Assembly (NCBI GenBank): GCA_030167865.1
Contig: JALAGF010000333.1
Coordinates: forward strand, 1-64,000
Source: Craspedostauros australis
Taxonomy: Eukaryota
Direction of reading: 5' to 3'
DNA: 64,000 nucleotides
Shown here: positions 1 to 64,000 of the stretch, piece after piece
Layout: every line of letters starts with the position of its first letter
Position numbering within the stretch: position 1 is the stretch's first letter
Translations under genes and position numbers: made by a program
The notes under the pieces: model-generated
Database searches by the model: none
What the model saw: only the letters and a program-made list of their open reading frames with translations
Told to the model about the DNA's origin: nothing

Positions 1-958
1 GGTCCTTTCACAAACATGGGAACAGTACTGCAAAATCTCAATACAAACCTGGTGTGCAGCCAACGAGGCACGTTGCAGCGCAACAGCAGGAAGCAGGCAA
101 ACGTACACACGCACGTACACTCCGATTCAACACAAGTCAACTCAATCCAATAGAGCACGCTTACCATACTGCACTTCCTATGAGTACCCGCGCTCTTCAC
201 ATGGTGATACTCCCACCAATGTTTTACCTACTCGTACTCGATCGGATGTTGCTCATGACATCTTTCACGTTTCACGGTGAGCAGTGACCGTGTTGATCAG
301 ATCCTTCCGACTGAGGTTTTCCTGTTGTCCCAGAAAAACCCGAAATTCCTTTGATCGGTTACAAGTGAATGGTTCCTGTGATACTGCCGCAACGTTCAGT
401 CTCACTCTGCGAGTAGAGCACATGCTCGTACCTGTGTTATGGCGATACGGCAGACCAAGGCACCTACGAGTGAAGAGAGATACAGACACAAAACGATACA
501 GCCGTTGCTCAAGTCTCACAACTTGGGACTTGTATTACTCGACTGCCGCTTCCCGTGTGTTACCATGCATCGCATCACCATCCATCGCATCTTGTGGACT
601 TGCATCGCATTGCTCCACACCCTACCATACTCGTCCTGCTACACATGTTGCTATCATGCTCGTACTCGAACCAGATTTGCAGCACTCCTTCACTCTCCAC
701 CACGCGCACATCGCTCATCCAACGACAACAACAAAGCCCATTAGAGACAAAGCCCACAAAATACAATCCGCTCGTAAGTCGACAATCATGCATCTCTCAG
801 CTGTTGCCCTGACTTGACCATGAAGATCATCCAACGCCGTTGATGCAGAGCCATGGCTGCTCTCACGACCCTTGTCTTCGCCACACTCGCATCAAAACTC
901 ACGACTCCGCAACAACAATGGTCAGAAACGACCATCCCTTGTCCTCTTGTCACCCATT

Positions 959-3553
959 ATGCATCCATACAGCCTCTCCATGAACACCAAGATGAGCGCA
1001 CACCGTGAATCGGAACCACATGCAGAACACATGGCGAAGAGTGACCCATATCGATTCCTGAAGGCGAACGATGAAGCTTTGAGCGAGTTGAAGAAGCAGC
1101 TGGTTGATCCAGCATCGCTGCTCTCATTCGGTGACTTCGACAAGCAGCTCAATGCCATCCTCACCACGAACCGAACTGTCAAAACCACCTACGACTCTGA
1201 GTTTAGGGATGGTCAGGATGGCACCAAACCAGCCAACAAGTTCCTTTACGATGCCATCCGATGCCAAGTGCTCTTCAACGACCGCGGGATTTGGAATCAC
1301 AAGCTGGATGAGGCCGCGATGAGAGAGAAGTTGAAGCCTCACCCTCAAGAACTCCACAAGGGTGTGCAAGGTGCGAGAGACATGATCATTGCAAGTGTGA
1401 GAGGCTTTGACCGCACTCCGTCTCAGATCTCCTCTGATTGCGAACGTTTCGTCACCATGTTCCCATCCAACCTCCTTTTCAAGTGGCTCAAATGGGAGGA
1501 ACATGCGAGCAAGATCATCGGTCACATCCATGAGCCAGACCACAGCAGCAAGGCTGATACAGCCAGCCCCGTTGGGGTAGTCAAGCTCCGGCCAAAGAAA
1601 ATTGCAAAACGGCCGGTGTCCTTTCCACCCCGGTATCTTGAGATTTGCGTTGGAACCCGGTATGGGACAACTACCGAGAGAACGAGCTACATTGGAAAAG
1701 GCGATTCGAGACTCAAGAAGTCTATCTATGGGCTGGACCGTCTACGCTTGGATCGGCCAGACCGGTCAGAATACAACCGCGATATGTTTCAAGATCCCAA
1801 AATGTTTGTATACCTTTCTGCAAGCGGCACAGGGAAGAGCATCGATCTCGCAGCGAGCTCCTACCTTCGCAAATGCTGTTTGACTATGATGCTGAGCATC
1901 GAAGAAGACATTCCTGCATGCAAGGACCTGCATATGTATTCCGAACAAGTTCTCGAGTTCCTGAAAAAGCCCATCCACGAAGTTGCAAAGAGGCATTCCA
2001 AAGTCATCAAGAAGATCAACACATACTTGACCGTCATGGATGAAAGCTCTAGGATCAAGAAAACCGAGAGCTGCGGGCCAGACACCGCAGGCGAACAAGT
2101 CACTTACATGATCGCGATTGACAATGCATACCACCTGGCAAACCTTGTTAATATGATCGCGAAATCCGCCCAAGACAGCTCTTTTGAACGTCAACTCGCA
2201 GAATACATCTCGGAGGGCTGTGGTGGCGCCGTAGCACAGCAGGAACTTGAAAGGGTGAGATTTGCGCACTACAAAGTGCAATTCGCCGTCGTGACGAATG
2301 GCGTAGTCGATTCGCCACAAGTTGGTTGGTCTGATCGAATTGTATACACCAAACCATGTGCCATTCGAGAACCTGAAAAGACTTACAACGACATGTGCGA
2401 ACGGTACAAACGTGATAGAGGTCGGTACCCTTCTTGGGAAGGCCTGAGTGAGCACCCCATCCTGAAGGTCATCGTGATGAACAATCCATCGATGGCATCG
2501 ATCATGCTGTCCGCGCTCTGTTTCAGAACAGCACAGTGCTACCAAACGCCTGCAGGACAGGATGCACTGATTTCCACCGTGTTCCACAACTTCATGCGGA
2601 CCAATGAGATGCAAGCACTGTTGGACCAACCTGGGGATCGGGTAAGAGTGGCAGCACGAGTACTCGCCACACAGCTATACCAGTCGATGTACAAAAAGTC
2701 GCATCCGTACAAAGATGTCACCGCAATTGCGCATGGTATGGAGTACGGTATCGACTTGGAGATCTTCGATGATGAAGACAAGTATCCAATGCGAGAGCTT
2801 GCCCATCGCTACAAGATGACAACACCAACACCGTTCAAAGCGGGTGATTCGGACTGGTATCACATCAGCTGTTGTCTTCCATTCGAGGTTGATCCTGCAA
2901 TGCAGCTCCTATGTATTTGGATGCTGGTGGGATGCAGGGATGAAAGTTCGTTGGAAGGATCTTTGACAGACACGTCTCTTGCGTCCAGGTCGATGGCGAG
3001 CACCCTTGTCAGCTGTGCCATCATGTCTTCCATGGCGGTGAAGGAAACGAGCCGACCTGAAATGAAGATTATTCTGTGGCGCACTCTCGGAATGCGTGCC
3101 AACAGAGCTAACAACAGGCGCCGGGATAGCAGACATGGTAAAAATGCCGAGAGGAGCAAGGAGCAGGTGATCCTTGGCCCCCTTGACGGCGTCATTCCCA
3201 TTTCTACGCCATCCGACTTTGATCATCTCTCGATGTACTTTGAGAAGGATGGAATGACCAGAACTGGTCTGGGTGGCTCGGATGCGAAGGAAGCCGTGAT
3301 CATCGACGTATCGTCCTTGAAGACAGGAAGACAAGGATTCGGGCTCGACGGCACCCTGTTCGAGAGCATCATGTCGATGGGACACAGCAAGTCCAGCACA
3401 AATGACGAGATGGTGGATTCATCGAATGCAACCAGCAGTACTGTTGATGCCTCGAACGAGCTTGACGAAGGCAACGAGGTCACGTTCTTCGGTGCCAAAC
3501 GTGGTAATGCTGGCAGCCTGGGAGACGCCGAGCTGTACATCATCCGTTTCTGA
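959..3553 (+). CDS. Uncharacterised large protein with P-loop NTPase-like motifs (possibly Crinkler/RHS-type NTPase)
   Basis: Intronless ORF; first in-frame ATG at 959 (alternatives 980, 992). Walker A-like FVYLSASGTGKS (~1805-1840) and Walker B-like YMIAIDN (~2105-2125). Family assignment is inference. Confidence 0.5.
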   Translation: MHPYSLSMNTKMSAHRESEPHAEHMAKSDPYRFLKANDEALSELKKQLVDPASLLSFGDFDKQLNAILTTNRTVKTTYDSEFRDGQDGTKPANKFLYDAIRCQVLFNDRGIWNHKLDEAAMREKLKPHPQELHKGVQGARDMIIASVRGFDRTPSQISSDCERFVTMFPSNLLFKWLKWEEHASKIIGHIHEPDHSSKADTASPVGVVKLRPKKIAKRPVSFPPRYLEICVGTRYGTTTERTSYIGKGDSRLKKSIYGLDRLRLDRPDRSEYNRDMFQDPKMFVYLSASGTGKSIDLAASSYLRKCCLTMMLSIEEDIPACKDLHMYSEQVLEFLKKPIHEVAKRHSKVIKKINTYLTVMDESSRIKKTESCGPDTAGEQVTYMIAIDNAYHLANLVNMIAKSAQDSSFERQLAEYISEGCGGAVAQQELERVRFAHYKVQFAVVTNGVVDSPQVGWSDRIVYTKPCAIREPEKTYNDMCERYKRDRGRYPSWEGLSEHPILKVIVMNNPSMASIMLSALCFRTAQCYQTPAGQDALISTVFHNFMRTNEMQALLDQPGDRVRVAARVLATQLYQSMYKKSHPYKDVTAIAHGMEYGIDLEIFDDEDKYPMRELAHRYKMTTPTPFKAGDSDWYHISCCLPFEVDPAMQLLCIWMLVGCRDESSLEGSLTDTSLASRSMASTLVSCAIMSSMAVKETSRPEMKIILWRTLGMRANRANNRRRDSRHGKNAERSKEQVILGPLDGVIPISTPSDFDHLSMYFEKDGMTRTGLGGSDAKEAVIIDVSSLKTGRQGFGLDGTLFESIMSMGHSKSSTNDEMVDSSNATSSTVDASNELDEGNEVTFFGAKRGNAGSLGDAELYIIRF

Positions 3554-3837
3554 TCAACTAGTATAGCAACTGCATTGAACTGCGCAGCAGTGTGTTGGCT
3601 GTAGTGACATAATTATACTGGAGGCTGCGCTCTACACTATATTACATGAACTGCTTGATCCTATTATGTGCGCCCTGATCAACTCATAGGATATACACTC
3701 TATCCATCAGTGCTCAATTAGTAATAGAACAAATTATATGTATGGTACAAAAAGTAACCCCAAAGCAAGATGTCGGAAGAGTTAACTGTGTTCTCTATCT
3801 CCTCCACTTTCCATACCTACGATAGTTATCTACCCCA

Positions 3838-6800
3838 TCAATCGACCACCACCACCTTGCCGCTGATCTTGTTCTTCGTATTGCGCAGCCGATGCGAATG
3901 ATATTTCTCCTGCAGCTTGTCCAGCCGCCCTTGTAGCGTGCGGTTCAGGCTGACGGTGCGTCCGAGATCCTCCTTGAGCTGCCGCACTTCGGTGTTGTGC
4001 TTGCCTTGCGATGTGAATAGGCGCAATCCACGTCGTGTCGACGATTTGCGATGTAGCACAGCCTTGGAAAACTGGAAGGAGGCACCGCGGTTGCCAGGTA
4101 GACTGCGGCGCACTTCGATGCCCAAGTTCTCGGCTTCATTCAGGAGGGTGTCTTGATCGTCGGAGCCGTCCGGGTCGAGCTGTTTTCCGTTCTTGCCCGT
4201 GGATGATGACAGGGCCGTGCCGGCCGCGGATGATGACAGTGCCGATACGTGCTTCATTTTGGGTATGAAGATGAAACCCAGCGTAGTCATGATGGTGATG
4301 AAGATGATCGAAGCGATGACGATGAACCGCGCGTTGACTTCTTTGCGCACCACGCCGTACAATGGGACTCCCACCACCCAAACCTGGATCATGATGAGCA
4401 GGGTGCCTGCGATCCACAGGCTTTCTGAATACTCCGTGGTGATGCGTCTGCATTCGTAGGCCTGGATCAGCGCGACGAATGCAAACACCAGATTCAGACC
4501 CAGCAGGATGCAGAGGTACAGGATGGCGTGCTGCGAGGTGCAGCGTCCGATCACATCTGGTTCCACCGTGAGGAAGATGTTGTCCTCATGTCGCGCAAAG
4601 GCTTCCGAGCTGCCTCCGTTCGCTTCCACGTAGAAATAGTAGTAGAAGTCGCCGCTGAAGTCGTCGCCGTCTTCTGTTTCCCACACGAATTCCAGCGGCT
4701 CCATGATCATCCAAATGAGCAAGGTGGCGAGGTTCATGGAGAGGATGAAGATGAAGGGGATCAGGACATCCTGCAGCTCCACCTTGATGCGCTGGAAGTA
4801 GTGGCTGCTGCGGAAGATCTGGTTGATTCTCCACGTTTTGGAGAAGAGCGCGGAGAAGGCGATCGAGAAACCGAGGGTGTAGAGCCAGATGGAGGCGTTG
4901 CATGCCACGGCTCCGGAAAGCTGGTGGAAGTCGCGATCGAAACCAAAGAAGAAGATGGAGATGCCCATGATGCAGGTGCCGCCGCAGATCATGTAGAGGA
5001 AGTAGGGTTGGGATGCCAGCACGACGCGTTCGCGGCGGTTGCGAACGACCCAGGCCGCCATGTACAGCGACACGACGATGGAGATGATGGCCAAGGCCCA
5101 ACCTCCCGTCAGGATGACAGGGTCGATGCCCTTCTCGTCGCGTGGGGTCGGTTCGAATTGATTCAACGATTTCTGGTACCAGATGGACATTGGGAGATGA
5201 GGCTTGGTCAGCGGGGTTGGAAGTGGCCGAGCGTCGTGTTGGTCGATGATCGCCTCCCATGATCGTTCGATGCGGGTGGCGATCTGTTGTCTGGATGATC
5301 CCGTGGTTGAATTCTTCTGCAGCGACGTCTGCGTCAGGTATTCTCTTGCGCTGCTGTCCAGCGTGTCCCAAAATTGCATCGCCATGGGGATGCGTGGCGG
5401 ACTGGCGATGTTGGCGTCGGAGGATTGCTGGACCACATCTTCGATGACCGTCGCGTAGTGCGGATAGACGGTGGAAAGGCCATCCAGCTGCGATTGATAG
5501 AGCGGTTGGTGCTGCGTGGATGGAGTTGCGGATTGCGACGCAATCGAGGTTTCGTTGGATCCGGCATCCGTCACGGTAGTCGAGTCCGATGGATCCTGGG
5601 TGCCGATTTGCAATTCGTTGCTTCGCGTGGAGAGGAATTCAAGGAATCGGAAAGCGTGGTGCTGCTGTGCTTTGGCCGTGGTGGAGGAGATGACGCCAAG
5701 CGGCGCGGAGGAGGATGACACGCCGACCTGGTTGATCCAGCCCAGCTCCGCGTCCTGTTTGTTGCATGTGGATTGCGTGCAGGCTGTGAGCCTGTTCTGT
5801 CGCACAATGGTGGATGAACCCGGTATCGAGGCGATGCCGAATCGCTCCGTATCCTCGAGGATGTCCATGGGATATTGGTCTGTGATGGTCATGCCGCACG
5901 TGCCGTCGAGCAGCGCCATCACATTGAGATCGGCTGCAGTGGATGTGAGTTCATCCGGATGGCCGTACATGTGCTGCCCTTCCATCCATTCCAGCACCTT
6001 CGGCAGAGCTTCTTGCAGCTGTATGGGCGACAGCGACTTGTCGGAAATGAGGAGCGCCTTGACCGCGTCGTCCAATGTGCTGTTGTCGAGTGCAGAGCTG
6101 CCGTCCGGATTGTCGTCGAGCTGCAACCAGTAGGCTGCGTCTGCTTGAGATTGCTGATCCGCGCCTGCAGTCGCATCCGAAACGGTCTGCGTCAACGACG
6201 CGAGCATCATGATGGAGAGGTAGGAGTCATCGGAGAGCCGTCCCAAACAGCTTCCGAACGCCGGCGGTGAATGCAAGGCTTCCGCAACGGTGTTGTATTC
6301 CTCCCACGTTCTGGGCGGCTGGTCGATGCCTTTCTGCTGGAACCAATCCTTGCGATAGATGAGGACGAATTGGGAACCGCCGAGCAGGGGGACTGCGTAA
6401 TTGTGCTGGTCGTACTTGGAGGCATGGTTCTGGTAGTAGGGCAAGAGGTTGTCGAGGAAGAATGGTTCCTCCGCCTTGTCGTCGTCGTCGTTGCTGTTGC
6501 TGCTACTATCGCTGCTATCAATATGATGCTGGATGGAGTGGTGGAGGTTGCGAAGGTTCTGGATGGGAGCATTCTGCGCCAGCGTTCCCATCGAATTGGT
6601 TGGCACGATGAAGGCGTCGTAGATCGATGATTGGTCGTAGCTCTGGCGTTGCTGATGCCTGCTGAGCTCCAGCTCGAGCGTTTGGATGTTGGGGAAGGAG
6701 ATGAATTCGATGGTCGGTGGCTTCGTGGACGTCGATGTCGATGAAGCTGCTGCTGCTGTTTGGTTGTTGTAGAGCCCCACGTAGGGTTGCAGAGTGGCTT

Positions 6801-6957
6801 CCATGGCACGCCAGGTCATGATGCGGATGGTGGTTGGAGCTTGGGGCACCTTGTCCTGCTGGAATACTGTATCCACGCCATTCGATCCATCGTTGCCGCC
6901 GCCAGTGCTGCTGTTGCCACCAGTGTTGTTCTCGTTGGTCGGAGCGCAGTCCGACAT
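3838..6957 (-). CDS. Class C (GABA-B-like) 7TM receptor with N-terminal ABC-type solute-binding domain; receptor A
   Basis: First ATG at 6957 (MSDCAP). SBP family 1-like segment YAVPL..LIYRKDWF..PPRTWEEY. Seven hydrophobic helices with class C-type motifs (ASQPYFL, FSKTWRI, YSESLWI, FIFIPKM), then a coiled coil. Confidence 0.85.
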   Translation of the reverse strand: MSDCAPTNENNTGGNSSTGGGNDGSNGVDTVFQQDKVPQAPTTIRIMTWRAMEATLQPYVGLYNNQTAAAASSTSTSTKPPTIEFISFPNIQTLELELSRHQQRQSYDQSSIYDAFIVPTNSMGTLAQNAPIQNLRNLHHSIQHHIDSSDSSSNSNDDDDKAEEPFFLDNLLPYYQNHASKYDQHNYAVPLLGGSQFVLIYRKDWFQQKGIDQPPRTWEEYNTVAEALHSPPAFGSCLGRLSDDSYLSIMMLASLTQTVSDATAGADQQSQADAAYWLQLDDNPDGSSALDNSTLDDAVKALLISDKSLSPIQLQEALPKVLEWMEGQHMYGHPDELTSTAADLNVMALLDGTCGMTITDQYPMDILEDTERFGIASIPGSSTIVRQNRLTACTQSTCNKQDAELGWINQVGVSSSSAPLGVISSTTAKAQQHHAFRFLEFLSTRSNELQIGTQDPSDSTTVTDAGSNETSIASQSATPSTQHQPLYQSQLDGLSTVYPHYATVIEDVVQQSSDANIASPPRIPMAMQFWDTLDSSAREYLTQTSLQKNSTTGSSRQQIATRIERSWEAIIDQHDARPLPTPLTKPHLPMSIWYQKSLNQFEPTPRDEKGIDPVILTGGWALAIISIVVSLYMAAWVVRNRRERVVLASQPYFLYMICGGTCIMGISIFFFGFDRDFHQLSGAVACNASIWLYTLGFSIAFSALFSKTWRINQIFRSSHYFQRIKVELQDVLIPFIFILSMNLATLLIWMIMEPLEFVWETEDGDDFSGDFYYYFYVEANGGSSEAFARHEDNIFLTVEPDVIGRCTSQHAILYLCILLGLNLVFAFVALIQAYECRRITTEYSESLWIAGTLLIMIQVWVVGVPLYGVVRKEVNARFIVIASIIFITIMTTLGFIFIPKMKHVSALSSSAAGTALSSSTGKNGKQLDPDGSDDQDTLLNEAENLGIEVRRSLPGNRGASFQFSKAVLHRKSSTRRGLRLFTSQGKHNTEVRQLKEDLGRTVSLNRTLQGRLDKLQEKYHSHRLRNTKNKISGKVVVVD

Positions 6958-7229
6958 GTTGATTGTTGTTGTGCGTATCGTATCGAGGCTGTGTCTGTTG
7001 TTGTACACGAGTGTGTGTAGCAGTATGTGCCGTCTGCTCGATCTTGTCTTCTGTGTTGTCTCGCAGTTGCCTTGTTGCCTTCTTGTTTTCCTTGCTTTGC
7101 TGACTTCGCGTCGCTATGTCGACCGAAGCAAAGCTCAATGGCAAAATGCGCGTACTTGATGAACCTGAAAGGAAGGATGCGCTGTGTTCCGTACTCGAGT
7201 CGACAGAGATGGTGTCCTGCCAGGCTCCA

Positions 7230-7247
7230 AGAGAGAGAGAGAGAGAG
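7230..7247. repeat. (AG)n microsatellite
   Basis: About 9 AG units read directly. Confidence 0.9.
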
Positions 7248-8350
7248 GTTGGTGAAGGTGTGCTGAGAGAGCGATGGGGCTTGTGCCTTCTCCCCTCTCC
7301 TTGTCCTTCTTCCGTTGCCGCCAACTCCCAAAACGAGACCACCCAACACAACACACAGCCACCGCGCCGTTCCGGCGAAAGAAAAGGCGATGCTCCCACC
7401 ACAAACAAACACAACAACAACGCCAACGACAACAACACACGTGCTTGGACTCATCCGAGTAACACATGCCACTGTTGAGACCAAGCACTGATTGACATTT
7501 TCAGCAGAATGACCGAGCTTACCGAAAGTCACAACCGCGAAAGAACACGACAAAATGGCGGCGTGAGCGATTTTCAGATTCGTTCCGGGTGTGACTGTGA
7601 CATGTGACATGATAAGCGCTGTTCGCCCCCCAACTCAGGTTTTGGGCAAGAAACTACACGACCCACAAAGCAGTTGACACGACACATCGCGAAACGGGCG
7701 CGACAAGCGAACGACAGCGTTCGGCACAAACGGGATAAACCAACGAGGGGGGTCTTTTCGGAAGCAGAAGAACGAACAAAAATTATTGCCGCGGAGAGAT
7801 AGTGCACGAAGCGCTGCACGTGTTGTTACGCGCACCGTGACACTGGAGGTTGACAAAGGAGCAAGTGGGAGCCACGCAGAGAAACACGTAGCAGCAACAG
7901 TGTCCTGGTGAACACCGAGGAGTAGCCACGCACCTGGACAAGACCAACATCCATCAGCTGGAGCTTCCGTCCCTACCTCTCCGTCGATGTCCACACCCTT
8001 CCATCCATCCATTCATCTGCCTCCGCATCCCTGAGTTCGGGCTCCCTCTGAGTCTCCTCTTCATACTCTACTTTGCTCCACTCTCATTGACTTCAAAAGG
8101 CAACCTCCCACCATCAACAGCGACAGCCAGCATCAGCAAGAAGACAGCGAAGAGGGACACCTCCCACCACCATCGCTTCAATCCGACGACGCCCGCACAA
8201 AAAGCACGCGCAAACGATCAGGCTCAAAAGGAACAGACCTGGAGAACGCCAAAAGACCAAACGACGAAGGCACATCCCAGCTTCAAAAAGAGACCTTGCC
8301 ATCGTAGCAACGCCCACCACCACTGTCCCAACAAAGACCATTGGTACAGC

Positions 8351-8395
8351 AACACAACGCAACACAACGCAACACAACACAACACAACACAACGC
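8351..8395. repeat. (AACAC/AACGC)n pentanucleotide repeat
   Basis: aacacaacgc aacacaacgc aacacaacac aacacaacac aacgc, upstream of the receptor B start. Confidence 0.85.
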
Positions 8396-8446
8396 ATCTG
8401 CTATTGCTACCACTTTTACAACGATCTTGCTACTCTTAGATTCATC

Positions 8447-11400
8447 ATGTCGATGCCACGCACCGCAGCAAGCGACAGCATGGAAGGAGGCCACCTGAAC
8501 GGTATCACAGTCACTGACGCCAACTCCGAAACCAAGAGTCATCCTGCCATCCGTGCAACAACATCGGCAGCAGAGCCAGCCGCAGCCGCGGGAGACCATG
8601 CCAACCACCATGCCAACCCAAGCAAGCAAGCATCAGCGACTGCAACATCGACAACAGCGGAAGAAACGGGCGAAGCAACAGGCGAAGGCCAAATGATGAC
8701 GCAAATTCTGCGAACGACAGCCCATTCTGCGCTTGATCAACATGGCGCCCAAAGAGATGCGACGGACACTCATGGCAGCGACGAGGCCAACAACTACCTC
8801 AGCGCAATGGCTCCATCCTCATCCAGCACACAGGCGACGGACGCATCTGCAAGAACAGCCGTCAAAAAGCGCATACAGAGGCCTGCGGCACCCAAAGCAC
8901 ACCCACACGCACAGGCACACGCACAGGCACACCCGCAACATCATGAAGGCGAGCACAATCACCAAGACGACGCCGCTCTGCACCACTCGCAACAACGACA
9001 GGACAGGGAACTGGATGAATGCGAAACCCCAGAAACGACCATCACCCTGGCGCTCGGAAGCTACTTCGACATCACCAACTACGTCCAGTTCCATATCGAT
9101 GCCTACCAAAAGCTGCATCCCGAAGTCAAAATCAACATCAAGGAGATCAACGGGACCAGCACGGACTTTGAGCAGTTCCTGCACCAGTCAACTCTGGAGG
9201 CTGACAGCAGCAGCGTTGATGACGCTTCCACGGACACAAGCACAAGCGCAACCGCAGATGCCAATACCAACACCAACAGCGACGCCATGATGGACGCCGA
9301 TAGCAGCAGCCTGTGGGATGGCGCCATCATCCCTTCTCAGTCCATCGGAACGCTGGTGGAGGCGAACGTGCTTCTCGATATCACCGAATTCACAACATCG
9401 GCTCAAACTATCCGCACGCCAAACCCTTCCCCCGGGTCAACATCGTCAACGTCGGAGCCAGGCTCAGACTCGACCGCAAAGTCATCCACCGCGATGTCCA
9501 TCGATCCGGAACAGCTGCGAAACATACGCGAAAAGCTAGACTGGCCCGATCTCCTGCCGTACCTCAAAAACAATGTCGCCCAGTACAACCGAAGATCCTA
9601 CCTCGTTCCCCTCGATGGAGATACGTTGCAGTTATTCTACAGACCGGATCTCTTCCAAAAGTACAACCAGACAGTCCCCAGAACGTGGGACGAGTACACG
9701 CAGGTCGCCAAGTTCTTTTCCGAACTGCAGGCGGAGCCCATGCTGCACGGATCCTGCATATCACGCAGCTCGCGCTGCAGCAACGCCTACTGGACCAGCA
9801 TGATCCTTGCCACCATGACGCAGGCGGAGGGCACGGAAACCGGATTCCTCATCGACCCGCACGAGCCTTCGATAAGGCCGCTCATGGGGCAGGCCATGAT
9901 GGAGACCCTGCGGCACATCGCCGAACAGACCACCTACGGCCATCCGGACGAAAGCACCACGGCCACCTGCCTCTCCACCAACTTCCTATTCAATCGCGGA
10001 GAATGCGCCATGACCATCAACTGGGGCGACCAGCTGCGAGGCTTGGAGAACGCACCTTACCCCGTGGGCGTCACGCGGACACCAGGCAGCCAGCAGGCGT
10101 TCCACCGACCATCCAACCGATTGAGGGACTGCACCACCAAATCATGCCCCTACGCCACCTACTATGCCGACGACAACATCATGGTCAACCATGTCCCGTA
10201 CGCTGCCTTCGGTGGTTGGTCCGCCGCCGCCTCTGCACAAACGAAGGAGGCGGCCACCATCATGGACTTCCTCGCCTTCCTCTCCAGCTCAGAGCAATCC
10301 ATGCAAGACGTTCTGCCCAACACCCGGTCCAACTTCCTCCAACCATTCCGCTACAGCCATCTGGGGATCAACAATGATCTCTCCATCGGCAGCATTACAG
10401 GCGCAGCCACAAGCACCAACCCGTGGGTGGCACAGGCATCGTACGACGAGCAGCTGATCGCCGAGTTCACGGAAACCATCCTGGACATCAGCTCGCCCAA
10501 CCTTGCCATGGAGTTGCGAACGCCGGAGGCCCTCGAGATTCGTTCGGTCATAGATGCCGAGGTCACCAGCTTCGTCGAATACATCCACGATACCATGAAA
10601 CTGAACGTCACCCTCGATGATGCCGTCTTCGAGCAACTGCGCACCAACACCACGCAGCGCATGGAACGGCGCGTACGGGATGTCGTCTTCACGCTGGACA
10701 TCCAAGAACCAGAGTCGCCGCAGGCATTGTTCAACAAGAACCTCTTCCTCGATTCGTACCAGAAATCACTTGGCATCTTCGTGGAACCTTCCCAGCACGA
10801 AACCAACATCATGAGCTCCTTCCGCTTCGCTGGTTGGGGGCTGGCCGGGCTCATCTGCGGAGCATCCCTGCTCTGCTGCCTCATCGCTGCCGTGTCGTCC
10901 AACCGCCGCGTCATCCGTGCATGGCAACCGTACACCCTGATCCAATGCGGCATGGGATTTTTCTTCATGGGCGGCACCATCGCGCTCCTCAGCCTCGATG
11001 AGTCTCTTGCCAGTGCCGAAGTTCTGGATTACACCTGCATGGCCATTCCCTGGGTCTACATCGTCGGGTTCACGCTCCTCATTTCAGCCGTCTACGCCAA
11101 GATCATCAAGTGTCGGGAACTGCGCAAGGCCCGGCAGACACCATCGACCATCGTGGTGGATTGCAACGCAACGCTCAAACTCACGTTCCGATTCCTGCTC
11201 GTCAATGTCATCCTCCTCACGATATGGACAGTCACTGATCCATTGCTGTGGGTGCGAGAAGAAGTTCCAGACGACTCGGACGAAACGCCATACCAGCTGG
11301 GCGACACGTACGGCGCTTGCCGTGGCGAATTCGCCACATCCTACATTTTGATGGTCATCCTCTTCACCTTCAACCTCTGCCTCTGCACGACTGGAATCGT

Positions 11401-14023
11401 GCATGGGTTCCAAAGCCGACGGCTGGCCTTCGAATTCAAGGAAAATCACTGGCTGCCACTCATCCTCTTCCCCTACGTCGAGTGCTGGATCATCGGCGTT
11501 CCCACCATATTCTTGGTCGACACCGATCCAAGCGGAACATTCGTCGTCATGACGTGCATCATCACGCTTTCCTCCATGAGCTCGCTGCTTTCCTTGTTTG
11601 CACCAATCGAATGGTACATTCGCAAGCACGAAGCAGAGGCCACCACGTACACGAGCCAAATGACGGGCGTCACCAAAACACTGACGACTTTCGACAAGGA
11701 GCAAGAAATCATGGAATACGAAAAGAAAATCGCAATGGTGACCGACGACAACGACCGCATCCAGAAAGAAATCGCCCGACTGCGAAATCTCTTCCGCGAC
11801 GACGATTTGCACGGCGATCGTGGCGGCGATGCCAAGATTCCCTTCCGTAAGCCAAAAGTCGTTGAGAAACCACCAGTGTCGCAGGCCAGGTCAGCGATCG
11901 GATCCTTTCGGGAACCTGCGGCAGCTCCGAGGAAGTCAGCAGCTGTAGGGTCTCCCTTCTTCGTACCTCCCGTCAACAGCTATAACGAAGACAACACGAG
12001 CCACAACAATACCAACAATGACGATGGTGATGGCGACGGCGACGGCGTTGACAACAACAATCACAGCGCTGACGATGACGACGACTACGATCGATTGGTC
12101 ATGAAGGACATTGATGACTACGACGACGACGAGAATGAAGATGTACCAGGAGCACATGGTGATACTGACTGGAACAAGAACGACGACGATGGTGACGATG
12201 ACAAGGGGTTTGGAGGCAGCAAGATGGACACAGATCTGGAGCAAGCACGTCCCGAGTCGTATCCAATGAAGATGCCAAGCACAGAACTATTGTCGGATGC
12301 GCAGGACAGCGCAATCGTGCAACCAAGAGAATTGGCATATGCAAACGACAACACATATATCGAGCAGCAGCAATCGGACCAACGCTTCCCTACACCGTCG
12401 CTGAACGTGCCGCTACCCTATTCCAAACATAACTTTGACGAGGGCAAGGACGATGCAAACTCCGATTATGGCATCGATGTCGACGACGATCCAATGAACG
12501 TCACGCCAAAGAGTCTGACGGGATTGAACAGCACAATCAATGATTCTCTGTCGGTGTACGAAGACTCGCTTGCCAGCACACCCCCTCGCGGATTCGCCAA
12601 GGACGGGATGGCGGACGACACTCCCGTTTCGCGCGGCGGCGTTGAAGATAAAGGGGCGGCCACAAATGAGCTATCTCACTTGACAGCGGAGACACAAGAA
12701 AGTCCGTCATCCTCTGCACGATCATCGCATCACAATGGAGGAGAACAAAAAGATTTGGACTCGGTTGGAGATGATATGAACGTGAGAACACGCGGGTTGC
12801 TCATCCAACCTCTCATGATGAAGAGCTCTGCCGACGACGGCAGCGACGAAGACGAACACAACCTCGAAGAGGAGGAGAAGAATTACGACGAACAGGTCGA
12901 GAGTGAAATTCACGATGATGACCACGATATCGCTGCCGACGACGATGACAACAACGATGGCGGCGAAGATGATCAACCGCAAAATGAGTATGGCCAGCTC
13001 AAGTCCGCGTTGCTGTCCGATAACTTCAGCGTGATCGATGCGACGGTCTCCATGCTGATTGCAGCATTCAAGGGCAAAAGCAGCTACGCAAACGCTACGG
13101 CACCGCCCGACGAAGAAGACGAAGGCAGCGACGACGGTTCCAAGGGTACGAAGCCGAGTTTGACGGATCAATCCGAAAATCCTGCCACCGACGAAGAAAG
13201 CGGGACAGACAACACTGCTGATGGCAATGGCGCTCCATCTGACACGCAAGGTGATGGAGCGGAAGAGGAAGACGGTGTTGACGTTGACGTCGACGTCGAC
13301 GAGGAAGCGCCGAAATCATTCCGAGATCGGTCGACGACGGGAGAGTCCAGCGCAGCTGAAACCAACTTTGATGAAGAACCTGAACCAACCGCGCCAATTT
13401 CGGCGCTTACCCTGCAATCTGCAAACAGTCCGGTGACTATGCAAAATGCAGGAGAACCTTCAGGTGGGGACAAGTTGTCGGAACTCAAGCCACCACCGCT
13501 GAACGGTCTGCAAGGCTTCTTTGATTCTCAGAAGAATGCAAATCCACAACACGCCCTCCCGCCGCTGGCACCTCAGCCCAAGACGATCTCGTTCGGACAA
13601 GATGTGCGTGACGCCCGGTCAACTCCCGCGGGCACCCTGAGTGCTGCGAAGACCCAACCATTTACTTTGGGTGACTGGTCCGCCGTCGGTACTATGGCAT
13701 CCGTCCTAGCCGATGCCTCCGATTCTCAATCTTGTTCCAGCTACGGATCGTACGCAACCAAGGACTCCGCGACTTCGATGGGCGCCACGCGAGCAGCTTC
13801 GGAACTCGACACGCCCCTGTCCAAAGAATTGGACATGCTCGTTGGCAACAAGGATTGGGATGGAGTCAAGCGCGCTGCACAAAAGTTCGAGGCGGACCGG
13901 GTCCATTCCATGAACAATGCTGAGAGCAATCAAACGAGGAGCTCCCTAGAAAACCGGCGACGCAAGAAGCGCGAACTTGAGGCTTTGCGGGATAAGATCT
14001 CGAAGAAGAGCGCCGCACACTAA
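8447..14023 (+). CDS. Class C (GABA-B-like) 7TM receptor with ABC-type solute-binding domain and long acidic C-tail; receptor B
   Basis: First ATG at 8447 (MSMPRT). SBP motifs VPLDGDTLQLFYRPDLF..VPRTWDEY and NHVPYAAFGGWS. Seven TM helices at ~10820-11610, a coiled coil, then a ~750-aa D/E-rich tail. Confidence 0.85.
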   Translation: MSMPRTAASDSMEGGHLNGITVTDANSETKSHPAIRATTSAAEPAAAAGDHANHHANPSKQASATATSTTAEETGEATGEGQMMTQILRTTAHSALDQHGAQRDATDTHGSDEANNYLSAMAPSSSSTQATDASARTAVKKRIQRPAAPKAHPHAQAHAQAHPQHHEGEHNHQDDAALHHSQQRQDRELDECETPETTITLALGSYFDITNYVQFHIDAYQKLHPEVKINIKEINGTSTDFEQFLHQSTLEADSSSVDDASTDTSTSATADANTNTNSDAMMDADSSSLWDGAIIPSQSIGTLVEANVLLDITEFTTSAQTIRTPNPSPGSTSSTSEPGSDSTAKSSTAMSIDPEQLRNIREKLDWPDLLPYLKNNVAQYNRRSYLVPLDGDTLQLFYRPDLFQKYNQTVPRTWDEYTQVAKFFSELQAEPMLHGSCISRSSRCSNAYWTSMILATMTQAEGTETGFLIDPHEPSIRPLMGQAMMETLRHIAEQTTYGHPDESTTATCLSTNFLFNRGECAMTINWGDQLRGLENAPYPVGVTRTPGSQQAFHRPSNRLRDCTTKSCPYATYYADDNIMVNHVPYAAFGGWSAAASAQTKEAATIMDFLAFLSSSEQSMQDVLPNTRSNFLQPFRYSHLGINNDLSIGSITGAATSTNPWVAQASYDEQLIAEFTETILDISSPNLAMELRTPEALEIRSVIDAEVTSFVEYIHDTMKLNVTLDDAVFEQLRTNTTQRMERRVRDVVFTLDIQEPESPQALFNKNLFLDSYQKSLGIFVEPSQHETNIMSSFRFAGWGLAGLICGASLLCCLIAAVSSNRRVIRAWQPYTLIQCGMGFFFMGGTIALLSLDESLASAEVLDYTCMAIPWVYIVGFTLLISAVYAKIIKCRELRKARQTPSTIVVDCNATLKLTFRFLLVNVILLTIWTVTDPLLWVREEVPDDSDETPYQLGDTYGACRGEFATSYILMVILFTFNLCLCTTGIVHGFQSRRLAFEFKENHWLPLILFPYVECWIIGVPTIFLVDTDPSGTFVVMTCIITLSSMSSLLSLFAPIEWYIRKHEAEATTYTSQMTGVTKTLTTFDKEQEIMEYEKKIAMVTDDNDRIQKEIARLRNLFRDDDLHGDRGGDAKIPFRKPKVVEKPPVSQARSAIGSFREPAAAPRKSAAVGSPFFVPPVNSYNEDNTSHNNTNNDDGDGDGDGVDNNNHSADDDDDYDRLVMKDIDDYDDDENEDVPGAHGDTDWNKNDDDGDDDKGFGGSKMDTDLEQARPESYPMKMPSTELLSDAQDSAIVQPRELAYANDNTYIEQQQSDQRFPTPSLNVPLPYSKHNFDEGKDDANSDYGIDVDDDPMNVTPKSLTGLNSTINDSLSVYEDSLASTPPRGFAKDGMADDTPVSRGGVEDKGAATNELSHLTAETQESPSSSARSSHHNGGEQKDLDSVGDDMNVRTRGLLIQPLMMKSSADDGSDEDEHNLEEEEKNYDEQVESEIHDDDHDIAADDDDNNDGGEDDQPQNEYGQLKSALLSDNFSVIDATVSMLIAAFKGKSSYANATAPPDEEDEGSDDGSKGTKPSLTDQSENPATDEESGTDNTADGNGAPSDTQGDGAEEEDGVDVDVDVDEEAPKSFRDRSTTGESSAAETNFDEEPEPTAPISALTLQSANSPVTMQNAGEPSGGDKLSELKPPPLNGLQGFFDSQKNANPQHALPPLAPQPKTISFGQDVRDARSTPAGTLSAAKTQPFTLGDWSAVGTMASVLADASDSQSCSSYGSYATKDSATSMGATRAASELDTPLSKELDMLVGNKDWDGVKRAAQKFEADRVHSMNNAESNQTRSSLENRRRKKRELEALRDKISKKSAAH

Positions 14024-14312
14024 GAGCGTCCTACACCTGACTCGTCTCCATACCATACCATAACGATGCGTTCTATGGATGATGGGAAATCCTGCAGAAG
14101 TGTATTCCAGTCGACATGAGCTTACAATCAAATCAATCGGGAATAGAGCAACTGAAGTCAATTATATTCTTTTTCAAAACGCACAACGCGCAGGTTTCCA
14201 GCAGAACACTGTAGGTCTATTATTTAATGTGTGGGCATTGCCTTGATTTGGGTGAGTTCGCTCATCACTTCAGCCAAGACTCTCCGCGAGCACGAGTTGA
14301 GAGCGCGGGTGT

Positions 14313-16469
14313 TCATCCTTCCAACTTCAGATTCTTTTGAAACTCGCTGGATGTCGGGCGTTTCATCAGCTCGCGCAAGGCGATGGTGGCATACGAGGAT
14401 GATGGCAACGTGAATTCCACGGCCACGGCGATGAGAACCTGCTGCTGCTCCGGCTGCTCCGATGACGCGTCTGCCCCCTTGCCTGCTTTCTTATCCTTCC
14501 TGTTGTCGCTGCTCTTCTTGACATCTTCCAATGTCTGTCCCTGAAATTGCATCCAATCTGTTTCCACGAGCTGTTCGATGGGATCATGATACTCCATCAC
14601 CTTGTATTCCACGTCCTTGGGACGACAGATGAGCTTGCGATAGTCTCCTGACATGCGCATGTTCCGATCATCGGCCTTTCCGAACATGTCCACGGTGACG
14701 CCAAGATCCTTCTCGAGGAGCTCCTTCATCTTTTCGCCACTTGCATTGTGGGGGAACTGCGACTTCGTGCCTATCAACGGCAGGACGACATCATCCAATG
14801 CAAACTTGGAGATGTCGTCATCGCCGATCACGTGGATCGTACCGTCCTGCATTTTTACCAGATCTCCCTTCACCACGCCTCCTGTCGCGCCCAGTTTCTC
14901 AATCCGATATGATGCGGCCTGATTCCATACCAAGCTCTGGATGGCATGGTAATACATCATGCGCAACGTTTTGGGGATCACGGAGAAGGCCCGTTTATAG
15001 TTCTTGGGAAACCGCGAGAGGCTCTGCAGAATGGAGATTTCTCCGGTCATGAACCGATTGAGCCGGTTGACGATCTCTCTGGCACAGTCCTTCTCGGTGG
15101 ACTCCATCTCGGCGGGATCGTTGTCGAATCGATCGCGCCATTTGCAACGCAATCGGTAGATGTCTTGACGGTTCTCGTCGGGCTTGGGCTGCATGATGAT
15201 GTCGACAGCCTTGCGGAAGTTCCCGGACAGTGCTGCCAAACCGACGAGATGAGTGTCGTAGTATCGGCCGAATCGTTGCGTGCCGAAATAGTTGATGAAT
15301 CCACGCTTTTTTAGAGAGTCAGCGGCAGGATGGATGATCTTTTCCACTTGCTCCTTCTTAGTGGCGCTCGTAGCGTCCGCAGCAGCAGCGTCGCTGCCGC
15401 TACCATCCAGCTTGATGTTGCGAAGAACGATTGCAAAACGATTTCCTTGCAAGGTTCCCAACCGCATCTCCTTGTTGGTGTATTGAAAATTGCCAATCTG
15501 CACCACGCTCTTGCCTCTGTACTTGGCGGAGCCGCCAGCAGCAGCGCTGTTGTTCCTGTTGATCGCCATGAGGACTTGCGGCTCGGTGCGGTAGAGCGTG
15601 CAGAACTGTGTGGTGATGCCGCGCTTGTCCTTCATGCCGGCGAAGCCAATGCGTGCCTTGCCTGCGCTACGGCTGATTTCTTTGGTCGCTGTCGTGGTGT
15701 CCATGTTCTCCTTGTAGAGCACGAATTGCAGGTAGTTTGGACGATCCTCGGGCCACGTCTTCTTGTTCTTGGCGTTGCGTCTACCTCCGCCATCGTTGCC
15801 CCTGTCGTTGCGGTTGCGTGAAGTGCCGTATGTCTTGTAGTTGGGCATTTCCTTCTCGAAGGCAACATGCCAGATCCGAATGTGTCGATCTTTGGTGTCC
15901 GCACGTGCCGTGGTGGACAACCGTTCGCGCACCCAAGTGTGGATCTGCTTGCGCACTTGCTTGTCCTGGATCAGCGGCAGGGTCACGAACTTCTCACCGG
16001 GGCGTTGCGGTGTGTCTTCGCTGCTGGCTGCTTGTTTGGAGGTTGTCGTGTGTTTCTCCAAGAGATCGATGGCGCTCTTGGCGATGGACTCGTCCTGGAC
16101 CATCTTGGCCAGTTCCGTGGTTAGGTCCGCCCAGGGAATGTCATCGCCGTCACCGCCAGTCTTTGCGTCGGCATCATCGCGCTTGCGCTTGCGCTGGGCG
16201 TTCTCATCGGCTTCTCCATCTGTCGTTGATGGTGCTGCATCCTTCTGCTCTGCAGAATCGGCCTTGTCATCCACAGGTTGGTTGTTGCCATCAATCAGGT
16301 GCTGGCTGGTGAGCCTGGCCACGACGCCATCCTCGTTGACTTCGTGCACGATGAAATCGGTGAACCTCGCTTTCAATACCCCCGTGAATCCATGCAAGTC
16401 AGGTGACATGAAGGTCTGGATGCCCACCTCCGCTTCGATGTCATCGAACTTTTTAGCGACATCATCCAT
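14313..16469 (-). CDS. PUS7: TruD-family pseudouridine synthase
   Basis: Motifs LKARFTDFIVHEV, FAGMKDKRGITTQ (catalytic Asp), LGTLQGNRFAIVLR, FINYFGTQRFG, FTLPSSSYATIALRE. ATG at 16469. Confidence 0.95.
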   Translation of the reverse strand: MDDVAKKFDDIEAEVGIQTFMSPDLHGFTGVLKARFTDFIVHEVNEDGVVARLTSQHLIDGNNQPVDDKADSAEQKDAAPSTTDGEADENAQRKRKRDDADAKTGGDGDDIPWADLTTELAKMVQDESIAKSAIDLLEKHTTTSKQAASSEDTPQRPGEKFVTLPLIQDKQVRKQIHTWVRERLSTTARADTKDRHIRIWHVAFEKEMPNYKTYGTSRNRNDRGNDGGGRRNAKNKKTWPEDRPNYLQFVLYKENMDTTTATKEISRSAGKARIGFAGMKDKRGITTQFCTLYRTEPQVLMAINRNNSAAAGGSAKYRGKSVVQIGNFQYTNKEMRLGTLQGNRFAIVLRNIKLDGSGSDAAAADATSATKKEQVEKIIHPAADSLKKRGFINYFGTQRFGRYYDTHLVGLAALSGNFRKAVDIIMQPKPDENRQDIYRLRCKWRDRFDNDPAEMESTEKDCAREIVNRLNRFMTGEISILQSLSRFPKNYKRAFSVIPKTLRMMYYHAIQSLVWNQAASYRIEKLGATGGVVKGDLVKMQDGTIHVIGDDDISKFALDDVVLPLIGTKSQFPHNASGEKMKELLEKDLGVTVDMFGKADDRNMRMSGDYRKLICRPKDVEYKVMEYHDPIEQLVETDWMQFQGQTLEDVKKSSDNRKDKKAGKGADASSEQPEQQQVLIAVAVEFTLPSSSYATIALRELMKRPTSSEFQKNLKLEG

Positions 16470-16985
16470 TGTCGCTGTCGTTTTTTGCTGTATCTCCGGT
16501 GACGTTCGCCAGTGTTCCACTCCACTCGGTTCGACTGTACCGTACTGTACTCTGCTCGACTTTACTTTACTTTACTTCGATCTGCTGTTGTATTATGCGT
16601 GCTTCACACTATGAGTATGATCCAGAAGAGAAATACTCTATCGACGTTCCTTTGGAACAGTTGATGATTGTGGTATGTTCATTGTGTTCACTGCAACTGT
16701 GCGGCAACACCAAGGGGGGAGACCGAAGGATCCATGAAATTGGCGGGAGTTGTGCGAGGTATCCAAAAAGCGCAAAACGGCACACAAAACGGCCAAAAGA
16801 TTCGGTCTGTTTTTGGCTGGTTGTGAACAGCGATCGATTCGCCCGATCCATCTACGTTATCCACGACTTGATTCTTGGTACATCACCAACAACAACTAGT
16901 TCTGGGAGAAATCATGTTGAAGGCTAGCTCGTACGGCATCAACATCCTCGCACCATGCGACGCCACCATGGTGACGATGCCGCGA

Positions 16986-18365
16986 TCATACGATAGTGTT
17001 GCCATCAAGGAGGTCATCTATGTCCGTCAGGACCCAGCTCCCCGGCCGCGAACCAGCAGAGTTGAAGTACCGCCCGTAGGTTTTAACCTCCCAACACGCC
17101 ACGTTCTCCATCCGCACCAAATGTTCGACGTTGCGGATCTCGCCATGCCCTTGTATCAGCTTGTCTGCCAGCATGTCCCGTACTGCAAACTCCTCCTCGC
17201 ATTGTACCCGGACCTGACAAATCGCCGTGTATCCTATGTGTCCATGACGGTGCAACTGTTCTGTGGCCATGTGCTGCATAGTTTGAAGGTTCTCGCCGGA
17301 CAACGTGCGAAGCCCAAGCATGGTACCCAGAAACTTCAGATTCCATTCGGTATCCTGATGTCGTGTCATGCCGGGAATGATTCTGAGGCTGTGGAGCGTT
17401 GCACGTTTCGGCGTGGTTTTCAGCTTGACCTGGAGTCGATGTTTTCCCGCCTCACATGCGGAGCGGTACAGCTCGATGAGCTTGTCATCCATCATGTGAC
17501 GAACCTCAGTGTCGTCCGTGCATGCCGTGCGGGTCGGGGTGGTTGGATCATTGTCGGCAGTGTCGCTACTGTTTTCCTTTGCTGTGTTGGCGGCAGCGGT
17601 AGTGGTGTCGACGTTCTCGGGCTCCCGCTTGAAGATTTCACTCGCTTCATGCGAGAAATCGATCGATTGATATTCATCATCACAACTTAGGGAATCGGAT
17701 GGAACTGTTGCACATGTTATATTCGATTGATCGATCGTTTGTGTGTTGCATCATGGTGCTTGTCGTGAGATGTGATCTTTCGATAGTTGGATTCAGCAAT
17801 CGTCCACAACAAAGCCATGCCCAGCCGATTAACCATCCAACCATTCAACATACCGCCGACTCCACTTACGTTTGTACACATTGGAAATGATTCCCGCAAC
17901 GCTCTGACGGAATGCCCATGACACGGAATCTGCCAAATCCTGCCTCCATTCGTCCGTCATTGCCAACTCTGTGAGAGGTACACCCAGCACCTGATGCGCT
18001 GCAAACAACTCCTCAAATGTCTCCATATCATGATGCAACTGAATGCGCGACAGGAGCTTGTGAGGATCGTGTTCGTGCTCTTCGGTGCCCGGAATCAGTC
18101 GCGGCAGCGGTTTGGTTTCGTGACGCCACGGAAACAGGACGGTGTTGGGTGTGATGGGCCGGAACTCCATCTTTGCCAAACGTTTGGCGGCGGTCGTTTT
18201 TGCCGCTGCATCGGTATCCAGCGCTGTTGAAGAACGGTGCGTGGTGAAGGACCGCGCCACACTCTGTCTGGTGTTCCAAATGCCGTTGCAGCAACGCGAT
18301 AGGATCGTCCGATCGACAACAATTGGGCGCGGCGTTGCCACTGTCCTTGTTATCATCAATATCAT
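16986..18365 (-). CDS. Putative mitochondrial protein with Tim44-like C-terminal domain (paralog 1)
   Basis: Exons 18365-17870 and 17704-16986 (GTAAGT..CAG phase-1 intron, frame joins, 404 aa). Arg/Ser/Thr-rich N-terminus. C-terminus HLVRME..WVLTDIDDLLDGNTIV. The fold call is inference. Confidence 0.65.
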
Positions 18366-20763
18366 TGTTGTGAACGTAGTCGTGGTCGTGGTTGGTGTGG
18401 AAGGACGTGGGTCGACGATTGGTCCCTTGGTGGATTGGGTTGGATCGCTGCAAGTGGACCACTTGAGTGCGGAGTGGCGCGATCAAATACGAATGTATGG
18501 GAAGGCGTGCTTGTACCCTGGAGACGTTGCTTCCATGCAATGATGTGTTCCCACACTGGCGCAGAAGATACGTGCTGCGATTGTCGCGATGGCGAATGTT
18601 GGATCCCCGCAGTCCGCAAGAGAGAGAGAGAGACGGGAGGTCGGAAGATGTGTTTGGGTTTGGGCCAAGGACTGTCCTTTCTTGATGTGCAGAAGCGCCG
18701 GTTTGTCATCTTGGTGTCATGTTCGTGGAATTCACGATTCGAAGTCGTGGATATTCGGGAGCCGAAAGCGCGCGTCTTGTTGAGTCACGAGTCGATGGCT
18801 CTTCTGATTCGGAGTCCCACTTCGGGAAGATAGGTGCGCAGGTTTTTCACGTGACCGGAGGTGTGGGGGGGGGGGTGAAACCTGTCTGTTCTGAAAGTTA
18901 TAACCGTGTGGAGCGGTCATTTGCTCAGTGAGGATCCTAATGCTCGTACTATGTGCGGTGTTGCTTGTTCATCGACACTCCTCGTTCATATTCGGTCAGA
19001 TTCAGGAATCTGACGCTCAGTCTGCACAGATTCGGCTAGATTCAGTAATTGGGACTAAATCTGTTAAATAGGATCCGCGCTCTCCGCATTTTGGTCGTGT
19101 CCGGTCGATCAGAGTCCTGTCGTCACAGCGAATAACCAAGCACGGTCTCCTCCCAGTGCGTTCGGACGTTATCCCATGCAATGTCTGTGCCGCATATGTG
19201 TCTCGTACTTAAGCGTGAAGCCCGATTGAACATGTGTGCTCTCAAGGCCATCCCAGTGATCAACCTGGGTGCAACTATTCGGAGTGCGGAGCCGCTCCAA
19301 TCGGGTCATTGTCGATGGTGTTGATTCATCAGAGAGTGACCAGATGCAAAAGTCTGAGAGTTTCAGCGGAATCCTTGGTAGTTCGGAGATCGAAGATCTG
19401 GTCCGAGGACCGGAAGCAACCATGACGTCGCCATGTCAGCGCAAAGCCCGTCCAAAGCGACGACCAACGATTAATCTCCAAACAAATGCCGACCAACCAC
19501 CGAGCACATCGCGCACTGTATTGGTCCCACCAGGCATTATTCGAGCCTTGTGTGTGAGTACGTCCCTCTCAGAGGAGGAGACGAGCATCACTCATGTTGG
19601 CGCGTGCGTGTGATGTAGTGTGATGTACCAGCGCGGTAGACATGCTCTGCTGTTGGTGGTAGCGTCGGTAGCTGCAGCCGCATTCCACGCCACCAAGATC
19701 ATTGCATCTTGCGCGTTCATGGCACATCGAACACACGACACTCTAGCGATATTCACAGGAATCACTTCGTTGTCCCCGAAATCGACACCAAAGTCTCACA
19801 AAACAATTCAATCATCAGATTGGAAACGCCAGCAACCAGCAATCATCCAGCAAATAACCAACAACTAGCAGGCGTCGCAAGTAGACGGCAAGCCCCTCTG
19901 AGGCCGCAACGAAGAGAAACAACTCGAAAGGTACGCACACATCATGAAGAAAGGGGGATGGAAGCCTTGTTGATGCATGAGGAAGAATCGGCAACGCATA
20001 CTCATATGCACAGACTCACACCTACACAACGGAGAATGCACTCATTTCCAAAACCGAGTGCAACACGGACATGAGCCGCGGATAGTGTCGCAGATGATGC
20101 GGCCGCGTTGATGAAACGGCAGCACGCACCAACGCTCCAGATGCAAGATACCTACGAGTATGAGCACCATACCTACATTCCGGTCATTCTTCGCGGCTCG
20201 TTATGCAGCAGTGCTGCGGCGCCTGCCGCTGGCGACCATCTCGTTCAGGATGTCTCATGCCAATGCCAATGCCAGACGCGCGCCGCTCCACATCCAGGCG
20301 CTCAAATTCCTCGCCTCGTCCAAGCCAAATTAACTCATGCTGCTCTTTGCCATGACCATCGTTCCTCCTCTCCCCCTTCCCTTCGCATACACAACTGATG
20401 CCTCCTGTGTGCGCAATCTTGACGTGATCGAATCGTCACGATGTTGTGTCGATTCATGGATATCGTTGATCTTCATTGATTGCCGTCGTTGTCGTTGCTC
20501 GCCACCACGTCTCACATCATTTCACACACCAACAATTCGGCGCATACAAACGAACACATCACTGACACTCACAATCATTGCCGTTCTTCGTGGGGCGAAA
20601 CTCGCCGCCAAACTTATGCCTGATGCGCGCATTGCCAATCTCAACCCATACGTGATCCGTACCAACCCATTCTCGTGGCACGTACGCATACATGCACACA
20701 TACAAATGCGCCCGCCGTGCAGAACCAAACAGTCTCACGACAGCGACGAAGACAACAGCAAAG

Positions 20764-23700
20764 ATGCTCTACGCCAAGGCAGCCTTTGTGGCTTTTATCG
20801 TTCTTGCCAACACGGCAAAAACCCACGCCGTGCTGCGCGGTAACAGGACTCCCGTCGATCCAACCGAGGAACTTCACAGGATGATGATGAAGACCCGCAT
20901 CCTCAAGGACGCCGACGGGGACACGAAGACCAACAAGGGCAACAAGGACAACCCAGTGCCACCCACTGAAAACCGGGCTGATCCAGAAACGACCGCTCCA
21001 ACCGCAGTGCCTACTGGGTCACCGACACGCTTGATTTCGGAGATGCCCTCGATGACGCCAGTCGCTCAGCCAACTGCGTCGCCGACCTCCCAGCCCACCC
21101 GCCTGCCAACATCCAAACCGGCAGCTGCCCCCTCCGGCTTCGATTCCACCATCGAGGTCATTTGCGAGCCGGATGGCAAAACTGCCCTCACAACAGAAGA
21201 GGCAAGCGCCAAGACCATCATCTGCAATTCTGCCAAGCCATCCTGCCGTGAGGCAGTGACCGCCGTCAAGAAATCCAAGCAGCTGCAGAACTTCTTCGGA
21301 TGCGCAGGAGACCTCGGTGAAGGAGCTGCACGCAAGCTCTTCAACCAGTACGCGTCGGATGACGTGCTTGCTGGCCAATTGACCCTGATCGCTACCACCA
21401 ACACGCTTCTCATCACTGAGCGAGCGGATGCAATGGAGGAGGCCTGCATGACCATCGGAATGGCCCAGTCGCCGCCTGCTGCCGACCCATGCTGCCAAGG
21501 AGCATCCGGATGCACCTCAGTCACCGGTTCCGCCTCCAACTCCCCTCCATTCATGACTGTCGCTATCACAGCATGTACTGGTGATGGCGCGTGCAAGAAC
21601 ATGGGACCGAACTCCCTCATTCTGGATTTGTCATGCACCAGCGTGAGTGCGTGTGAATCCATGAACGAAAACGAAGCCAATCCTTCCGTCACAGGAGTCA
21701 CCTTTGTCGGTGAGATGGCATGCACCACCGCGCAATCATGCGAGGGGGTGGGACGTCTATCCTACGGCAACGTGGCCATCCACAATGGTGCATGTACCGG
21801 GTTGGAGGCCTGCAACTCGGTTGGGCGCCGCGTTCAACAATCATCACCATCCTTTCGCTTTCGAAGCCACATCGACATTGGGTTGAATGCTTGCGTCGGC
21901 AGTCATGCCTGCAAGGATGCCCATTCCACTGTGAATCGTGGCTCTGCTGGGAAACTGTCAGGAAGCTTGACGATTGGTGATGGCGGCTGCGACGGCGAAG
22001 GCGCGTGCGAGAAAATTGGCTTCACTGACAGGATGCGAACTGATATCATTGTTCCTCCTGCCAGATGCAACGGTATTGAAAGCTGTAGAGGATGCATGAC
22101 GAAGACAGAGTGTGGCACTGATGAGGTGTACATCATCAGTGATGCCAACGGAGCCTGTCCAAAAGGAGGCGTTCAGGCCAACTACAACCCAACAGGAGAG
22201 AAGGTGGACGAGTATTGTGTTGGCAAGGCCACCTTGCCCACAGACTGTCCAACCTTCGGCCCGACGCCCCTTCCCACCGTGACTTTCCGACCAACATCTG
22301 CTCCAACCATCTCCACTGAACCTTCGCCCACTCCAACGATCTCTCTTCAACCTTCGTCTGTCCCGACCCTTTCTTCGGAACCGTCATCCACTCCAACCAT
22401 CTCTCTTCAACCTTCATCCACGCCCACCATCTCCACTGAACCTTCATCCACTCCAACGATCTCTCTTCAACCTTCGTCTGTCCCGACTCTTTCTTCAGAA
22501 CCGTCATCCACTCCAACCATCTCTCTTCAACCTTCATCCACACCCACCAAATCCTCTGAGCCTTCATCCACTCCAACGATCTCTCTTCAACCTTCGTCTG
22601 TCCCGACCCTTTCTTCAGAACCGTCATCCACTCCAACCATCTCTCTTCAACCTTCATCCACGCCCACCAAATCCTCTGAACCTTCGTCCACTCCAACGAT
22701 CTCTCTTCAACCTTCGTCCACGCCAACAATCTCTCTTCAACCTTCGTCTGTCCCGACACTTTCTTCGGAACCATCATCAGTTCCAACCACATCTTCTGAA
22801 CCTTCATCCACTCCCACCATATCTTCTGAACCTTCGTCCACTCCAACGATCTCTCTTCAACCTTCGTCTGTCCCGACCCTTTCTTTGGAACCGTCATCGG
22901 TTCCTTCCGCTGCTCCAACCGTTTTCGCTGGCATAGGGTGTCTTCAAATTCCAGGCAACGTGAACTCAATGTTCAATCCGGGTGCTGGTGACATCTTTTG
23001 TGAGAGTGGTACGGGCACATGCACAGACTTCGTGACCGCAGTGAATTCCCTGCCAGCCAACAAAGGGTTGATGATCAAGAGCATTTTTGGATGCGACGAT
23101 TCGGTACCACCAGGGGTTGTGTCACAGGCGGTGGCCCAGGCGCGCTTTGACAAAGTCAAGGATGATGCTGATGTGACAGCGGCCATATTGGAGACAGTCG
23201 CAACCAAGAAGCTGTTTACTGGCAGCGCAGGTGCAGTGACAGACGCATGTGGTGATGACTGCTGTGTGGGATCTGACGCTTGCTCGACCAGCCCTTCCTC
23301 TGGTGTGATGACAGTGAGTGAGGCGTCGTGCGATGGCGATACATCTTGCCTGGAGGTGTTCCCTGACACCCTCATCCTCAACAGTTGTAAAGGATTGTCA
23401 GCTTGCCAAAATTTTGGCCAGTTCACCACAACTCAACCTAACGCGGCTGTTAAGGTTGGATACAGGGTGATTGGACCAGGTGCATGCAGCGCAGATGCAA
23501 GTTGCTCAAGGGCCGTGAAGAACATCTTTGGCAATGTGAGAGTACAGACAGGGGCTTGCAGCGACGTTAATGCATGTTTGGACCTTGGAACCCGCGCATC
23601 CCAAGGAGATACCACATCGCCAGTCGTCGCCAACATCTTCATTGGCAAGAATGCATGCACAGGACGCCAAGGTTGCAATTCTGTACATGAAGGGCCTGGG

Positions 23701-23949
23701 AAGACGCGAGGAAGCTTGACGATCGAAGATGGTGCATGTATTGGACGCAGCGTGTGCACAACCGTAGCCTACGGTGATGAAGCAATCAATGACCTTGTCA
23801 TCAAAACAGGAGTTTGCGATGCTAGTCAAAATCCCACCTGCGTGCATTGTGTTCGGGACGACATGTGCAATGGAGATCCTGCACTCACATACACGATCGC
23901 TGACGCGAACGCCGACTGCACCGAACCAAACCCTTCGGCCTGTAGTTAG
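20764..23949 (+). CDS. Secreted Cys-rich protein with two homologous domains joined by a Pro/Ser/Thr mucin-like repeat
   Basis: Signal peptide MLYAKAAFVAFIVLANTAKTHA. Recurrent (S/A)CxGxx(A/S)C motifs on both sides of a 10-aa tandem array. No TM helix. Confidence 0.85.
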   Translation: MLYAKAAFVAFIVLANTAKTHAVLRGNRTPVDPTEELHRMMMKTRILKDADGDTKTNKGNKDNPVPPTENRADPETTAPTAVPTGSPTRLISEMPSMTPVAQPTASPTSQPTRLPTSKPAAAPSGFDSTIEVICEPDGKTALTTEEASAKTIICNSAKPSCREAVTAVKKSKQLQNFFGCAGDLGEGAARKLFNQYASDDVLAGQLTLIATTNTLLITERADAMEEACMTIGMAQSPPAADPCCQGASGCTSVTGSASNSPPFMTVAITACTGDGACKNMGPNSLILDLSCTSVSACESMNENEANPSVTGVTFVGEMACTTAQSCEGVGRLSYGNVAIHNGACTGLEACNSVGRRVQQSSPSFRFRSHIDIGLNACVGSHACKDAHSTVNRGSAGKLSGSLTIGDGGCDGEGACEKIGFTDRMRTDIIVPPARCNGIESCRGCMTKTECGTDEVYIISDANGACPKGGVQANYNPTGEKVDEYCVGKATLPTDCPTFGPTPLPTVTFRPTSAPTISTEPSPTPTISLQPSSVPTLSSEPSSTPTISLQPSSTPTISTEPSSTPTISLQPSSVPTLSSEPSSTPTISLQPSSTPTKSSEPSSTPTISLQPSSVPTLSSEPSSTPTISLQPSSTPTKSSEPSSTPTISLQPSSTPTISLQPSSVPTLSSEPSSVPTTSSEPSSTPTISSEPSSTPTISLQPSSVPTLSLEPSSVPSAAPTVFAGIGCLQIPGNVNSMFNPGAGDIFCESGTGTCTDFVTAVNSLPANKGLMIKSIFGCDDSVPPGVVSQAVAQARFDKVKDDADVTAAILETVATKKLFTGSAGAVTDACGDDCCVGSDACSTSPSSGVMTVSEASCDGDTSCLEVFPDTLILNSCKGLSACQNFGQFTTTQPNAAVKVGYRVIGPGACSADASCSRAVKNIFGNVRVQTGACSDVNACLDLGTRASQGDTTSPVVANIFIGKNACTGRQGCNSVHEGPGKTRGSLTIEDGACIGRSVCTTVAYGDEAINDLVIKTGVCDASQNPTCVHCVRDDMCNGDPALTYTIADANADCTEPNPSACS
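22291..22890 (+). repeat. Coding tandem repeat, 20 x 30 nt (PSS[T/V]PT[I/L/K]S[L/S/T][Q/E])
   Basis: 30-nt units counted directly, with a higher-order 120-nt period in the central part. Confidence 0.95.
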
Positions 23950-24510
23950 GCAAGACTTACATAAAGATCAGAGCTTTGAACACCGTAACTACGAGCCAAG
24001 TGAACCCTCTCTAGAAAGAGAGAGCAGCATCCACGTACCATTCTACCCGTTTGTGCTTTTGAGCTACTTCCTCGTCCCAGCGCAGGCTCTGGCATGGAGT
24101 TTGCATTGGCTGCAACCCAAGGCAAAGATGATGTCTGTGGACAACAACCCCGCCAAAATCGTGCGCAGGTGTCGAGTGTGCAACTGGGGGTGAAGGGGGG
24201 AGGGTTGAAACTTTATGACTACTATATCTGTTATTGTACCTATTAACTAGTAGTACGACCATGTGAAGTGGCGAAGCGCCCAATGCAGAACTCACGTCAG
24301 TGGCATCATTCGTGCGTCGCAGCCTTCAGTCACGATTGAGTCCGACCCAAGAACGGCACCTTGGCTGCACAATCGGCGACGGAAAATCTCCGGCCGACAC
24401 AGAACAGCATCAAATGCTGTGCCTCTCACAACCAAGGGACACAATTCCTCAAACAAGGAAGAACTCAAAGATCACCAACCACAGACCACCCAGGAAACGA
24501 CCGCTTCACC

Positions 24511-25191
24511 ATGCCAATCGTCACGAACGAACAACTGCTCAGTGCCAGCTGGCAAGGCCAGGTGGACGTGTTGAAGCAATGGAGGAAACAAAATCCAGGA
24601 GCTGATGTGAACAAGATCGCAGATTGCTGGGGCCAAACTCCTCTCCATGAAGCATGCATGTGCGGCAAAGTGAGCTTTGCGAGACATCTCATTGATTCAT
24701 GCAACGCCGACATCACCGTCACCACCAACGACGGCGCCGATCCACTTCTTGTAGCATGCAGGAACGGGCAAGTGGAGTGCGCGAGGTACCTGATTGAAGA
24801 ATGCAAGGCCAATGTTGGCACCGAAGACGACTACGGCGGTACTCCGTTTTACTACGCATGTAGATGCCGCCGTCTTGATTGCGTAGAGTACTTGATGAAG
24901 TCGGGCAACGCCAGAATCAACAGTCAAAACAGTCACGGTGAAACCCCCTTTCATATGGCATGCAGGAACGGCCACATGCATTGCGTGAGGTACATGGTTG
25001 AATTCGGCGACGCCGATATCAACTGCCCGGACAAGGATGGGCACACCTCTCTTCAGTTGGCAGGTGGCAATGGACGTTCGGAGTGTTATGAGTATCTACT
25101 TCGCACAGCTGCCGGTGCCAACATCAGCACCAGCACCGACAGGAACAGCGCAATCCAAGCAATATTCTATCAGGCCTACGATCACATGTGA
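24511..25191 (+). CDS. Ankyrin repeat protein
   Basis: Repeats GQTPLHEAC, GADPLLVAC, GGTPFYYAC, GETPFHMAC, GHTSLQLA. ATG at 24511 (MPIVTNEQLL). Confidence 0.9.
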   Translation: MPIVTNEQLLSASWQGQVDVLKQWRKQNPGADVNKIADCWGQTPLHEACMCGKVSFARHLIDSCNADITVTTNDGADPLLVACRNGQVECARYLIEECKANVGTEDDYGGTPFYYACRCRRLDCVEYLMKSGNARINSQNSHGETPFHMACRNGHMHCVRYMVEFGDADINCPDKDGHTSLQLAGGNGRSECYEYLLRTAAGANISTSTDRNSAIQAIFYQAYDHM

Positions 25192-25492
25192 AGCTGCACC
25201 AAGGGCATCAAGGCGTGCGACCTACGAGTAGCTCAACGCTGCCTCTTCGTTCGCCTTTCACGACAAGACACAACATGCCACATTGCACACACTCATACCA
25301 GTACGAGTGTGCACCTCGCGCAGAAGATTCAAGTCGAGCACAGTACCAGACGAGCATGCATGCAAACCATCAATCCATTCGCTGCATCTTCCCCAACTCT
25401 AGTATACAAGCCTCAAGTACATTTAATACATATTGCGAGTACTCCGGTCTCCTCTATGCTTGCAAAGTAGTCAGCCAACTGCGGCGGCCATC

Positions 25493-26882
25493 CTACACAA
25501 TTAGATTACCGCCTGCCATATCGTCAATATCGGTGATGATCCAATTGGACTGCTCATTCCAAAATTTGCCTCTGTCATTCATCTTGGTCTTCACGGTCAT
25601 CTCCATGCGCACCAAATGCGGGACAATCCTTGACTCTGTTCCATCTGGTTTAACACCCTGCACCACTTCGCCCGTTTCGGAGTCGGTCACGTGAAACTGC
25701 TCGTCGCACCACACCAAGGTCTGCGCGATCAGTGTGCTTTCCATGATCCCGCGCATCATTTTGGTTTCCCGCAAATGGCTCAAGTCTCCCACGCGCTGCG
25801 CAGGCGTCTTCATCAGTAGCTCTCGATAAAAAGACTTCAGCTCCTTGTCGTTCGCCAAGTTGTCGCGGGAGATGTAGGGGAGGCTGTACAGGGTCAGCAA
25901 TTCGTACGATTCCACCTTGCATTCCAATACAATATCCAATGGCTGCTGCCGTTGCAGTTGTTTATCTGGGTGCTGCTGGGCTTTGAATAATGACAGGTAA
26001 TTCGGTTCGATCATTCCCTCCAAATCGGACAGATCTGTCTCGGGAACTGTGGCGTCGTCGGTAGTCTCATTGTTCTCGTCTGTTTCTTTGGCCCTTGGCA
26101 GCGTGCATTCCAGTTTCAAATGGTGCTGATCCTTCATGATCGAATCCACTGGGACTGCGAATGGAGACATGGTGCGATAGCCGAAATCGGAAAGGAGTAC
26201 GAGCGATGCGCAGAATTCATCAAGCAAGGCAATGCGAGGAATGAAATGGAATTGCACAATGGATGCAAAAACGATGATACATGCTCGAGTCAGAATCGAC
26301 GAAATGAAGTACACGAGAATTGGGACGCACTCCATCGTATTATACTCGCAATCATATCTATTGAAAGGCGCCCATCCGTCCATCTCTGCATTCATGCGTG
26401 CCTGCGGCGCCATGAATGACAACAGAGCAAGCGAATGCTCCATCCATGCCTCACGATCCGCGCATGCTTCACTCACCACCATACACGTTGGACAGCAGCT
26501 GCCCCATCCCCTGCACGAAGGCCCAGCTCATCGTCTCCGCCATATCCTGCTTCCAGTGGTTGAACCACAGAAATTGGTACCACGGAATATCCAAGAACAT
26601 GTACGCGCTGGCGATGGCGTTGATGGTGGGATGGCCAGGATTTCCAGGTGTCGACGTGAGGAGATGATTGGATTGGTTGTGCTGCGAAGTGCCCTCGACG
26701 AGACGAGGCAACCGATCGGGATGATGATGCCATGGAAAGATGGGCACGTCGATTGTTTTGGAGGCCTCCGATGCGGTGTCATCGCTGGGTTGGTCTGTGG
26801 AGAAGATGCGCAGGTACGACCATCTGTGCCGCTGCAACGGCCGCCTTGCCGTTTTCAACACTGTGCAGGCGCTGGAGATCAT
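25493..26882 (-). CDS. Putative mitochondrial protein with Tim44-like C-terminal domain (paralog 2)
   Basis: Exons 26882-26477 and 26154-25493 (GTGAGT..CAG phase-1 intron, 355 aa). Shares FPWxH..LPRL, WxxDxAxxxSWAF, HLVRME and W.ITDIDD..GN.IV with paralog 1. Confidence 0.65.
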
Positions 26883-27355
26883 CACCTTCGCTTCTGTTGC
26901 ACCAGTGTGTGGGTGTGTACTTGTGTTTGACGAGATCGGTGAAGACTTGGCTGCTATGTTGACACAGAAGCGGCCGACGCCGTGAGTTTGTGATGCAATT
27001 TGATGTCGTCGAAGGCGATGGTGATGACAACACACGAATCTCTGTTGGGTTTGTCCATGATCGCGCCAGCGTTGGGCATTTTGCTCCGTTCATGTGACGT
27101 CAGGCACATCACTATAGTCTATGTTATTGAAGGTAGCTGGTACAATGTGCCGAAGGAAATGTGGTACATTGTGGCTCAGTCCGACCTTATCTGTACCACC
27201 CACACACCCACCCCCTCTCGTGTTCAACGTACGAATCGCACTCACAAACTATATTCTTGTATTGAGGTGGTAATCATGTTTTAAGTATAGTCGGGTCGGA
27301 GTTTCTTGAGTGTGCGTCAGTCTCCATTCAGCCACGCTCCTAATACGCACAAATT

Positions 27356-28525
27356 CTACTTGTAAACAGGATCGCCGGTACTGAGAACGCGCACGACGTC
27401 TCCCACCGCGATAGATGTGCGTTCGCCCACAGGCAGAGCATTTTGCGCAAAGAAGACATCCTCCTTGCTGTCTGCGTTCAAGGCTCGAAAGGAGCGCATG
27501 ACGGCCAGCGGCTGCGTGCTGACTTCGCCCGTCACTTGGTTGGTACAGGATTGCTTGCACCGCGGACATGCCTTGACGACGGAGAAGAGCTGATTTCCGA
27601 TGCTGATCATCTTCCACTTATCTTCTGCGAATGGCGTCATGTCGCCATCGATGACGATGTTGGCACGGAACTGTTTCATCGAGATGGGCGCATCGCCGTT
27701 CTTTTGCAAACGTCTATTGAGCTCATCCAACGAGGCCTGGCACGCAATGAGAATGGGAAACCCGTCGCTGAGCTGGACCTGCGGCGTGCTGTTGGTCCAC
27801 CACGTTTTGGCATGCAGCGGCGTGAATTCCGAGCTGGCACGACGATCATCCTGGTTGCTTTGCGCGACGAGTCGGACGCCTTTGTACAGCGATGATGCCG
27901 ATGCATCGCCTTCCGTGCCTTCGTCGCCGATCGCGCTGTTCGTCTCCAAGCCCACAATGCTCTGAAAGAACGCCGCTGCGGCGTCGCCCATGTCGTCGCA
28001 CAGCACCTGGTCACCCCAAACTCCGGCACGGATCTGTTTGGCGTCCGCAGGTGCTTGCGCTGGGATGGTGATCTGCTTCTTGCCCGCGCTCTTCTTGTCG
28101 CCGCCATAGTTGACGACGAGACTGTCCGAATCCAAGTGCACCGAGATCGTCGCCAAGATGGGACACTGCCGCTGGCTGAGAAATCGATGCGTCGAATCGG
28201 TCGGTGCGAAGCTGGTCTTGTAGACTGGCAGCGGGATGGGATACACCAGCATGTAGGCGCGGTCATTCTCCAATCCGCGCTCGCCGATGCTGACCGTCTT
28301 GGGCGATACGGCACGCAGCGACTTGACCGGGTAGTAGGACAGCTCGGAGACCCTGCCCACCACCGGACCAGTCTTGGCTTCGTCCTTGGCTTGTCTCAAT
28401 GATGCGGCGGCCTGAAACCGTGCCAAGATGTACGGAATCTTGCTGCCCGTCAGGACGATCACGATGAGTGCCGTGCCGATGAGGAGAGGGTCCACATCGG
28501 CCAATGAAGCGAGGAGCGATGACAT
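27356..28525 (-). CDS. MOSC-domain protein (mARC-like)
   Basis: N-terminal TM anchor; motifs YYPVKSL, NDRAYML, LSQRQCPILA, LSDGFPILIACQASLDELN, FRANIVI, CPRC. Confidence 0.92.
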   Translation of the reverse strand: MSSLLASLADVDPLLIGTALIVIVLTGSKIPYILARFQAAASLRQAKDEAKTGPVVGRVSELSYYPVKSLRAVSPKTVSIGERGLENDRAYMLVYPIPLPVYKTSFAPTDSTHRFLSQRQCPILATISVHLDSDSLVVNYGGDKKSAGKKQITIPAQAPADAKQIRAGVWGDQVLCDDMGDAAAAFFQSIVGLETNSAIGDEGTEGDASASSLYKGVRLVAQSNQDDRRASSEFTPLHAKTWWTNSTPQVQLSDGFPILIACQASLDELNRRLQKNGDAPISMKQFRANIVIDGDMTPFAEDKWKMISIGNQLFSVVKACPRCKQSCTNQVTGEVSTQPLAVMRSFRALNADSKEDVFFAQNALPVGERTSIAVGDVVRVLSTGDPVYK

Positions 28526-29361
28526 GACTGCGTTGCTTTCCGCCGGTGGCTGATTTTATGTCTGCAATGGAACTTGCTCGTGCTCTTGCTTGTCCCTCTC
28601 CCTCCCTCTCGATCTCACTCTCTTCCACTCTACACCTCACTTTGTTTGGAAGAACGTTCACAATTTCTTGTTGGATGTGTCTCCTGGTTTGGCACGTTCA
28701 GTCAAGATCTTCGCCGCACAGCCAAGAACATTCCCATCACGTTCCCTCCAGGAACACGAACGATGCGATCTTTTGCGTTCTGCTTGTGTCACCATTGTCA
28801 CAGTCAATCACTATTCGGCGCATGTGCTTCTGCGTCATCATTCGTGAACTGGATCAGTCATGGAAGTGGATCACGTTGACACCAACAACAAAAACCTTGC
28901 ACAACACACGCAACGCACTTCAACACGACCAAATGATTGGTGTTGCGATGTCATCGTTTCGTTGGTTCCAACGAGCAACGATGCGCGGCGCGCTGTCTCC
29001 AACCAAGAGGGAGTCACTGGAAAGGAACAGATTGCTCCCGGACTCATTGTTGTCAACTGCGTACGATCTGCTCCTACCAACACCTCACACGTGAAGGAGA
29101 GCCGTCAGACGAAGCATCATACTGACACGGATACAAACACACAGAGCAGGGTTACCAACTCGCCCATCTCCGTCAAGAGCAACGCAAATCAAACAGCGGC
29201 TTACTGCTACTACACTGAGTCAAAGCCGTCCCAGTTCGCTGGCACAATAGAAGTACGGATCCGCAACTATTGACCGCAACAAACTGACGCTGCAGAGCAT
29301 TGATACCGCACTGACTAATCACCCAAATCGGAAGTTCGTTGACAATAAAGACAAGCCGAAG

Positions 29362-30748
29362 ATGACGTCTACGCCATCGCGTTCTTTGATGATGAGAGCG
29401 ACAAAGACAGCAGCCGCCGCCGCGAGCCTCTGTCTGCTCCTCACGATCGCGTCGGTTCCCACGCCTACGCGGGCCTTCGTTGCGCCGAGACCGCCAGCTC
29501 CGACCAGCACCACACAACGGCAGGCTCTGTTTGCACCCTTCGACAGAACCCAACGCAACGCCAATGCAGCCGTGACGACAGCAACCTCCGACGATGCTGT
29601 TCCGTACGTCGTTGAACGCATCAGCGAGACCACCATCGCACCCAGAGATACCAGGCTGTTTGCCGCCATCTCCAACCTTTGCATCAACGTCTTCTTCAAG
29701 GAGAAGCTTGGTGCGAAACCGAATGATCGCATGCTGTGAGTATTGGCGCAACTCTTGTGCTCAACTTCTTCTGAGTGCTGCAAATATGCTGGTGCAATCG
29801 TATTCCTCAGAGTATGTCGCTCTTCTGTGCACTGTTGTGCCGTGCTGTGCCGTGCTGTGAATCCATGGCCACGCCAGCCTGCTATTTCATGATGTTCTCA
29901 CAATCATCTTTTCCAATGCATTCAACCCATGAATCTTTGACACCCGCCACAACGCCACCTCCATTGGTGCCATCTTGTTTGATATCACGGAACATGCCAA
30001 TGCTTCTCTTGGTAATGCATGGACGCCACATGCCAATGCCTCTCTTGGCATTGCATCTCCATTTTCGCCCTTCAACGCTCGCAGACCATGGCAAGCCATC
30101 AACATTTCTTCACTCAAAAAGCTGCAAACGGGAGATTTGCGAATACGCAGGGAACGGTATCGCAACTGCAACGAGATGTTCCTCGTTTACGAGGTGCGTC
30201 CTGCCGTCGGCAAGGAAGCGCTCAAAAAACCCGTCCTCTTGGATTTGGACGAAGTCTACAACATGCCAAACAACAGCAACGACAACGCCGACAGCATCGA
30301 CTACGTCAAGGGCGATCTCATTGCCTTCGTGGAGATCACGCAGAAAGCGTACGGACTCGGTGACATCGATCTCAGCGGCACGGTGCGTCCCATCCTCACC
30401 AACCTCGCCGTCGCGAAGCACGCGCGCAAATCGGGCATCGGATCGGAATTGCTGCGACTCTGCGAAGATTGCGTCGTCAACACTTGGAAGATGGGGGAGA
30501 TCGTTCTCGAGGTGGAGGATTACAACGACAACGCGCTGGAATTCTACCGACGACGCGGGTACAAGGTGGTCTACACGGATCCGGCCAGTCGACGATTCAC
30601 GGTGGATGGATTGATGCTGCGGAAGGAGCGCTGTTCGCGTGACATCATGTGCAAAACGTTCGATCTCAAGCAACGGGCGCAGAGCGGCGTCATCAACCTG
30701 TCGTCGTTCAACATTTTCCAGCGTTTGCGTGAAACGGTCGGAATATGA
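29362..30748 (+). CDS. GNAT-family acetyltransferase, predicted plastid-targeted
   Basis: Exons 29362-29735 and 30085-30748 (phase-2 GT-AG intron). Signal peptide then TRA-FVAP. Motifs LTNLAVAKHARKSGIG and LEVEDYNDNALEFYRRRGY. Confidence 0.85.
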
Positions 30749-31033
30749 AATGCGTACTTCTGGCCATTAAAAGTATAAATTTGTGACGTAACGTAATGTA
30801 AATGGAATAGCACGAGTCGGTATGAACCTGATTGCAACTCTTCGCGATTGCATGCTGCCTGGCGCAGTCCAAAGCAACATTGCACAGAGCTCTACCGCAT
30901 CATGGGTACTCCGATGACGATGTCTTAAACAGTGATATCTCGTCTTATGTAACGCATGCCAGTAGATCATGCAGTGCTTCTAAATTAAACTTTTGTAATG
31001 AACATTGTCGTATAATACTCATTCCGTGACGCA

Positions 31034-33292
31034 TCATGGAAACAGCTCCGGATTTGCCTCCATCGCTTCAAGCAGGGCATCATCAGACAGGTCCGAGAGA
31101 GCATTCGTCTGCGGTGAAGGATAATCATCCAGATTCAATGCCAACAGAGCCTTCTCGAATTCCTCCTCTTGCCAGGCCTCGTACTCCTGCTGAATCTGTG
31201 TCAACGCATCTTGCGGTATGCTCAGCGGCACTCCGCGTCCCACGCATTCGCGATCATGACAGCCCTGCACGCAGGACCACGTCTTGAAATCGATCGTCCA
31301 GTAGATGTTGTTGCTCCTGTGCTCGCGGCCCACCATCTCGCAGTATCGATTGCGGCTGATCTGGTACATGATACCAACCGTCTTCTTGCTGTTGTCGTGA
31401 TCTTCTTGCAACGACCACGCACGGATGGATCCTCGCGTGCCGCCACGGCATGCCAACACATCCAGCACGTACCGATCCAATCTCGGGATCGGCGTGTTGA
31501 CCGTGTTGCGGATGTTGAACACGTGCTGTTTGCTTGCTTGCCGCGGCTGCGGGTGCGTTCCCATGAATTTGCGAATATTCTCCTCGCCTTGGGCGTCATC
31601 GTGCGGCACATCGTACAATTCCACCTTCTTGGTGTGGTACAATGGAATCACCAACGTGCGTTCCAGAGCTTTGGCATACGGTCTCCAGTCATTGGTCGCG
31701 ACGAAGTCTTGCATCGACATCACCGTCCCCTCCGCTTTCGTCTGCGATGACATAATGTCGATGCCAGGATATTCGTTCGTCTTGGATACGCGCAGTACGG
31801 CATCCTTCCCGAATTTGGAACTGCCCAGCACACGAAACAATCGATTGCGCGTGTACACGCCCAGATCCACAAAGCATGTGGGCTTGTTCTTGGTTTCGAC
31901 GAAGAGGTGCTTGCCAAGGTAGTTGGATTCCAATGTTTCAGTCGCCACCCCATCCGCCAAACGACCGATGAAACGTTTGACAAATCGTCCGACGGCGATG
32001 GCATCAGGGAACAGCTTGGGCAGATCCAGAATCCAATGACGCGACATCTTCTTGTCGGACGAGCTGTCGAGATCGATGAGAACGTCGCGGGGTTCCACCT
32101 TGAGTTGGAGGTGCTGTTCCAGTTCTCGGAAGAGTTCGTCCCGAAACTCTAGCAAGAGCCGTTCGTCATCAATGCCGGGATTGTGTGGCTTGGAATATTC
32201 CAAATCAAAGTACAATCGGCACGGTGTATTTTCATGAATCAATTCGTACAGATGCTTGTTGTAGGTTTTGCGCCAGTAGTGATCCATCATGCGACCGAAA
32301 TGGCCGGTGATGTACTTGCGTTTGCCGTTGGCCTTTTCGATGCTGAAGACTCGTGGGATCATGCTCCACAGTGGTTCCATAGGACCCTGATCGGATTTTG
32401 TGACCGTGCCATCATTAACATCATCAGCGCGAGTATCGGCGTCGCCATCTTTGTCATCGTCTTGCCGTTGCGTTCGATGTAGCTGATGCTTCTGCTGCAG
32501 CTCTTCTTCCTGCTGCTGCAGCGCCAAGAATTGTCGCCTGTACCGTTGCCGTTCGTTGTGCGATGCCGGCGATGCACCAGCCTGCATCATGGATCGTTTG
32601 TGGCTCGCGTCGTTGTCCAATTCGAAGTCGTTGCTGGATGAGGACATGCCGGAACAAGGCGAATCCGGATGATTGTGCGCGTTGGCGTCCGTGTTGCCCG
32701 TCACGAGCTCTTCGAGATGATCCAACGCCATGCTCTGCGTCGGCCAGACCTTGAGATCCGTGAGGTCGCGAAAGACCGAACGTTGGCAGCTCAAGCGGGC
32801 CAGATGCTGTCGTTTCTGTTCGATGAGCACGTTGGCCTCGATCCTCTGCGGCAGATCCTTGAGGACGTCCGGCACGTGTCGCGGCGTTGCCTTTTGGGAG
32901 CGATCGCGTTTGGTGTGACCGTAAAATGCCTTGGGCGATATGCCGTGCGATTTGGTGCTCATCGTTGGCGTGTGCTTGTTGGAAGCGCGTGGACGCGTGG
33001 AGTCGTCTTGTCTCCAATCATCGTCGTCGTCGTCGTCCGCATCGTCGTCTGTATCGTCATTGCCAGCGTCGCTATCTCTGTTGTTGGTGTTGTTGTTGAT
33101 GTTCCTGCTGTCCTGATGTTTGCGAGCGGCTGCATCATTGGTTGGTCTGCCTGCAGAGTTTGCCACGTTTGACACAGCTGTATTGGGAGACTGGTTCTTG
33201 CTCGTACAGCTCGTGGTAATCTGCTCGTCTGTTGACAGATGATGATGAGCTGGGGTGTTGGGCGTTGTCATGCCTTCCCTTGTCTCGATCAT
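31034..33292 (-). CDS. PRIMPOL: DNA primase-polymerase PrimPol
   Basis: AEP motifs CRLYFDLE, SRH, FVDLGVYTRNRLFR. Zn finger CEMVGREH..CHDREC. Acidic C-terminal LSDDALLEAM motif. Start uncertain. Confidence 0.92.
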   Translation of the reverse strand: MIETREGMTTPNTPAHHHLSTDEQITTSCTSKNQSPNTAVSNVANSAGRPTNDAAARKHQDSRNINNNTNNRDSDAGNDDTDDDADDDDDDDWRQDDSTRPRASNKHTPTMSTKSHGISPKAFYGHTKRDRSQKATPRHVPDVLKDLPQRIEANVLIEQKRQHLARLSCQRSVFRDLTDLKVWPTQSMALDHLEELVTGNTDANAHNHPDSPCSGMSSSSNDFELDNDASHKRSMMQAGASPASHNERQRYRRQFLALQQQEEELQQKHQLHRTQRQDDDKDGDADTRADDVNDGTVTKSDQGPMEPLWSMIPRVFSIEKANGKRKYITGHFGRMMDHYWRKTYNKHLYELIHENTPCRLYFDLEYSKPHNPGIDDERLLLEFRDELFRELEQHLQLKVEPRDVLIDLDSSSDKKMSRHWILDLPKLFPDAIAVGRFVKRFIGRLADGVATETLESNYLGKHLFVETKNKPTCFVDLGVYTRNRLFRVLGSSKFGKDAVLRVSKTNEYPGIDIMSSQTKAEGTVMSMQDFVATNDWRPYAKALERTLVIPLYHTKKVELYDVPHDDAQGEENIRKFMGTHPQPRQASKQHVFNIRNTVNTPIPRLDRYVLDVLACRGGTRGSIRAWSLQEDHDNSKKTVGIMYQISRNRYCEMVGREHRSNNIYWTIDFKTWSCVQGCHDRECVGRGVPLSIPQDALTQIQQEYEAWQEEEFEKALLALNLDDYPSPQTNALSDLSDDALLEAMEANPELFP

Positions 33293-34428
33293 CGTGAATT
33301 GCACACCGTCACCTGGCTACTCGTTGTCTCCTGCGGATTGCCTTGGCCTTGCGCTTGTTGATGTGGGGTGGAGAGGCCCAAATTGTGTTTTGTTGGAGTC
33401 GAGGTGCGCTCGTTTGTGTTGTTCGTCGTGCGTGACATGTCCATGACGCGGGAAACCTGGCGGGTGTAACAGCCCTGAGTTGCGTTGCCTCGTGCGTGCG
33501 TGTTTGCGTGCATTGGTTCTGTTGTTGTGGCGTGTCTGTTGCGGTGAGAATGCCGGCTGGCGCGTTTGAACTGTAACGGTTTCGAAATGAGGCACTTGAA
33601 ACAAGGAGTGTTGGTGAACAATTAGGATCATGCAGTCGTGGAGGCAGAACAGTTGTGTCAATGAGCCTCACATACGCGCACAGGCCAAAGGAGAGGCGTG
33701 TCAACTCGGTTTTGTCCCCAAACCAAATCCAAACAGCTACAAGAGAGGCCACAAGACAGCACACCACAGAACTCAAGGTTAGAAGAAGAGAAAGACGTGA
33801 AGTTGCAGGGCAGACGTATCCACGAGCCCGTTTTGCGGAACAACAACCGTCACCAAGAGAGGACAACGATCGAGGTGATGTTCCCAATCCAGCGAGGGCG
33901 GAATTGGGCGCCAATTCGAAAGAAGAAGAAGGTTTGGCAAGAAGGGAGAGTCGAAACAAAACAAAAAGAAGAAAACAGAGGCAGAACAAAAGAGGAAGCA
34001 AGAGAATAGAGAGAGAGATACTTGTAATACATATTATCTCTTATATTGTGTTAGTACTCCACACACTCGCAGAATCGCCGCAGAGACTGCCACCAACGTC
34101 CTTCAATACTCCACTGTGCAATCGTGCCACACCATCCGAGCACGTGTTCGTAGCTCGCTCAGTTGAAGCAACAGGATCGAAGTTCACAACTACCATAGGA
34201 GTACTCTCCAGACATCGCACCACCTCCATCTTGGTGGGAGATCCAGCGAAAAAGACAACGAGGCAGTCATCGCAATCCTCCCAGGCAGAATAGAATAACA
34301 CACTGGAGCCAACCAGAGCGGAGGACACCAAGCATACCTGCGAATAGGACTGCCAAACTCATGCGTACCAGCACTTCCAACAACAACAACACCATTAACA
34401 GCAGCACCATTAAAAACAACGATCATCG

Positions 34429-35851
34429 ATGGACATCTCACCCGTCACCGTGGAGCAATCACCCATTGCCCGGGTGCCATCCCCAACCGAGGCAGCTTCC
34501 GATCCCAACTCGCCATCGTCAGGCTTCGCGCAAAACGGAGGCGCTGCGAACAATGCAGCAGCTTCGTCCACGCGTCCTTCCACACATCTGCATGCGCCGG
34601 ACGCCACACCGCCCGTGCTGGATCCCAGCATGAGCACCATCGTCTCCATCACGCAAAGGCTGTTGGGACTGCGCGGCACGCCGCCGGGCACTCTCGTCAG
34701 TTTGACCGAAAACGAAATCAAGCTCATCTGCCACCGCGTGCGACCGATACTGCTGCAGCAACCCATGCTGCTGGAACTGGAGGCGCCCATCAAGATATGC
34801 GGCGACGTGCATGGCCAGTTCACCGATCTGTTGCGGCTCTTCGAGTACGGCGGCTTCCCACCCGGATCCAACTACCTATTCCTCGGCGACTACGTCGATC
34901 GCGGAAAGCAATCCATAGAGACCATCTGTCTCCTCATGGCCTACAAGATACAGTATCCCGAGAATTTCTTCATCCTGCGCGGCAATCACGAAAGCGCCGG
35001 CATCAATCGCATATACGGCTTTTACGATGAATGCAAACGACGTTACTCCATCAAACTGTGGAAATTGTTCAGCGACGTCTTCAACTGCATGCCCGTGTCG
35101 GCCGTCATTGAGGAGAAGATATTATGCATGCACGGTGGATTGAGTCCGCAACTCAAGGACGTGCAGCAGATCAAAACATTGCAACGTCCCTGTGATGTGC
35201 CGGAGATGGGATTGATGTGCGACCTGTTATGGAGCGATCCATCGCCCGATGTGACGGTACGTGTGTGAATGTGTGTGTGTGTGCCATTGGGCGAAGTGGG
35301 ACGGGGGATTGTATCGGCATTGATATTGGAGTGGGCAATGTCGTCACCACTCGAGTGTATTGGTTGTCACGCTCTTGGAGCATGATGATGATTGCAGCAA
35401 CGGATCGATGCTCTACTTTTGCTCGTGATGTCGTGATGCATTCACGACGTTGAAATCATCCAATCTGACTTCTCTCTGTTTCTGTCTCTCCTTCTATCTC
35501 TGATATGCTATGCTATGCCTGGCTTTCCAATCGAAACAGGGCTGGGGAGAAAATGATCGAGGCGTTTCCTACGTCTTCGGTGCCGACGTGGTGACTTCCT
35601 TTTTGGAATCGCAGAATCTGGATCTCATGGTGCGCGCGCATCAGGTCGTCGAAGATGGATATCAATTCTTTGCCGGCCGCCGTCTCGTCACTCTCTTCTC
35701 CGCGCCCAACTACTGCGGCGAATTCGACAATGCCGGTGGCATGATCTCCATCGATGAGAATCTCATGTGCTCATTCCGGATATTGAAGCCATCTGCCAAA
35801 TCTATTCGTCTGGCGCGGCAGACCGTGCATGGACGCAACGGGAAAGGATAA
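34429..35851 (+). CDS. PP1: Ser/Thr protein phosphatase PP1 catalytic subunit
   Basis: Exons 34429-35256 and 35540-35851. Motifs [39 protein letters not shown]. Confidence 0.95.
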
Positions 35852-36549
35852 ATGCTATCATGTCATCACTCTGCAATGTGACGACGTTTGCAATGGCGAA
35901 GAAGTGTGCATGCGTACCATGGCACCACTGCCAGACGAGTGCACTTTAATCAAACAACCACAGTTTTGGGAACATCGTCACAGTGAGATGCGTCTCCTGT
36001 CTGCTCTAGCGTATGCTGGGCATTATAGATAATGACTGCGTGGTTGGCTCCTGTCCGTTCTCGCTAGATGATCGATCATTCAACAACGTCGCTGGGCACT
36101 ACTATTCTCAACTTTGTCAGAGCACGACTCTCCGGCACCCACTGTGGAACAATTGTATTATGCGTACTATTATACCATACAAGCACACGAGTATGATGTC
36201 GTCAAGCTCAACGAACTACCAGTCACGAAGACGACGCGAGGAGAGATCAAGGCAGCGACACGTCCATTAATCTTCTGTCTACTCTAGTATCAAACCATGC
36301 TCATCCCAATACTCGAGAATGTACCATATTATCCTTCGACAATAGTTCAGTGGAGTCCCACAACTTCTTCAGACATCCAACGAATGCAACATGGATGCCA
36401 ACACGCATGCATGTTTGTGCTTTCTATACTGTAGTTTGTGGTGAGTGGATGTAATCCTCTGGGACATGTTTGTGCGTGCTATGGCGGTTGTGTTAGTACG
36501 TATATACTGTTGTGTGTTGTCATCGATCAATGTGTGACAAATAAGCCAA

Positions 36550-37591
36550 TTAATACTTCGGTGGCATGCCTCGGCCCATGCCTGGTGGCATACCTCTTCC
36601 CATACCACCTGGCGGAGGTGGAGGCGGCATCATACCAGGAGCTCCGATACCGTGAATTGGTGCTGCGCCCAAGCCCATTGGTGCGGCTTTGCCCGGTGGT
36701 GGTGGGAGGCTGGATCCACGTCCGCGCGCCATGGCTGGTGCGGCCTTGCCAACCGCGGACGATGATGGCGGTGGCGGACCTTCCACGGCCAAGCTCACAA
36801 TATTTTCACCGCGAAGCAACACCAATCCCAGCGTCCGCTTTTGTGTTCGTTCCTCCAGCAGTGCGGCGCCGCCCTTTCTCATTGTGCGGAATTCTTCGGC
36901 CTCGCTCAACACGAGATTGAGATGCTTGTCGAACGCCAGGAAGGTTCCGATGATAGTTCGGCCATCGTGCAGTGTGACCCTCAGTCTGTGTTCGACGTAT
37001 CGTAACAGTTTGCTTCCCTTTCCGCTCGGCTGTGCATTTAGTGTGTTTGTGCGTTTGTATGCATGTCGCGATCATCCATGTTGAGGTCCACCAATGAACG
37101 AATCATTCATTTGAATTCGATGCCGGTGCAAACATTCCCAGTTCGAAGTCGAAGGTTTGATCCGTCGTTGCATTGTAATGTGATATGTTTTGGTTCATCG
37201 TTACAGTAGCATCGTTGCATTTCCGCGTGATTTCCCCACCGATCATACCATGCACATTACACCCAGAGAGTCCATCGTTCATCGTTCATTACGTCAACAT
37301 AGCACCATGCCAATCAATCGGTGCGAGTAGGATTGCATCAGAGAGGTGGTATCGCGATAATAGTCAGGGCCAAACAAAGCAAAGCAGAGCAGCACATTGG
37401 GTGAGAAAGCGGTCATGCATCCCATGTGCATTGGACTTCAATCGATGCATCTCATTCCATCTCCTTGGTAGCTTTACTTTCCAACATGATGCCAAGAGCA
37501 AAAGCAAGCCATCCATCATCATCTTCAGCAGGCATGAAGTACGGCAACGAAGAGAGTAAATGTGCATCCTGACAACCACGGTACGTACCAT
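36550..37591 (-). CDS. SNRPB: snRNP core protein SmB/B'
   Basis: Exon 37029-36550 encodes PSGKGSKLLRYVEHRLRVTLHDGR..FDKHLNLVL..LGLVLLRGENIVS plus a GRG/Pro-rich tail. It follows a CAG acceptor. The predicted first coding exon is a lone ATG at 37591-37589 followed by GTACGT. Confidence 0.9.
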
Positions 37592-38497
37592 GACGTCGGT
37601 GTTGAATGTGTCGCGTTGCTTCTGATGTCTCGTCTCCTCTCTTTTCGATGTTGTTCTCTTTCTCCTTCGGTCTTGCTACCGATCTCACTCCCGTCGTTGA
37701 TGGTGCTGTTGCTCGGTGTGGGTGTCCTGTGTTTGTTGGTGTTGGCGTTGGTGTTGGTGATGGTAGTGGTGATGATGGCGATGTCCTGTCTGCCCAGTCG
37801 GCGTTCCTTTCTTGGTTGCTCGGTTGGATGCTTGCTTGGCTGGTTGATGTGTCTATCCAGGGTCGATTGTTGCGCCATTTTGATCGTCGAGGAAATTGGC
37901 ATTTCTTTCCACTCACGATCTTTTCCATTGGTTTGCGGCACCAGTCCGTCCATCTGTCCGCAGAGTGTGGTCGTAGGGATCGATTTGAATCACTCATTGT
38001 CATGACTGAACCCTGCCACATTTACGAATACGAAGATAGAAATGAGTTTCAAAATCACAAGAACGATTTGGCGTGACGAACAGAACCAAGATTGTTGCCT
38101 GGGAGAGCCCATCACACAGGAAGTACACAGGAGAAGAGCGAATTATGTGCTGGCGATGGACTCGCATGGTGCACTCGTATCTCGTACGAAACGTGCCTTA
38201 CCTTGTTCTTGCATTGGAAGGAAAGGAGAACAGAAATTCAGAAACTGTCTGTGTCTCGTTCCGTCGAGTGCACGCGTACATGCATCGAATTGGTGATCAT
38301 GATGAATCTGATCACATCTCGTTCGCGGTGTCGCGCCACACTTGTCGGCATGGTGGTAACCGGAGCCGGAAAGTTCTCAGATCTCCTATTCATTCTTCGC
38401 GTGTGTCTGTTACTCTCCCTCTTCCTCTCTCACGCTCTCGGACTTTCCTGACGCAGCGTCGCGTCTGGATCGGTCGTCGTGTCCAAGTTCTGTCTGG

Positions 38498-38524
38498 AGA
38501 GAGAGAGAGAGAGAGAGCGAGAGA
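38498..38524. repeat. (GA)n microsatellite
   Basis: Read directly; one interruption. Confidence 0.85.
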
Positions 38525-39200
38525 TGTTACTGTTCCTCCTTGCTGCTCTCGTTACTCTTGTTGCTCTTGTTTCTTGCGCTGAGATCTGGGCGGTGGTGTC
38601 TCGGGAGCTGTGCTTTCAGTGCTACCGCAGATGTGGTGTGACCAATCCCTGCTGCTATGATCAGAGTAGCATCAACAAAATAATTCACGATCAGAACGAA
38701 GGCCAACGATAACCGTCATCTGCCCTTGGCGCGGCTTGTGGGCCGGCTGACACAGTTTGAGTGCGTGACGTGTGAGCCACAAGCGTGTCCTGACGAATGG
38801 GAGCCTTCGGGAGGAGAAATGATCACTCTTGACACGCCACCATTCACATGCTGGTGCATGACCAACGCCAACTCCCCATGGACGACCTCGTGAGTTCGCA
38901 AGAGCAAAGATTCTGCCACGGATGTGCCCTTGTGAAAACAAACGTGGCGAGAATGACGTTCTGTTACCCCGCTCCTTTCGAGATTGTCGATGCCGCGAAG
39001 AGGAGAGAAGAAGTTGCTCCGTCTTGTGACGGTTGCGCTTCACATGCTTAAGCTCGCTTCCTGTGCCTCTCTGTTTTGTTCTAATACCTTTCGATGATGG
39101 ATGATTCTGACGTACCTCATCCGATTGCTTTCTCAGCTTCGTTGCTGGCATGGATGATGTCGCACCCGCATGATGTCGTCGCCAACGACTGCACAGAGGT

Positions 39201-39234
39201 CAAGGACAAGGACAAGGACAAGGACAAGGACAAG
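39201..39234. repeat. (CAAGGA)n hexanucleotide repeat
   Basis: 5-6 tandem units read directly. Confidence 0.9.
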
Positions 39235-41709
39235 AACGATGGGCGAAAGAGGGTTGTGTTTGAACAGTGATTTGGCGCGTCGAACAAGGGCATCCACAAT
39301 GCAATTACTGGACTCTCGCCGTCATCGCAGCACATCGGCTGTGCAGAACAGCGTCGCTAAATTAAGCTGTTGAAGAAACCGGATGCCAACTTGGATTTAT
39401 TGTGCGACGCACAAACTGCCAGGATGTCTTTGCAGAAGTCGGCCGCATGGGGTAACAAAATTGTGATAGAGTAGTTGTTAGAAAAGTACAAACATTATGG
39501 CGTAATCTGATTGCGTGGTTGGAACGGTACCATACGCAACCTGTTGGTGTGCAACCTCGATGCCGACACAACCGTCCCGTTCTCGTATGGGATAACCGTA
39601 TCAGATCCATGATGACATTCGAGCCGCAGATCTGCCTTCGAGTACTCTGCTCCAACCTGCGAGGACACCTATTCGATTCAACGCCTCTATTTTACTCTAC
39701 TCTACTTGTATGTCCACATGATAACACCGCACAAACCACTGCTGTTCTGGGGCAGAGTGGAGGGGATTCTGCTCGGCTTGACTCGACTCTTTGGCTTCTC
39801 GCCAACGAGATCCACATGTCAGCTCACTACTGATACTCCATAGACATTCATCGACAAGGTCACATACTTCCTGGATTGATCACGATTACAGCCCTTCTGG
39901 TATCGTTCGCTCAAGGGCTCCCCCATGACATCTCCGATTCCATCCATCCACACATATTGCACATCGACAGCGACTCGCACTCCCAACCAACTCCACTCTT
40001 ACTCCATTATTCTCAAGTGTCGCTCACGTTGGTGTGCTTGGAGTGTAGCAGATCTGCCCCCTTGTGGGCCTTCTTCAATAACGCATCCATGCTCATACCA
40101 GTATGGGCACTTGTCGTCCTTGCACGTTTCATGTCCAAGGGTGCTCTCTCTGGTGGTCGCCACGTGTGACCGCTTGACTGCCTGGTGACAGATGAGGACC
40201 GGCGGCCTCACCTCAACTTTCTCCTCCTATGATCAAAGCGGAGAAGGACTTGGTCTCCACAGAGTGCCCGCAGATTGGATGATGGGGTCGAGGTCGGAAG
40301 TGGAACTTGACGCTCTGCTACTCGCCAATACCAGGATACTTCCAAAGTGAAACTGAGACTGAACCAAGGAGGTCCCATCCGTGACCATCGACAGTCACTC
40401 GAAACGACACAACACAACACGACAACGTGCACATTGCTGGCATCGCACAGACATAGGTCGTACATCTTCCATCGGCCAGCTCCCCTCGTAGACATTTCGT
40501 ATCCCATCTGATCGTAATGTGCAGACCCCGCAATTCTCTTGCTCGTCTCTGACGAGAGTCGAGTGATGCGATTTGTGACTTTGGTCGATCCATCATAGCT
40601 CGTAGTAGTATTGGTATCCACACCATAGTCGTGCCAAACAACAATCCGAGCTCCACGTTGCGCCAAGCAACGTCAAGAATCGTCATCGTCAGATTCCGAA
40701 TACCGGTCCAGGGCTTCGTAAATGCATCTATTCCACGAATAGTAGCGCAATGAGATACCGCGCAGCTCCATGGGTTTGGTTTTGTGGTGGCGAATTGTTG
40801 TGGTACCACCCTAGGTCGTGCGCGTAGTGTTGGCACGGACATCACCACCAGTCCCTCGTTACCACGAACGAAGGTCAAAGCGGTTTGTCTGCGCATGCGC
40901 ACGCACTGACAAGTCCAGACACACAAAAAACGTGTTGCTTGCCTGCAATATATGTTAGTTTGTCGATGTCGATTGTGGGATTGAGCGAAGCCTCTCAGGC
41001 ACAAACAAGTTGGCGCCAAGGCAAAATACGATCAATCTCCGTCACTCCGTCATTGCCATAGGTACAAATGAGCTTATATCGTACCTATTGATCGGAGAAA
41101 TATGGTACATTTATGTGCGCGCGATCGCTATTGCCGATGTGTCATTAAGTGGTCTTCGCTGACGATGCGAACCAATGTGCCCTCTTCCTTCTCAGCCTTG
41201 GCAAGTTCTGCTTGCCGGCTTCGATCGCGAGTGTTCGGCGTCTCACCTGGAGACGAATTCTGTCGTGTGCCCCTCGGCGAAACCTGGACGGCGATGCGGA
41301 GCGGCAGGCAATAACGCAGCGAGGAGGAACCACAGATAATGCGTTGACAGCGTTGCCGCAACAACACCCCCTTGGTGTACTGACAAACATCACAGGGCAC
41401 AGCTCGATGTTCACAAGTCTCCAACCGTTACATCATTGAGCATATCATTTCTCGCGTCTCTACCAAAACCTGGAACAAGAACCAACACAGATCATCTCAC
41501 AAACTCAAAAGCAACTCGAAGTGCACCCTTGCGCAAGTCATAGCTCATCTTCACACTCGCGCCATACCACCAGCGACAGCCATCTCCCCATCGAACGTCA
41601 TCAATCGGACATCACGCACAACGGCTGCTCACAAAGTCCAATCAGCAATATCGCCATTTGCCATCACTCAATTGTCTCTGCTCCCGCGAACGGTCCTTCG
41701 GCCACGACT

Positions 41710-43941
41710 ATGATCGAGGTACAACGACATCTGGGCACACGCTTTCCATCAACATCATCATCAACAACATCAGCAGCAACAGGAGGAGGCACCGCAGGAA
41801 TGACGCAATCGCAGACAACAGGAGGAGCAGGAGCAGCTGGAGCGCCTGGTTCCAATCCCATGACGGCCATGGATGTGATGAACACGATTAACATGAATGT
41901 GAACATCGGCATGAATCCCATGAACTCGATGATGTCGGCATCCAACCCATCCTCGCTCAACATGGATGCCATGAATGCGATGAACGCGATGAACTCGAAC
42001 ACGGTCAATCCCATGAACACGATGAACGCGCTTGGCATGAACACCTTCAACGCGATGAACGCCATGAACATGGGAATGAACATGAACACGATGAACGCCA
42101 GCCTCGGCAACCCCATGGGCGCCATGAATGCAATGAACGCGATGAACGCTGTCAACATGGGCACGATCGGGGCATCGTCAGGAGCAGCAGGTGGCGGCGG
42201 AGGTCTGGGAAGCAACAACGGGTCCGTCAACATCGGCGCCATCGATCCTTCGTCGATGGCCATCGGCTCCAACCACATGATGTCCGTCGGCGATGCCACA
42301 TCCAAGGCCTCGGCCGGCGTCAACATGAACATGAATATGAACATGAACGCTGGTCTCGGCAACCCCATCTCGGCAGACATGCTGGCCTTGATGCAGGCCC
42401 AGGCCGATCTGGCCAAGATGCAATCAGCCATGCAGGCCAACGGCAACCAGATGTCCCTCTCCAAGTTCCCGAAGGACGCGACCTCCATCACGCTCGCGGA
42501 TCAGAATCAGCAGCACCATCAGCAGCTCGCGATGTCATCCATATCAACCACGAGCCCGCTCGCGCAGAACGGCGGACTGCCAGGCACAGCAGGATTGTCA
42601 GGCATCACGGGGCCCAACGGCAACGGGATGCTCTCATCGACGATGTCGCAGCTAGATCAATTCAATGGCTTTCCTCTCCAAGCGCCTCCTGGCACCTCCG
42701 CATTGAACAACGTCCCGTCGGCCGGCAACAGCGAGATCGACACCAACAGCAACGACACCGGCCACGGAAACAAGCGAAGCTTCCACGACATGTCGTTCTC
42801 ATCGGCCGGCGGCGCCAAACCACAGGTCTCGCTGCCATCCGAGCAGCCGTACCTGCAAACCGGCAACGGGAAGAAGCCGAAGAAGGGCAAGAAGCCATCG
42901 GACATGCCACGCAGAGCGCTCAGCGCCTACAACATCTTCTTCTCGGAGCAACGCGAGCTCATCCTCAAGGAGATCGACGCGAAGGAGAACGGCGGTGACA
43001 AGACCAAGTCCAAGTCTTCGTCCGCGTGCGATGCATCGCTCGGGTCCACGCCCACCACCGCCGACGACGAAGTTAGCAAGGACAAGAAGGCCGGCGACGA
43101 CAGCACCGATGGCAGCAGCGCCGCGGAACGACCCAGCGTCCTCAACCGCACCTTCTTCCCCAAGCGCACGAAGCGACCGCACCGCAAGGTGCACGGCAAG
43201 ATCGGACTCGTCGCCTTGGCGCGTACCGTCAGCAAGCGATGGAAGGAACTCGCCGACGACAAGCGCAAGTACTACCAGGACCTGGCCGCCGAAGACAAGA
43301 AGCGCCACAAGCAGGCCATGATCGACTACAAGGAACGCAAGGCCGCCCAGAACATGCTCGCCGCCAAGGCCGCGGAGACCGACGGCAACTCCTCCTCCGC
43401 CAGCAATGCCATGCTGCCGCTCGGTCCGCAGGGCGCATCGGTGTCGGACCTCGGCCTTTCCAATAACGGCGGTCCCGCAATGATCTCGAGCAACGGCATC
43501 CACAGCATGGCGCAGCAGCAGCAGCAGAATTCAAACGGCGCCAACCAAAGTTCGGCCATCGAGCAGCACCAGCAGCGGCTGCTGGCCGAGATGATGGGCA
43601 CACAATGGATGAACAACATGAGATCGACACCGGGCATCGCAGGCAGCAACAACAACGTCAACAACCAGCAAGATTTCCAATCCATGATCCAGCAGCAGCT
43701 CAATGCATTCGGCAACGGCGCAGCGGGACAAGCCGCGGGGCACAACCAGCAGCAACAGCAGCTCCAGTTTCAGGCGAATCAGTCGCAGAATGCGCTCCTG
43801 CTGGGCAACGGTGGCAACGGCCATGGTCTGTCCAATGCTGCCAACAACGGATTCAGCAACAACGGCAACGACAATGGCAACCACGTTGGATTCGGAGGCA
43901 TGTCGCAGAGATTCAACCCGTCATCATTCGGCACGTCCTAG
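41710..43941 (+). CDS. HMG-box protein with Met/Asn/Gln-rich low-complexity regions
   Basis: First ATG at 41710. Split HMG box MPRRALSAYNIFF..HGKIGLVALARTVSKRWKEL..YQDLAAEDKKRH. MNAMN repeats and poly-Q. Confidence 0.9.
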   Translation: MIEVQRHLGTRFPSTSSSTTSAATGGGTAGMTQSQTTGGAGAAGAPGSNPMTAMDVMNTINMNVNIGMNPMNSMMSASNPSSLNMDAMNAMNAMNSNTVNPMNTMNALGMNTFNAMNAMNMGMNMNTMNASLGNPMGAMNAMNAMNAVNMGTIGASSGAAGGGGGLGSNNGSVNIGAIDPSSMAIGSNHMMSVGDATSKASAGVNMNMNMNMNAGLGNPISADMLALMQAQADLAKMQSAMQANGNQMSLSKFPKDATSITLADQNQQHHQQLAMSSISTTSPLAQNGGLPGTAGLSGITGPNGNGMLSSTMSQLDQFNGFPLQAPPGTSALNNVPSAGNSEIDTNSNDTGHGNKRSFHDMSFSSAGGAKPQVSLPSEQPYLQTGNGKKPKKGKKPSDMPRRALSAYNIFFSEQRELILKEIDAKENGGDKTKSKSSSACDASLGSTPTTADDEVSKDKKAGDDSTDGSSAAERPSVLNRTFFPKRTKRPHRKVHGKIGLVALARTVSKRWKELADDKRKYYQDLAAEDKKRHKQAMIDYKERKAAQNMLAAKAAETDGNSSSASNAMLPLGPQGASVSDLGLSNNGGPAMISSNGIHSMAQQQQQNSNGANQSSAIEQHQQRLLAEMMGTQWMNNMRSTPGIAGSNNNVNNQQDFQSMIQQQLNAFGNGAAGQAAGHNQQQQQLQFQANQSQNALLLGNGGNGHGLSNAANNGFSNNGNDNGNHVGFGGMSQRFNPSSFGTS

Positions 43942-44427
43942 AGAGAAAGAGATGAAGCTGTTTGGACATCATCTTGGCTTGCCAGCTGCACTGGCAGCTG
44001 CGTCCAGAACAAGTAAGAGTACTTGCTATGACTAACAATGCACAATATTGTAAATACATAATGTTTACCGATTGCAGCTAGCTTCCTTCCCATTGTGTTC
44101 TCGTATGACAACAGCCTTCGACTACGAAGTGCTGCGGCCGCAAAGTTGTGTCCGCAGTTTGGACCAAGGTGCTGCAACTCTCCCCTCAGCTGTCCTTCTT
44201 CCTCTCCGCCAGCAACGGATTTGTTCGCCCACTGGCCAAGCGCACCAGCAAAACACTGAGGGGTGCGACCAAGCTCATCTTCATCTCTGCTGGCATGACT
44301 GTTCCTCTCGCCCAACACTGATACGAACACGATGGAGGCGTGGTCATCGCCAAAGCCAGCATCAGCACACAAATGCAAGCGCCGCTCAATCCAAACCAAT
44401 TGTACCAGACCGTGACACCGTCGGACC

Positions 44428-45873
44428 ATGAATGCCCTCATCCACTACCACCAAACTGCCCACGCTCCCTACCGTAGCTTGGAGAGGGCCAAGGAATGGA
44501 GGCGAGAAAACCCAGATGCCGACGTCAACACGAATACCACCGATGATGGCTACACTTGGATTCACATGGCATCCAAAGAAGGACATTTGGATGTCGTGAG
44601 GTATTTCGTAGAGTCATGCAATGGTGACCCCACGGTGCCAAGCGACGATGGCACCACTGCGCTGCATTGCGCTTGTATCCATGGTTATCTGAATGTTGCA
44701 AAGTACCTGGTGGAAGTGTGTGGAGTAGACATCGACAAGCAAGCCAAGTCAGGAAATACTGCGCTTCATTCAGCATGTCGGCATGGCCGCTTGGCTGTCG
44801 TGAACTACCTGGTGGAATCTTGCAAAAGTGACCCGAACGCTGCCAACACTGACGGGGATACCCCGCTTCATCGTGCATGTCGCTTTGGCAATTCGAATGT
44901 CGCGAAGTATCTCCTCACGTCACGTAAAGCCAACATCGCCGTGCGCAACAACTCCAATCAAATCCCGCTGGACTACGCGAAGGTTTACCAGCGCACTGAT
45001 ATTCTCGCATTCTGGGCATCCCATTGCATGGATCTCCTCTCTGAACAGATGGAAGATACGCAGCAGCAAACTGCAGATGAAGCTTCAGATGAGGCTCCAG
45101 CAACAACTTCCGACGACCGCTCCGGCTTGTCCACCAAGATCGACATCGGCCAGGACCGACTCAACGCCATCCATACCGGGGCTTTGGCCGACGTCATCTT
45201 TTTGTGCGGTGAAGGCGACAAGCAAGAAGCAGTCAAGGCAAACAGTGCAGTTCTGCTCGTCACCGTACCATCCATCAAGGCGCTCATCGCATCTGGCATC
45301 AAAAATCAACCATCACCATCCAGGAGTCCTGGTGAAACGGTCGTCAGTACCACCGTCCCTCTCACCAGCCTTCATCCAAGGCATGTCCGATACGTCCTCA
45401 AGTGCATCTATTCAGGCGACGTATCCTTCGAAGATGGTTCCAGTATGACCGCGAAGGACAATCTCGAGCAGCTGGTACTCGTCGCCAACCAATTCGGCTT
45501 CTGGAGACTCAAGCTCATCATCGAGGCAGAGCTCGTCCACAAGCACCTCACAAACGCCACCATGATCGATCTGTTGCTCTTCGCTCATCGAAACAACTGT
45601 CTTTTGCTGAAGGAGGCAGCAGTCGCGATGGCATCCAAAGACGGCAATGTTTTGTTTGATCATCCCCATAGCGGCAAGCTGATTCCAGAAACTGCTCTGA
45701 TGGGGGAGATCTTCGCAAAGCGTCACGTAAACCCGGCAGTCATTGGTGCCACGGATGAGTATAGTTCCATGTCCATGATGGAGATGTACAAGGCGCTGGA
45801 TGAAGTGACCTTCACAACGATGGAATCGTACTTGGATCGAGCATCTTTGCTGGAATTCATGCGTACCCACTAA
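44428..45873 (+). CDS. Ankyrin repeat + BTB/POZ protein (copy 1)
   Basis: Ankyrin repeats (GTTALHCAC, GNTALHSAC, GDTPLHRAC). BTB ADVIFLCG..ANSAVL..VLKCIYSG..ANQFG..LKLIIEAEL. BACK-like helices LLLFA..NCLLLKEAA. Confidence 0.88.
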   Translation: MNALIHYHQTAHAPYRSLERAKEWRRENPDADVNTNTTDDGYTWIHMASKEGHLDVVRYFVESCNGDPTVPSDDGTTALHCACIHGYLNVAKYLVEVCGVDIDKQAKSGNTALHSACRHGRLAVVNYLVESCKSDPNAANTDGDTPLHRACRFGNSNVAKYLLTSRKANIAVRNNSNQIPLDYAKVYQRTDILAFWASHCMDLLSEQMEDTQQQTADEASDEAPATTSDDRSGLSTKIDIGQDRLNAIHTGALADVIFLCGEGDKQEAVKANSAVLLVTVPSIKALIASGIKNQPSPSRSPGETVVSTTVPLTSLHPRHVRYVLKCIYSGDVSFEDGSSMTAKDNLEQLVLVANQFGFWRLKLIIEAELVHKHLTNATMIDLLLFAHRNNCLLLKEAAVAMASKDGNVLFDHPHSGKLIPETALMGEIFAKRHVNPAVIGATDEYSSMSMMEMYKALDEVTFTTMESYLDRASLLEFMRTH

Positions 45874-46471
45874 GGTACGATTACACTACATATTACATAA
45901 TAGTATACGACGGAGTAGGAGATCGAGAGTTTGGCAATAGTGATGTACTAGCAGGACTCTCCGGAAGAAGCATGGGATGGTTGGAGATCTCTCTTGCTTC
46001 GTTTTCATTGTAAAAGCGTATTGGCGTGCGAAGCGCAGACAGAAATCCCCAGTCGTGCATGTACGCACACGACTTGGCGCGCCAAAAAGGAGAACTTGAC
46101 TCCGATTCTGGATTCGACGAATTTGTGGCTCTGGCAAGAATGGGAAACTTGTGGAGGGATTGCGGAGTGAATGTTGGCTGAAGACGGTGGTGATTGTGGC
46201 GACAGTGACAATGGTGGGAGTGATACTGGAGCGAGAGTCTTGCGCGATTTGCAACCAGAGTCTGTGATGGAGGAATGAATAGACAGAGAGCGCTCATGTG
46301 TGAGAGAAGCGCAGACTGGCGAATGGATCGTGTCGTTTCCACACTGTGATCTCAGCATCATATCGTCAAGAACACAAACAGGCAGGAGATCAGTGGACAG
46401 CGCATACCCAACAAGCAAAGGTCCACAACGCCACCACCGCAACCGCAACCACACCCGCAATCCTCGCAGCG

Positions 46472-48139
46472 ATGAAGACATTGGCAGCAATGAGCGAAAG
46501 AATGAGTCCGACCATCAGCGCGCGGTGTGATGAGGTCGGCAATAGTCGCATGACGGAATGCACCACCAACAGCGGCGCAGCCAAAAAGTATGGCCGCGAT
46601 AGCCCCTTGTTGCGCCCAACAGCACCGCTCCAACTTTCATCAACAAACCAATCATCGACATCCATCATTGCAACGCCGACCGTGCCCATACCACGGCCCA
46701 TGCCATCAACATCACTTGCGGCGGGAGCGATGGTGACAGCAGCAGCATCAACGGCTGGACACGCGCGAGCTTCACCGATGCCATTGCTACCGAACGAACT
46801 CCTGATTGAGCATGTCATGCCGTATCTTGATCGTCGCACCTTCGACAACTTCATGTGCGTCAACACTGAGACGTATCGATTGACGAGAATGGTGCGAATG
46901 GGACACACAGTATCCGCGATGCCACAACAACGAGTATCAAACGGGAGAATCACAAGCACAAGCACCAACACAAGCGCAACGACGCAAGCAGTGGCTGAAC
47001 CAAAACCACCGCTCGCGCCTCCGCCGTGGCCCCAGACACAGCTGGACATCTCTTCTGGCATCGCAGCGATAGCGTTCAACGCTGCTGCGGATATGCTGGC
47101 GTTGGGATGCAAAGACGGATCTGTCCGTTTGGTGAGCGTGCACTGGGGTAAGATCATGCGATGGAATGGACATGCCTCCAAGGTGACTTCGTTGCAGTTT
47201 TCGTCAGACTCACGGTTCCTGGCGTCCAGCAGCAAGGATGGGACCGTGCTGATCTGGGACATGCAACAGTGCCGGTCGCAACATCAACAGCAAAGGCAGC
47301 GGCGGTGCAAAACGCAGAGTCGTCGTCAGCAGACTGACAGTACTAGTGTACATGCCAGCTGCAACAACGTCGACAATGCCAACAACACAAAAGGATTCAA
47401 GCGCAAGGACGAGAATCATGGCAACTCTGAGATGAGGCCGATCGTCATCCCCAATGCTGGAACATCGATTTCATTCCATCCATCTGGAACGATACTGGCA
47501 TCTGCTGGGCTGGACGGCGGCTTGCAACTTTGGAACGTTCCCAATGGCAAGCGCGTCGGCGTGATGGAGCACACAGACGATGTGGCATCCATTGCATTCT
47601 CACCGTGCGGTCGACGCCTGGCATCGGCAACGTGGAAGGGATGTATACAACTGTGGGAATTATCATGGCGGTGTCAGTCGCAGTTGCATCACCGCTATCG
47701 CCATCACCTGCGCCAGCAGCAAGGAAGTCTGTGCCAACGGCCCGTACTGACTCCATCCACATGTTTGGGCATGGCTCTCCCATCCACGCAGGTTCAATTC
47801 TCGTCGGATGGACGATACCTGGATTGTTTGAAAGGTTTCCGCGTGCGACGATGGAGCATTCAGGACAAAACGACCGACACGCAATGTAAGATCATGTGCG
47901 GACGTCGCATGAATATGAGGGTGTGCTCAGTCGCCATGTCACCGGATTCCAAGCACATCGCGTACGGCGAATCCAATGGTGCCACCCATGTTTCCACGAT
48001 GGCGAATTCCATTTGCGACGCCACCATCCAACACACGATGCAAGCCGGCCAAGATAGATGCGTCTTTGCATTCACTCCAAACGGAAGGACGCTGGCGGCA
48101 GGTGGCGCGGATGGGCGGCTGTCGCTGTGGGAAATATGA
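46472..48139 (+). CDS. F-box-like + WD40 repeat protein
   Basis: First ATG at 46472. F-box-like LLPNELLIEHVMPYLDRR. WD40 repeats GHASKVTSLQFS..LASSSKDGTVLIWD, LASAGLDGGLQLWN, LAAGGADGRLSLWE. Confidence 0.85.
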   Translation: MKTLAAMSERMSPTISARCDEVGNSRMTECTTNSGAAKKYGRDSPLLRPTAPLQLSSTNQSSTSIIATPTVPIPRPMPSTSLAAGAMVTAAASTAGHARASPMPLLPNELLIEHVMPYLDRRTFDNFMCVNTETYRLTRMVRMGHTVSAMPQQRVSNGRITSTSTNTSATTQAVAEPKPPLAPPPWPQTQLDISSGIAAIAFNAAADMLALGCKDGSVRLVSVHWGKIMRWNGHASKVTSLQFSSDSRFLASSSKDGTVLIWDMQQCRSQHQQQRQRRCKTQSRRQQTDSTSVHASCNNVDNANNTKGFKRKDENHGNSEMRPIVIPNAGTSISFHPSGTILASAGLDGGLQLWNVPNGKRVGVMEHTDDVASIAFSPCGRRLASATWKGCIQLWELSWRCQSQLHHRYRHHLRQQQGSLCQRPVLTPSTCLGMALPSTQVQFSSDGRYLDCLKGFRVRRWSIQDKTTDTQCKIMCGRRMNMRVCSVAMSPDSKHIAYGESNGATHVSTMANSICDATIQHTMQAGQDRCVFAFTPNGRTLAAGGADGRLSLWEI

Positions 48140-49741
48140 CGGCATAGTCGGCGCTTGGAACATGAAGTATGGAGCATGGAAATGGGCGTGGCGAGAAAGA
48201 CAAGAGATAAAGATAGAGGGCCTTTTGCGATCGGAGCATTCACGCCATGTGATGAAGCGGCAAGATAGAGCTCTGCGGATGGGTAGCTCGGAGAGTATCG
48301 GTAGCCCACTCTCGTCTCAACACGGCATCGAGTATTGCGTGGAATATGATGTCACAAGATCGCCAGCGTACGATCTACTCTCTGGTATCGGATACATATA
48401 CTTGTGCATAGGCGACTGCGGGATGCTGTCTCCCCGTGCGAGAATCAAGATGGTGACACTCCAGAGATTTCTTTCCAAGATCGACCCACAAATCCAAACC
48501 CACCCAATCCGCATCAAACAGAACAACACAGCAATCAACAAGAGGGAGCATGGGTCTGGTTGACCCCAACACCCAAACGCCGCTCGCAGTGGCCAAGGCA
48601 ATGGGCGACAACGGCATCGTCCAATGCTTCGCTTATCATTTCTTCAACCCCCTCCCGTTGCAATTAAGACTGGTAGGTAGGGGATAGGCCTGCTCATTCT
48701 GCATCTCGCTGGACATTGACGATCGTGGTGTCCGCTCTTGATGCCTTGTGTATCCTCGTACTGGTAGATGAAGCGGAAGAGTTAAAGACAGCAAACACAT
48801 GGTACTCAGACTCAGACCCATACGTGTAGGAGTACGGAGAGGGTTGGACAAGACAGGGACGAAGTGAACCGAAGTACATGGGCCGTTGTGGCCCACGATC
48901 CGAGACGATCGCTGTCGTTTTTGTTGACGGGAGCGAAGCCGGATGCAAGAGAAGTCCTGAGTGATGGGAAAGATGCGTCAGTTGATTCTCGATGATGGGC
49001 GGCTGGAGACAAGCGAAAACATGACAAGGTATGATCGACCGTCAGTTTTGACGACTCAGAGATGAAGGTTTCGGACCGGAGTATTCCGCGATGACGAGAT
49101 CACCGCGTTATTCAGAACTGATTACTCGTATATCCGCGCCGCGTTTCGTGTTTTGTTGTATCCACGTTGGCGGAGGCGACAGTGTGGGCTCCAGTATACC
49201 AGTACAACAGACAACAGCAGATGCGATAGATGTGATTGTTTCCCACAAATCCGGTATCAGCCCAAGCTACATCAACTTCGTGTCGACTCACAAGCAACAA
49301 GCAGAGGAGGAGTAAGTGATCATCGACTGCACGAGAACCATGGCTACGCTTCTCGCTGTCCAAAGTGGAAGCGACGACGCTAACGCTTTGTGGTGTGCAT
49401 TGTGAAGTGTGATCTGTGTGTGTTCAGTCAGTGGATAGAGGAGGTATTCATATGCTTGTGGGACATGAAGGAATCCACCGAGCTGCTTCGGCATGCCACA
49501 AGCTTGACTCACAGCACTACACTGCACTCCCTCTTCGCTTCGCTTCATGTCCCTGGGCACGAGTATGACTACTCGTATATACATACCTTTTCAAATCTGC
49601 CAATATCCCTATCCCTGTGCTACATTTCTCCTTCGAAGAGAGATTGACGTGTGATCAGAAGTGAGGACATCGTAAACATCCTATTGCACGGAACGCTCAA
49701 GTCTACGATATCTCACAATCCACCACCCCCACCATTCCACG

Positions 49742-51232
49742 ATGTCAGTTGTTAGCAACCAGCAGCTCCTAAGTGCTGCGACACGAGGCAACCTGGAAAC
49801 CGTCAAGGAATGGAAGCGGCAAAACCCAAATGCCAACATCAACACAATTGTTGGTATGGATGGATATACTCCACTCCATGTTGCATGTTACGGTGGCCAT
49901 TTGGACGTCGTCAAGTATGTGGTGGAAACATGCAACGGTGACGCCACAACACCATCCAACGGAAATATCGGTGCGCTGCATCGGGCCTGCGTTAATGGCC
50001 ACATGGATGTTGTATTGTACCTGGTGGAATCTTGTGACATCGATGTCCATGCCCAATCCAAGCGTGGTAATACTGCGCTTCATTCGGCATGTCGGCATGG
50101 CCACTTGGATATTGTGAGATACCTCGCGGAATCTTCCAACATCCACCTTTCCATTGCAAACAACGATGGTGACACACCACTCCATCGTGCATGTCGATTT
50201 GGCAGTTTGGAAGTTGTGAAGTACCTCGTGAATTCACGCAACGCCAACATCACCTTGCTGAACAGTGACAAACAAACACCGCTGGACTTGGCAAAGGCAC
50301 ACAACTACACTCATGTCATCTCATTCTGGGCATCCCATTGCATGGATCTCCTCTCTGAACAGATGGAAGATACGCAGCAGCAAACTGCAGATGAAGCTTC
50401 AGATGAGGCTCCAGCAACAACTTCCGACAACCGCCGAGGCTTGTCCACCAAGATCAACATCGGCCAGGATCGACTCAACGCCATCCATACCGGGGCTTTG
50501 GCCGACATCATCTTTTTGTGTGGAGAGGGCGACAAGCAAGAAGCAGTCAAGGCAAACAGTGCAGTTCTGTTCGTCACCGTACCATCCATCAAAGCGCTCA
50601 TCGATTCCGGTATCAAAAATCAAACGCCAGCCCAATCCACTCCGACGTCGCCGCCAGCATGCGAGAACAGCGTTGATGCGGCCATCGGTACGACCATCCT
50701 GCTTCCAAACTCTTATCCAAAACATGTCCAATACGTCCTCAAGTGCATCTATTCAGGCGACGTATCCTTCGAAGATGGTTCCGAGATGACTGCAAAGGAT
50801 GATCTCAAGCAACTGGTACTTGTCGCCAACCAATTCGGCTTCTGGAGACTCAAGCTCATCATCGAGGCAGAGCTCGTCCACAAGCACCTCGCAAACGCCA
50901 CCATGATCGATCTGCTGCTCTTCGCCTATCAAAACAACTGTCTTGTGCTGAAGGAGGCAGCAATTGCGATGGTATCCAAAGACGGCAATGCTTTGTTTGA
51001 TCATCCGGGAGTCGGCGACTTGTGCGGACATGTGAAGTTGATGAAAGAGATCTGCGCAAAACGTCAAGGTAACTTGCCAGATGACGGTGTCACGGATGAG
51101 TATAGTTCCATGTCCATGATGGAGATGTACAAGGCACTGAGCGAAGAAGAATGCCTGCAGTTCGAATCGTACATGGATCGAGCCTCACTGTTGAAGCTTC
51201 TGCGTTCTCGCGGGTCGTCCAAAGCAGATTGA
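49742..51232 (+). CDS. Ankyrin repeat + BTB/POZ protein (copy 2)
   Basis: Same architecture as 44428-45873; BTB half near-identical at DNA level. Confidence 0.88.
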   Translation: MSVVSNQQLLSAATRGNLETVKEWKRQNPNANINTIVGMDGYTPLHVACYGGHLDVVKYVVETCNGDATTPSNGNIGALHRACVNGHMDVVLYLVESCDIDVHAQSKRGNTALHSACRHGHLDIVRYLAESSNIHLSIANNDGDTPLHRACRFGSLEVVKYLVNSRNANITLLNSDKQTPLDLAKAHNYTHVISFWASHCMDLLSEQMEDTQQQTADEASDEAPATTSDNRRGLSTKINIGQDRLNAIHTGALADIIFLCGEGDKQEAVKANSAVLFVTVPSIKALIDSGIKNQTPAQSTPTSPPACENSVDAAIGTTILLPNSYPKHVQYVLKCIYSGDVSFEDGSEMTAKDDLKQLVLVANQFGFWRLKLIIEAELVHKHLANATMIDLLLFAYQNNCLVLKEAAIAMVSKDGNALFDHPGVGDLCGHVKLMKEICAKRQGNLPDDGVTDEYSSMSMMEMYKALSEEECLQFESYMDRASLLKLLRSRGSSKAD

Positions 51233-51739
51233 AGACAAGGATGGGCAAATGAGTTCGCGAGAGCAGTGATCTTGAATTGTACTCGCAAGAACAGACCGAA
51301 AATGAGTATGGTGGTCTGGAGCGTGATGATATCACCCACATGGATCTACCAAAGTTAGACCAGATTTCCAACCGCTACGGCTGTGTCTTGGAGTGGCCAG
51401 CGTCGTGCAAGCGCACTGCAACGAAGTTCACAGATTTCTCTCTAGTTTTGGAATTTAGAATGCTCAGAAACTTGGCCAAAGTTTCAAAAGCTCGCTTTTG
51501 AGGAAAGTATCAACAATATTATTGCAAAAATAAACACAGTTTCTTGCACAACGACTTTTCTTCGTTTTGTGCATAAAATCTTACGCAGAACAGCCAAAAC
51601 ACTTCATCGCCATCCACCAACAAGATACGATTTCTAGCGTATCACCAGAATGCTCGTCTACAACAAACGGGGCGACACTCTTGCGACCTGCGCCGCTGCT
51701 CGGCGACTGATACTCTTCAACATTTCGCACAAAGCAACG

Positions 51740-52729
51740 ATGAGATCCTTGGTGCTGGGTGCTCATCGTGCCTTCCGGCATCGTTCTCATGCTGGACATG
51801 GTGCTCTGACTGTATGTTGCATGCAACCATGCATCACCAGTGCTTTCGGCGCCATCTCTCGCGACAACGAGCAACGCTGCGACAGCACCAACGCAAGCAC
51901 AGCCAGAGTCACAAGACGCTCGTTTGCTGTCGAAATCCGCTCGCCGCCAATATCGAACACGGACGTGATGGAGCGACCGGAGACTATTCTCCTCTTGGAA
52001 GATGAGCACTGCTTGCAGAGGCATGGATACATCAGGACGCTAAAGCTCTTGTGCTGCGAGGATCATTGCCAACATGACACCCTGCTGGAAAATGGATACT
52101 CGTACGGAAGGATTGAATTGCGCAGCGATGTCGACAATGGCACGCATCCGATGTCGGTGGAAGATTGCGTCAACGTTCTGAAGAATGATCTGATGGCAAT
52201 ACCGCATTCCATCCTCGTCACCAGAGGCCCCATGTCGAGTTGGTACGCCCAGCTGTATTTGGAAAGCGGCCCGCTTCATGGTCTTATCATGATTGATCCC
52301 ATCGACTTTTCAGACATGATGCTCGATAATGATACTGGCGACAACACCAGGCTGGCAATGAAGACGCTGCTTGGCAAGATGGAGGAGGGTACCAGTCAAT
52401 ATCACCAACTCAATTCCATGATGCAGAGCATCAAACCATCGAACGAAGACACGCAACAGCAGGAGGAGGGGCAACAAAGCCAATCAGCGGCAATGGCAGC
52501 GACAGCACAAGGGACGGAACGAGTGCTGAAATTGGAGCCAGGATCAGTCCCGATGATGATCTTCAGCGCGGAGTATGGCGAGACCTTCGAAAAGACGTCA
52601 CGCCAAGTTGCGGATCGCCATCGCAGCCCTGATGGGATGGATCAAGTTCGTCTTTATTACATGGAAGATGGCTTCAACGCGCTCACGATGGTGTCTCTGA
52701 TGATGAGGTGGTTAGATGACGAGCTGTGA
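51740..52729 (+). CDS. Alpha/beta-hydrolase-like protein, probably non-catalytic, possibly mitochondrial
   Basis: Arg-rich N-terminus MRSLVLGAHRAFRHRS (alternative ATG at 51650). ILVTRGPMSSWYAQLYLES.PLHGLIMIDP resembles the hydrolase strand-helix-strand core. Family call is inference. Confidence 0.55.
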   Translation: MRSLVLGAHRAFRHRSHAGHGALTVCCMQPCITSAFGAISRDNEQRCDSTNASTARVTRRSFAVEIRSPPISNTDVMERPETILLLEDEHCLQRHGYIRTLKLLCCEDHCQHDTLLENGYSYGRIELRSDVDNGTHPMSVEDCVNVLKNDLMAIPHSILVTRGPMSSWYAQLYLESGPLHGLIMIDPIDFSDMMLDNDTGDNTRLAMKTLLGKMEEGTSQYHQLNSMMQSIKPSNEDTQQQEEGQQSQSAAMAATAQGTERVLKLEPGSVPMMIFSAEYGETFEKTSRQVADRHRSPDGMDQVRLYYMEDGFNALTMVSLMMRWLDDEL

Positions 52730-53211
52730 TGTGGCTGGATCCGCGAACAGTCTCTGCATGCTGTTGTGCAATGCAGAATCATGCTCGCGAGAATCGAAAT
52801 AGAGTCGCTTCGAAGCATTCTGTAGAATAAAATGTGCAATACGATGTATTTTACTCCACATGAAGCAGTATCTTATTAATGGCAGAATGTAATGGATTGG
52901 CCCATACACCTACGAGCACTCCAGAGTCTGCGCATGGCTTGGGTTGGGCTGGTCCGTAGTGCGTGATTCGTCGTGCAAAGAGCCTCTTTTTGGGATGGAA
53001 AGAAACACGGGAACCAAATGGACAATCACTGTCGTGACTGAGCGATCTTCGTCTGTCGCGACCAGGCCAAACAAAAGATCCAACACCCGGCGTTCATTTC
53101 TTTTCATTTCATTGAACGTCACGCAAAGCACTCGCACACCTTTCATTTGATCGTCACCAAGCCATTACATTACGAACAATACCAACAGCACCGGCCGATA
53201 ACGAATCTACG

Positions 53212-54006
53212 ATGCGGCCGTCCATCCTTTCCATCGCACCCCTCCTGATAACAGTTACGCTGTCCCTGTGCCGTCGTCACCATGTTGCCGGCGCTTTCGT
53301 GAGCAGCCGCAATGGCATCACCACGACATCCGCCCAACGAATACTGCAGGACAGCAGACCCAGAATCGCGACAACAGCACAAGCGCCAACATCAACATCA
53401 ACGTCAACACGACGTCTATCAAGGATATCGATGTCGGCAGATGAATCGGTATCACAGACATCGCCGCCGTCGCAGCCATCGCCATCCGCGACGCCGCCGT
53501 GCATTCACCACGTCGCCATCAAAACAAGAAACATCACGAACGCGATGAGCTTTTACGGCCTGCTGGGCTTCGAAGAGACGACGCGATTCCGTGCCGGACC
53601 CGCCAAGGCGGCATGGTTGGAATTGTCCGGCAGCGCGGCGTGCCGCTTGGAATTGATCGAGGTCCCGCCCTTCCTGCTACCTGACAACGCGCGCGCCGTC
53701 AACCTGATGCAGCGTCAAGAATTGCTGGGACAGAATCATTTCGCCATGGACGTGACGCAGAGCATCGCGCAGGATGCGTCGCTGTCGAACCTGCAGGATT
53801 ACATCGCATCCATCAACCGCAAGAGCATCGAGACGTTCGGTAAAGCGCTGCGCATCGCATTGCAGCCGCAGCAGCAGATGATCGGCAACGGCGTGTTCGA
53901 GCTCGCATTTTTGTTTGACGCGGACGGGAGTTTGATCGAGCTACTGAACAAGCAGTCGGAGTTGGAACAAACCATCGCCTCAGGTTGGGAGCCGTGGATG
54001 GATTGA
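53212..54006 (+). CDS. Glyoxalase/VOC-family protein, predicted plastid-targeted
   Basis: Motifs IHHVAIKT..FYGLLGF, LELIE, NHFAMDV, FLFDADGSLIELL. Signal peptide then AGA-FVSS. Confidence 0.88.
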   Translation: MRPSILSIAPLLITVTLSLCRRHHVAGAFVSSRNGITTTSAQRILQDSRPRIATTAQAPTSTSTSTRRLSRISMSADESVSQTSPPSQPSPSATPPCIHHVAIKTRNITNAMSFYGLLGFEETTRFRAGPAKAAWLELSGSAACRLELIEVPPFLLPDNARAVNLMQRQELLGQNHFAMDVTQSIAQDASLSNLQDYIASINRKSIETFGKALRIALQPQQQMIGNGVFELAFLFDADGSLIELLNKQSELEQTIASGWEPWMD

Positions 54007-54794
54007 GAGCATTGGAGTAGTGGAGTGTGAGCATGGGGCTCGGTGCACGCCATGGGTTGCTTGCGTCATTCTCATCAGTCTACATTAATTGTGATGGTTA
54101 CAACAACGAGGTACTATCATGGTACCCGGATAGAGAGGTACTTTATTTGTCGTATATGTGAGGACATTGAGTATCGCTGCGACACGATTGATAGTGCGCA
54201 GAGGATGACGTGTCGTGAGGCAGTTCGAGGATTGGCTCGCGTTGACCACACGAATGACACAAGAGAGCAAAGTGGGCACGTTTCGTGACCGAGCGAGCAA
54301 CCGACGTCACACAATTGTCGAGACGTTGTCGGAACACTTGAATTCCGTGCCGACGTCGCTGACCTTCTTTGTGTGCCTTCCTTCCTTGATCTCTTGTGTT
54401 TGTTGTGTTTGTCTTGCTTGTTTGTTTTGGGTTGTTGACTTTCTCCGCCTGGATCCACCAGCTCACTCGATCATCCAATCGTATGCTGGGATTCGAACCA
54501 TCGTATGAACTCGTAGTCGCAAGCTGTTGTGGAAGAGCAGTCACATAGTTCGCGTTGGTCCCATTGCCTCGGCAACGTCAATGTCAACATCACAAGCGTC
54601 AAGGAGGTCAACATCAACGTTTTCAGCATCATCACATTTTCAATCATTGAGGAGCGATTGTGCATTCATTGCGCATTGAGGAATTGAATAGGACCATCAA
54701 AGAGGAGTCAAGAGAGAGGGAGAGAGAGAGATCATTGCATACATCCAACACTGTATTACATACACCGCTCCAGAATAATAGCAACAACCGAAAG

Positions 54795-57263
54795 ATGAAG
54801 TTGCTTTCCATCACAGCCATCGTTGCGGCGACCGCGTTGCTGACTCCCAACGTCAGCGCGTTCACTCCAACCGCGTTGAGAACATCGTCGCCGCTGATCC
54901 ATGGAGGAGGCAGCCGAACTGCCCCTGTCCTCACCGTTCTGTCAGCGACCGAGGAGGCCAAAGAGACGGAGAAGCAGCTGCGCAAGGAGATCGAAGCGCG
55001 CAATTCCTTGGTCAAGGATGAGGGCCAATACGCCGTCGCAGACGGCGATCGTCTCAGCGCAGGCTTGGACGAGGAGCAGGACAGCATGGATAATGGATCC
55101 GCCGCGGCAGCCCACGACGATGCCCTCAGCGAAACGATGGAGCGCCTGACAAAGCCACGCGCCTACCCGCTGTTCCTCGCGGAAAAGGCCGCCGAAGTGC
55201 TCGAGAGCACCCTGCAGGACTTCCTGCCAGGACCCACCGACGATGCTCCCAATGGAACGAAGGAGCGTCTCGTCATTCTGGGCACGGGATGGGGATCGGC
55301 CGCATTCCTCTCCGAAATCGATTCCTGCATGTACGATGTCACCGTCATTTCGCCACGCAACTACTTCCTCTTCACGCCCATGCTGGCAGGTGCCAGCGTC
55401 GGCACTGTGGAATTCCGTTCCATCACGGAGCCCATCCGTCAGGTGAGCATGCGTTGCACTTGTGTGTTGTCGTGACGAGCGCGCAATTTATCGTGTGCTT
55501 GGCGCACGTTTGGTTGTGCTCAAACACAGTTGCAGAGACAACTCGCATTGTTGGGGCATACGCGTAATGACCAGTCCACTCGAACGAGAAAGCAGCAGTC
55601 CAATTCATCAACCACTTCCCTATTTCTTATAATACTCCACACCTTCTCACATTACTTGCATTCTACTGCTCTCTCTCTCTCCCTGCAATCGCAATCACAC
55701 AGCTCAATGGCAAAGCCATGTACATGGAGGCCACCGCCACATCCGTGGACCCGGACTCCCGAACCATCACGTGCGAATCCGTAATCTGTGATGGCAATGC
55801 CTGCGATATTGAAGACTTCACCGTCGAATACGACCGTCTCCTCGTCACCGTCGGTGCCCAAACCAACACCTTCGGCATCCCCGGTGTTCGGGAGCATTGC
55901 AATTACTTGCGACAGATCGAGGATGCGCGTCGCGTCCGCACCTCCATCGTCAACTGCTTCGAACGTGCCAATTTGCCTCATTTGACCGACGAAGAGCGCG
56001 TTAAGAATCTCACGTTTGCTGTCATTGGAGCCGGTCCCACTGGAATGTGAGTTGCGTATATGTGGGTGTGTTGGTGGGTGGGTGTTGGTGGGTGTTGGAG
56101 AAGGTTGAAGAATGGTGCATCGATGTGTACAGTCTGCCATGTTCGTATCCGAAGTGCCGTGCAAGCAATTGTCGCATCCAAGTCTCACCGTGTTTGGTTC
56201 CATGTTTGGTTCCATTTTCTCAATCAACCCCTTCGATGGACGCCTGCAATCGACACATGCATTGATGGATCAAATGATACATACTGTCAAATGCCCCACA
56301 TATGCACATTTGCAATCACCATCAAACCTGCACAGCGAGTTCGCCGCTGAGCTGCGTGATTTCATTGAGCAGGACGGGCCAAAGTTCTACCCCAACCTGC
56401 TCAAGTTCGTGCGCATCAAGGTCATTGAGGCGTCCGGCACCGTCCTTGCACCGTTCGATAAGTCCTTGCAGGAGGAGGCGATCGCACAGATGAACAGACA
56501 GGTCGAGATCAAGGACCCGGAGGTCGCCAAGCTGTTGCCAGACCGATTCAAGCTGGTGGAGTTGCTGCTCGAGAGCTCCGTGAAGGAGGTCACCGAAAAG
56601 ACCATCTTCCTCAACGACGGTTCCTCTTTGGATTACGGATTGTCCGTCTGGGCCGCAGGCAACGGGCCGCTTCCATTCACGCTCGATCTCATCGAGAAGC
56701 TCGGTGAGGAGCAGGCCAGCCAGCAGGACTCCGCGCGTGGACGCATCGCCACCGATCCCTGGATGAGAGCCTACGGCAGCAAGGGATCCGTCATCGCCTT
56801 CGGTGACTGCTCCTGCATCACCCAGGGCATGCTTCCGGCCACAGCGCAGGTCGCATCGCAGCAGGGTGAGTATTTGGCCAAGCTCATGAACAAGAAGTAC
56901 GACCTGAGCCCGGAGGTGTCCCAGTCGGGCGTCCTGCCACCACCCACAAAGCAGAAATCTTCCAAGAACGCAACTCCGTCGCTTTCCGACGTGATCGCCA
57001 GCGTGTCGACCAAGTCCATCGAGTACGCCAAACCATTCCAGTTCCTCAACTTGGGAATATTGGCCTACACCGGAGGCGGCTCCGCGTTGGCGCAGGTATC
57101 CGCCGTGCCCGACACGGATCCGATCAAGGGGACCGGACAGGTCGGAAATGCCGTGTGGAAGGCCGTCTACTTGAGCAAGCAATTCTCCGTCCGCAACCGT
57201 CTGCTCGTCCTCAACGACTGGACGAACCGGCAGATATTTGGACGCGACATCACCAGACTGTAG
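54795..57263 (+). CDS. Type II NAD(P)H dehydrogenase (NDH-2), predicted plastid-targeted
   Basis: Exons 54795-55442, 55703-56046 and 56336-57263 (GT-AG, frames join). Motifs VILGTGWG, SPRNYFLFTPML, GAGPTGIEFAAEL, AFGDC, PATAQVASQQG. Presequence VSA-FTPT. Confidence 0.93.
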
Positions 57264-58427
57264 AGTGATGGGATGATTGGATCGGATCGATAAGTTGCAT
57301 GGCTGCTTGCTTGCGTGCAAGGAGCGCCTTTCTCTCGACGCGGGGAGGGGGTGCAAGTACGCGCATACATCATACAGAGAATGAGTTGGGAGAGCACCGC
57401 CGCATGGACGGAATAGTTGGAATCATATGAAATACTAACACTATGGAAGGTACCCCACTCTTACTCGACGATCCTCGTGCGGATATACTCGTGCGAGTAG
57501 TACGACCTGTGCTGGTACCCACACCGGCAGCATGCTTCACATCGTCGTGCTCGTGCTGCTTGGTCATATTCCATTTGTCTCTTGTTTGGATTGAAGATGA
57601 ACAATTGCGGTCCCTCCGTTGGATCATGATTCTACATGCACTCGAGCTGTTCCAAAACATGTTGCCCGTCTGGATGACAAAGCGAAGGCCTCACCCTTCT
57701 GCTCGGGTTCCCCATTGAAAATATCAGCGGTGATCACTTGGTGCCGTGCGACCTGCGCCTTCGCTTCGGAGATGACGGACAGCGCAGAGGAAGGATCTGT
57801 CCACGATCAGTCCCGCACCTGCTCGCACGAAGAACGAGTAAGGGGGTCCGTCCTCCCTGTAAATCTGACAGATCGTCTTCCCACTGCCGTCGTCGTTCAC
57901 TTCTTGCTTACCAGCCACCGACATGGGGAAACTTGTAGCGACGGGGCAGATACATCTCTGCAGCAACTTGCTTGGGTCGATAGTAGCATCTGGGATGACA
58001 AAAATGACAATCCTGCATCTTGAACATCAACCGGTACGCCTTGAGAATGCTTCGAACTAGGTAGTATGAACTACATACATCGTAGAATGCACATCACATC
58101 GCCGCAAAGGAAACGAGCATTGTGCATCATGTGCATCTTGTACATAAATGCATCGCAAACAGCGCTTCCAACGAAACGCAATGCACAGCGGCATAGCTGC
58201 GTTGTGCCGCAGCACTGCTCCGGAACGCGTTGGGACTCCGGCAGTTTGCAAGATCAGGCCTCGTGCTCACGTGATGGCTGGCCAGATATACGTGTTGGTG
58301 GCGGTGGCACGAAAATCATGGCCATTCTGTCCCCACGATTGCTGTGATCGTCTTTATCCGCATCGCACGCCATGCATACAGTAAGCTTGCCGATTCGTTC
58401 CTCGCGTAAATTGAACATCGAGAGTTT

Positions 58428-59102
58428 TCAATCTTCATCGCTATCATCATCATCATCGCTGCTACTGCTGCTGGAGTCGCTGAGGTTCATTGTGGTAGCA
58501 ATAACCCGCGGCTGATTGCGCGGGGCGCGATTTCTCGGTTGCTGAGAAGCGCGATCCGCGGTGGTGGACGACTGACCCGCAGCCGACTGCTGCCGTTGCT
58601 GCGTCTTGGCGTTGCCGCTGCTGGGATCATCCGTCTTGCCTGCGGCTGCGGATTGGTTCTTGGCCTCCTCCTCCGCTGCCTTCTTCTTCGTCTCCCTGGC
58701 CTTGGCCTCCTCCTCTTCCTCTCGCTTGCGCTTCTTGTCGCGCTCCGACTGGCGTGCCTGGTTGAGCTGCAGAGTCGCCAACGCTCCGCCCCGCAACTGA
58801 TGCGGCAGCGGGTTCGGCGTGCAAAAGCCCACCACCGGAGCGTTGGGGTTCCAACCAGCCGGCGCCGACGTCCTCGCGGAGTAGTTCCTCGCGACGGCCA
58901 GGACCTGCTGCACTTCCTGCATCGTGCGGGGGATGGGGCGCACGCGCTTCTTGAACTGATCGCGCGACGAAGTGGATTTGGAGAGCCACGGCTCCACCGT
59001 CTCCAGCTTCGCCGTGATGGATCGCTCCACCTCGATCATTTCCCGCAGTCTCGACAGCAGATCCGCGTCTGGCTTTCGTTGTTCGCCTCTTTCCTCCATC
59101 AT
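58428..59102 (-). CDS. MED4: Mediator subunit MED4-like protein
   Basis: VLAVARNYSARTSAPAGWNP..PNPLPHQLRGGAL matches the conserved MED4 C-terminal motif; acidic/Ser tail. Confidence 0.7.
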   Translation of the reverse strand: MMEERGEQRKPDADLLSRLREMIEVERSITAKLETVEPWLSKSTSSRDQFKKRVRPIPRTMQEVQQVLAVARNYSARTSAPAGWNPNAPVVGFCTPNPLPHQLRGGALATLQLNQARQSERDKKRKREEEEEAKARETKKKAAEEEAKNQSAAAGKTDDPSSGNAKTQQRQQSAAGQSSTTADRASQQPRNRAPRNQPRVIATTMNLSDSSSSSSDDDDDSDED

Positions 59103-59827
59103 AGTAGTCCTCGTATTGTGTTGGTCCTGGTTTGCCTCGTTGCCTTGTTGTGTCGTTGTGTCGTTGTGTCGTCGGAGCGAGAGTGTTGCGTTTGTGCTTG
59201 GGTGGTGCCGCATCTGTGGCCTTCGTCGTTGTTGCTCTTGTCATCGTTGTTGTTGTTGGGAACACAACACAGCGAAACAAAAGATCTGGTTGTTCATGTA
59301 ATTCGTTGCGTGACTGACTGTCTGTTTGCGTTTCTCACATGGCTGTCTACACACTATTAGGCACATTCGGCATGTTTCAGTCTGCACTTCTACCGTCTGA
59401 GAAACAACAAGGGTTTCTCAGCTGATCTAGATCACAAAGTGCTTGTGTGTTGGTTGCTCAAGGCACCATGACAAACTATCTGACCAGCGCCAGTGCTCTA
59501 AACGATCGTTTGTCGTCATGGGAGAAAGTAACAACCCAGTTATCACCTCTGATGCACACATGGCGTGGCCAAGAACATTGGCTTCGGTCGGTCGTCCTGG
59601 GAGTACGTGAATGGATTGGTTCAGTCGCGGGTTGACATTGGTATCTTTTTGTCCAGAAGCACCAGACATGCGCAGATGCGTAACTGCTTCCGATTGAGCT
59701 GAGGATCGGGCAGAGCGAGCAAGGGAGGGACAGGAGCAGACATCGGTTGCCACTTCGTCCCATGCTTGGATTGACATGAGCGGACGCAACGACACAGGAA
59801 GAGAATAATTGCAAAGCAGCTCTTGCG

Positions 59828-61249
59828 ATGTCAACGAAGCCAACAATCGTGAAGACCAGATGCGCGCCTCGGTGGTGGCAGACCTGTGCCTGGATCTCAG
59901 TGTGGCTGCTTGTTGTGCAACTGCACCATGCACCCGACGTGATGGCATGGTCGCCATCGTCGTTCCTGAGGAGCAGCCGAAGCGTGATCCTTCCCGTTGC
60001 ATCGACAACACCATGTCTTGCAGCAATGATTGGTAATCAGTTCAGGCCGGCGGGAGAGAGCAAGGCGCTATTTGGGCAAGCCGTTGACCGACCGAGCCGT
60101 CGACGTTGCCGCAGGTTCACGTCGTATCTCGCTGTGGCTGGATCTTCTTCGTTGGACGCTGACGGTGATGGCGGTGTCGATAATACCGACAATGACAGTG
60201 GATCCAGCGCAATGGAGAACGCCCAATCCAGTGCGCATTCAGTATTATCAGGATCGGAGGCAGCGGGAGTGGCCGCCCAGCAAAGCGCTATCGCAGATAT
60301 CCGTAGCTGTTCCAGATGGCTCATATGTTCCGCCATCTTTGACATGATTATCAATTCGATCATTTCGGAGAAGGTGATCCCAACCTTGCAGCTCTGGCGT
60401 CAAGGTGAATGGTATGTCACGGACATGGAAGAGTCGCTGCTTCTGGTTCTGGAGCCAGTGTGGAAGATTGCGCTGTCCGTTGGATTGCTGGGAGAGTACG
60501 GTGGCGCGCAACAGAGCAGAAATGGCAGCAAAGATGCTGGCAACGATGCTGGGCAGACGATTGATGCCACAAAGCCGCAGGAGTCGCTGGTGTCTCGATG
60601 GACAACGACGGCCAAGTTGTGGAGAGAATCGTCGTGGTTCTTTGCTTTCACTGCATGCGTCGAATTCACGGAGATATTCCATGACGATGTGAGGGCATGG
60701 TTGGCCATGATTGCCACCTGCATCTTCGGGTCCTTGTGGATGAGACGTTGGACGCAGATGCAGTTGAGTGGACGCCTGGATGACTCTTCGTTCGCCACGA
60801 CGGGATATCGGGTTGTGCGCAACATGGCGCTGTGCTCCGGGGCGTTGCTCCTGCAAACCATCGTGGGAATAGCGCTGGCATTCAGCAGCGTCTTCGTAGA
60901 GTCTAAGGAGAGAGGTCTTGCTATTGGCGATGCGTTCCTTGGCGCGTTTGGAAATACGAAGGCTATTTCCACGTTGCTGCTGAGATTGGTGAGCGTACGG
61001 ACCCCGCTGATCATGGGGTGGTTGCTGTGGAGGTTGCGCAAGGCGACAGCGACGACGGTCATCGCTTCCATGGAGTCAGGTGGTGCTGATGCTGGACGCA
61101 ATGAAGGCGACGAGAAGGTGGGAGACAAGCTGTGGGATGCGCAGTCCAACTTTTACAGGAAGGTGCGAGACACGATGAGAGGAGAAGTCCTCTCGAAGAC
61201 GACGGCCCTGGTTGCGCTCAGATTGGTTTCGCTACTTAAGTTCATCTGA
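59828..61249 (+). CDS. Hypothetical multi-pass membrane protein, possibly plastid-targeted
   Basis: 473-aa ORF with signal-like N-terminus, MA-WSPSS plus an Arg/Ser-rich transit-like stretch, and about 6 hydrophobic segments. Confidence 0.65.
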   Translation: MSTKPTIVKTRCAPRWWQTCAWISVWLLVVQLHHAPDVMAWSPSSFLRSSRSVILPVASTTPCLAAMIGNQFRPAGESKALFGQAVDRPSRRRCRRFTSYLAVAGSSSLDADGDGGVDNTDNDSGSSAMENAQSSAHSVLSGSEAAGVAAQQSAIADIRSCSRWLICSAIFDMIINSIISEKVIPTLQLWRQGEWYVTDMEESLLLVLEPVWKIALSVGLLGEYGGAQQSRNGSKDAGNDAGQTIDATKPQESLVSRWTTTAKLWRESSWFFAFTACVEFTEIFHDDVRAWLAMIATCIFGSLWMRRWTQMQLSGRLDDSSFATTGYRVVRNMALCSGALLLQTIVGIALAFSSVFVESKERGLAIGDAFLGAFGNTKAISTLLLRLVSVRTPLIMGWLLWRLRKATATTVIASMESGGADAGRNEGDEKVGDKLWDAQSNFYRKVRDTMRGEVLSKTTALVALRLVSLLKFI

Positions 61250-61642
61250 GTGTGTGAGTGTGTGCGTGTGTACGACTATGAATGATAGTTATAAGCGCAA
61301 ATATACAAAGCAGTGTACGTTTCATGCGAGAATCAACGCATTCATCACATGAATCAAGCGTGGCGTTCGTTCTGAGGAACTGTTGATTCATGAGGAGCCC
61401 ATTCGTACAGGAATGGTTGAGCTTGGCTTACCCAAGTCCACGCATCTACAGTTCTGAGCAGGTAGAGAGGGAGAGAAAGAGAGAGGTGTCTAAAGATTGC
61501 AACAGGTTGGTCTATAATGTGGTTATTGGTGACATCTAAATGAAGGATCGCGAGCTTGAGATGAGAGAAGGAGAGAAAAGAAGAGAAGAGGTACAAATTC
61601 GAGCACACAGAACGCGCATGGGTGGAGTCTTGGTCTTTGTTC

Positions 61643-61678
61643 GTTTGAGTAGGAACAAAAGTTCCTTGTTTGTTTGTT
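61643..61678 (-). promoter_or_regulatory. Conserved 3' element with stem-loop downstream of H3
   Basis: AACAAACAAACA-AGGAAC-TTTT-GTTCCT-ACTCAAAC, identical to 63425-63460. Confidence 0.75.
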
Positions 61679-61906
61679 GTTTGATTGCTTGGTGTTGCTT
61701 GTGTTTGTTGGCCGAATCGATGGGAGACGAGCTGGTGCGGATCGCTGCAAGTGCACGTGAAGGAGGGTTTAGTTCCCACGCATGCAATCGCAGCATCCGT
61801 TGCCCAGCACGGTAGCGCGCTGCGCGGAGGCAAACGGCCACTCCATCGGTTCGTGTTCGTGTTTGTTTTCGTGTGCTCGATGTCACTTGGTGTGGACACT
61901 GTGCAC

Positions 61907-62392
<486 letters not shown>

Positions 62393-62401
62393 TCACTGTG
62401 A

Positions 62402-63271
<870 letters not shown>

Positions 63272-63424
63272 GTGATACGATCGCTCTACCGCACAGCAAT
63301 AGAAAAGCGTGCGAGAACCACCAACGCCAAACAACACACATGGGACTTCTGATTGACCAACTGCACAAAACGAGCAGTGAAAGCAGCAACGAAAACAAAA
63401 AATACAAACAACAACAAACAAACA

Positions 63425-63460
63425 AACAAACAAACAAGGAACTTTTGTTCCTACTCAAAC
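63425..63460 (+). promoter_or_regulatory. Conserved 3' element with stem-loop downstream of H4
   Basis: Same 36 nt as the H3 element; hairpin at 63437-63452. Confidence 0.75.
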
Positions 63461-64000
63461 CAACAAAGCCAACAACTCCAAACCTGTCCTGCGCTTGTGC
63501 ATTTGCAGATTCATTTTGCTGCCTGTTGTCGACTCATCCGCATCCAGCCAATTTTGTGCACGCAGCATACACTCCTCGTCAGTGGTCAATCGGCAGATTG
63601 CAACAATCAAAGCTATTCCACATCTAAAACATAATAATATAATTGTACACATTCATTTACCAATCCAACACGCCGCGCGCCTTTTCATAGACCGTAGCAA
63701 ACTTAGCGCGTACTTATGATAGCAGCAACGAGCGTGATGACAACCAGCGCAGATCCGGTGATGATCATCCACAACCCTGTTGAGACGTGGTGAGACGCGG
63801 TGCTGTTACGTCAACATGCTCTCACATTCGACCACGATTGCAGACAAGTGCGGACAAATGCACGTGATCAGAAATGGCCGAGATTTCTGTGTTCGGTTTT
63901 CAGAATTGGGTCTACTTCTGTACTCGGCGCGCACCTTCCCACATTTTCCGCACCAACACGCAAACACACACAAAACCGTTCCATGCATCGCATAACAGGA

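Follow-up and report, generated by a model that had tools for sequence, protein, structure and literature searches.

A head-to-head pair of class C receptor genes with solute-binding ectodomains in the diatom Craspedostauros australis: a candidate two-subunit receptor

The gene pair

The window considered here, the whole stretch of 64,000 nucleotides of Craspedostauros australis DNA that was analysed, includes two large receptor genes, termed A and B, that are transcribed away from each other. Each encodes a solute-binding protein (SBP) domain, a class C seven-transmembrane (7TM) domain and a coiled coil within a single polypeptide.

3838..6957, minus strand, stop codon included: gene A, receptor with SBP, class C 7TM and coiled coil (ORF of 1039 aa; Pfam)
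8447..14023, plus strand, stop codon included: gene B, receptor with SBP, divergent class C 7TM, coiled coil and long acidic tail (ORF of 1858 aa; Pfam)
6958..8446, no strand: intergenic region between the two start codons, a candidate bidirectional promoter (1489 bp; read from the sequence)

Both ORFs run without interruption in a head-to-head arrangement, with start codons 1489 bp apart, and their products align at 24% identity over 870 columns (E 9e-47); by this comparison A and B are old paralogs. An earlier note, made from the letters of the window, had described two divergent paralogs about 1.5 kb apart, each with an SBP, a 7TM domain and a coiled coil, and the intact ORFs, the Pfam 7tm_3 matches, the MalE-type folds and the heptads after TM7 all agree with that description. 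The motifs it quoted are likewise all present in the translations: VPLLGGS, NQVGVSSSSAP, SQP, KTWRI, SES and FIPKM in A, and VPLDGDT, NHVPYAAFGGWS, WQP, KIIKC and FAPIE in B. The only ORFs of the intergenic region itself are short ones without support. No further copy of the family was found in the window, and no ABC permease among its large ORFs; the SBP of each protein is fused in one ORF to the 7TM domain and is not a free periplasmic or lipoprotein partner of such permeases.

Clades, orthologs and linkage

A and B belong to two diatom-specific clades of one SBP-fused family, and the named members of both clades are all pennate diatoms. Stauroneis constricta has an ortholog of each, P0003 for A (44% identity) and P0009 for B (52% identity), and in the three species covered by the count of co-occurrence, C. 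australis, S. constricta and Nitzschia sp. Nitz4, both paralogs are found together in every case (3/3). A further set of sequences, group C, is exemplified by the Skeletonema marinoi "GABA-B receptor-like protein" KAK1737261.1; its members also join an SBP to a 7TM domain, combine B-like pocket motifs with A-like 7TM motifs, and are canonical in both domains; of four tails scanned, none has a convincing coiled coil. The same SBP subtype occurs fused to kinase-cyclase outputs as well.

Adjacency of the two genes is a feature of the C. australis genome. In Nitzschia sp. Nitz4 indirect evidence speaks against it: the database entries of the two orthologs lie 284 apart, and the scaffold with the B-like gene is 44 kb long; the linkage is probably not conserved there. 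A search of metagenome contigs kept 80 loci, 58 of which were treated as bacterial-type SBP loci, and a separate search with an A-clade profile gave at least 2 matches. The B-clade loci recovered (L001-L004 and L006) are just 4.1-5.6 kb long, and on the long eukaryotic contigs (L010/L012, L053 and L061) the group C gene is the single member of the family within +/-10 kb; neither set is informative for A/B linkage.

Fold of the ectodomains

5278..6834, minus strand: A ectodomain, about residues 42-560, MalE-type (type II) solute-binding fold (AlphaFold2, Foldseek)
9029..10756, plus strand: B ectodomain, about residues 195-770, MalE-type fold with two low-complexity inserts (AlphaFold2, Foldseek)

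Pfam places the A ectodomain in SBP_bac_8 at 42.4 bits (cutoff 27), with a match to SBP_bac_1 as well, and finds no SBP family in the B protein of the window at E<=1, probably because of the low-complexity inserts. B can still be assigned as an SBP, since a sequence search of the PDB matches its ectodomain to SmoF and 13 other sugar SBPs, since the other B-clade rows have a listed Pfam SBP match (E<=0.01) in 13 of 13 scanned (12 of them at or above cutoff), and since its predicted fold is confident and SmoF-like. The AlphaFold2 models of A (residues 40-605; mean pLDDT 86.4, pTM 0.88) and of B (mean pLDDT 88.5, pTM 0.88, with low confidence at model residues 79-89 and 139-149) both have the two-lobed type II SBP fold. 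For the A model the top Foldseek match is the trehalose/maltose-binding protein 1eu8, at a TM score (target) of 0.72 and E 5.5e-14, with MalE3 at 0.75, and for the B model it is SmoF (8s5b) at 0.75 and E 1.6e-15. Neither protein has a Pfam match to ANF_receptor or Peripla_BP, the families of the type I Venus flytrap. Like class C ectodomains in general, both fall in the periplasmic-binding-protein superfamily, but in its type II branch in place of the usual type I ANF_receptor flytrap. As modelled, the A ectodomain is a complete and confidently folded SBP despite the lost contacts described below. The Pfam SBP score was considered as a yardstick of ectodomain decay and set aside as ambiguous, the clades overlapping and the window pair standing in reversed order (A 42.4 bits, B none).

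The sugar pocket

In SmoF, Asp113 and Trp276 are described as binding the C2 hydroxyl of the sugar, Trp276 by a hydrogen bond (PMC8940949). SmoF has further contacts at Gln12, His13, Ser43, Asp67, Gly166, Thr220 and Arg345; the mapping onto A and B covers Asp113 and Trp276.

9608..9625, plus strand: P388-T393 of B (PLDGDT), the pocket motif in its ancestral form, with D392 opposite SmoF Asp113 in the alignment (HMMER)
10187..10222, plus strand: N581-S592 of B (NHVPYAAFGGWS), likewise in its ancestral form, with W591 opposite SmoF Trp276 in a GGW-to-GGW stretch of the alignment that is weak taken alone
6370..6390, minus strand: A residues P190-Q196 (PLLGGSQ), derived at the sugar-Asp site (family alignment)
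5695..5733, minus strand: A residues N409-G421 (NQVGVSSSSAPLG), Trp of FGGW replaced, with P419 in that column (family alignment)

The Asp site reads DGD in the B and C groups and in 57 of 57 bacterial relatives, and GS(Q/L) or GNQ in the A clade. The earlier note had taken the SBP motifs of B to be those of the family at large, and this count and the family alignment bear it out; NHVPYAAFGGWS was itself one of the search patterns for the bacterial loci, so its presence there is circular and was left out of the counts. Across the A clade, the family alignment has Gly or Ser in place of the Asp and Pro, Ala or Thr in place of the Trp. As read from these alignments, the A clade has lost both mappable sugar contacts and the B clade keeps the ancestral state of the pocket. 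The derived residues of A are nevertheless conserved within its clade (GSQ in 5/7, GS in 6/7), a pattern that also fits a new ligand.

Rates of ectodomain divergence

The two ectodomains differ in how fast they change. When A and B are compared over the same species pairs, SBP identity is 40.5 vs 55.4% (p 3e-6) in one pair and 31.7 vs 44.5% (p 7e-5) in the other, and the maximum-likelihood path through the ectodomain is 1.11 vs 0.60 and 2.02 vs 1.59, or about 1.3-1.9x longer in A. The same tendency is seen at 108 ectodomain sites that are invariant in group C, of which the A clade keeps 37 and the B clade 65 (p 2e-4); 58 of the 108 are variable in the A clade and 9 are fixed there on a new residue. 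On these sequence measures the A ectodomain is the faster-evolving of the two, and its constraint is relaxed.

The 7TM domains

4258..5100, minus strand: A 7TM, residues 620-900, with canonical GABA-B-type signature residues (Pfam, PDB match)
10823..11605, plus strand: B 7TM, residues 793-1053, remodelled at ICL1, the end of TM3 and ICL2, the start of TM6 and the end of TM7 (Pfam, 74.1 bits)

Both domains are recognised by Pfam 7tm_3 (cutoff 33.5), A at 133.1 bits over model positions 12-251 and B at 74.1 bits over positions 8-250 of 251, and the difference extends to the clades, whose scores form disjoint ranges (119-133 bits in 7/7 A-clade and 71-105 bits in 14/14 B-clade members). Against solved class C receptors, the family 7TM profile scores highest with GB2 (190.6 bits, E 3.4e-55), followed by GB1 (150.8), GPR156 (108.1) and mGlu2 (102.8). 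Taken singly, the A domain has human GABA-B R2 as its top PDB match at 77 bits, with GB1 at 62, and the B domain scores 46 bits with GB2 and 28 with GB1.

Positions 3.50 and 6.35 and those related to them were defined from GB2 alignments and PMC9360005. A carries S(QP), K3.50, R3.53, E6.35 and PK, and its KTWR is identical to K574-R577 of GB2, though R3.53 is present in 4 of 7 A-clade members and the motif of that clade is thus non-uniform. B has Trp for Ser in ICL1, keeps K3.50, has Lys at 3.53, keeps E6.35 and ends TM7 with PI for PK. In the family alignment the B-clade 7TM motifs are conserved inside the clade, which retains K3.50 in all 14 members, E6.35 in 13 and the PK of TM7 in 11, with R3.53 in just 1 of the 14. 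The ICL2 of B is still basic.

The earlier note had said that the two receptors look reciprocally degenerate, and this does not hold. The SBPs are indeed unequally conserved, the A ectodomain being relaxed and stripped of its mapped contacts, but the B 7TM domain is as constrained as that of A, with A and B compared over the same species pairs as above: 7TM identity is 65.2% for A and 70.1% for B in one pair (p 0.23) and 37.1 and 35.7% in the other (p 0.79). At sites invariant in the reference groups, too, the 7TM difference (28/44 vs 22/44) is not significant (p 0.28). The B 7TM is therefore, in sequence terms, less canonical but not degenerate. What survives intact is the direction of the asymmetry, which is a property of whole clades, with contacts kept in B and lost in A and 7tm_3 scores that do not overlap. 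Because K3.50, E6.35 and PK are mostly kept in the B clade and a C-terminal module is conserved beyond them, B looks able to signal and may do so on its own.

Coiled coils and the tail of B

3892..3996, minus strand: C-terminal coiled coil of A, roughly residues 988-1022, one core position taken by Asn (heptad scan, 6/8 core positions hydrophobic)
11708..11791, plus strand: coiled coil of B, roughly residues 1088-1115, one core position taken by Asn (heptad scan, 7/8)
11807..13660, plus strand: acidic low-complexity tail of B (composition)
13661..14005, plus strand: conserved C-terminal module of B, about residues 1739-1853 (conservation with P0012)

An Asn-centred heptad layout is common to the two coiled coils. 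In A the motif N..L...L..L...Y lies 104 residues past the PK of TM7, with conservation in 5 of the 7 members of its clade; in B the motif N..I...I..L...F lies 47 residues past TM7 and is found in 5 of 5 long-tailed members of its clade. The family profile alignment extends into the coiled coil of GB2. A coiled coil is also present in P0041 and in unrelated diatom GABA-B-like receptors, hence it is not specific to the A/B pair, and a comparison by hand of charge complementarity between the A and B coiled coils gave no clear pattern.

The whole 738-aa tail of B has a net charge of -90 and is 14% Asp; by eye, short conserved islands are common to it and P0009. Its C-terminal module is 46% identical over 119 columns (E 8e-26) to P0012 of Nitzschia sp. 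Nitz4, and it has no Pfam match and belongs to no known family. Of the five long-tailed B-clade members, two have an RXR within 160 residues past TM7, at differing places; the window B has RLR, and the S. constricta and Nitz4 B orthologs have no RXR.

Relation to known receptors and binding proteins

Among GPCRs, class C receptors are the standard example of obligate dimerisation, and the GABA-B receptor is that of a division of labour between subunits. To our knowledge, all functional knowledge of class C receptors comes from animals and Dictyostelium, and we know of no ligand for any pennate-diatom GPCR. A study by Kniazeff of 2002 is said to bear on the ligand-contact residues of GB1 and GB2. 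In the account of PMC5719802, dimerisation is obligatory for class C receptors, binding and coupling fall to different subunits in GABA-B, and ligand-contact residues are reported as kept in GB1 and lacking in GB2.

The A/B pair is like GABA-B in that its 7TM domains are nearest to GB2 and then to GB1, in that no cysteine-rich domain is present and a coiled coil follows TM7, and in that one paralog keeps ligand-contact residues and the other lacks them, at the two mapped positions. It differs in its ectodomain, which is a type II MalE-like SBP and not a type I Venus flytrap, and in that A and B are both nearer to GB2, so they are not one-to-one orthologs of GB1 and GB2. Nor does the pair have a conserved RSRR/RXR retention signal, and B, ligand-competent by sequence, has a strongly conserved 7TM domain and tail of its own. 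The taste receptors T1R1/T1R3 and T1R2/T1R3 are class C paralog heterodimers that sense sugars or amino acids (PMC5719802), yet they have a type I flytrap and a cysteine-rich domain and no coiled coil, and their resemblance to A/B is functional only.

The joining of an SBP to a class C 7TM domain is already published. Eight SBP_bac_1 + 7tm_3 receptors of a "Glutamate family" were described from the fungus Allomyces macrogynus (Krishnan et al. 2012, PMC3251606), with a bacterial extracellular solute-binding domain ahead of the 7TM domain, so that the different binding domain of which the earlier note spoke is not new. These receptors come from a different kingdom and are likened to A/B by architecture alone, and the available text of that paper does not describe paired or asymmetric paralogs. 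Class C-like GPCRs of diatoms have been placed basal to GABA-B, with the K/R position in TM3, the E/D position in TM6 and the PK of TM7 noted (Port et al. 2013, PMC3727952; Fu et al. 2020, PMC7452957); the word "heterodimer" does not occur in the available text of Port et al., nor "dimer" in that of Fu et al. The published Phaeodactylum tricornutum GPCRs are likened to A/B by description, without assignment to groups A, B or C. Another diatom receptor with a sugar-type N-terminal domain, P0005, has Peripla_BP_4, a type I fold unlike that of A/B.

The bacterial CUT1 SBPs SmoF, trehalose/maltose-binding protein and MalE are alike in fold (TM 0.72-0.75) and share with the A/B family the motifs PLDGD, PRTWxEY and FGGW. 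Relatives from soil metagenomes, at 30-33% identity over some 350 residues, lie in SBP-permease-permease-MalK operons. A and B differ from the CUT1 proteins in the fusion to a 7TM domain, in low-complexity inserts of a eukaryotic kind, in an added helical stalk and, for A, in the absence of the Asp and Trp contacts.

A possible heterodimer and its alternatives

The reading that we favour, at a probability of about 0.4, is that A and B supply the two kinds of subunit of a B:A heterodimer; the sequence pattern fits a two-subunit receptor without proving one. Architecture, folds, paralogy, the asymmetry between clades, co-occurrence and adjacency in C. australis are observations, and the class of ligand, the pairing, the choice of coupling subunit and co-regulation are proposals built on them. 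The family would then be a dimeric, GABA-B-like class C family whose ectodomain is a bacterial CUT1/MalE-type sugar-binding protein and not a Venus flytrap, and the ancestor of A and B would have been a self-sufficient receptor of the group C kind, canonical in both domains as in Skeletonema. After duplication, the carbohydrate-type pocket of the ancestor would have persisted in B, which would have reshaped its 7TM domain on the cytoplasmic side and acquired the long acidic tail and end module; A would have lost the mapped sugar contacts and let its ectodomain drift under relaxed constraint, its 7TM domain retaining a putative GB2-like G-protein face (KTWR, E6.35, PK). Trans-activation would be the most economical mechanism for such a dimer. 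B would bind a sugar-like solute, the silent folded ectodomain of A would serve as its structural partner, the canonical 7TM of A would activate the G protein, and the matching membrane-proximal coiled coils would aid assembly. Among the points against the heterodimer are that B may signal alone, as its clade's K3.50, E6.35 and PK, its basic ICL2 and its conserved cytoplasmic end module suggest, that its 7TM domain is as constrained as that of A, that the derived pocket residues of A are conserved, that R3.53 is kept in 4/7 of the A clade, that Pfam SBP scores overlap between clades and are reversed in the window pair, and that linkage is probably not conserved in Nitzschia sp. Nitz4; the coiled coil, too, is not specific to the pair, and an RXR retention motif is not conserved. 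The fuller proposal is of a convergent, obligate two-subunit receptor in the GABA-B style, arisen in diatoms, outside animals, by duplication of a sugar-SBP/class C ancestor, with B binding, pocket-less A coupling, coiled coils directing assembly and a bidirectional promoter providing co-regulation; it is put forward tentatively, at less than even odds.

Were the heterodimer real, the same solution would have arisen independently in a photosynthetic stramenopile and on a type II SBP sensor. Group C, self-sufficient, and A/B, specialised, would then form a before-and-after series for the evolution of heteromers by complementary loss, and the pair would be a candidate sensor of dissolved carbohydrate-type molecules in pennate diatoms.

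A serious contender, possible though short of probable, is that A and B are independent receptors, each a homodimer in the manner of the mGlu and CaS receptors, and that their adjacency is the relic of an old tandem inverted duplication. B would be a sensor of sugar-type solutes with a different effector or scaffold, and A would respond to another ligand or to allosteric modulation. Purifying selection on the 7TM domain and tail of B, with its ionic-lock residues kept, speaks for such independence, as do the conserved pocket residues and complete fold of the A ectodomain, the probable absence of linkage in Nitzschia sp. Nitz4, and the kinase-cyclase fusions, in which the SBP module works in non-paired contexts. 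Over-expression of a single P. tricornutum GPCR, GPCR1A or GPCR4, is also described as sufficient to change the morphotype (PMC7452957), these genes being unassigned to the A or B clade. Independence offers no reason, however, why constraint on the A ectodomain should have relaxed at 58 of the 108 sites that are otherwise invariant and the domain yet be retained in full, and it leaves the complementary changes and the joint retention in 3/3 species unexplained. If the receptors are independent, they are two more members of a reported architecture, and their value lies in mapping which clade keeps the ancestral pocket.

It is improbable that A is instead a fast-evolving receptor for a species-specific cue, such as a pheromone or exudate of pennate diatoms, shaped by diversifying selection, with B functionally unrelated. 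The 1.3-1.9x faster divergence of the A ectodomain over a conserved 7TM domain, and the restriction of named A- and B-clade members to pennate diatoms, would suit such a receptor, but the loss of conservation is domain-wide, with 58 sites variable against 9 newly fixed, and is not confined to a few pocket positions. Decay of one gene into a non-functional copy, which the missing Pfam SBP match and low 7tm_3 score of B or the missing canonical pocket residues of A might suggest, is very unlikely and is rejected as contradicted by conservation: neither ORF is broken along its 1039 or 1858 codons, orthologs with clade-specific motifs exist in several species, transcript-derived sequences included, and both ectodomains are predicted to fold with confidence.

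The two receptor genes

The two genes A and B each encode a solute-binding protein (SBP) ectodomain joined to a class C seven-transmembrane (7TM) domain and a coiled coil.

3838-6957, minus strand: ORF A, 1039 aa, uninterrupted
8447-14023, plus strand: ORF B, 1858 aa, uninterrupted

The head-to-head layout described in the earlier note holds, with start codons on opposite strands facing each other across 1489 bp, and every motif that it quoted for the two proteins is found in the translations. A and B are paralogs (24% identity over 870 columns, E 9e-47), and the window contains no third copy of the family. The region between them (7236-7252 and 8340-8390) carries a (GA)n run and, just upstream of the B start codon, short repeats of the CAACA/CAACG type.

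Domain architecture and folds

Both proteins match the Pfam class C domain (7tm_3), A with 133.1 bits and B with 74.1 (cutoff 33.5). The Pfam families SBP_bac_8 and SBP_bac_1 are matched by A and not by B. Three further tests nevertheless identify B's ectodomain as an SBP: a PDB sequence search matches it to 13 sugar-binding proteins besides its best hit, the solved bacterial sulfoquinovosyl-glycerol-binding protein SmoF; all 13 other B-clade proteins scanned have a Pfam SBP match; and its AlphaFold2 model (mean pLDDT 88.5, pTM 0.88) resembles SmoF (TM 0.75). The model of A's ectodomain has confidence on a par with this (mean pLDDT 86.4, pTM 0.88) and is similar to trehalose/maltose-binding protein and MalE3 (TM 0.72-0.75).

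Ectodomains of 560-770 aa, with four invariant cysteines, have to be exported. No hydrophobic N-terminal signal peptide was found in A (6840-6957, minus strand), in B (8447-9016, plus strand), which begins with about 190 low-complexity residues, or in five orthologs, some of them transcript-derived; this could mean that a 5' exon is missing or that insertion relies on a signal anchor. In two metagenome proteins (P0017 and P0018) the same SBP subtype, marked by PLDGD and FGGW, is fused to one TM helix together with protein kinase and guanylate cyclase domains; a single sensor module is paired with differing outputs.

Family, trees and species distribution

An exhaustive profile search showed the family to be sizeable, with 15,066 matches at E<=0.001, the majority sharing a single domain. 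The alignment set comprised 35 proteins spanning both domains, drawn from the best 150 of the 15,066 and from earlier matches, with fragments and single-domain matches omitted, and maximum-likelihood trees were built separately on the 7TM and SBP columns. One protein, P0014, was omitted from the trees because its 7TM domain is broken in the gene model. The A clade has seven members (SH-aLRT 96 for the 7TM columns and 92 for the SBP columns) and is nested in a 99-supported group with P0041 and P0046. The B clade consists of 13 proteins plus the basal P0028 and has a support of 99 in both trees. A further group, C, whose motifs are canonical in both domains, comprises P0029, P0031, P0033 and P0034, one of which is a Skeletonema marinoi "GABA-B receptor-like protein". 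The deep order among these groups was not resolved by either tree.

The transcriptome of Stauroneis constricta supplies both an A-like (P0003) and a B-like (P0009) protein, and Nitzschia sp. Nitz4 likewise supplies both (P0030 and P0012), so the two paralogs occur together in all three species where they are visible. Comparisons among A orthologs and among B orthologs therefore cover the same set of species splits. Nine B-clade gene models (P0010, P0011, P0013, P0020, P0022-P0024, P0026 and P0028) stop 36-60 residues past TM7. Three of these (P0010, P0011 and P0013) end directly after an HPTV/HPEV motif, at the point where the long-tailed P0012 runs on into its coiled coil, and the short forms look like the product of an intron or of truncated models rather than real short proteins.

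Divergence of the ectodomains

In the ectodomain, group C shares the PLDGD, NWG and AFGGW motifs of B, and these are altered in the A clade. Identity between clades is 32.5% for B and C, 25.3% for A and C, and 26.1% for A and B. Across matched species pairs the A ectodomain is the less conserved of the two, at 40.5 vs 55.4% (p 3e-6), 31.7 vs 44.5% (p 7e-5) and 29.6 vs 44.0%. Group C is invariant at 108 ectodomain sites; of these the A clade keeps 37, varies at 58, has fixed a new residue at nine and is gappy at four, whereas the B clade keeps 65, varies at 37, has a new residue at five and is gappy at one (Fisher p 2e-4 for sites kept). The Pfam SBP score was dropped as a measure of this asymmetry, as the clades overlap and the window's own pair is reversed.

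The binding pocket can be read against SmoF, in which Asp113 and Trp276 hold the C2 hydroxyl of the sugar (PMC8940949). In a HMMER alignment, Asp113 corresponds to D392 of B, the second Asp of PLDGD, and Trp276 to W591 of FGGW, the latter in a stretch that is weak by itself. A-clade proteins have Gly/Ser and Pro/Ala/Thr in these columns, and the derived residues include GS in six of the seven. Among the bacterial sequences recovered from metagenomes, the nearest relatives share 30-33% identity with the ectodomain over about 350 residues. Fifty-eight of 80 metagenome loci were treated as bacterial-type and an SBP ORF was extracted from 57; DGD, which lay outside the search pattern, is present in 57 of 57, and GGW was not counted because it belonged to that pattern. 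With the SmoF contacts, these counts make B's pocket state ancestral, suggesting a carbohydrate-type ligand, and A's derived.

These loci are ordinary CUT1 sugar ABC operons with an SBP, two permeases and a MalK-type ATPase, and one of the two examined has an RbsD/FucU mutarotase. Bacterial SBPs with near-identical PLDGDFHMLYYRTD motifs occur in soil and other metagenomes (loci L016-L080, among them L026 at 9653-14467 and L049 at 8456-13319). The identity level, the motifs and the operon context together suggest that the receptor ectodomain is of bacterial origin.

The 7TM domains

The pattern of shared motifs is reversed in the 7TM domain, where group C has the SQP, SK.WR, E.SES and PK of A and the B clade is altered. 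Identity between clades is 33.7% for A and C, 27.7% for B and C, and 28.4% for A and B. Pfam 7tm_3 scores, an external yardstick covering 27 of the 35 proteins (the A and B clades, group C and P0041/P0046), are 119-133 bits in the A clade (7/7) and 71-105 in the B clade (14/14), with no overlap; group C scores 100-135 and P0041/P0046 141-143. Across matched species pairs, faster change in B than in A since the species splits was not found (B vs A: 70.1 vs 65.2%, p 0.23; 35.7 vs 37.1%, p 0.79; 37.6 vs 35.2%). Of 44 sites invariant in group C and P0041/P0046, B keeps 22 and A 28 (p 0.28).

The earlier note had described the pair as looking reciprocally degenerate and proposed scoring conservation domain by domain against homologs. 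On that scoring, the ectodomain half of the description stands and B has the lower 7tm_3 score, but B's 7TM domain is not decaying and the difference in invariant 7TM sites is not significant.

Searched against the PDB, the family 7TM profile finds human GB2, a GABA-B subunit, best (190.6 bits, E 3.4e-55), then its partner GB1 (150.8 bits), GPR156 and mGlu receptors. Alone, A scores 77 bits with GB2 and 62 with GB1, and B 46 and 28; by these scores both lie nearer GB2, and neither is orthologous to one given subunit of animals. GB2 has an ionic lock between K574(3.50) and D688(6.35), its R577(3.53) touches the G-alpha C-terminus, and its basic ICL2 serves as the principal contact for the G protein (PMC9360005).

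Signature residues of the 7TM domain in the two clades
Ser of ICL1 SQP: A clade 7/7; B clade 2/14
K3.50: A clade 7/7; B clade 14/14
R3.53: A clade 4/7; B clade 1/14 (Lys in 2 more)
E6.35: A clade 7/7; B clade 13/14
TM7 PK Lys: A clade 7/7; B clade 11/14

The KTWR of A is identical to that of GB2. The TM7 Lys is replaced by Ile in the window's B, P0009 and P0021, and the ICL2 of B retains four basic residues. Judged by these residues, the cytoplasmic face of B has been remodelled and the altered version is conserved; it is not demonstrably disabled.

The C-terminal tails

Past TM7 both proteins carry a heptad coiled coil (core positions 6/8 in A, 7/8 in B) with a common layout, N-x2-hydrophobic-x3-hydrophobic-x2-hydrophobic-x3-hydrophobic, which recurs in five of seven A-clade members and all five long-tailed B-clade members. 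The family profile alignment extends into the GB2 coiled coil. The four group C tails contain no convincing coiled coil (score <=5/8). P0041 also has one, and so, by eye, does P0006, an unrelated GABA-B-like receptor from a diatom. The A/B pair is therefore not alone in having a coiled coil, and no RXR retention motif is conserved alongside it. The tail of B is 738 aa long and acidic (net charge -90). Its last 115 or so residues (13661-14005, plus strand), which match no Pfam family, are 46% identical to the Nitz4 ortholog, better conserved than the 7TM domain between the same species (35.7%).

Linkage, mechanism and alternatives

Class C-like receptors were already known from diatoms, as the earlier note said, some with N-termini resembling ABC sugar SBPs (PMC3727952), and an SBP_bac_1 plus 7tm_3 architecture is in print for Allomyces (PMC3251606). 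In the openly accessible literature, no account of SBP-fused class C paralogs as a pair or as asymmetric copies, and none of diatom heterodimers, was found; "heterodimer" does not occur in one diatom GPCR paper (PMC3727952), nor "dimer" in another (PMC7452957). Over-expression of single GPCRs gives phenotypes in P. tricornutum (PMC7452957).

The observation on A and B is solid and yields a clean, testable hypothesis. The data fit a history in which a self-sufficient receptor was duplicated and its copies then specialised unequally: A, its ectodomain relaxed and either silent or re-tuned, would keep a canonical G-protein face, and B would keep the ancestral pocket, with a remodelled cytoplasmic face and a conserved tail module of its own. 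Because dimerisation is obligatory in class C receptors and GABA-B assigns binding and coupling to different subunits (PMC5719802), we infer that a B:A heterodimer with trans-activation, in which B senses and A signals as the earlier note proposed, would be the most economical single mechanism (probability about 0.4).

The main rival, a real possibility, holds that A and B work as separate homodimers that differ in ligand and effector, their adjacency being historical. The evident functional integrity of B favours this, as does the fact that the A clade conserves its derived pocket residues and that the genes are probably unlinked in Nitzschia. The proxy for linkage is indirect: in Nitz4 the B-like protein is EukProt entry 6880, on a 43,938-bp scaffold, and the A-like protein entry 7164, so the two genes are not neighbours if entries follow gene order. 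Chance is an unlikely reason for two family members to lie side by side, but the arrangement may simply be left over from a tandem inverted duplication. It is improbable, as a further variant, that A's fast-changing ectodomain follows a species-specific cue. A literal pseudogene reading was rejected, both ORFs being uninterrupted and having orthologs in S. constricta and Nitz4.

Another adjacent GPCR pair possibly exists in P. tricornutum, where the identifiers of GPCR3 and GPCR4 (Phatr3_J44131, Phatr3_J44133) are almost consecutive and the two genes are induced together on solid medium (PMC7452957).

Other genes in the window

The remaining large ORFs are unrelated to A and B and include a TruD/Pus7-like enzyme, Ank-BTB proteins, MOSC, HMG-box and WD40 proteins, and others.

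959-3553, plus strand: 864-aa ORF adjoining the 3' end of A, no Pfam family at E<=0.001
31034-33292, minus strand: 752-aa ORF with a Herpes_UL52/UL70 primase-type motif (27.9 bits, residues 640-684)
44428-45873, plus strand: ankyrin-repeat and BTB/POZ gene
49742-51232, plus strand: paralogous ankyrin-repeat and BTB/POZ gene

The two ankyrin-repeat genes share a strand and are separated by about 4 kb, in which a WD40 gene lies, and the 752-aa ORF is possibly a PrimPol-like protein.
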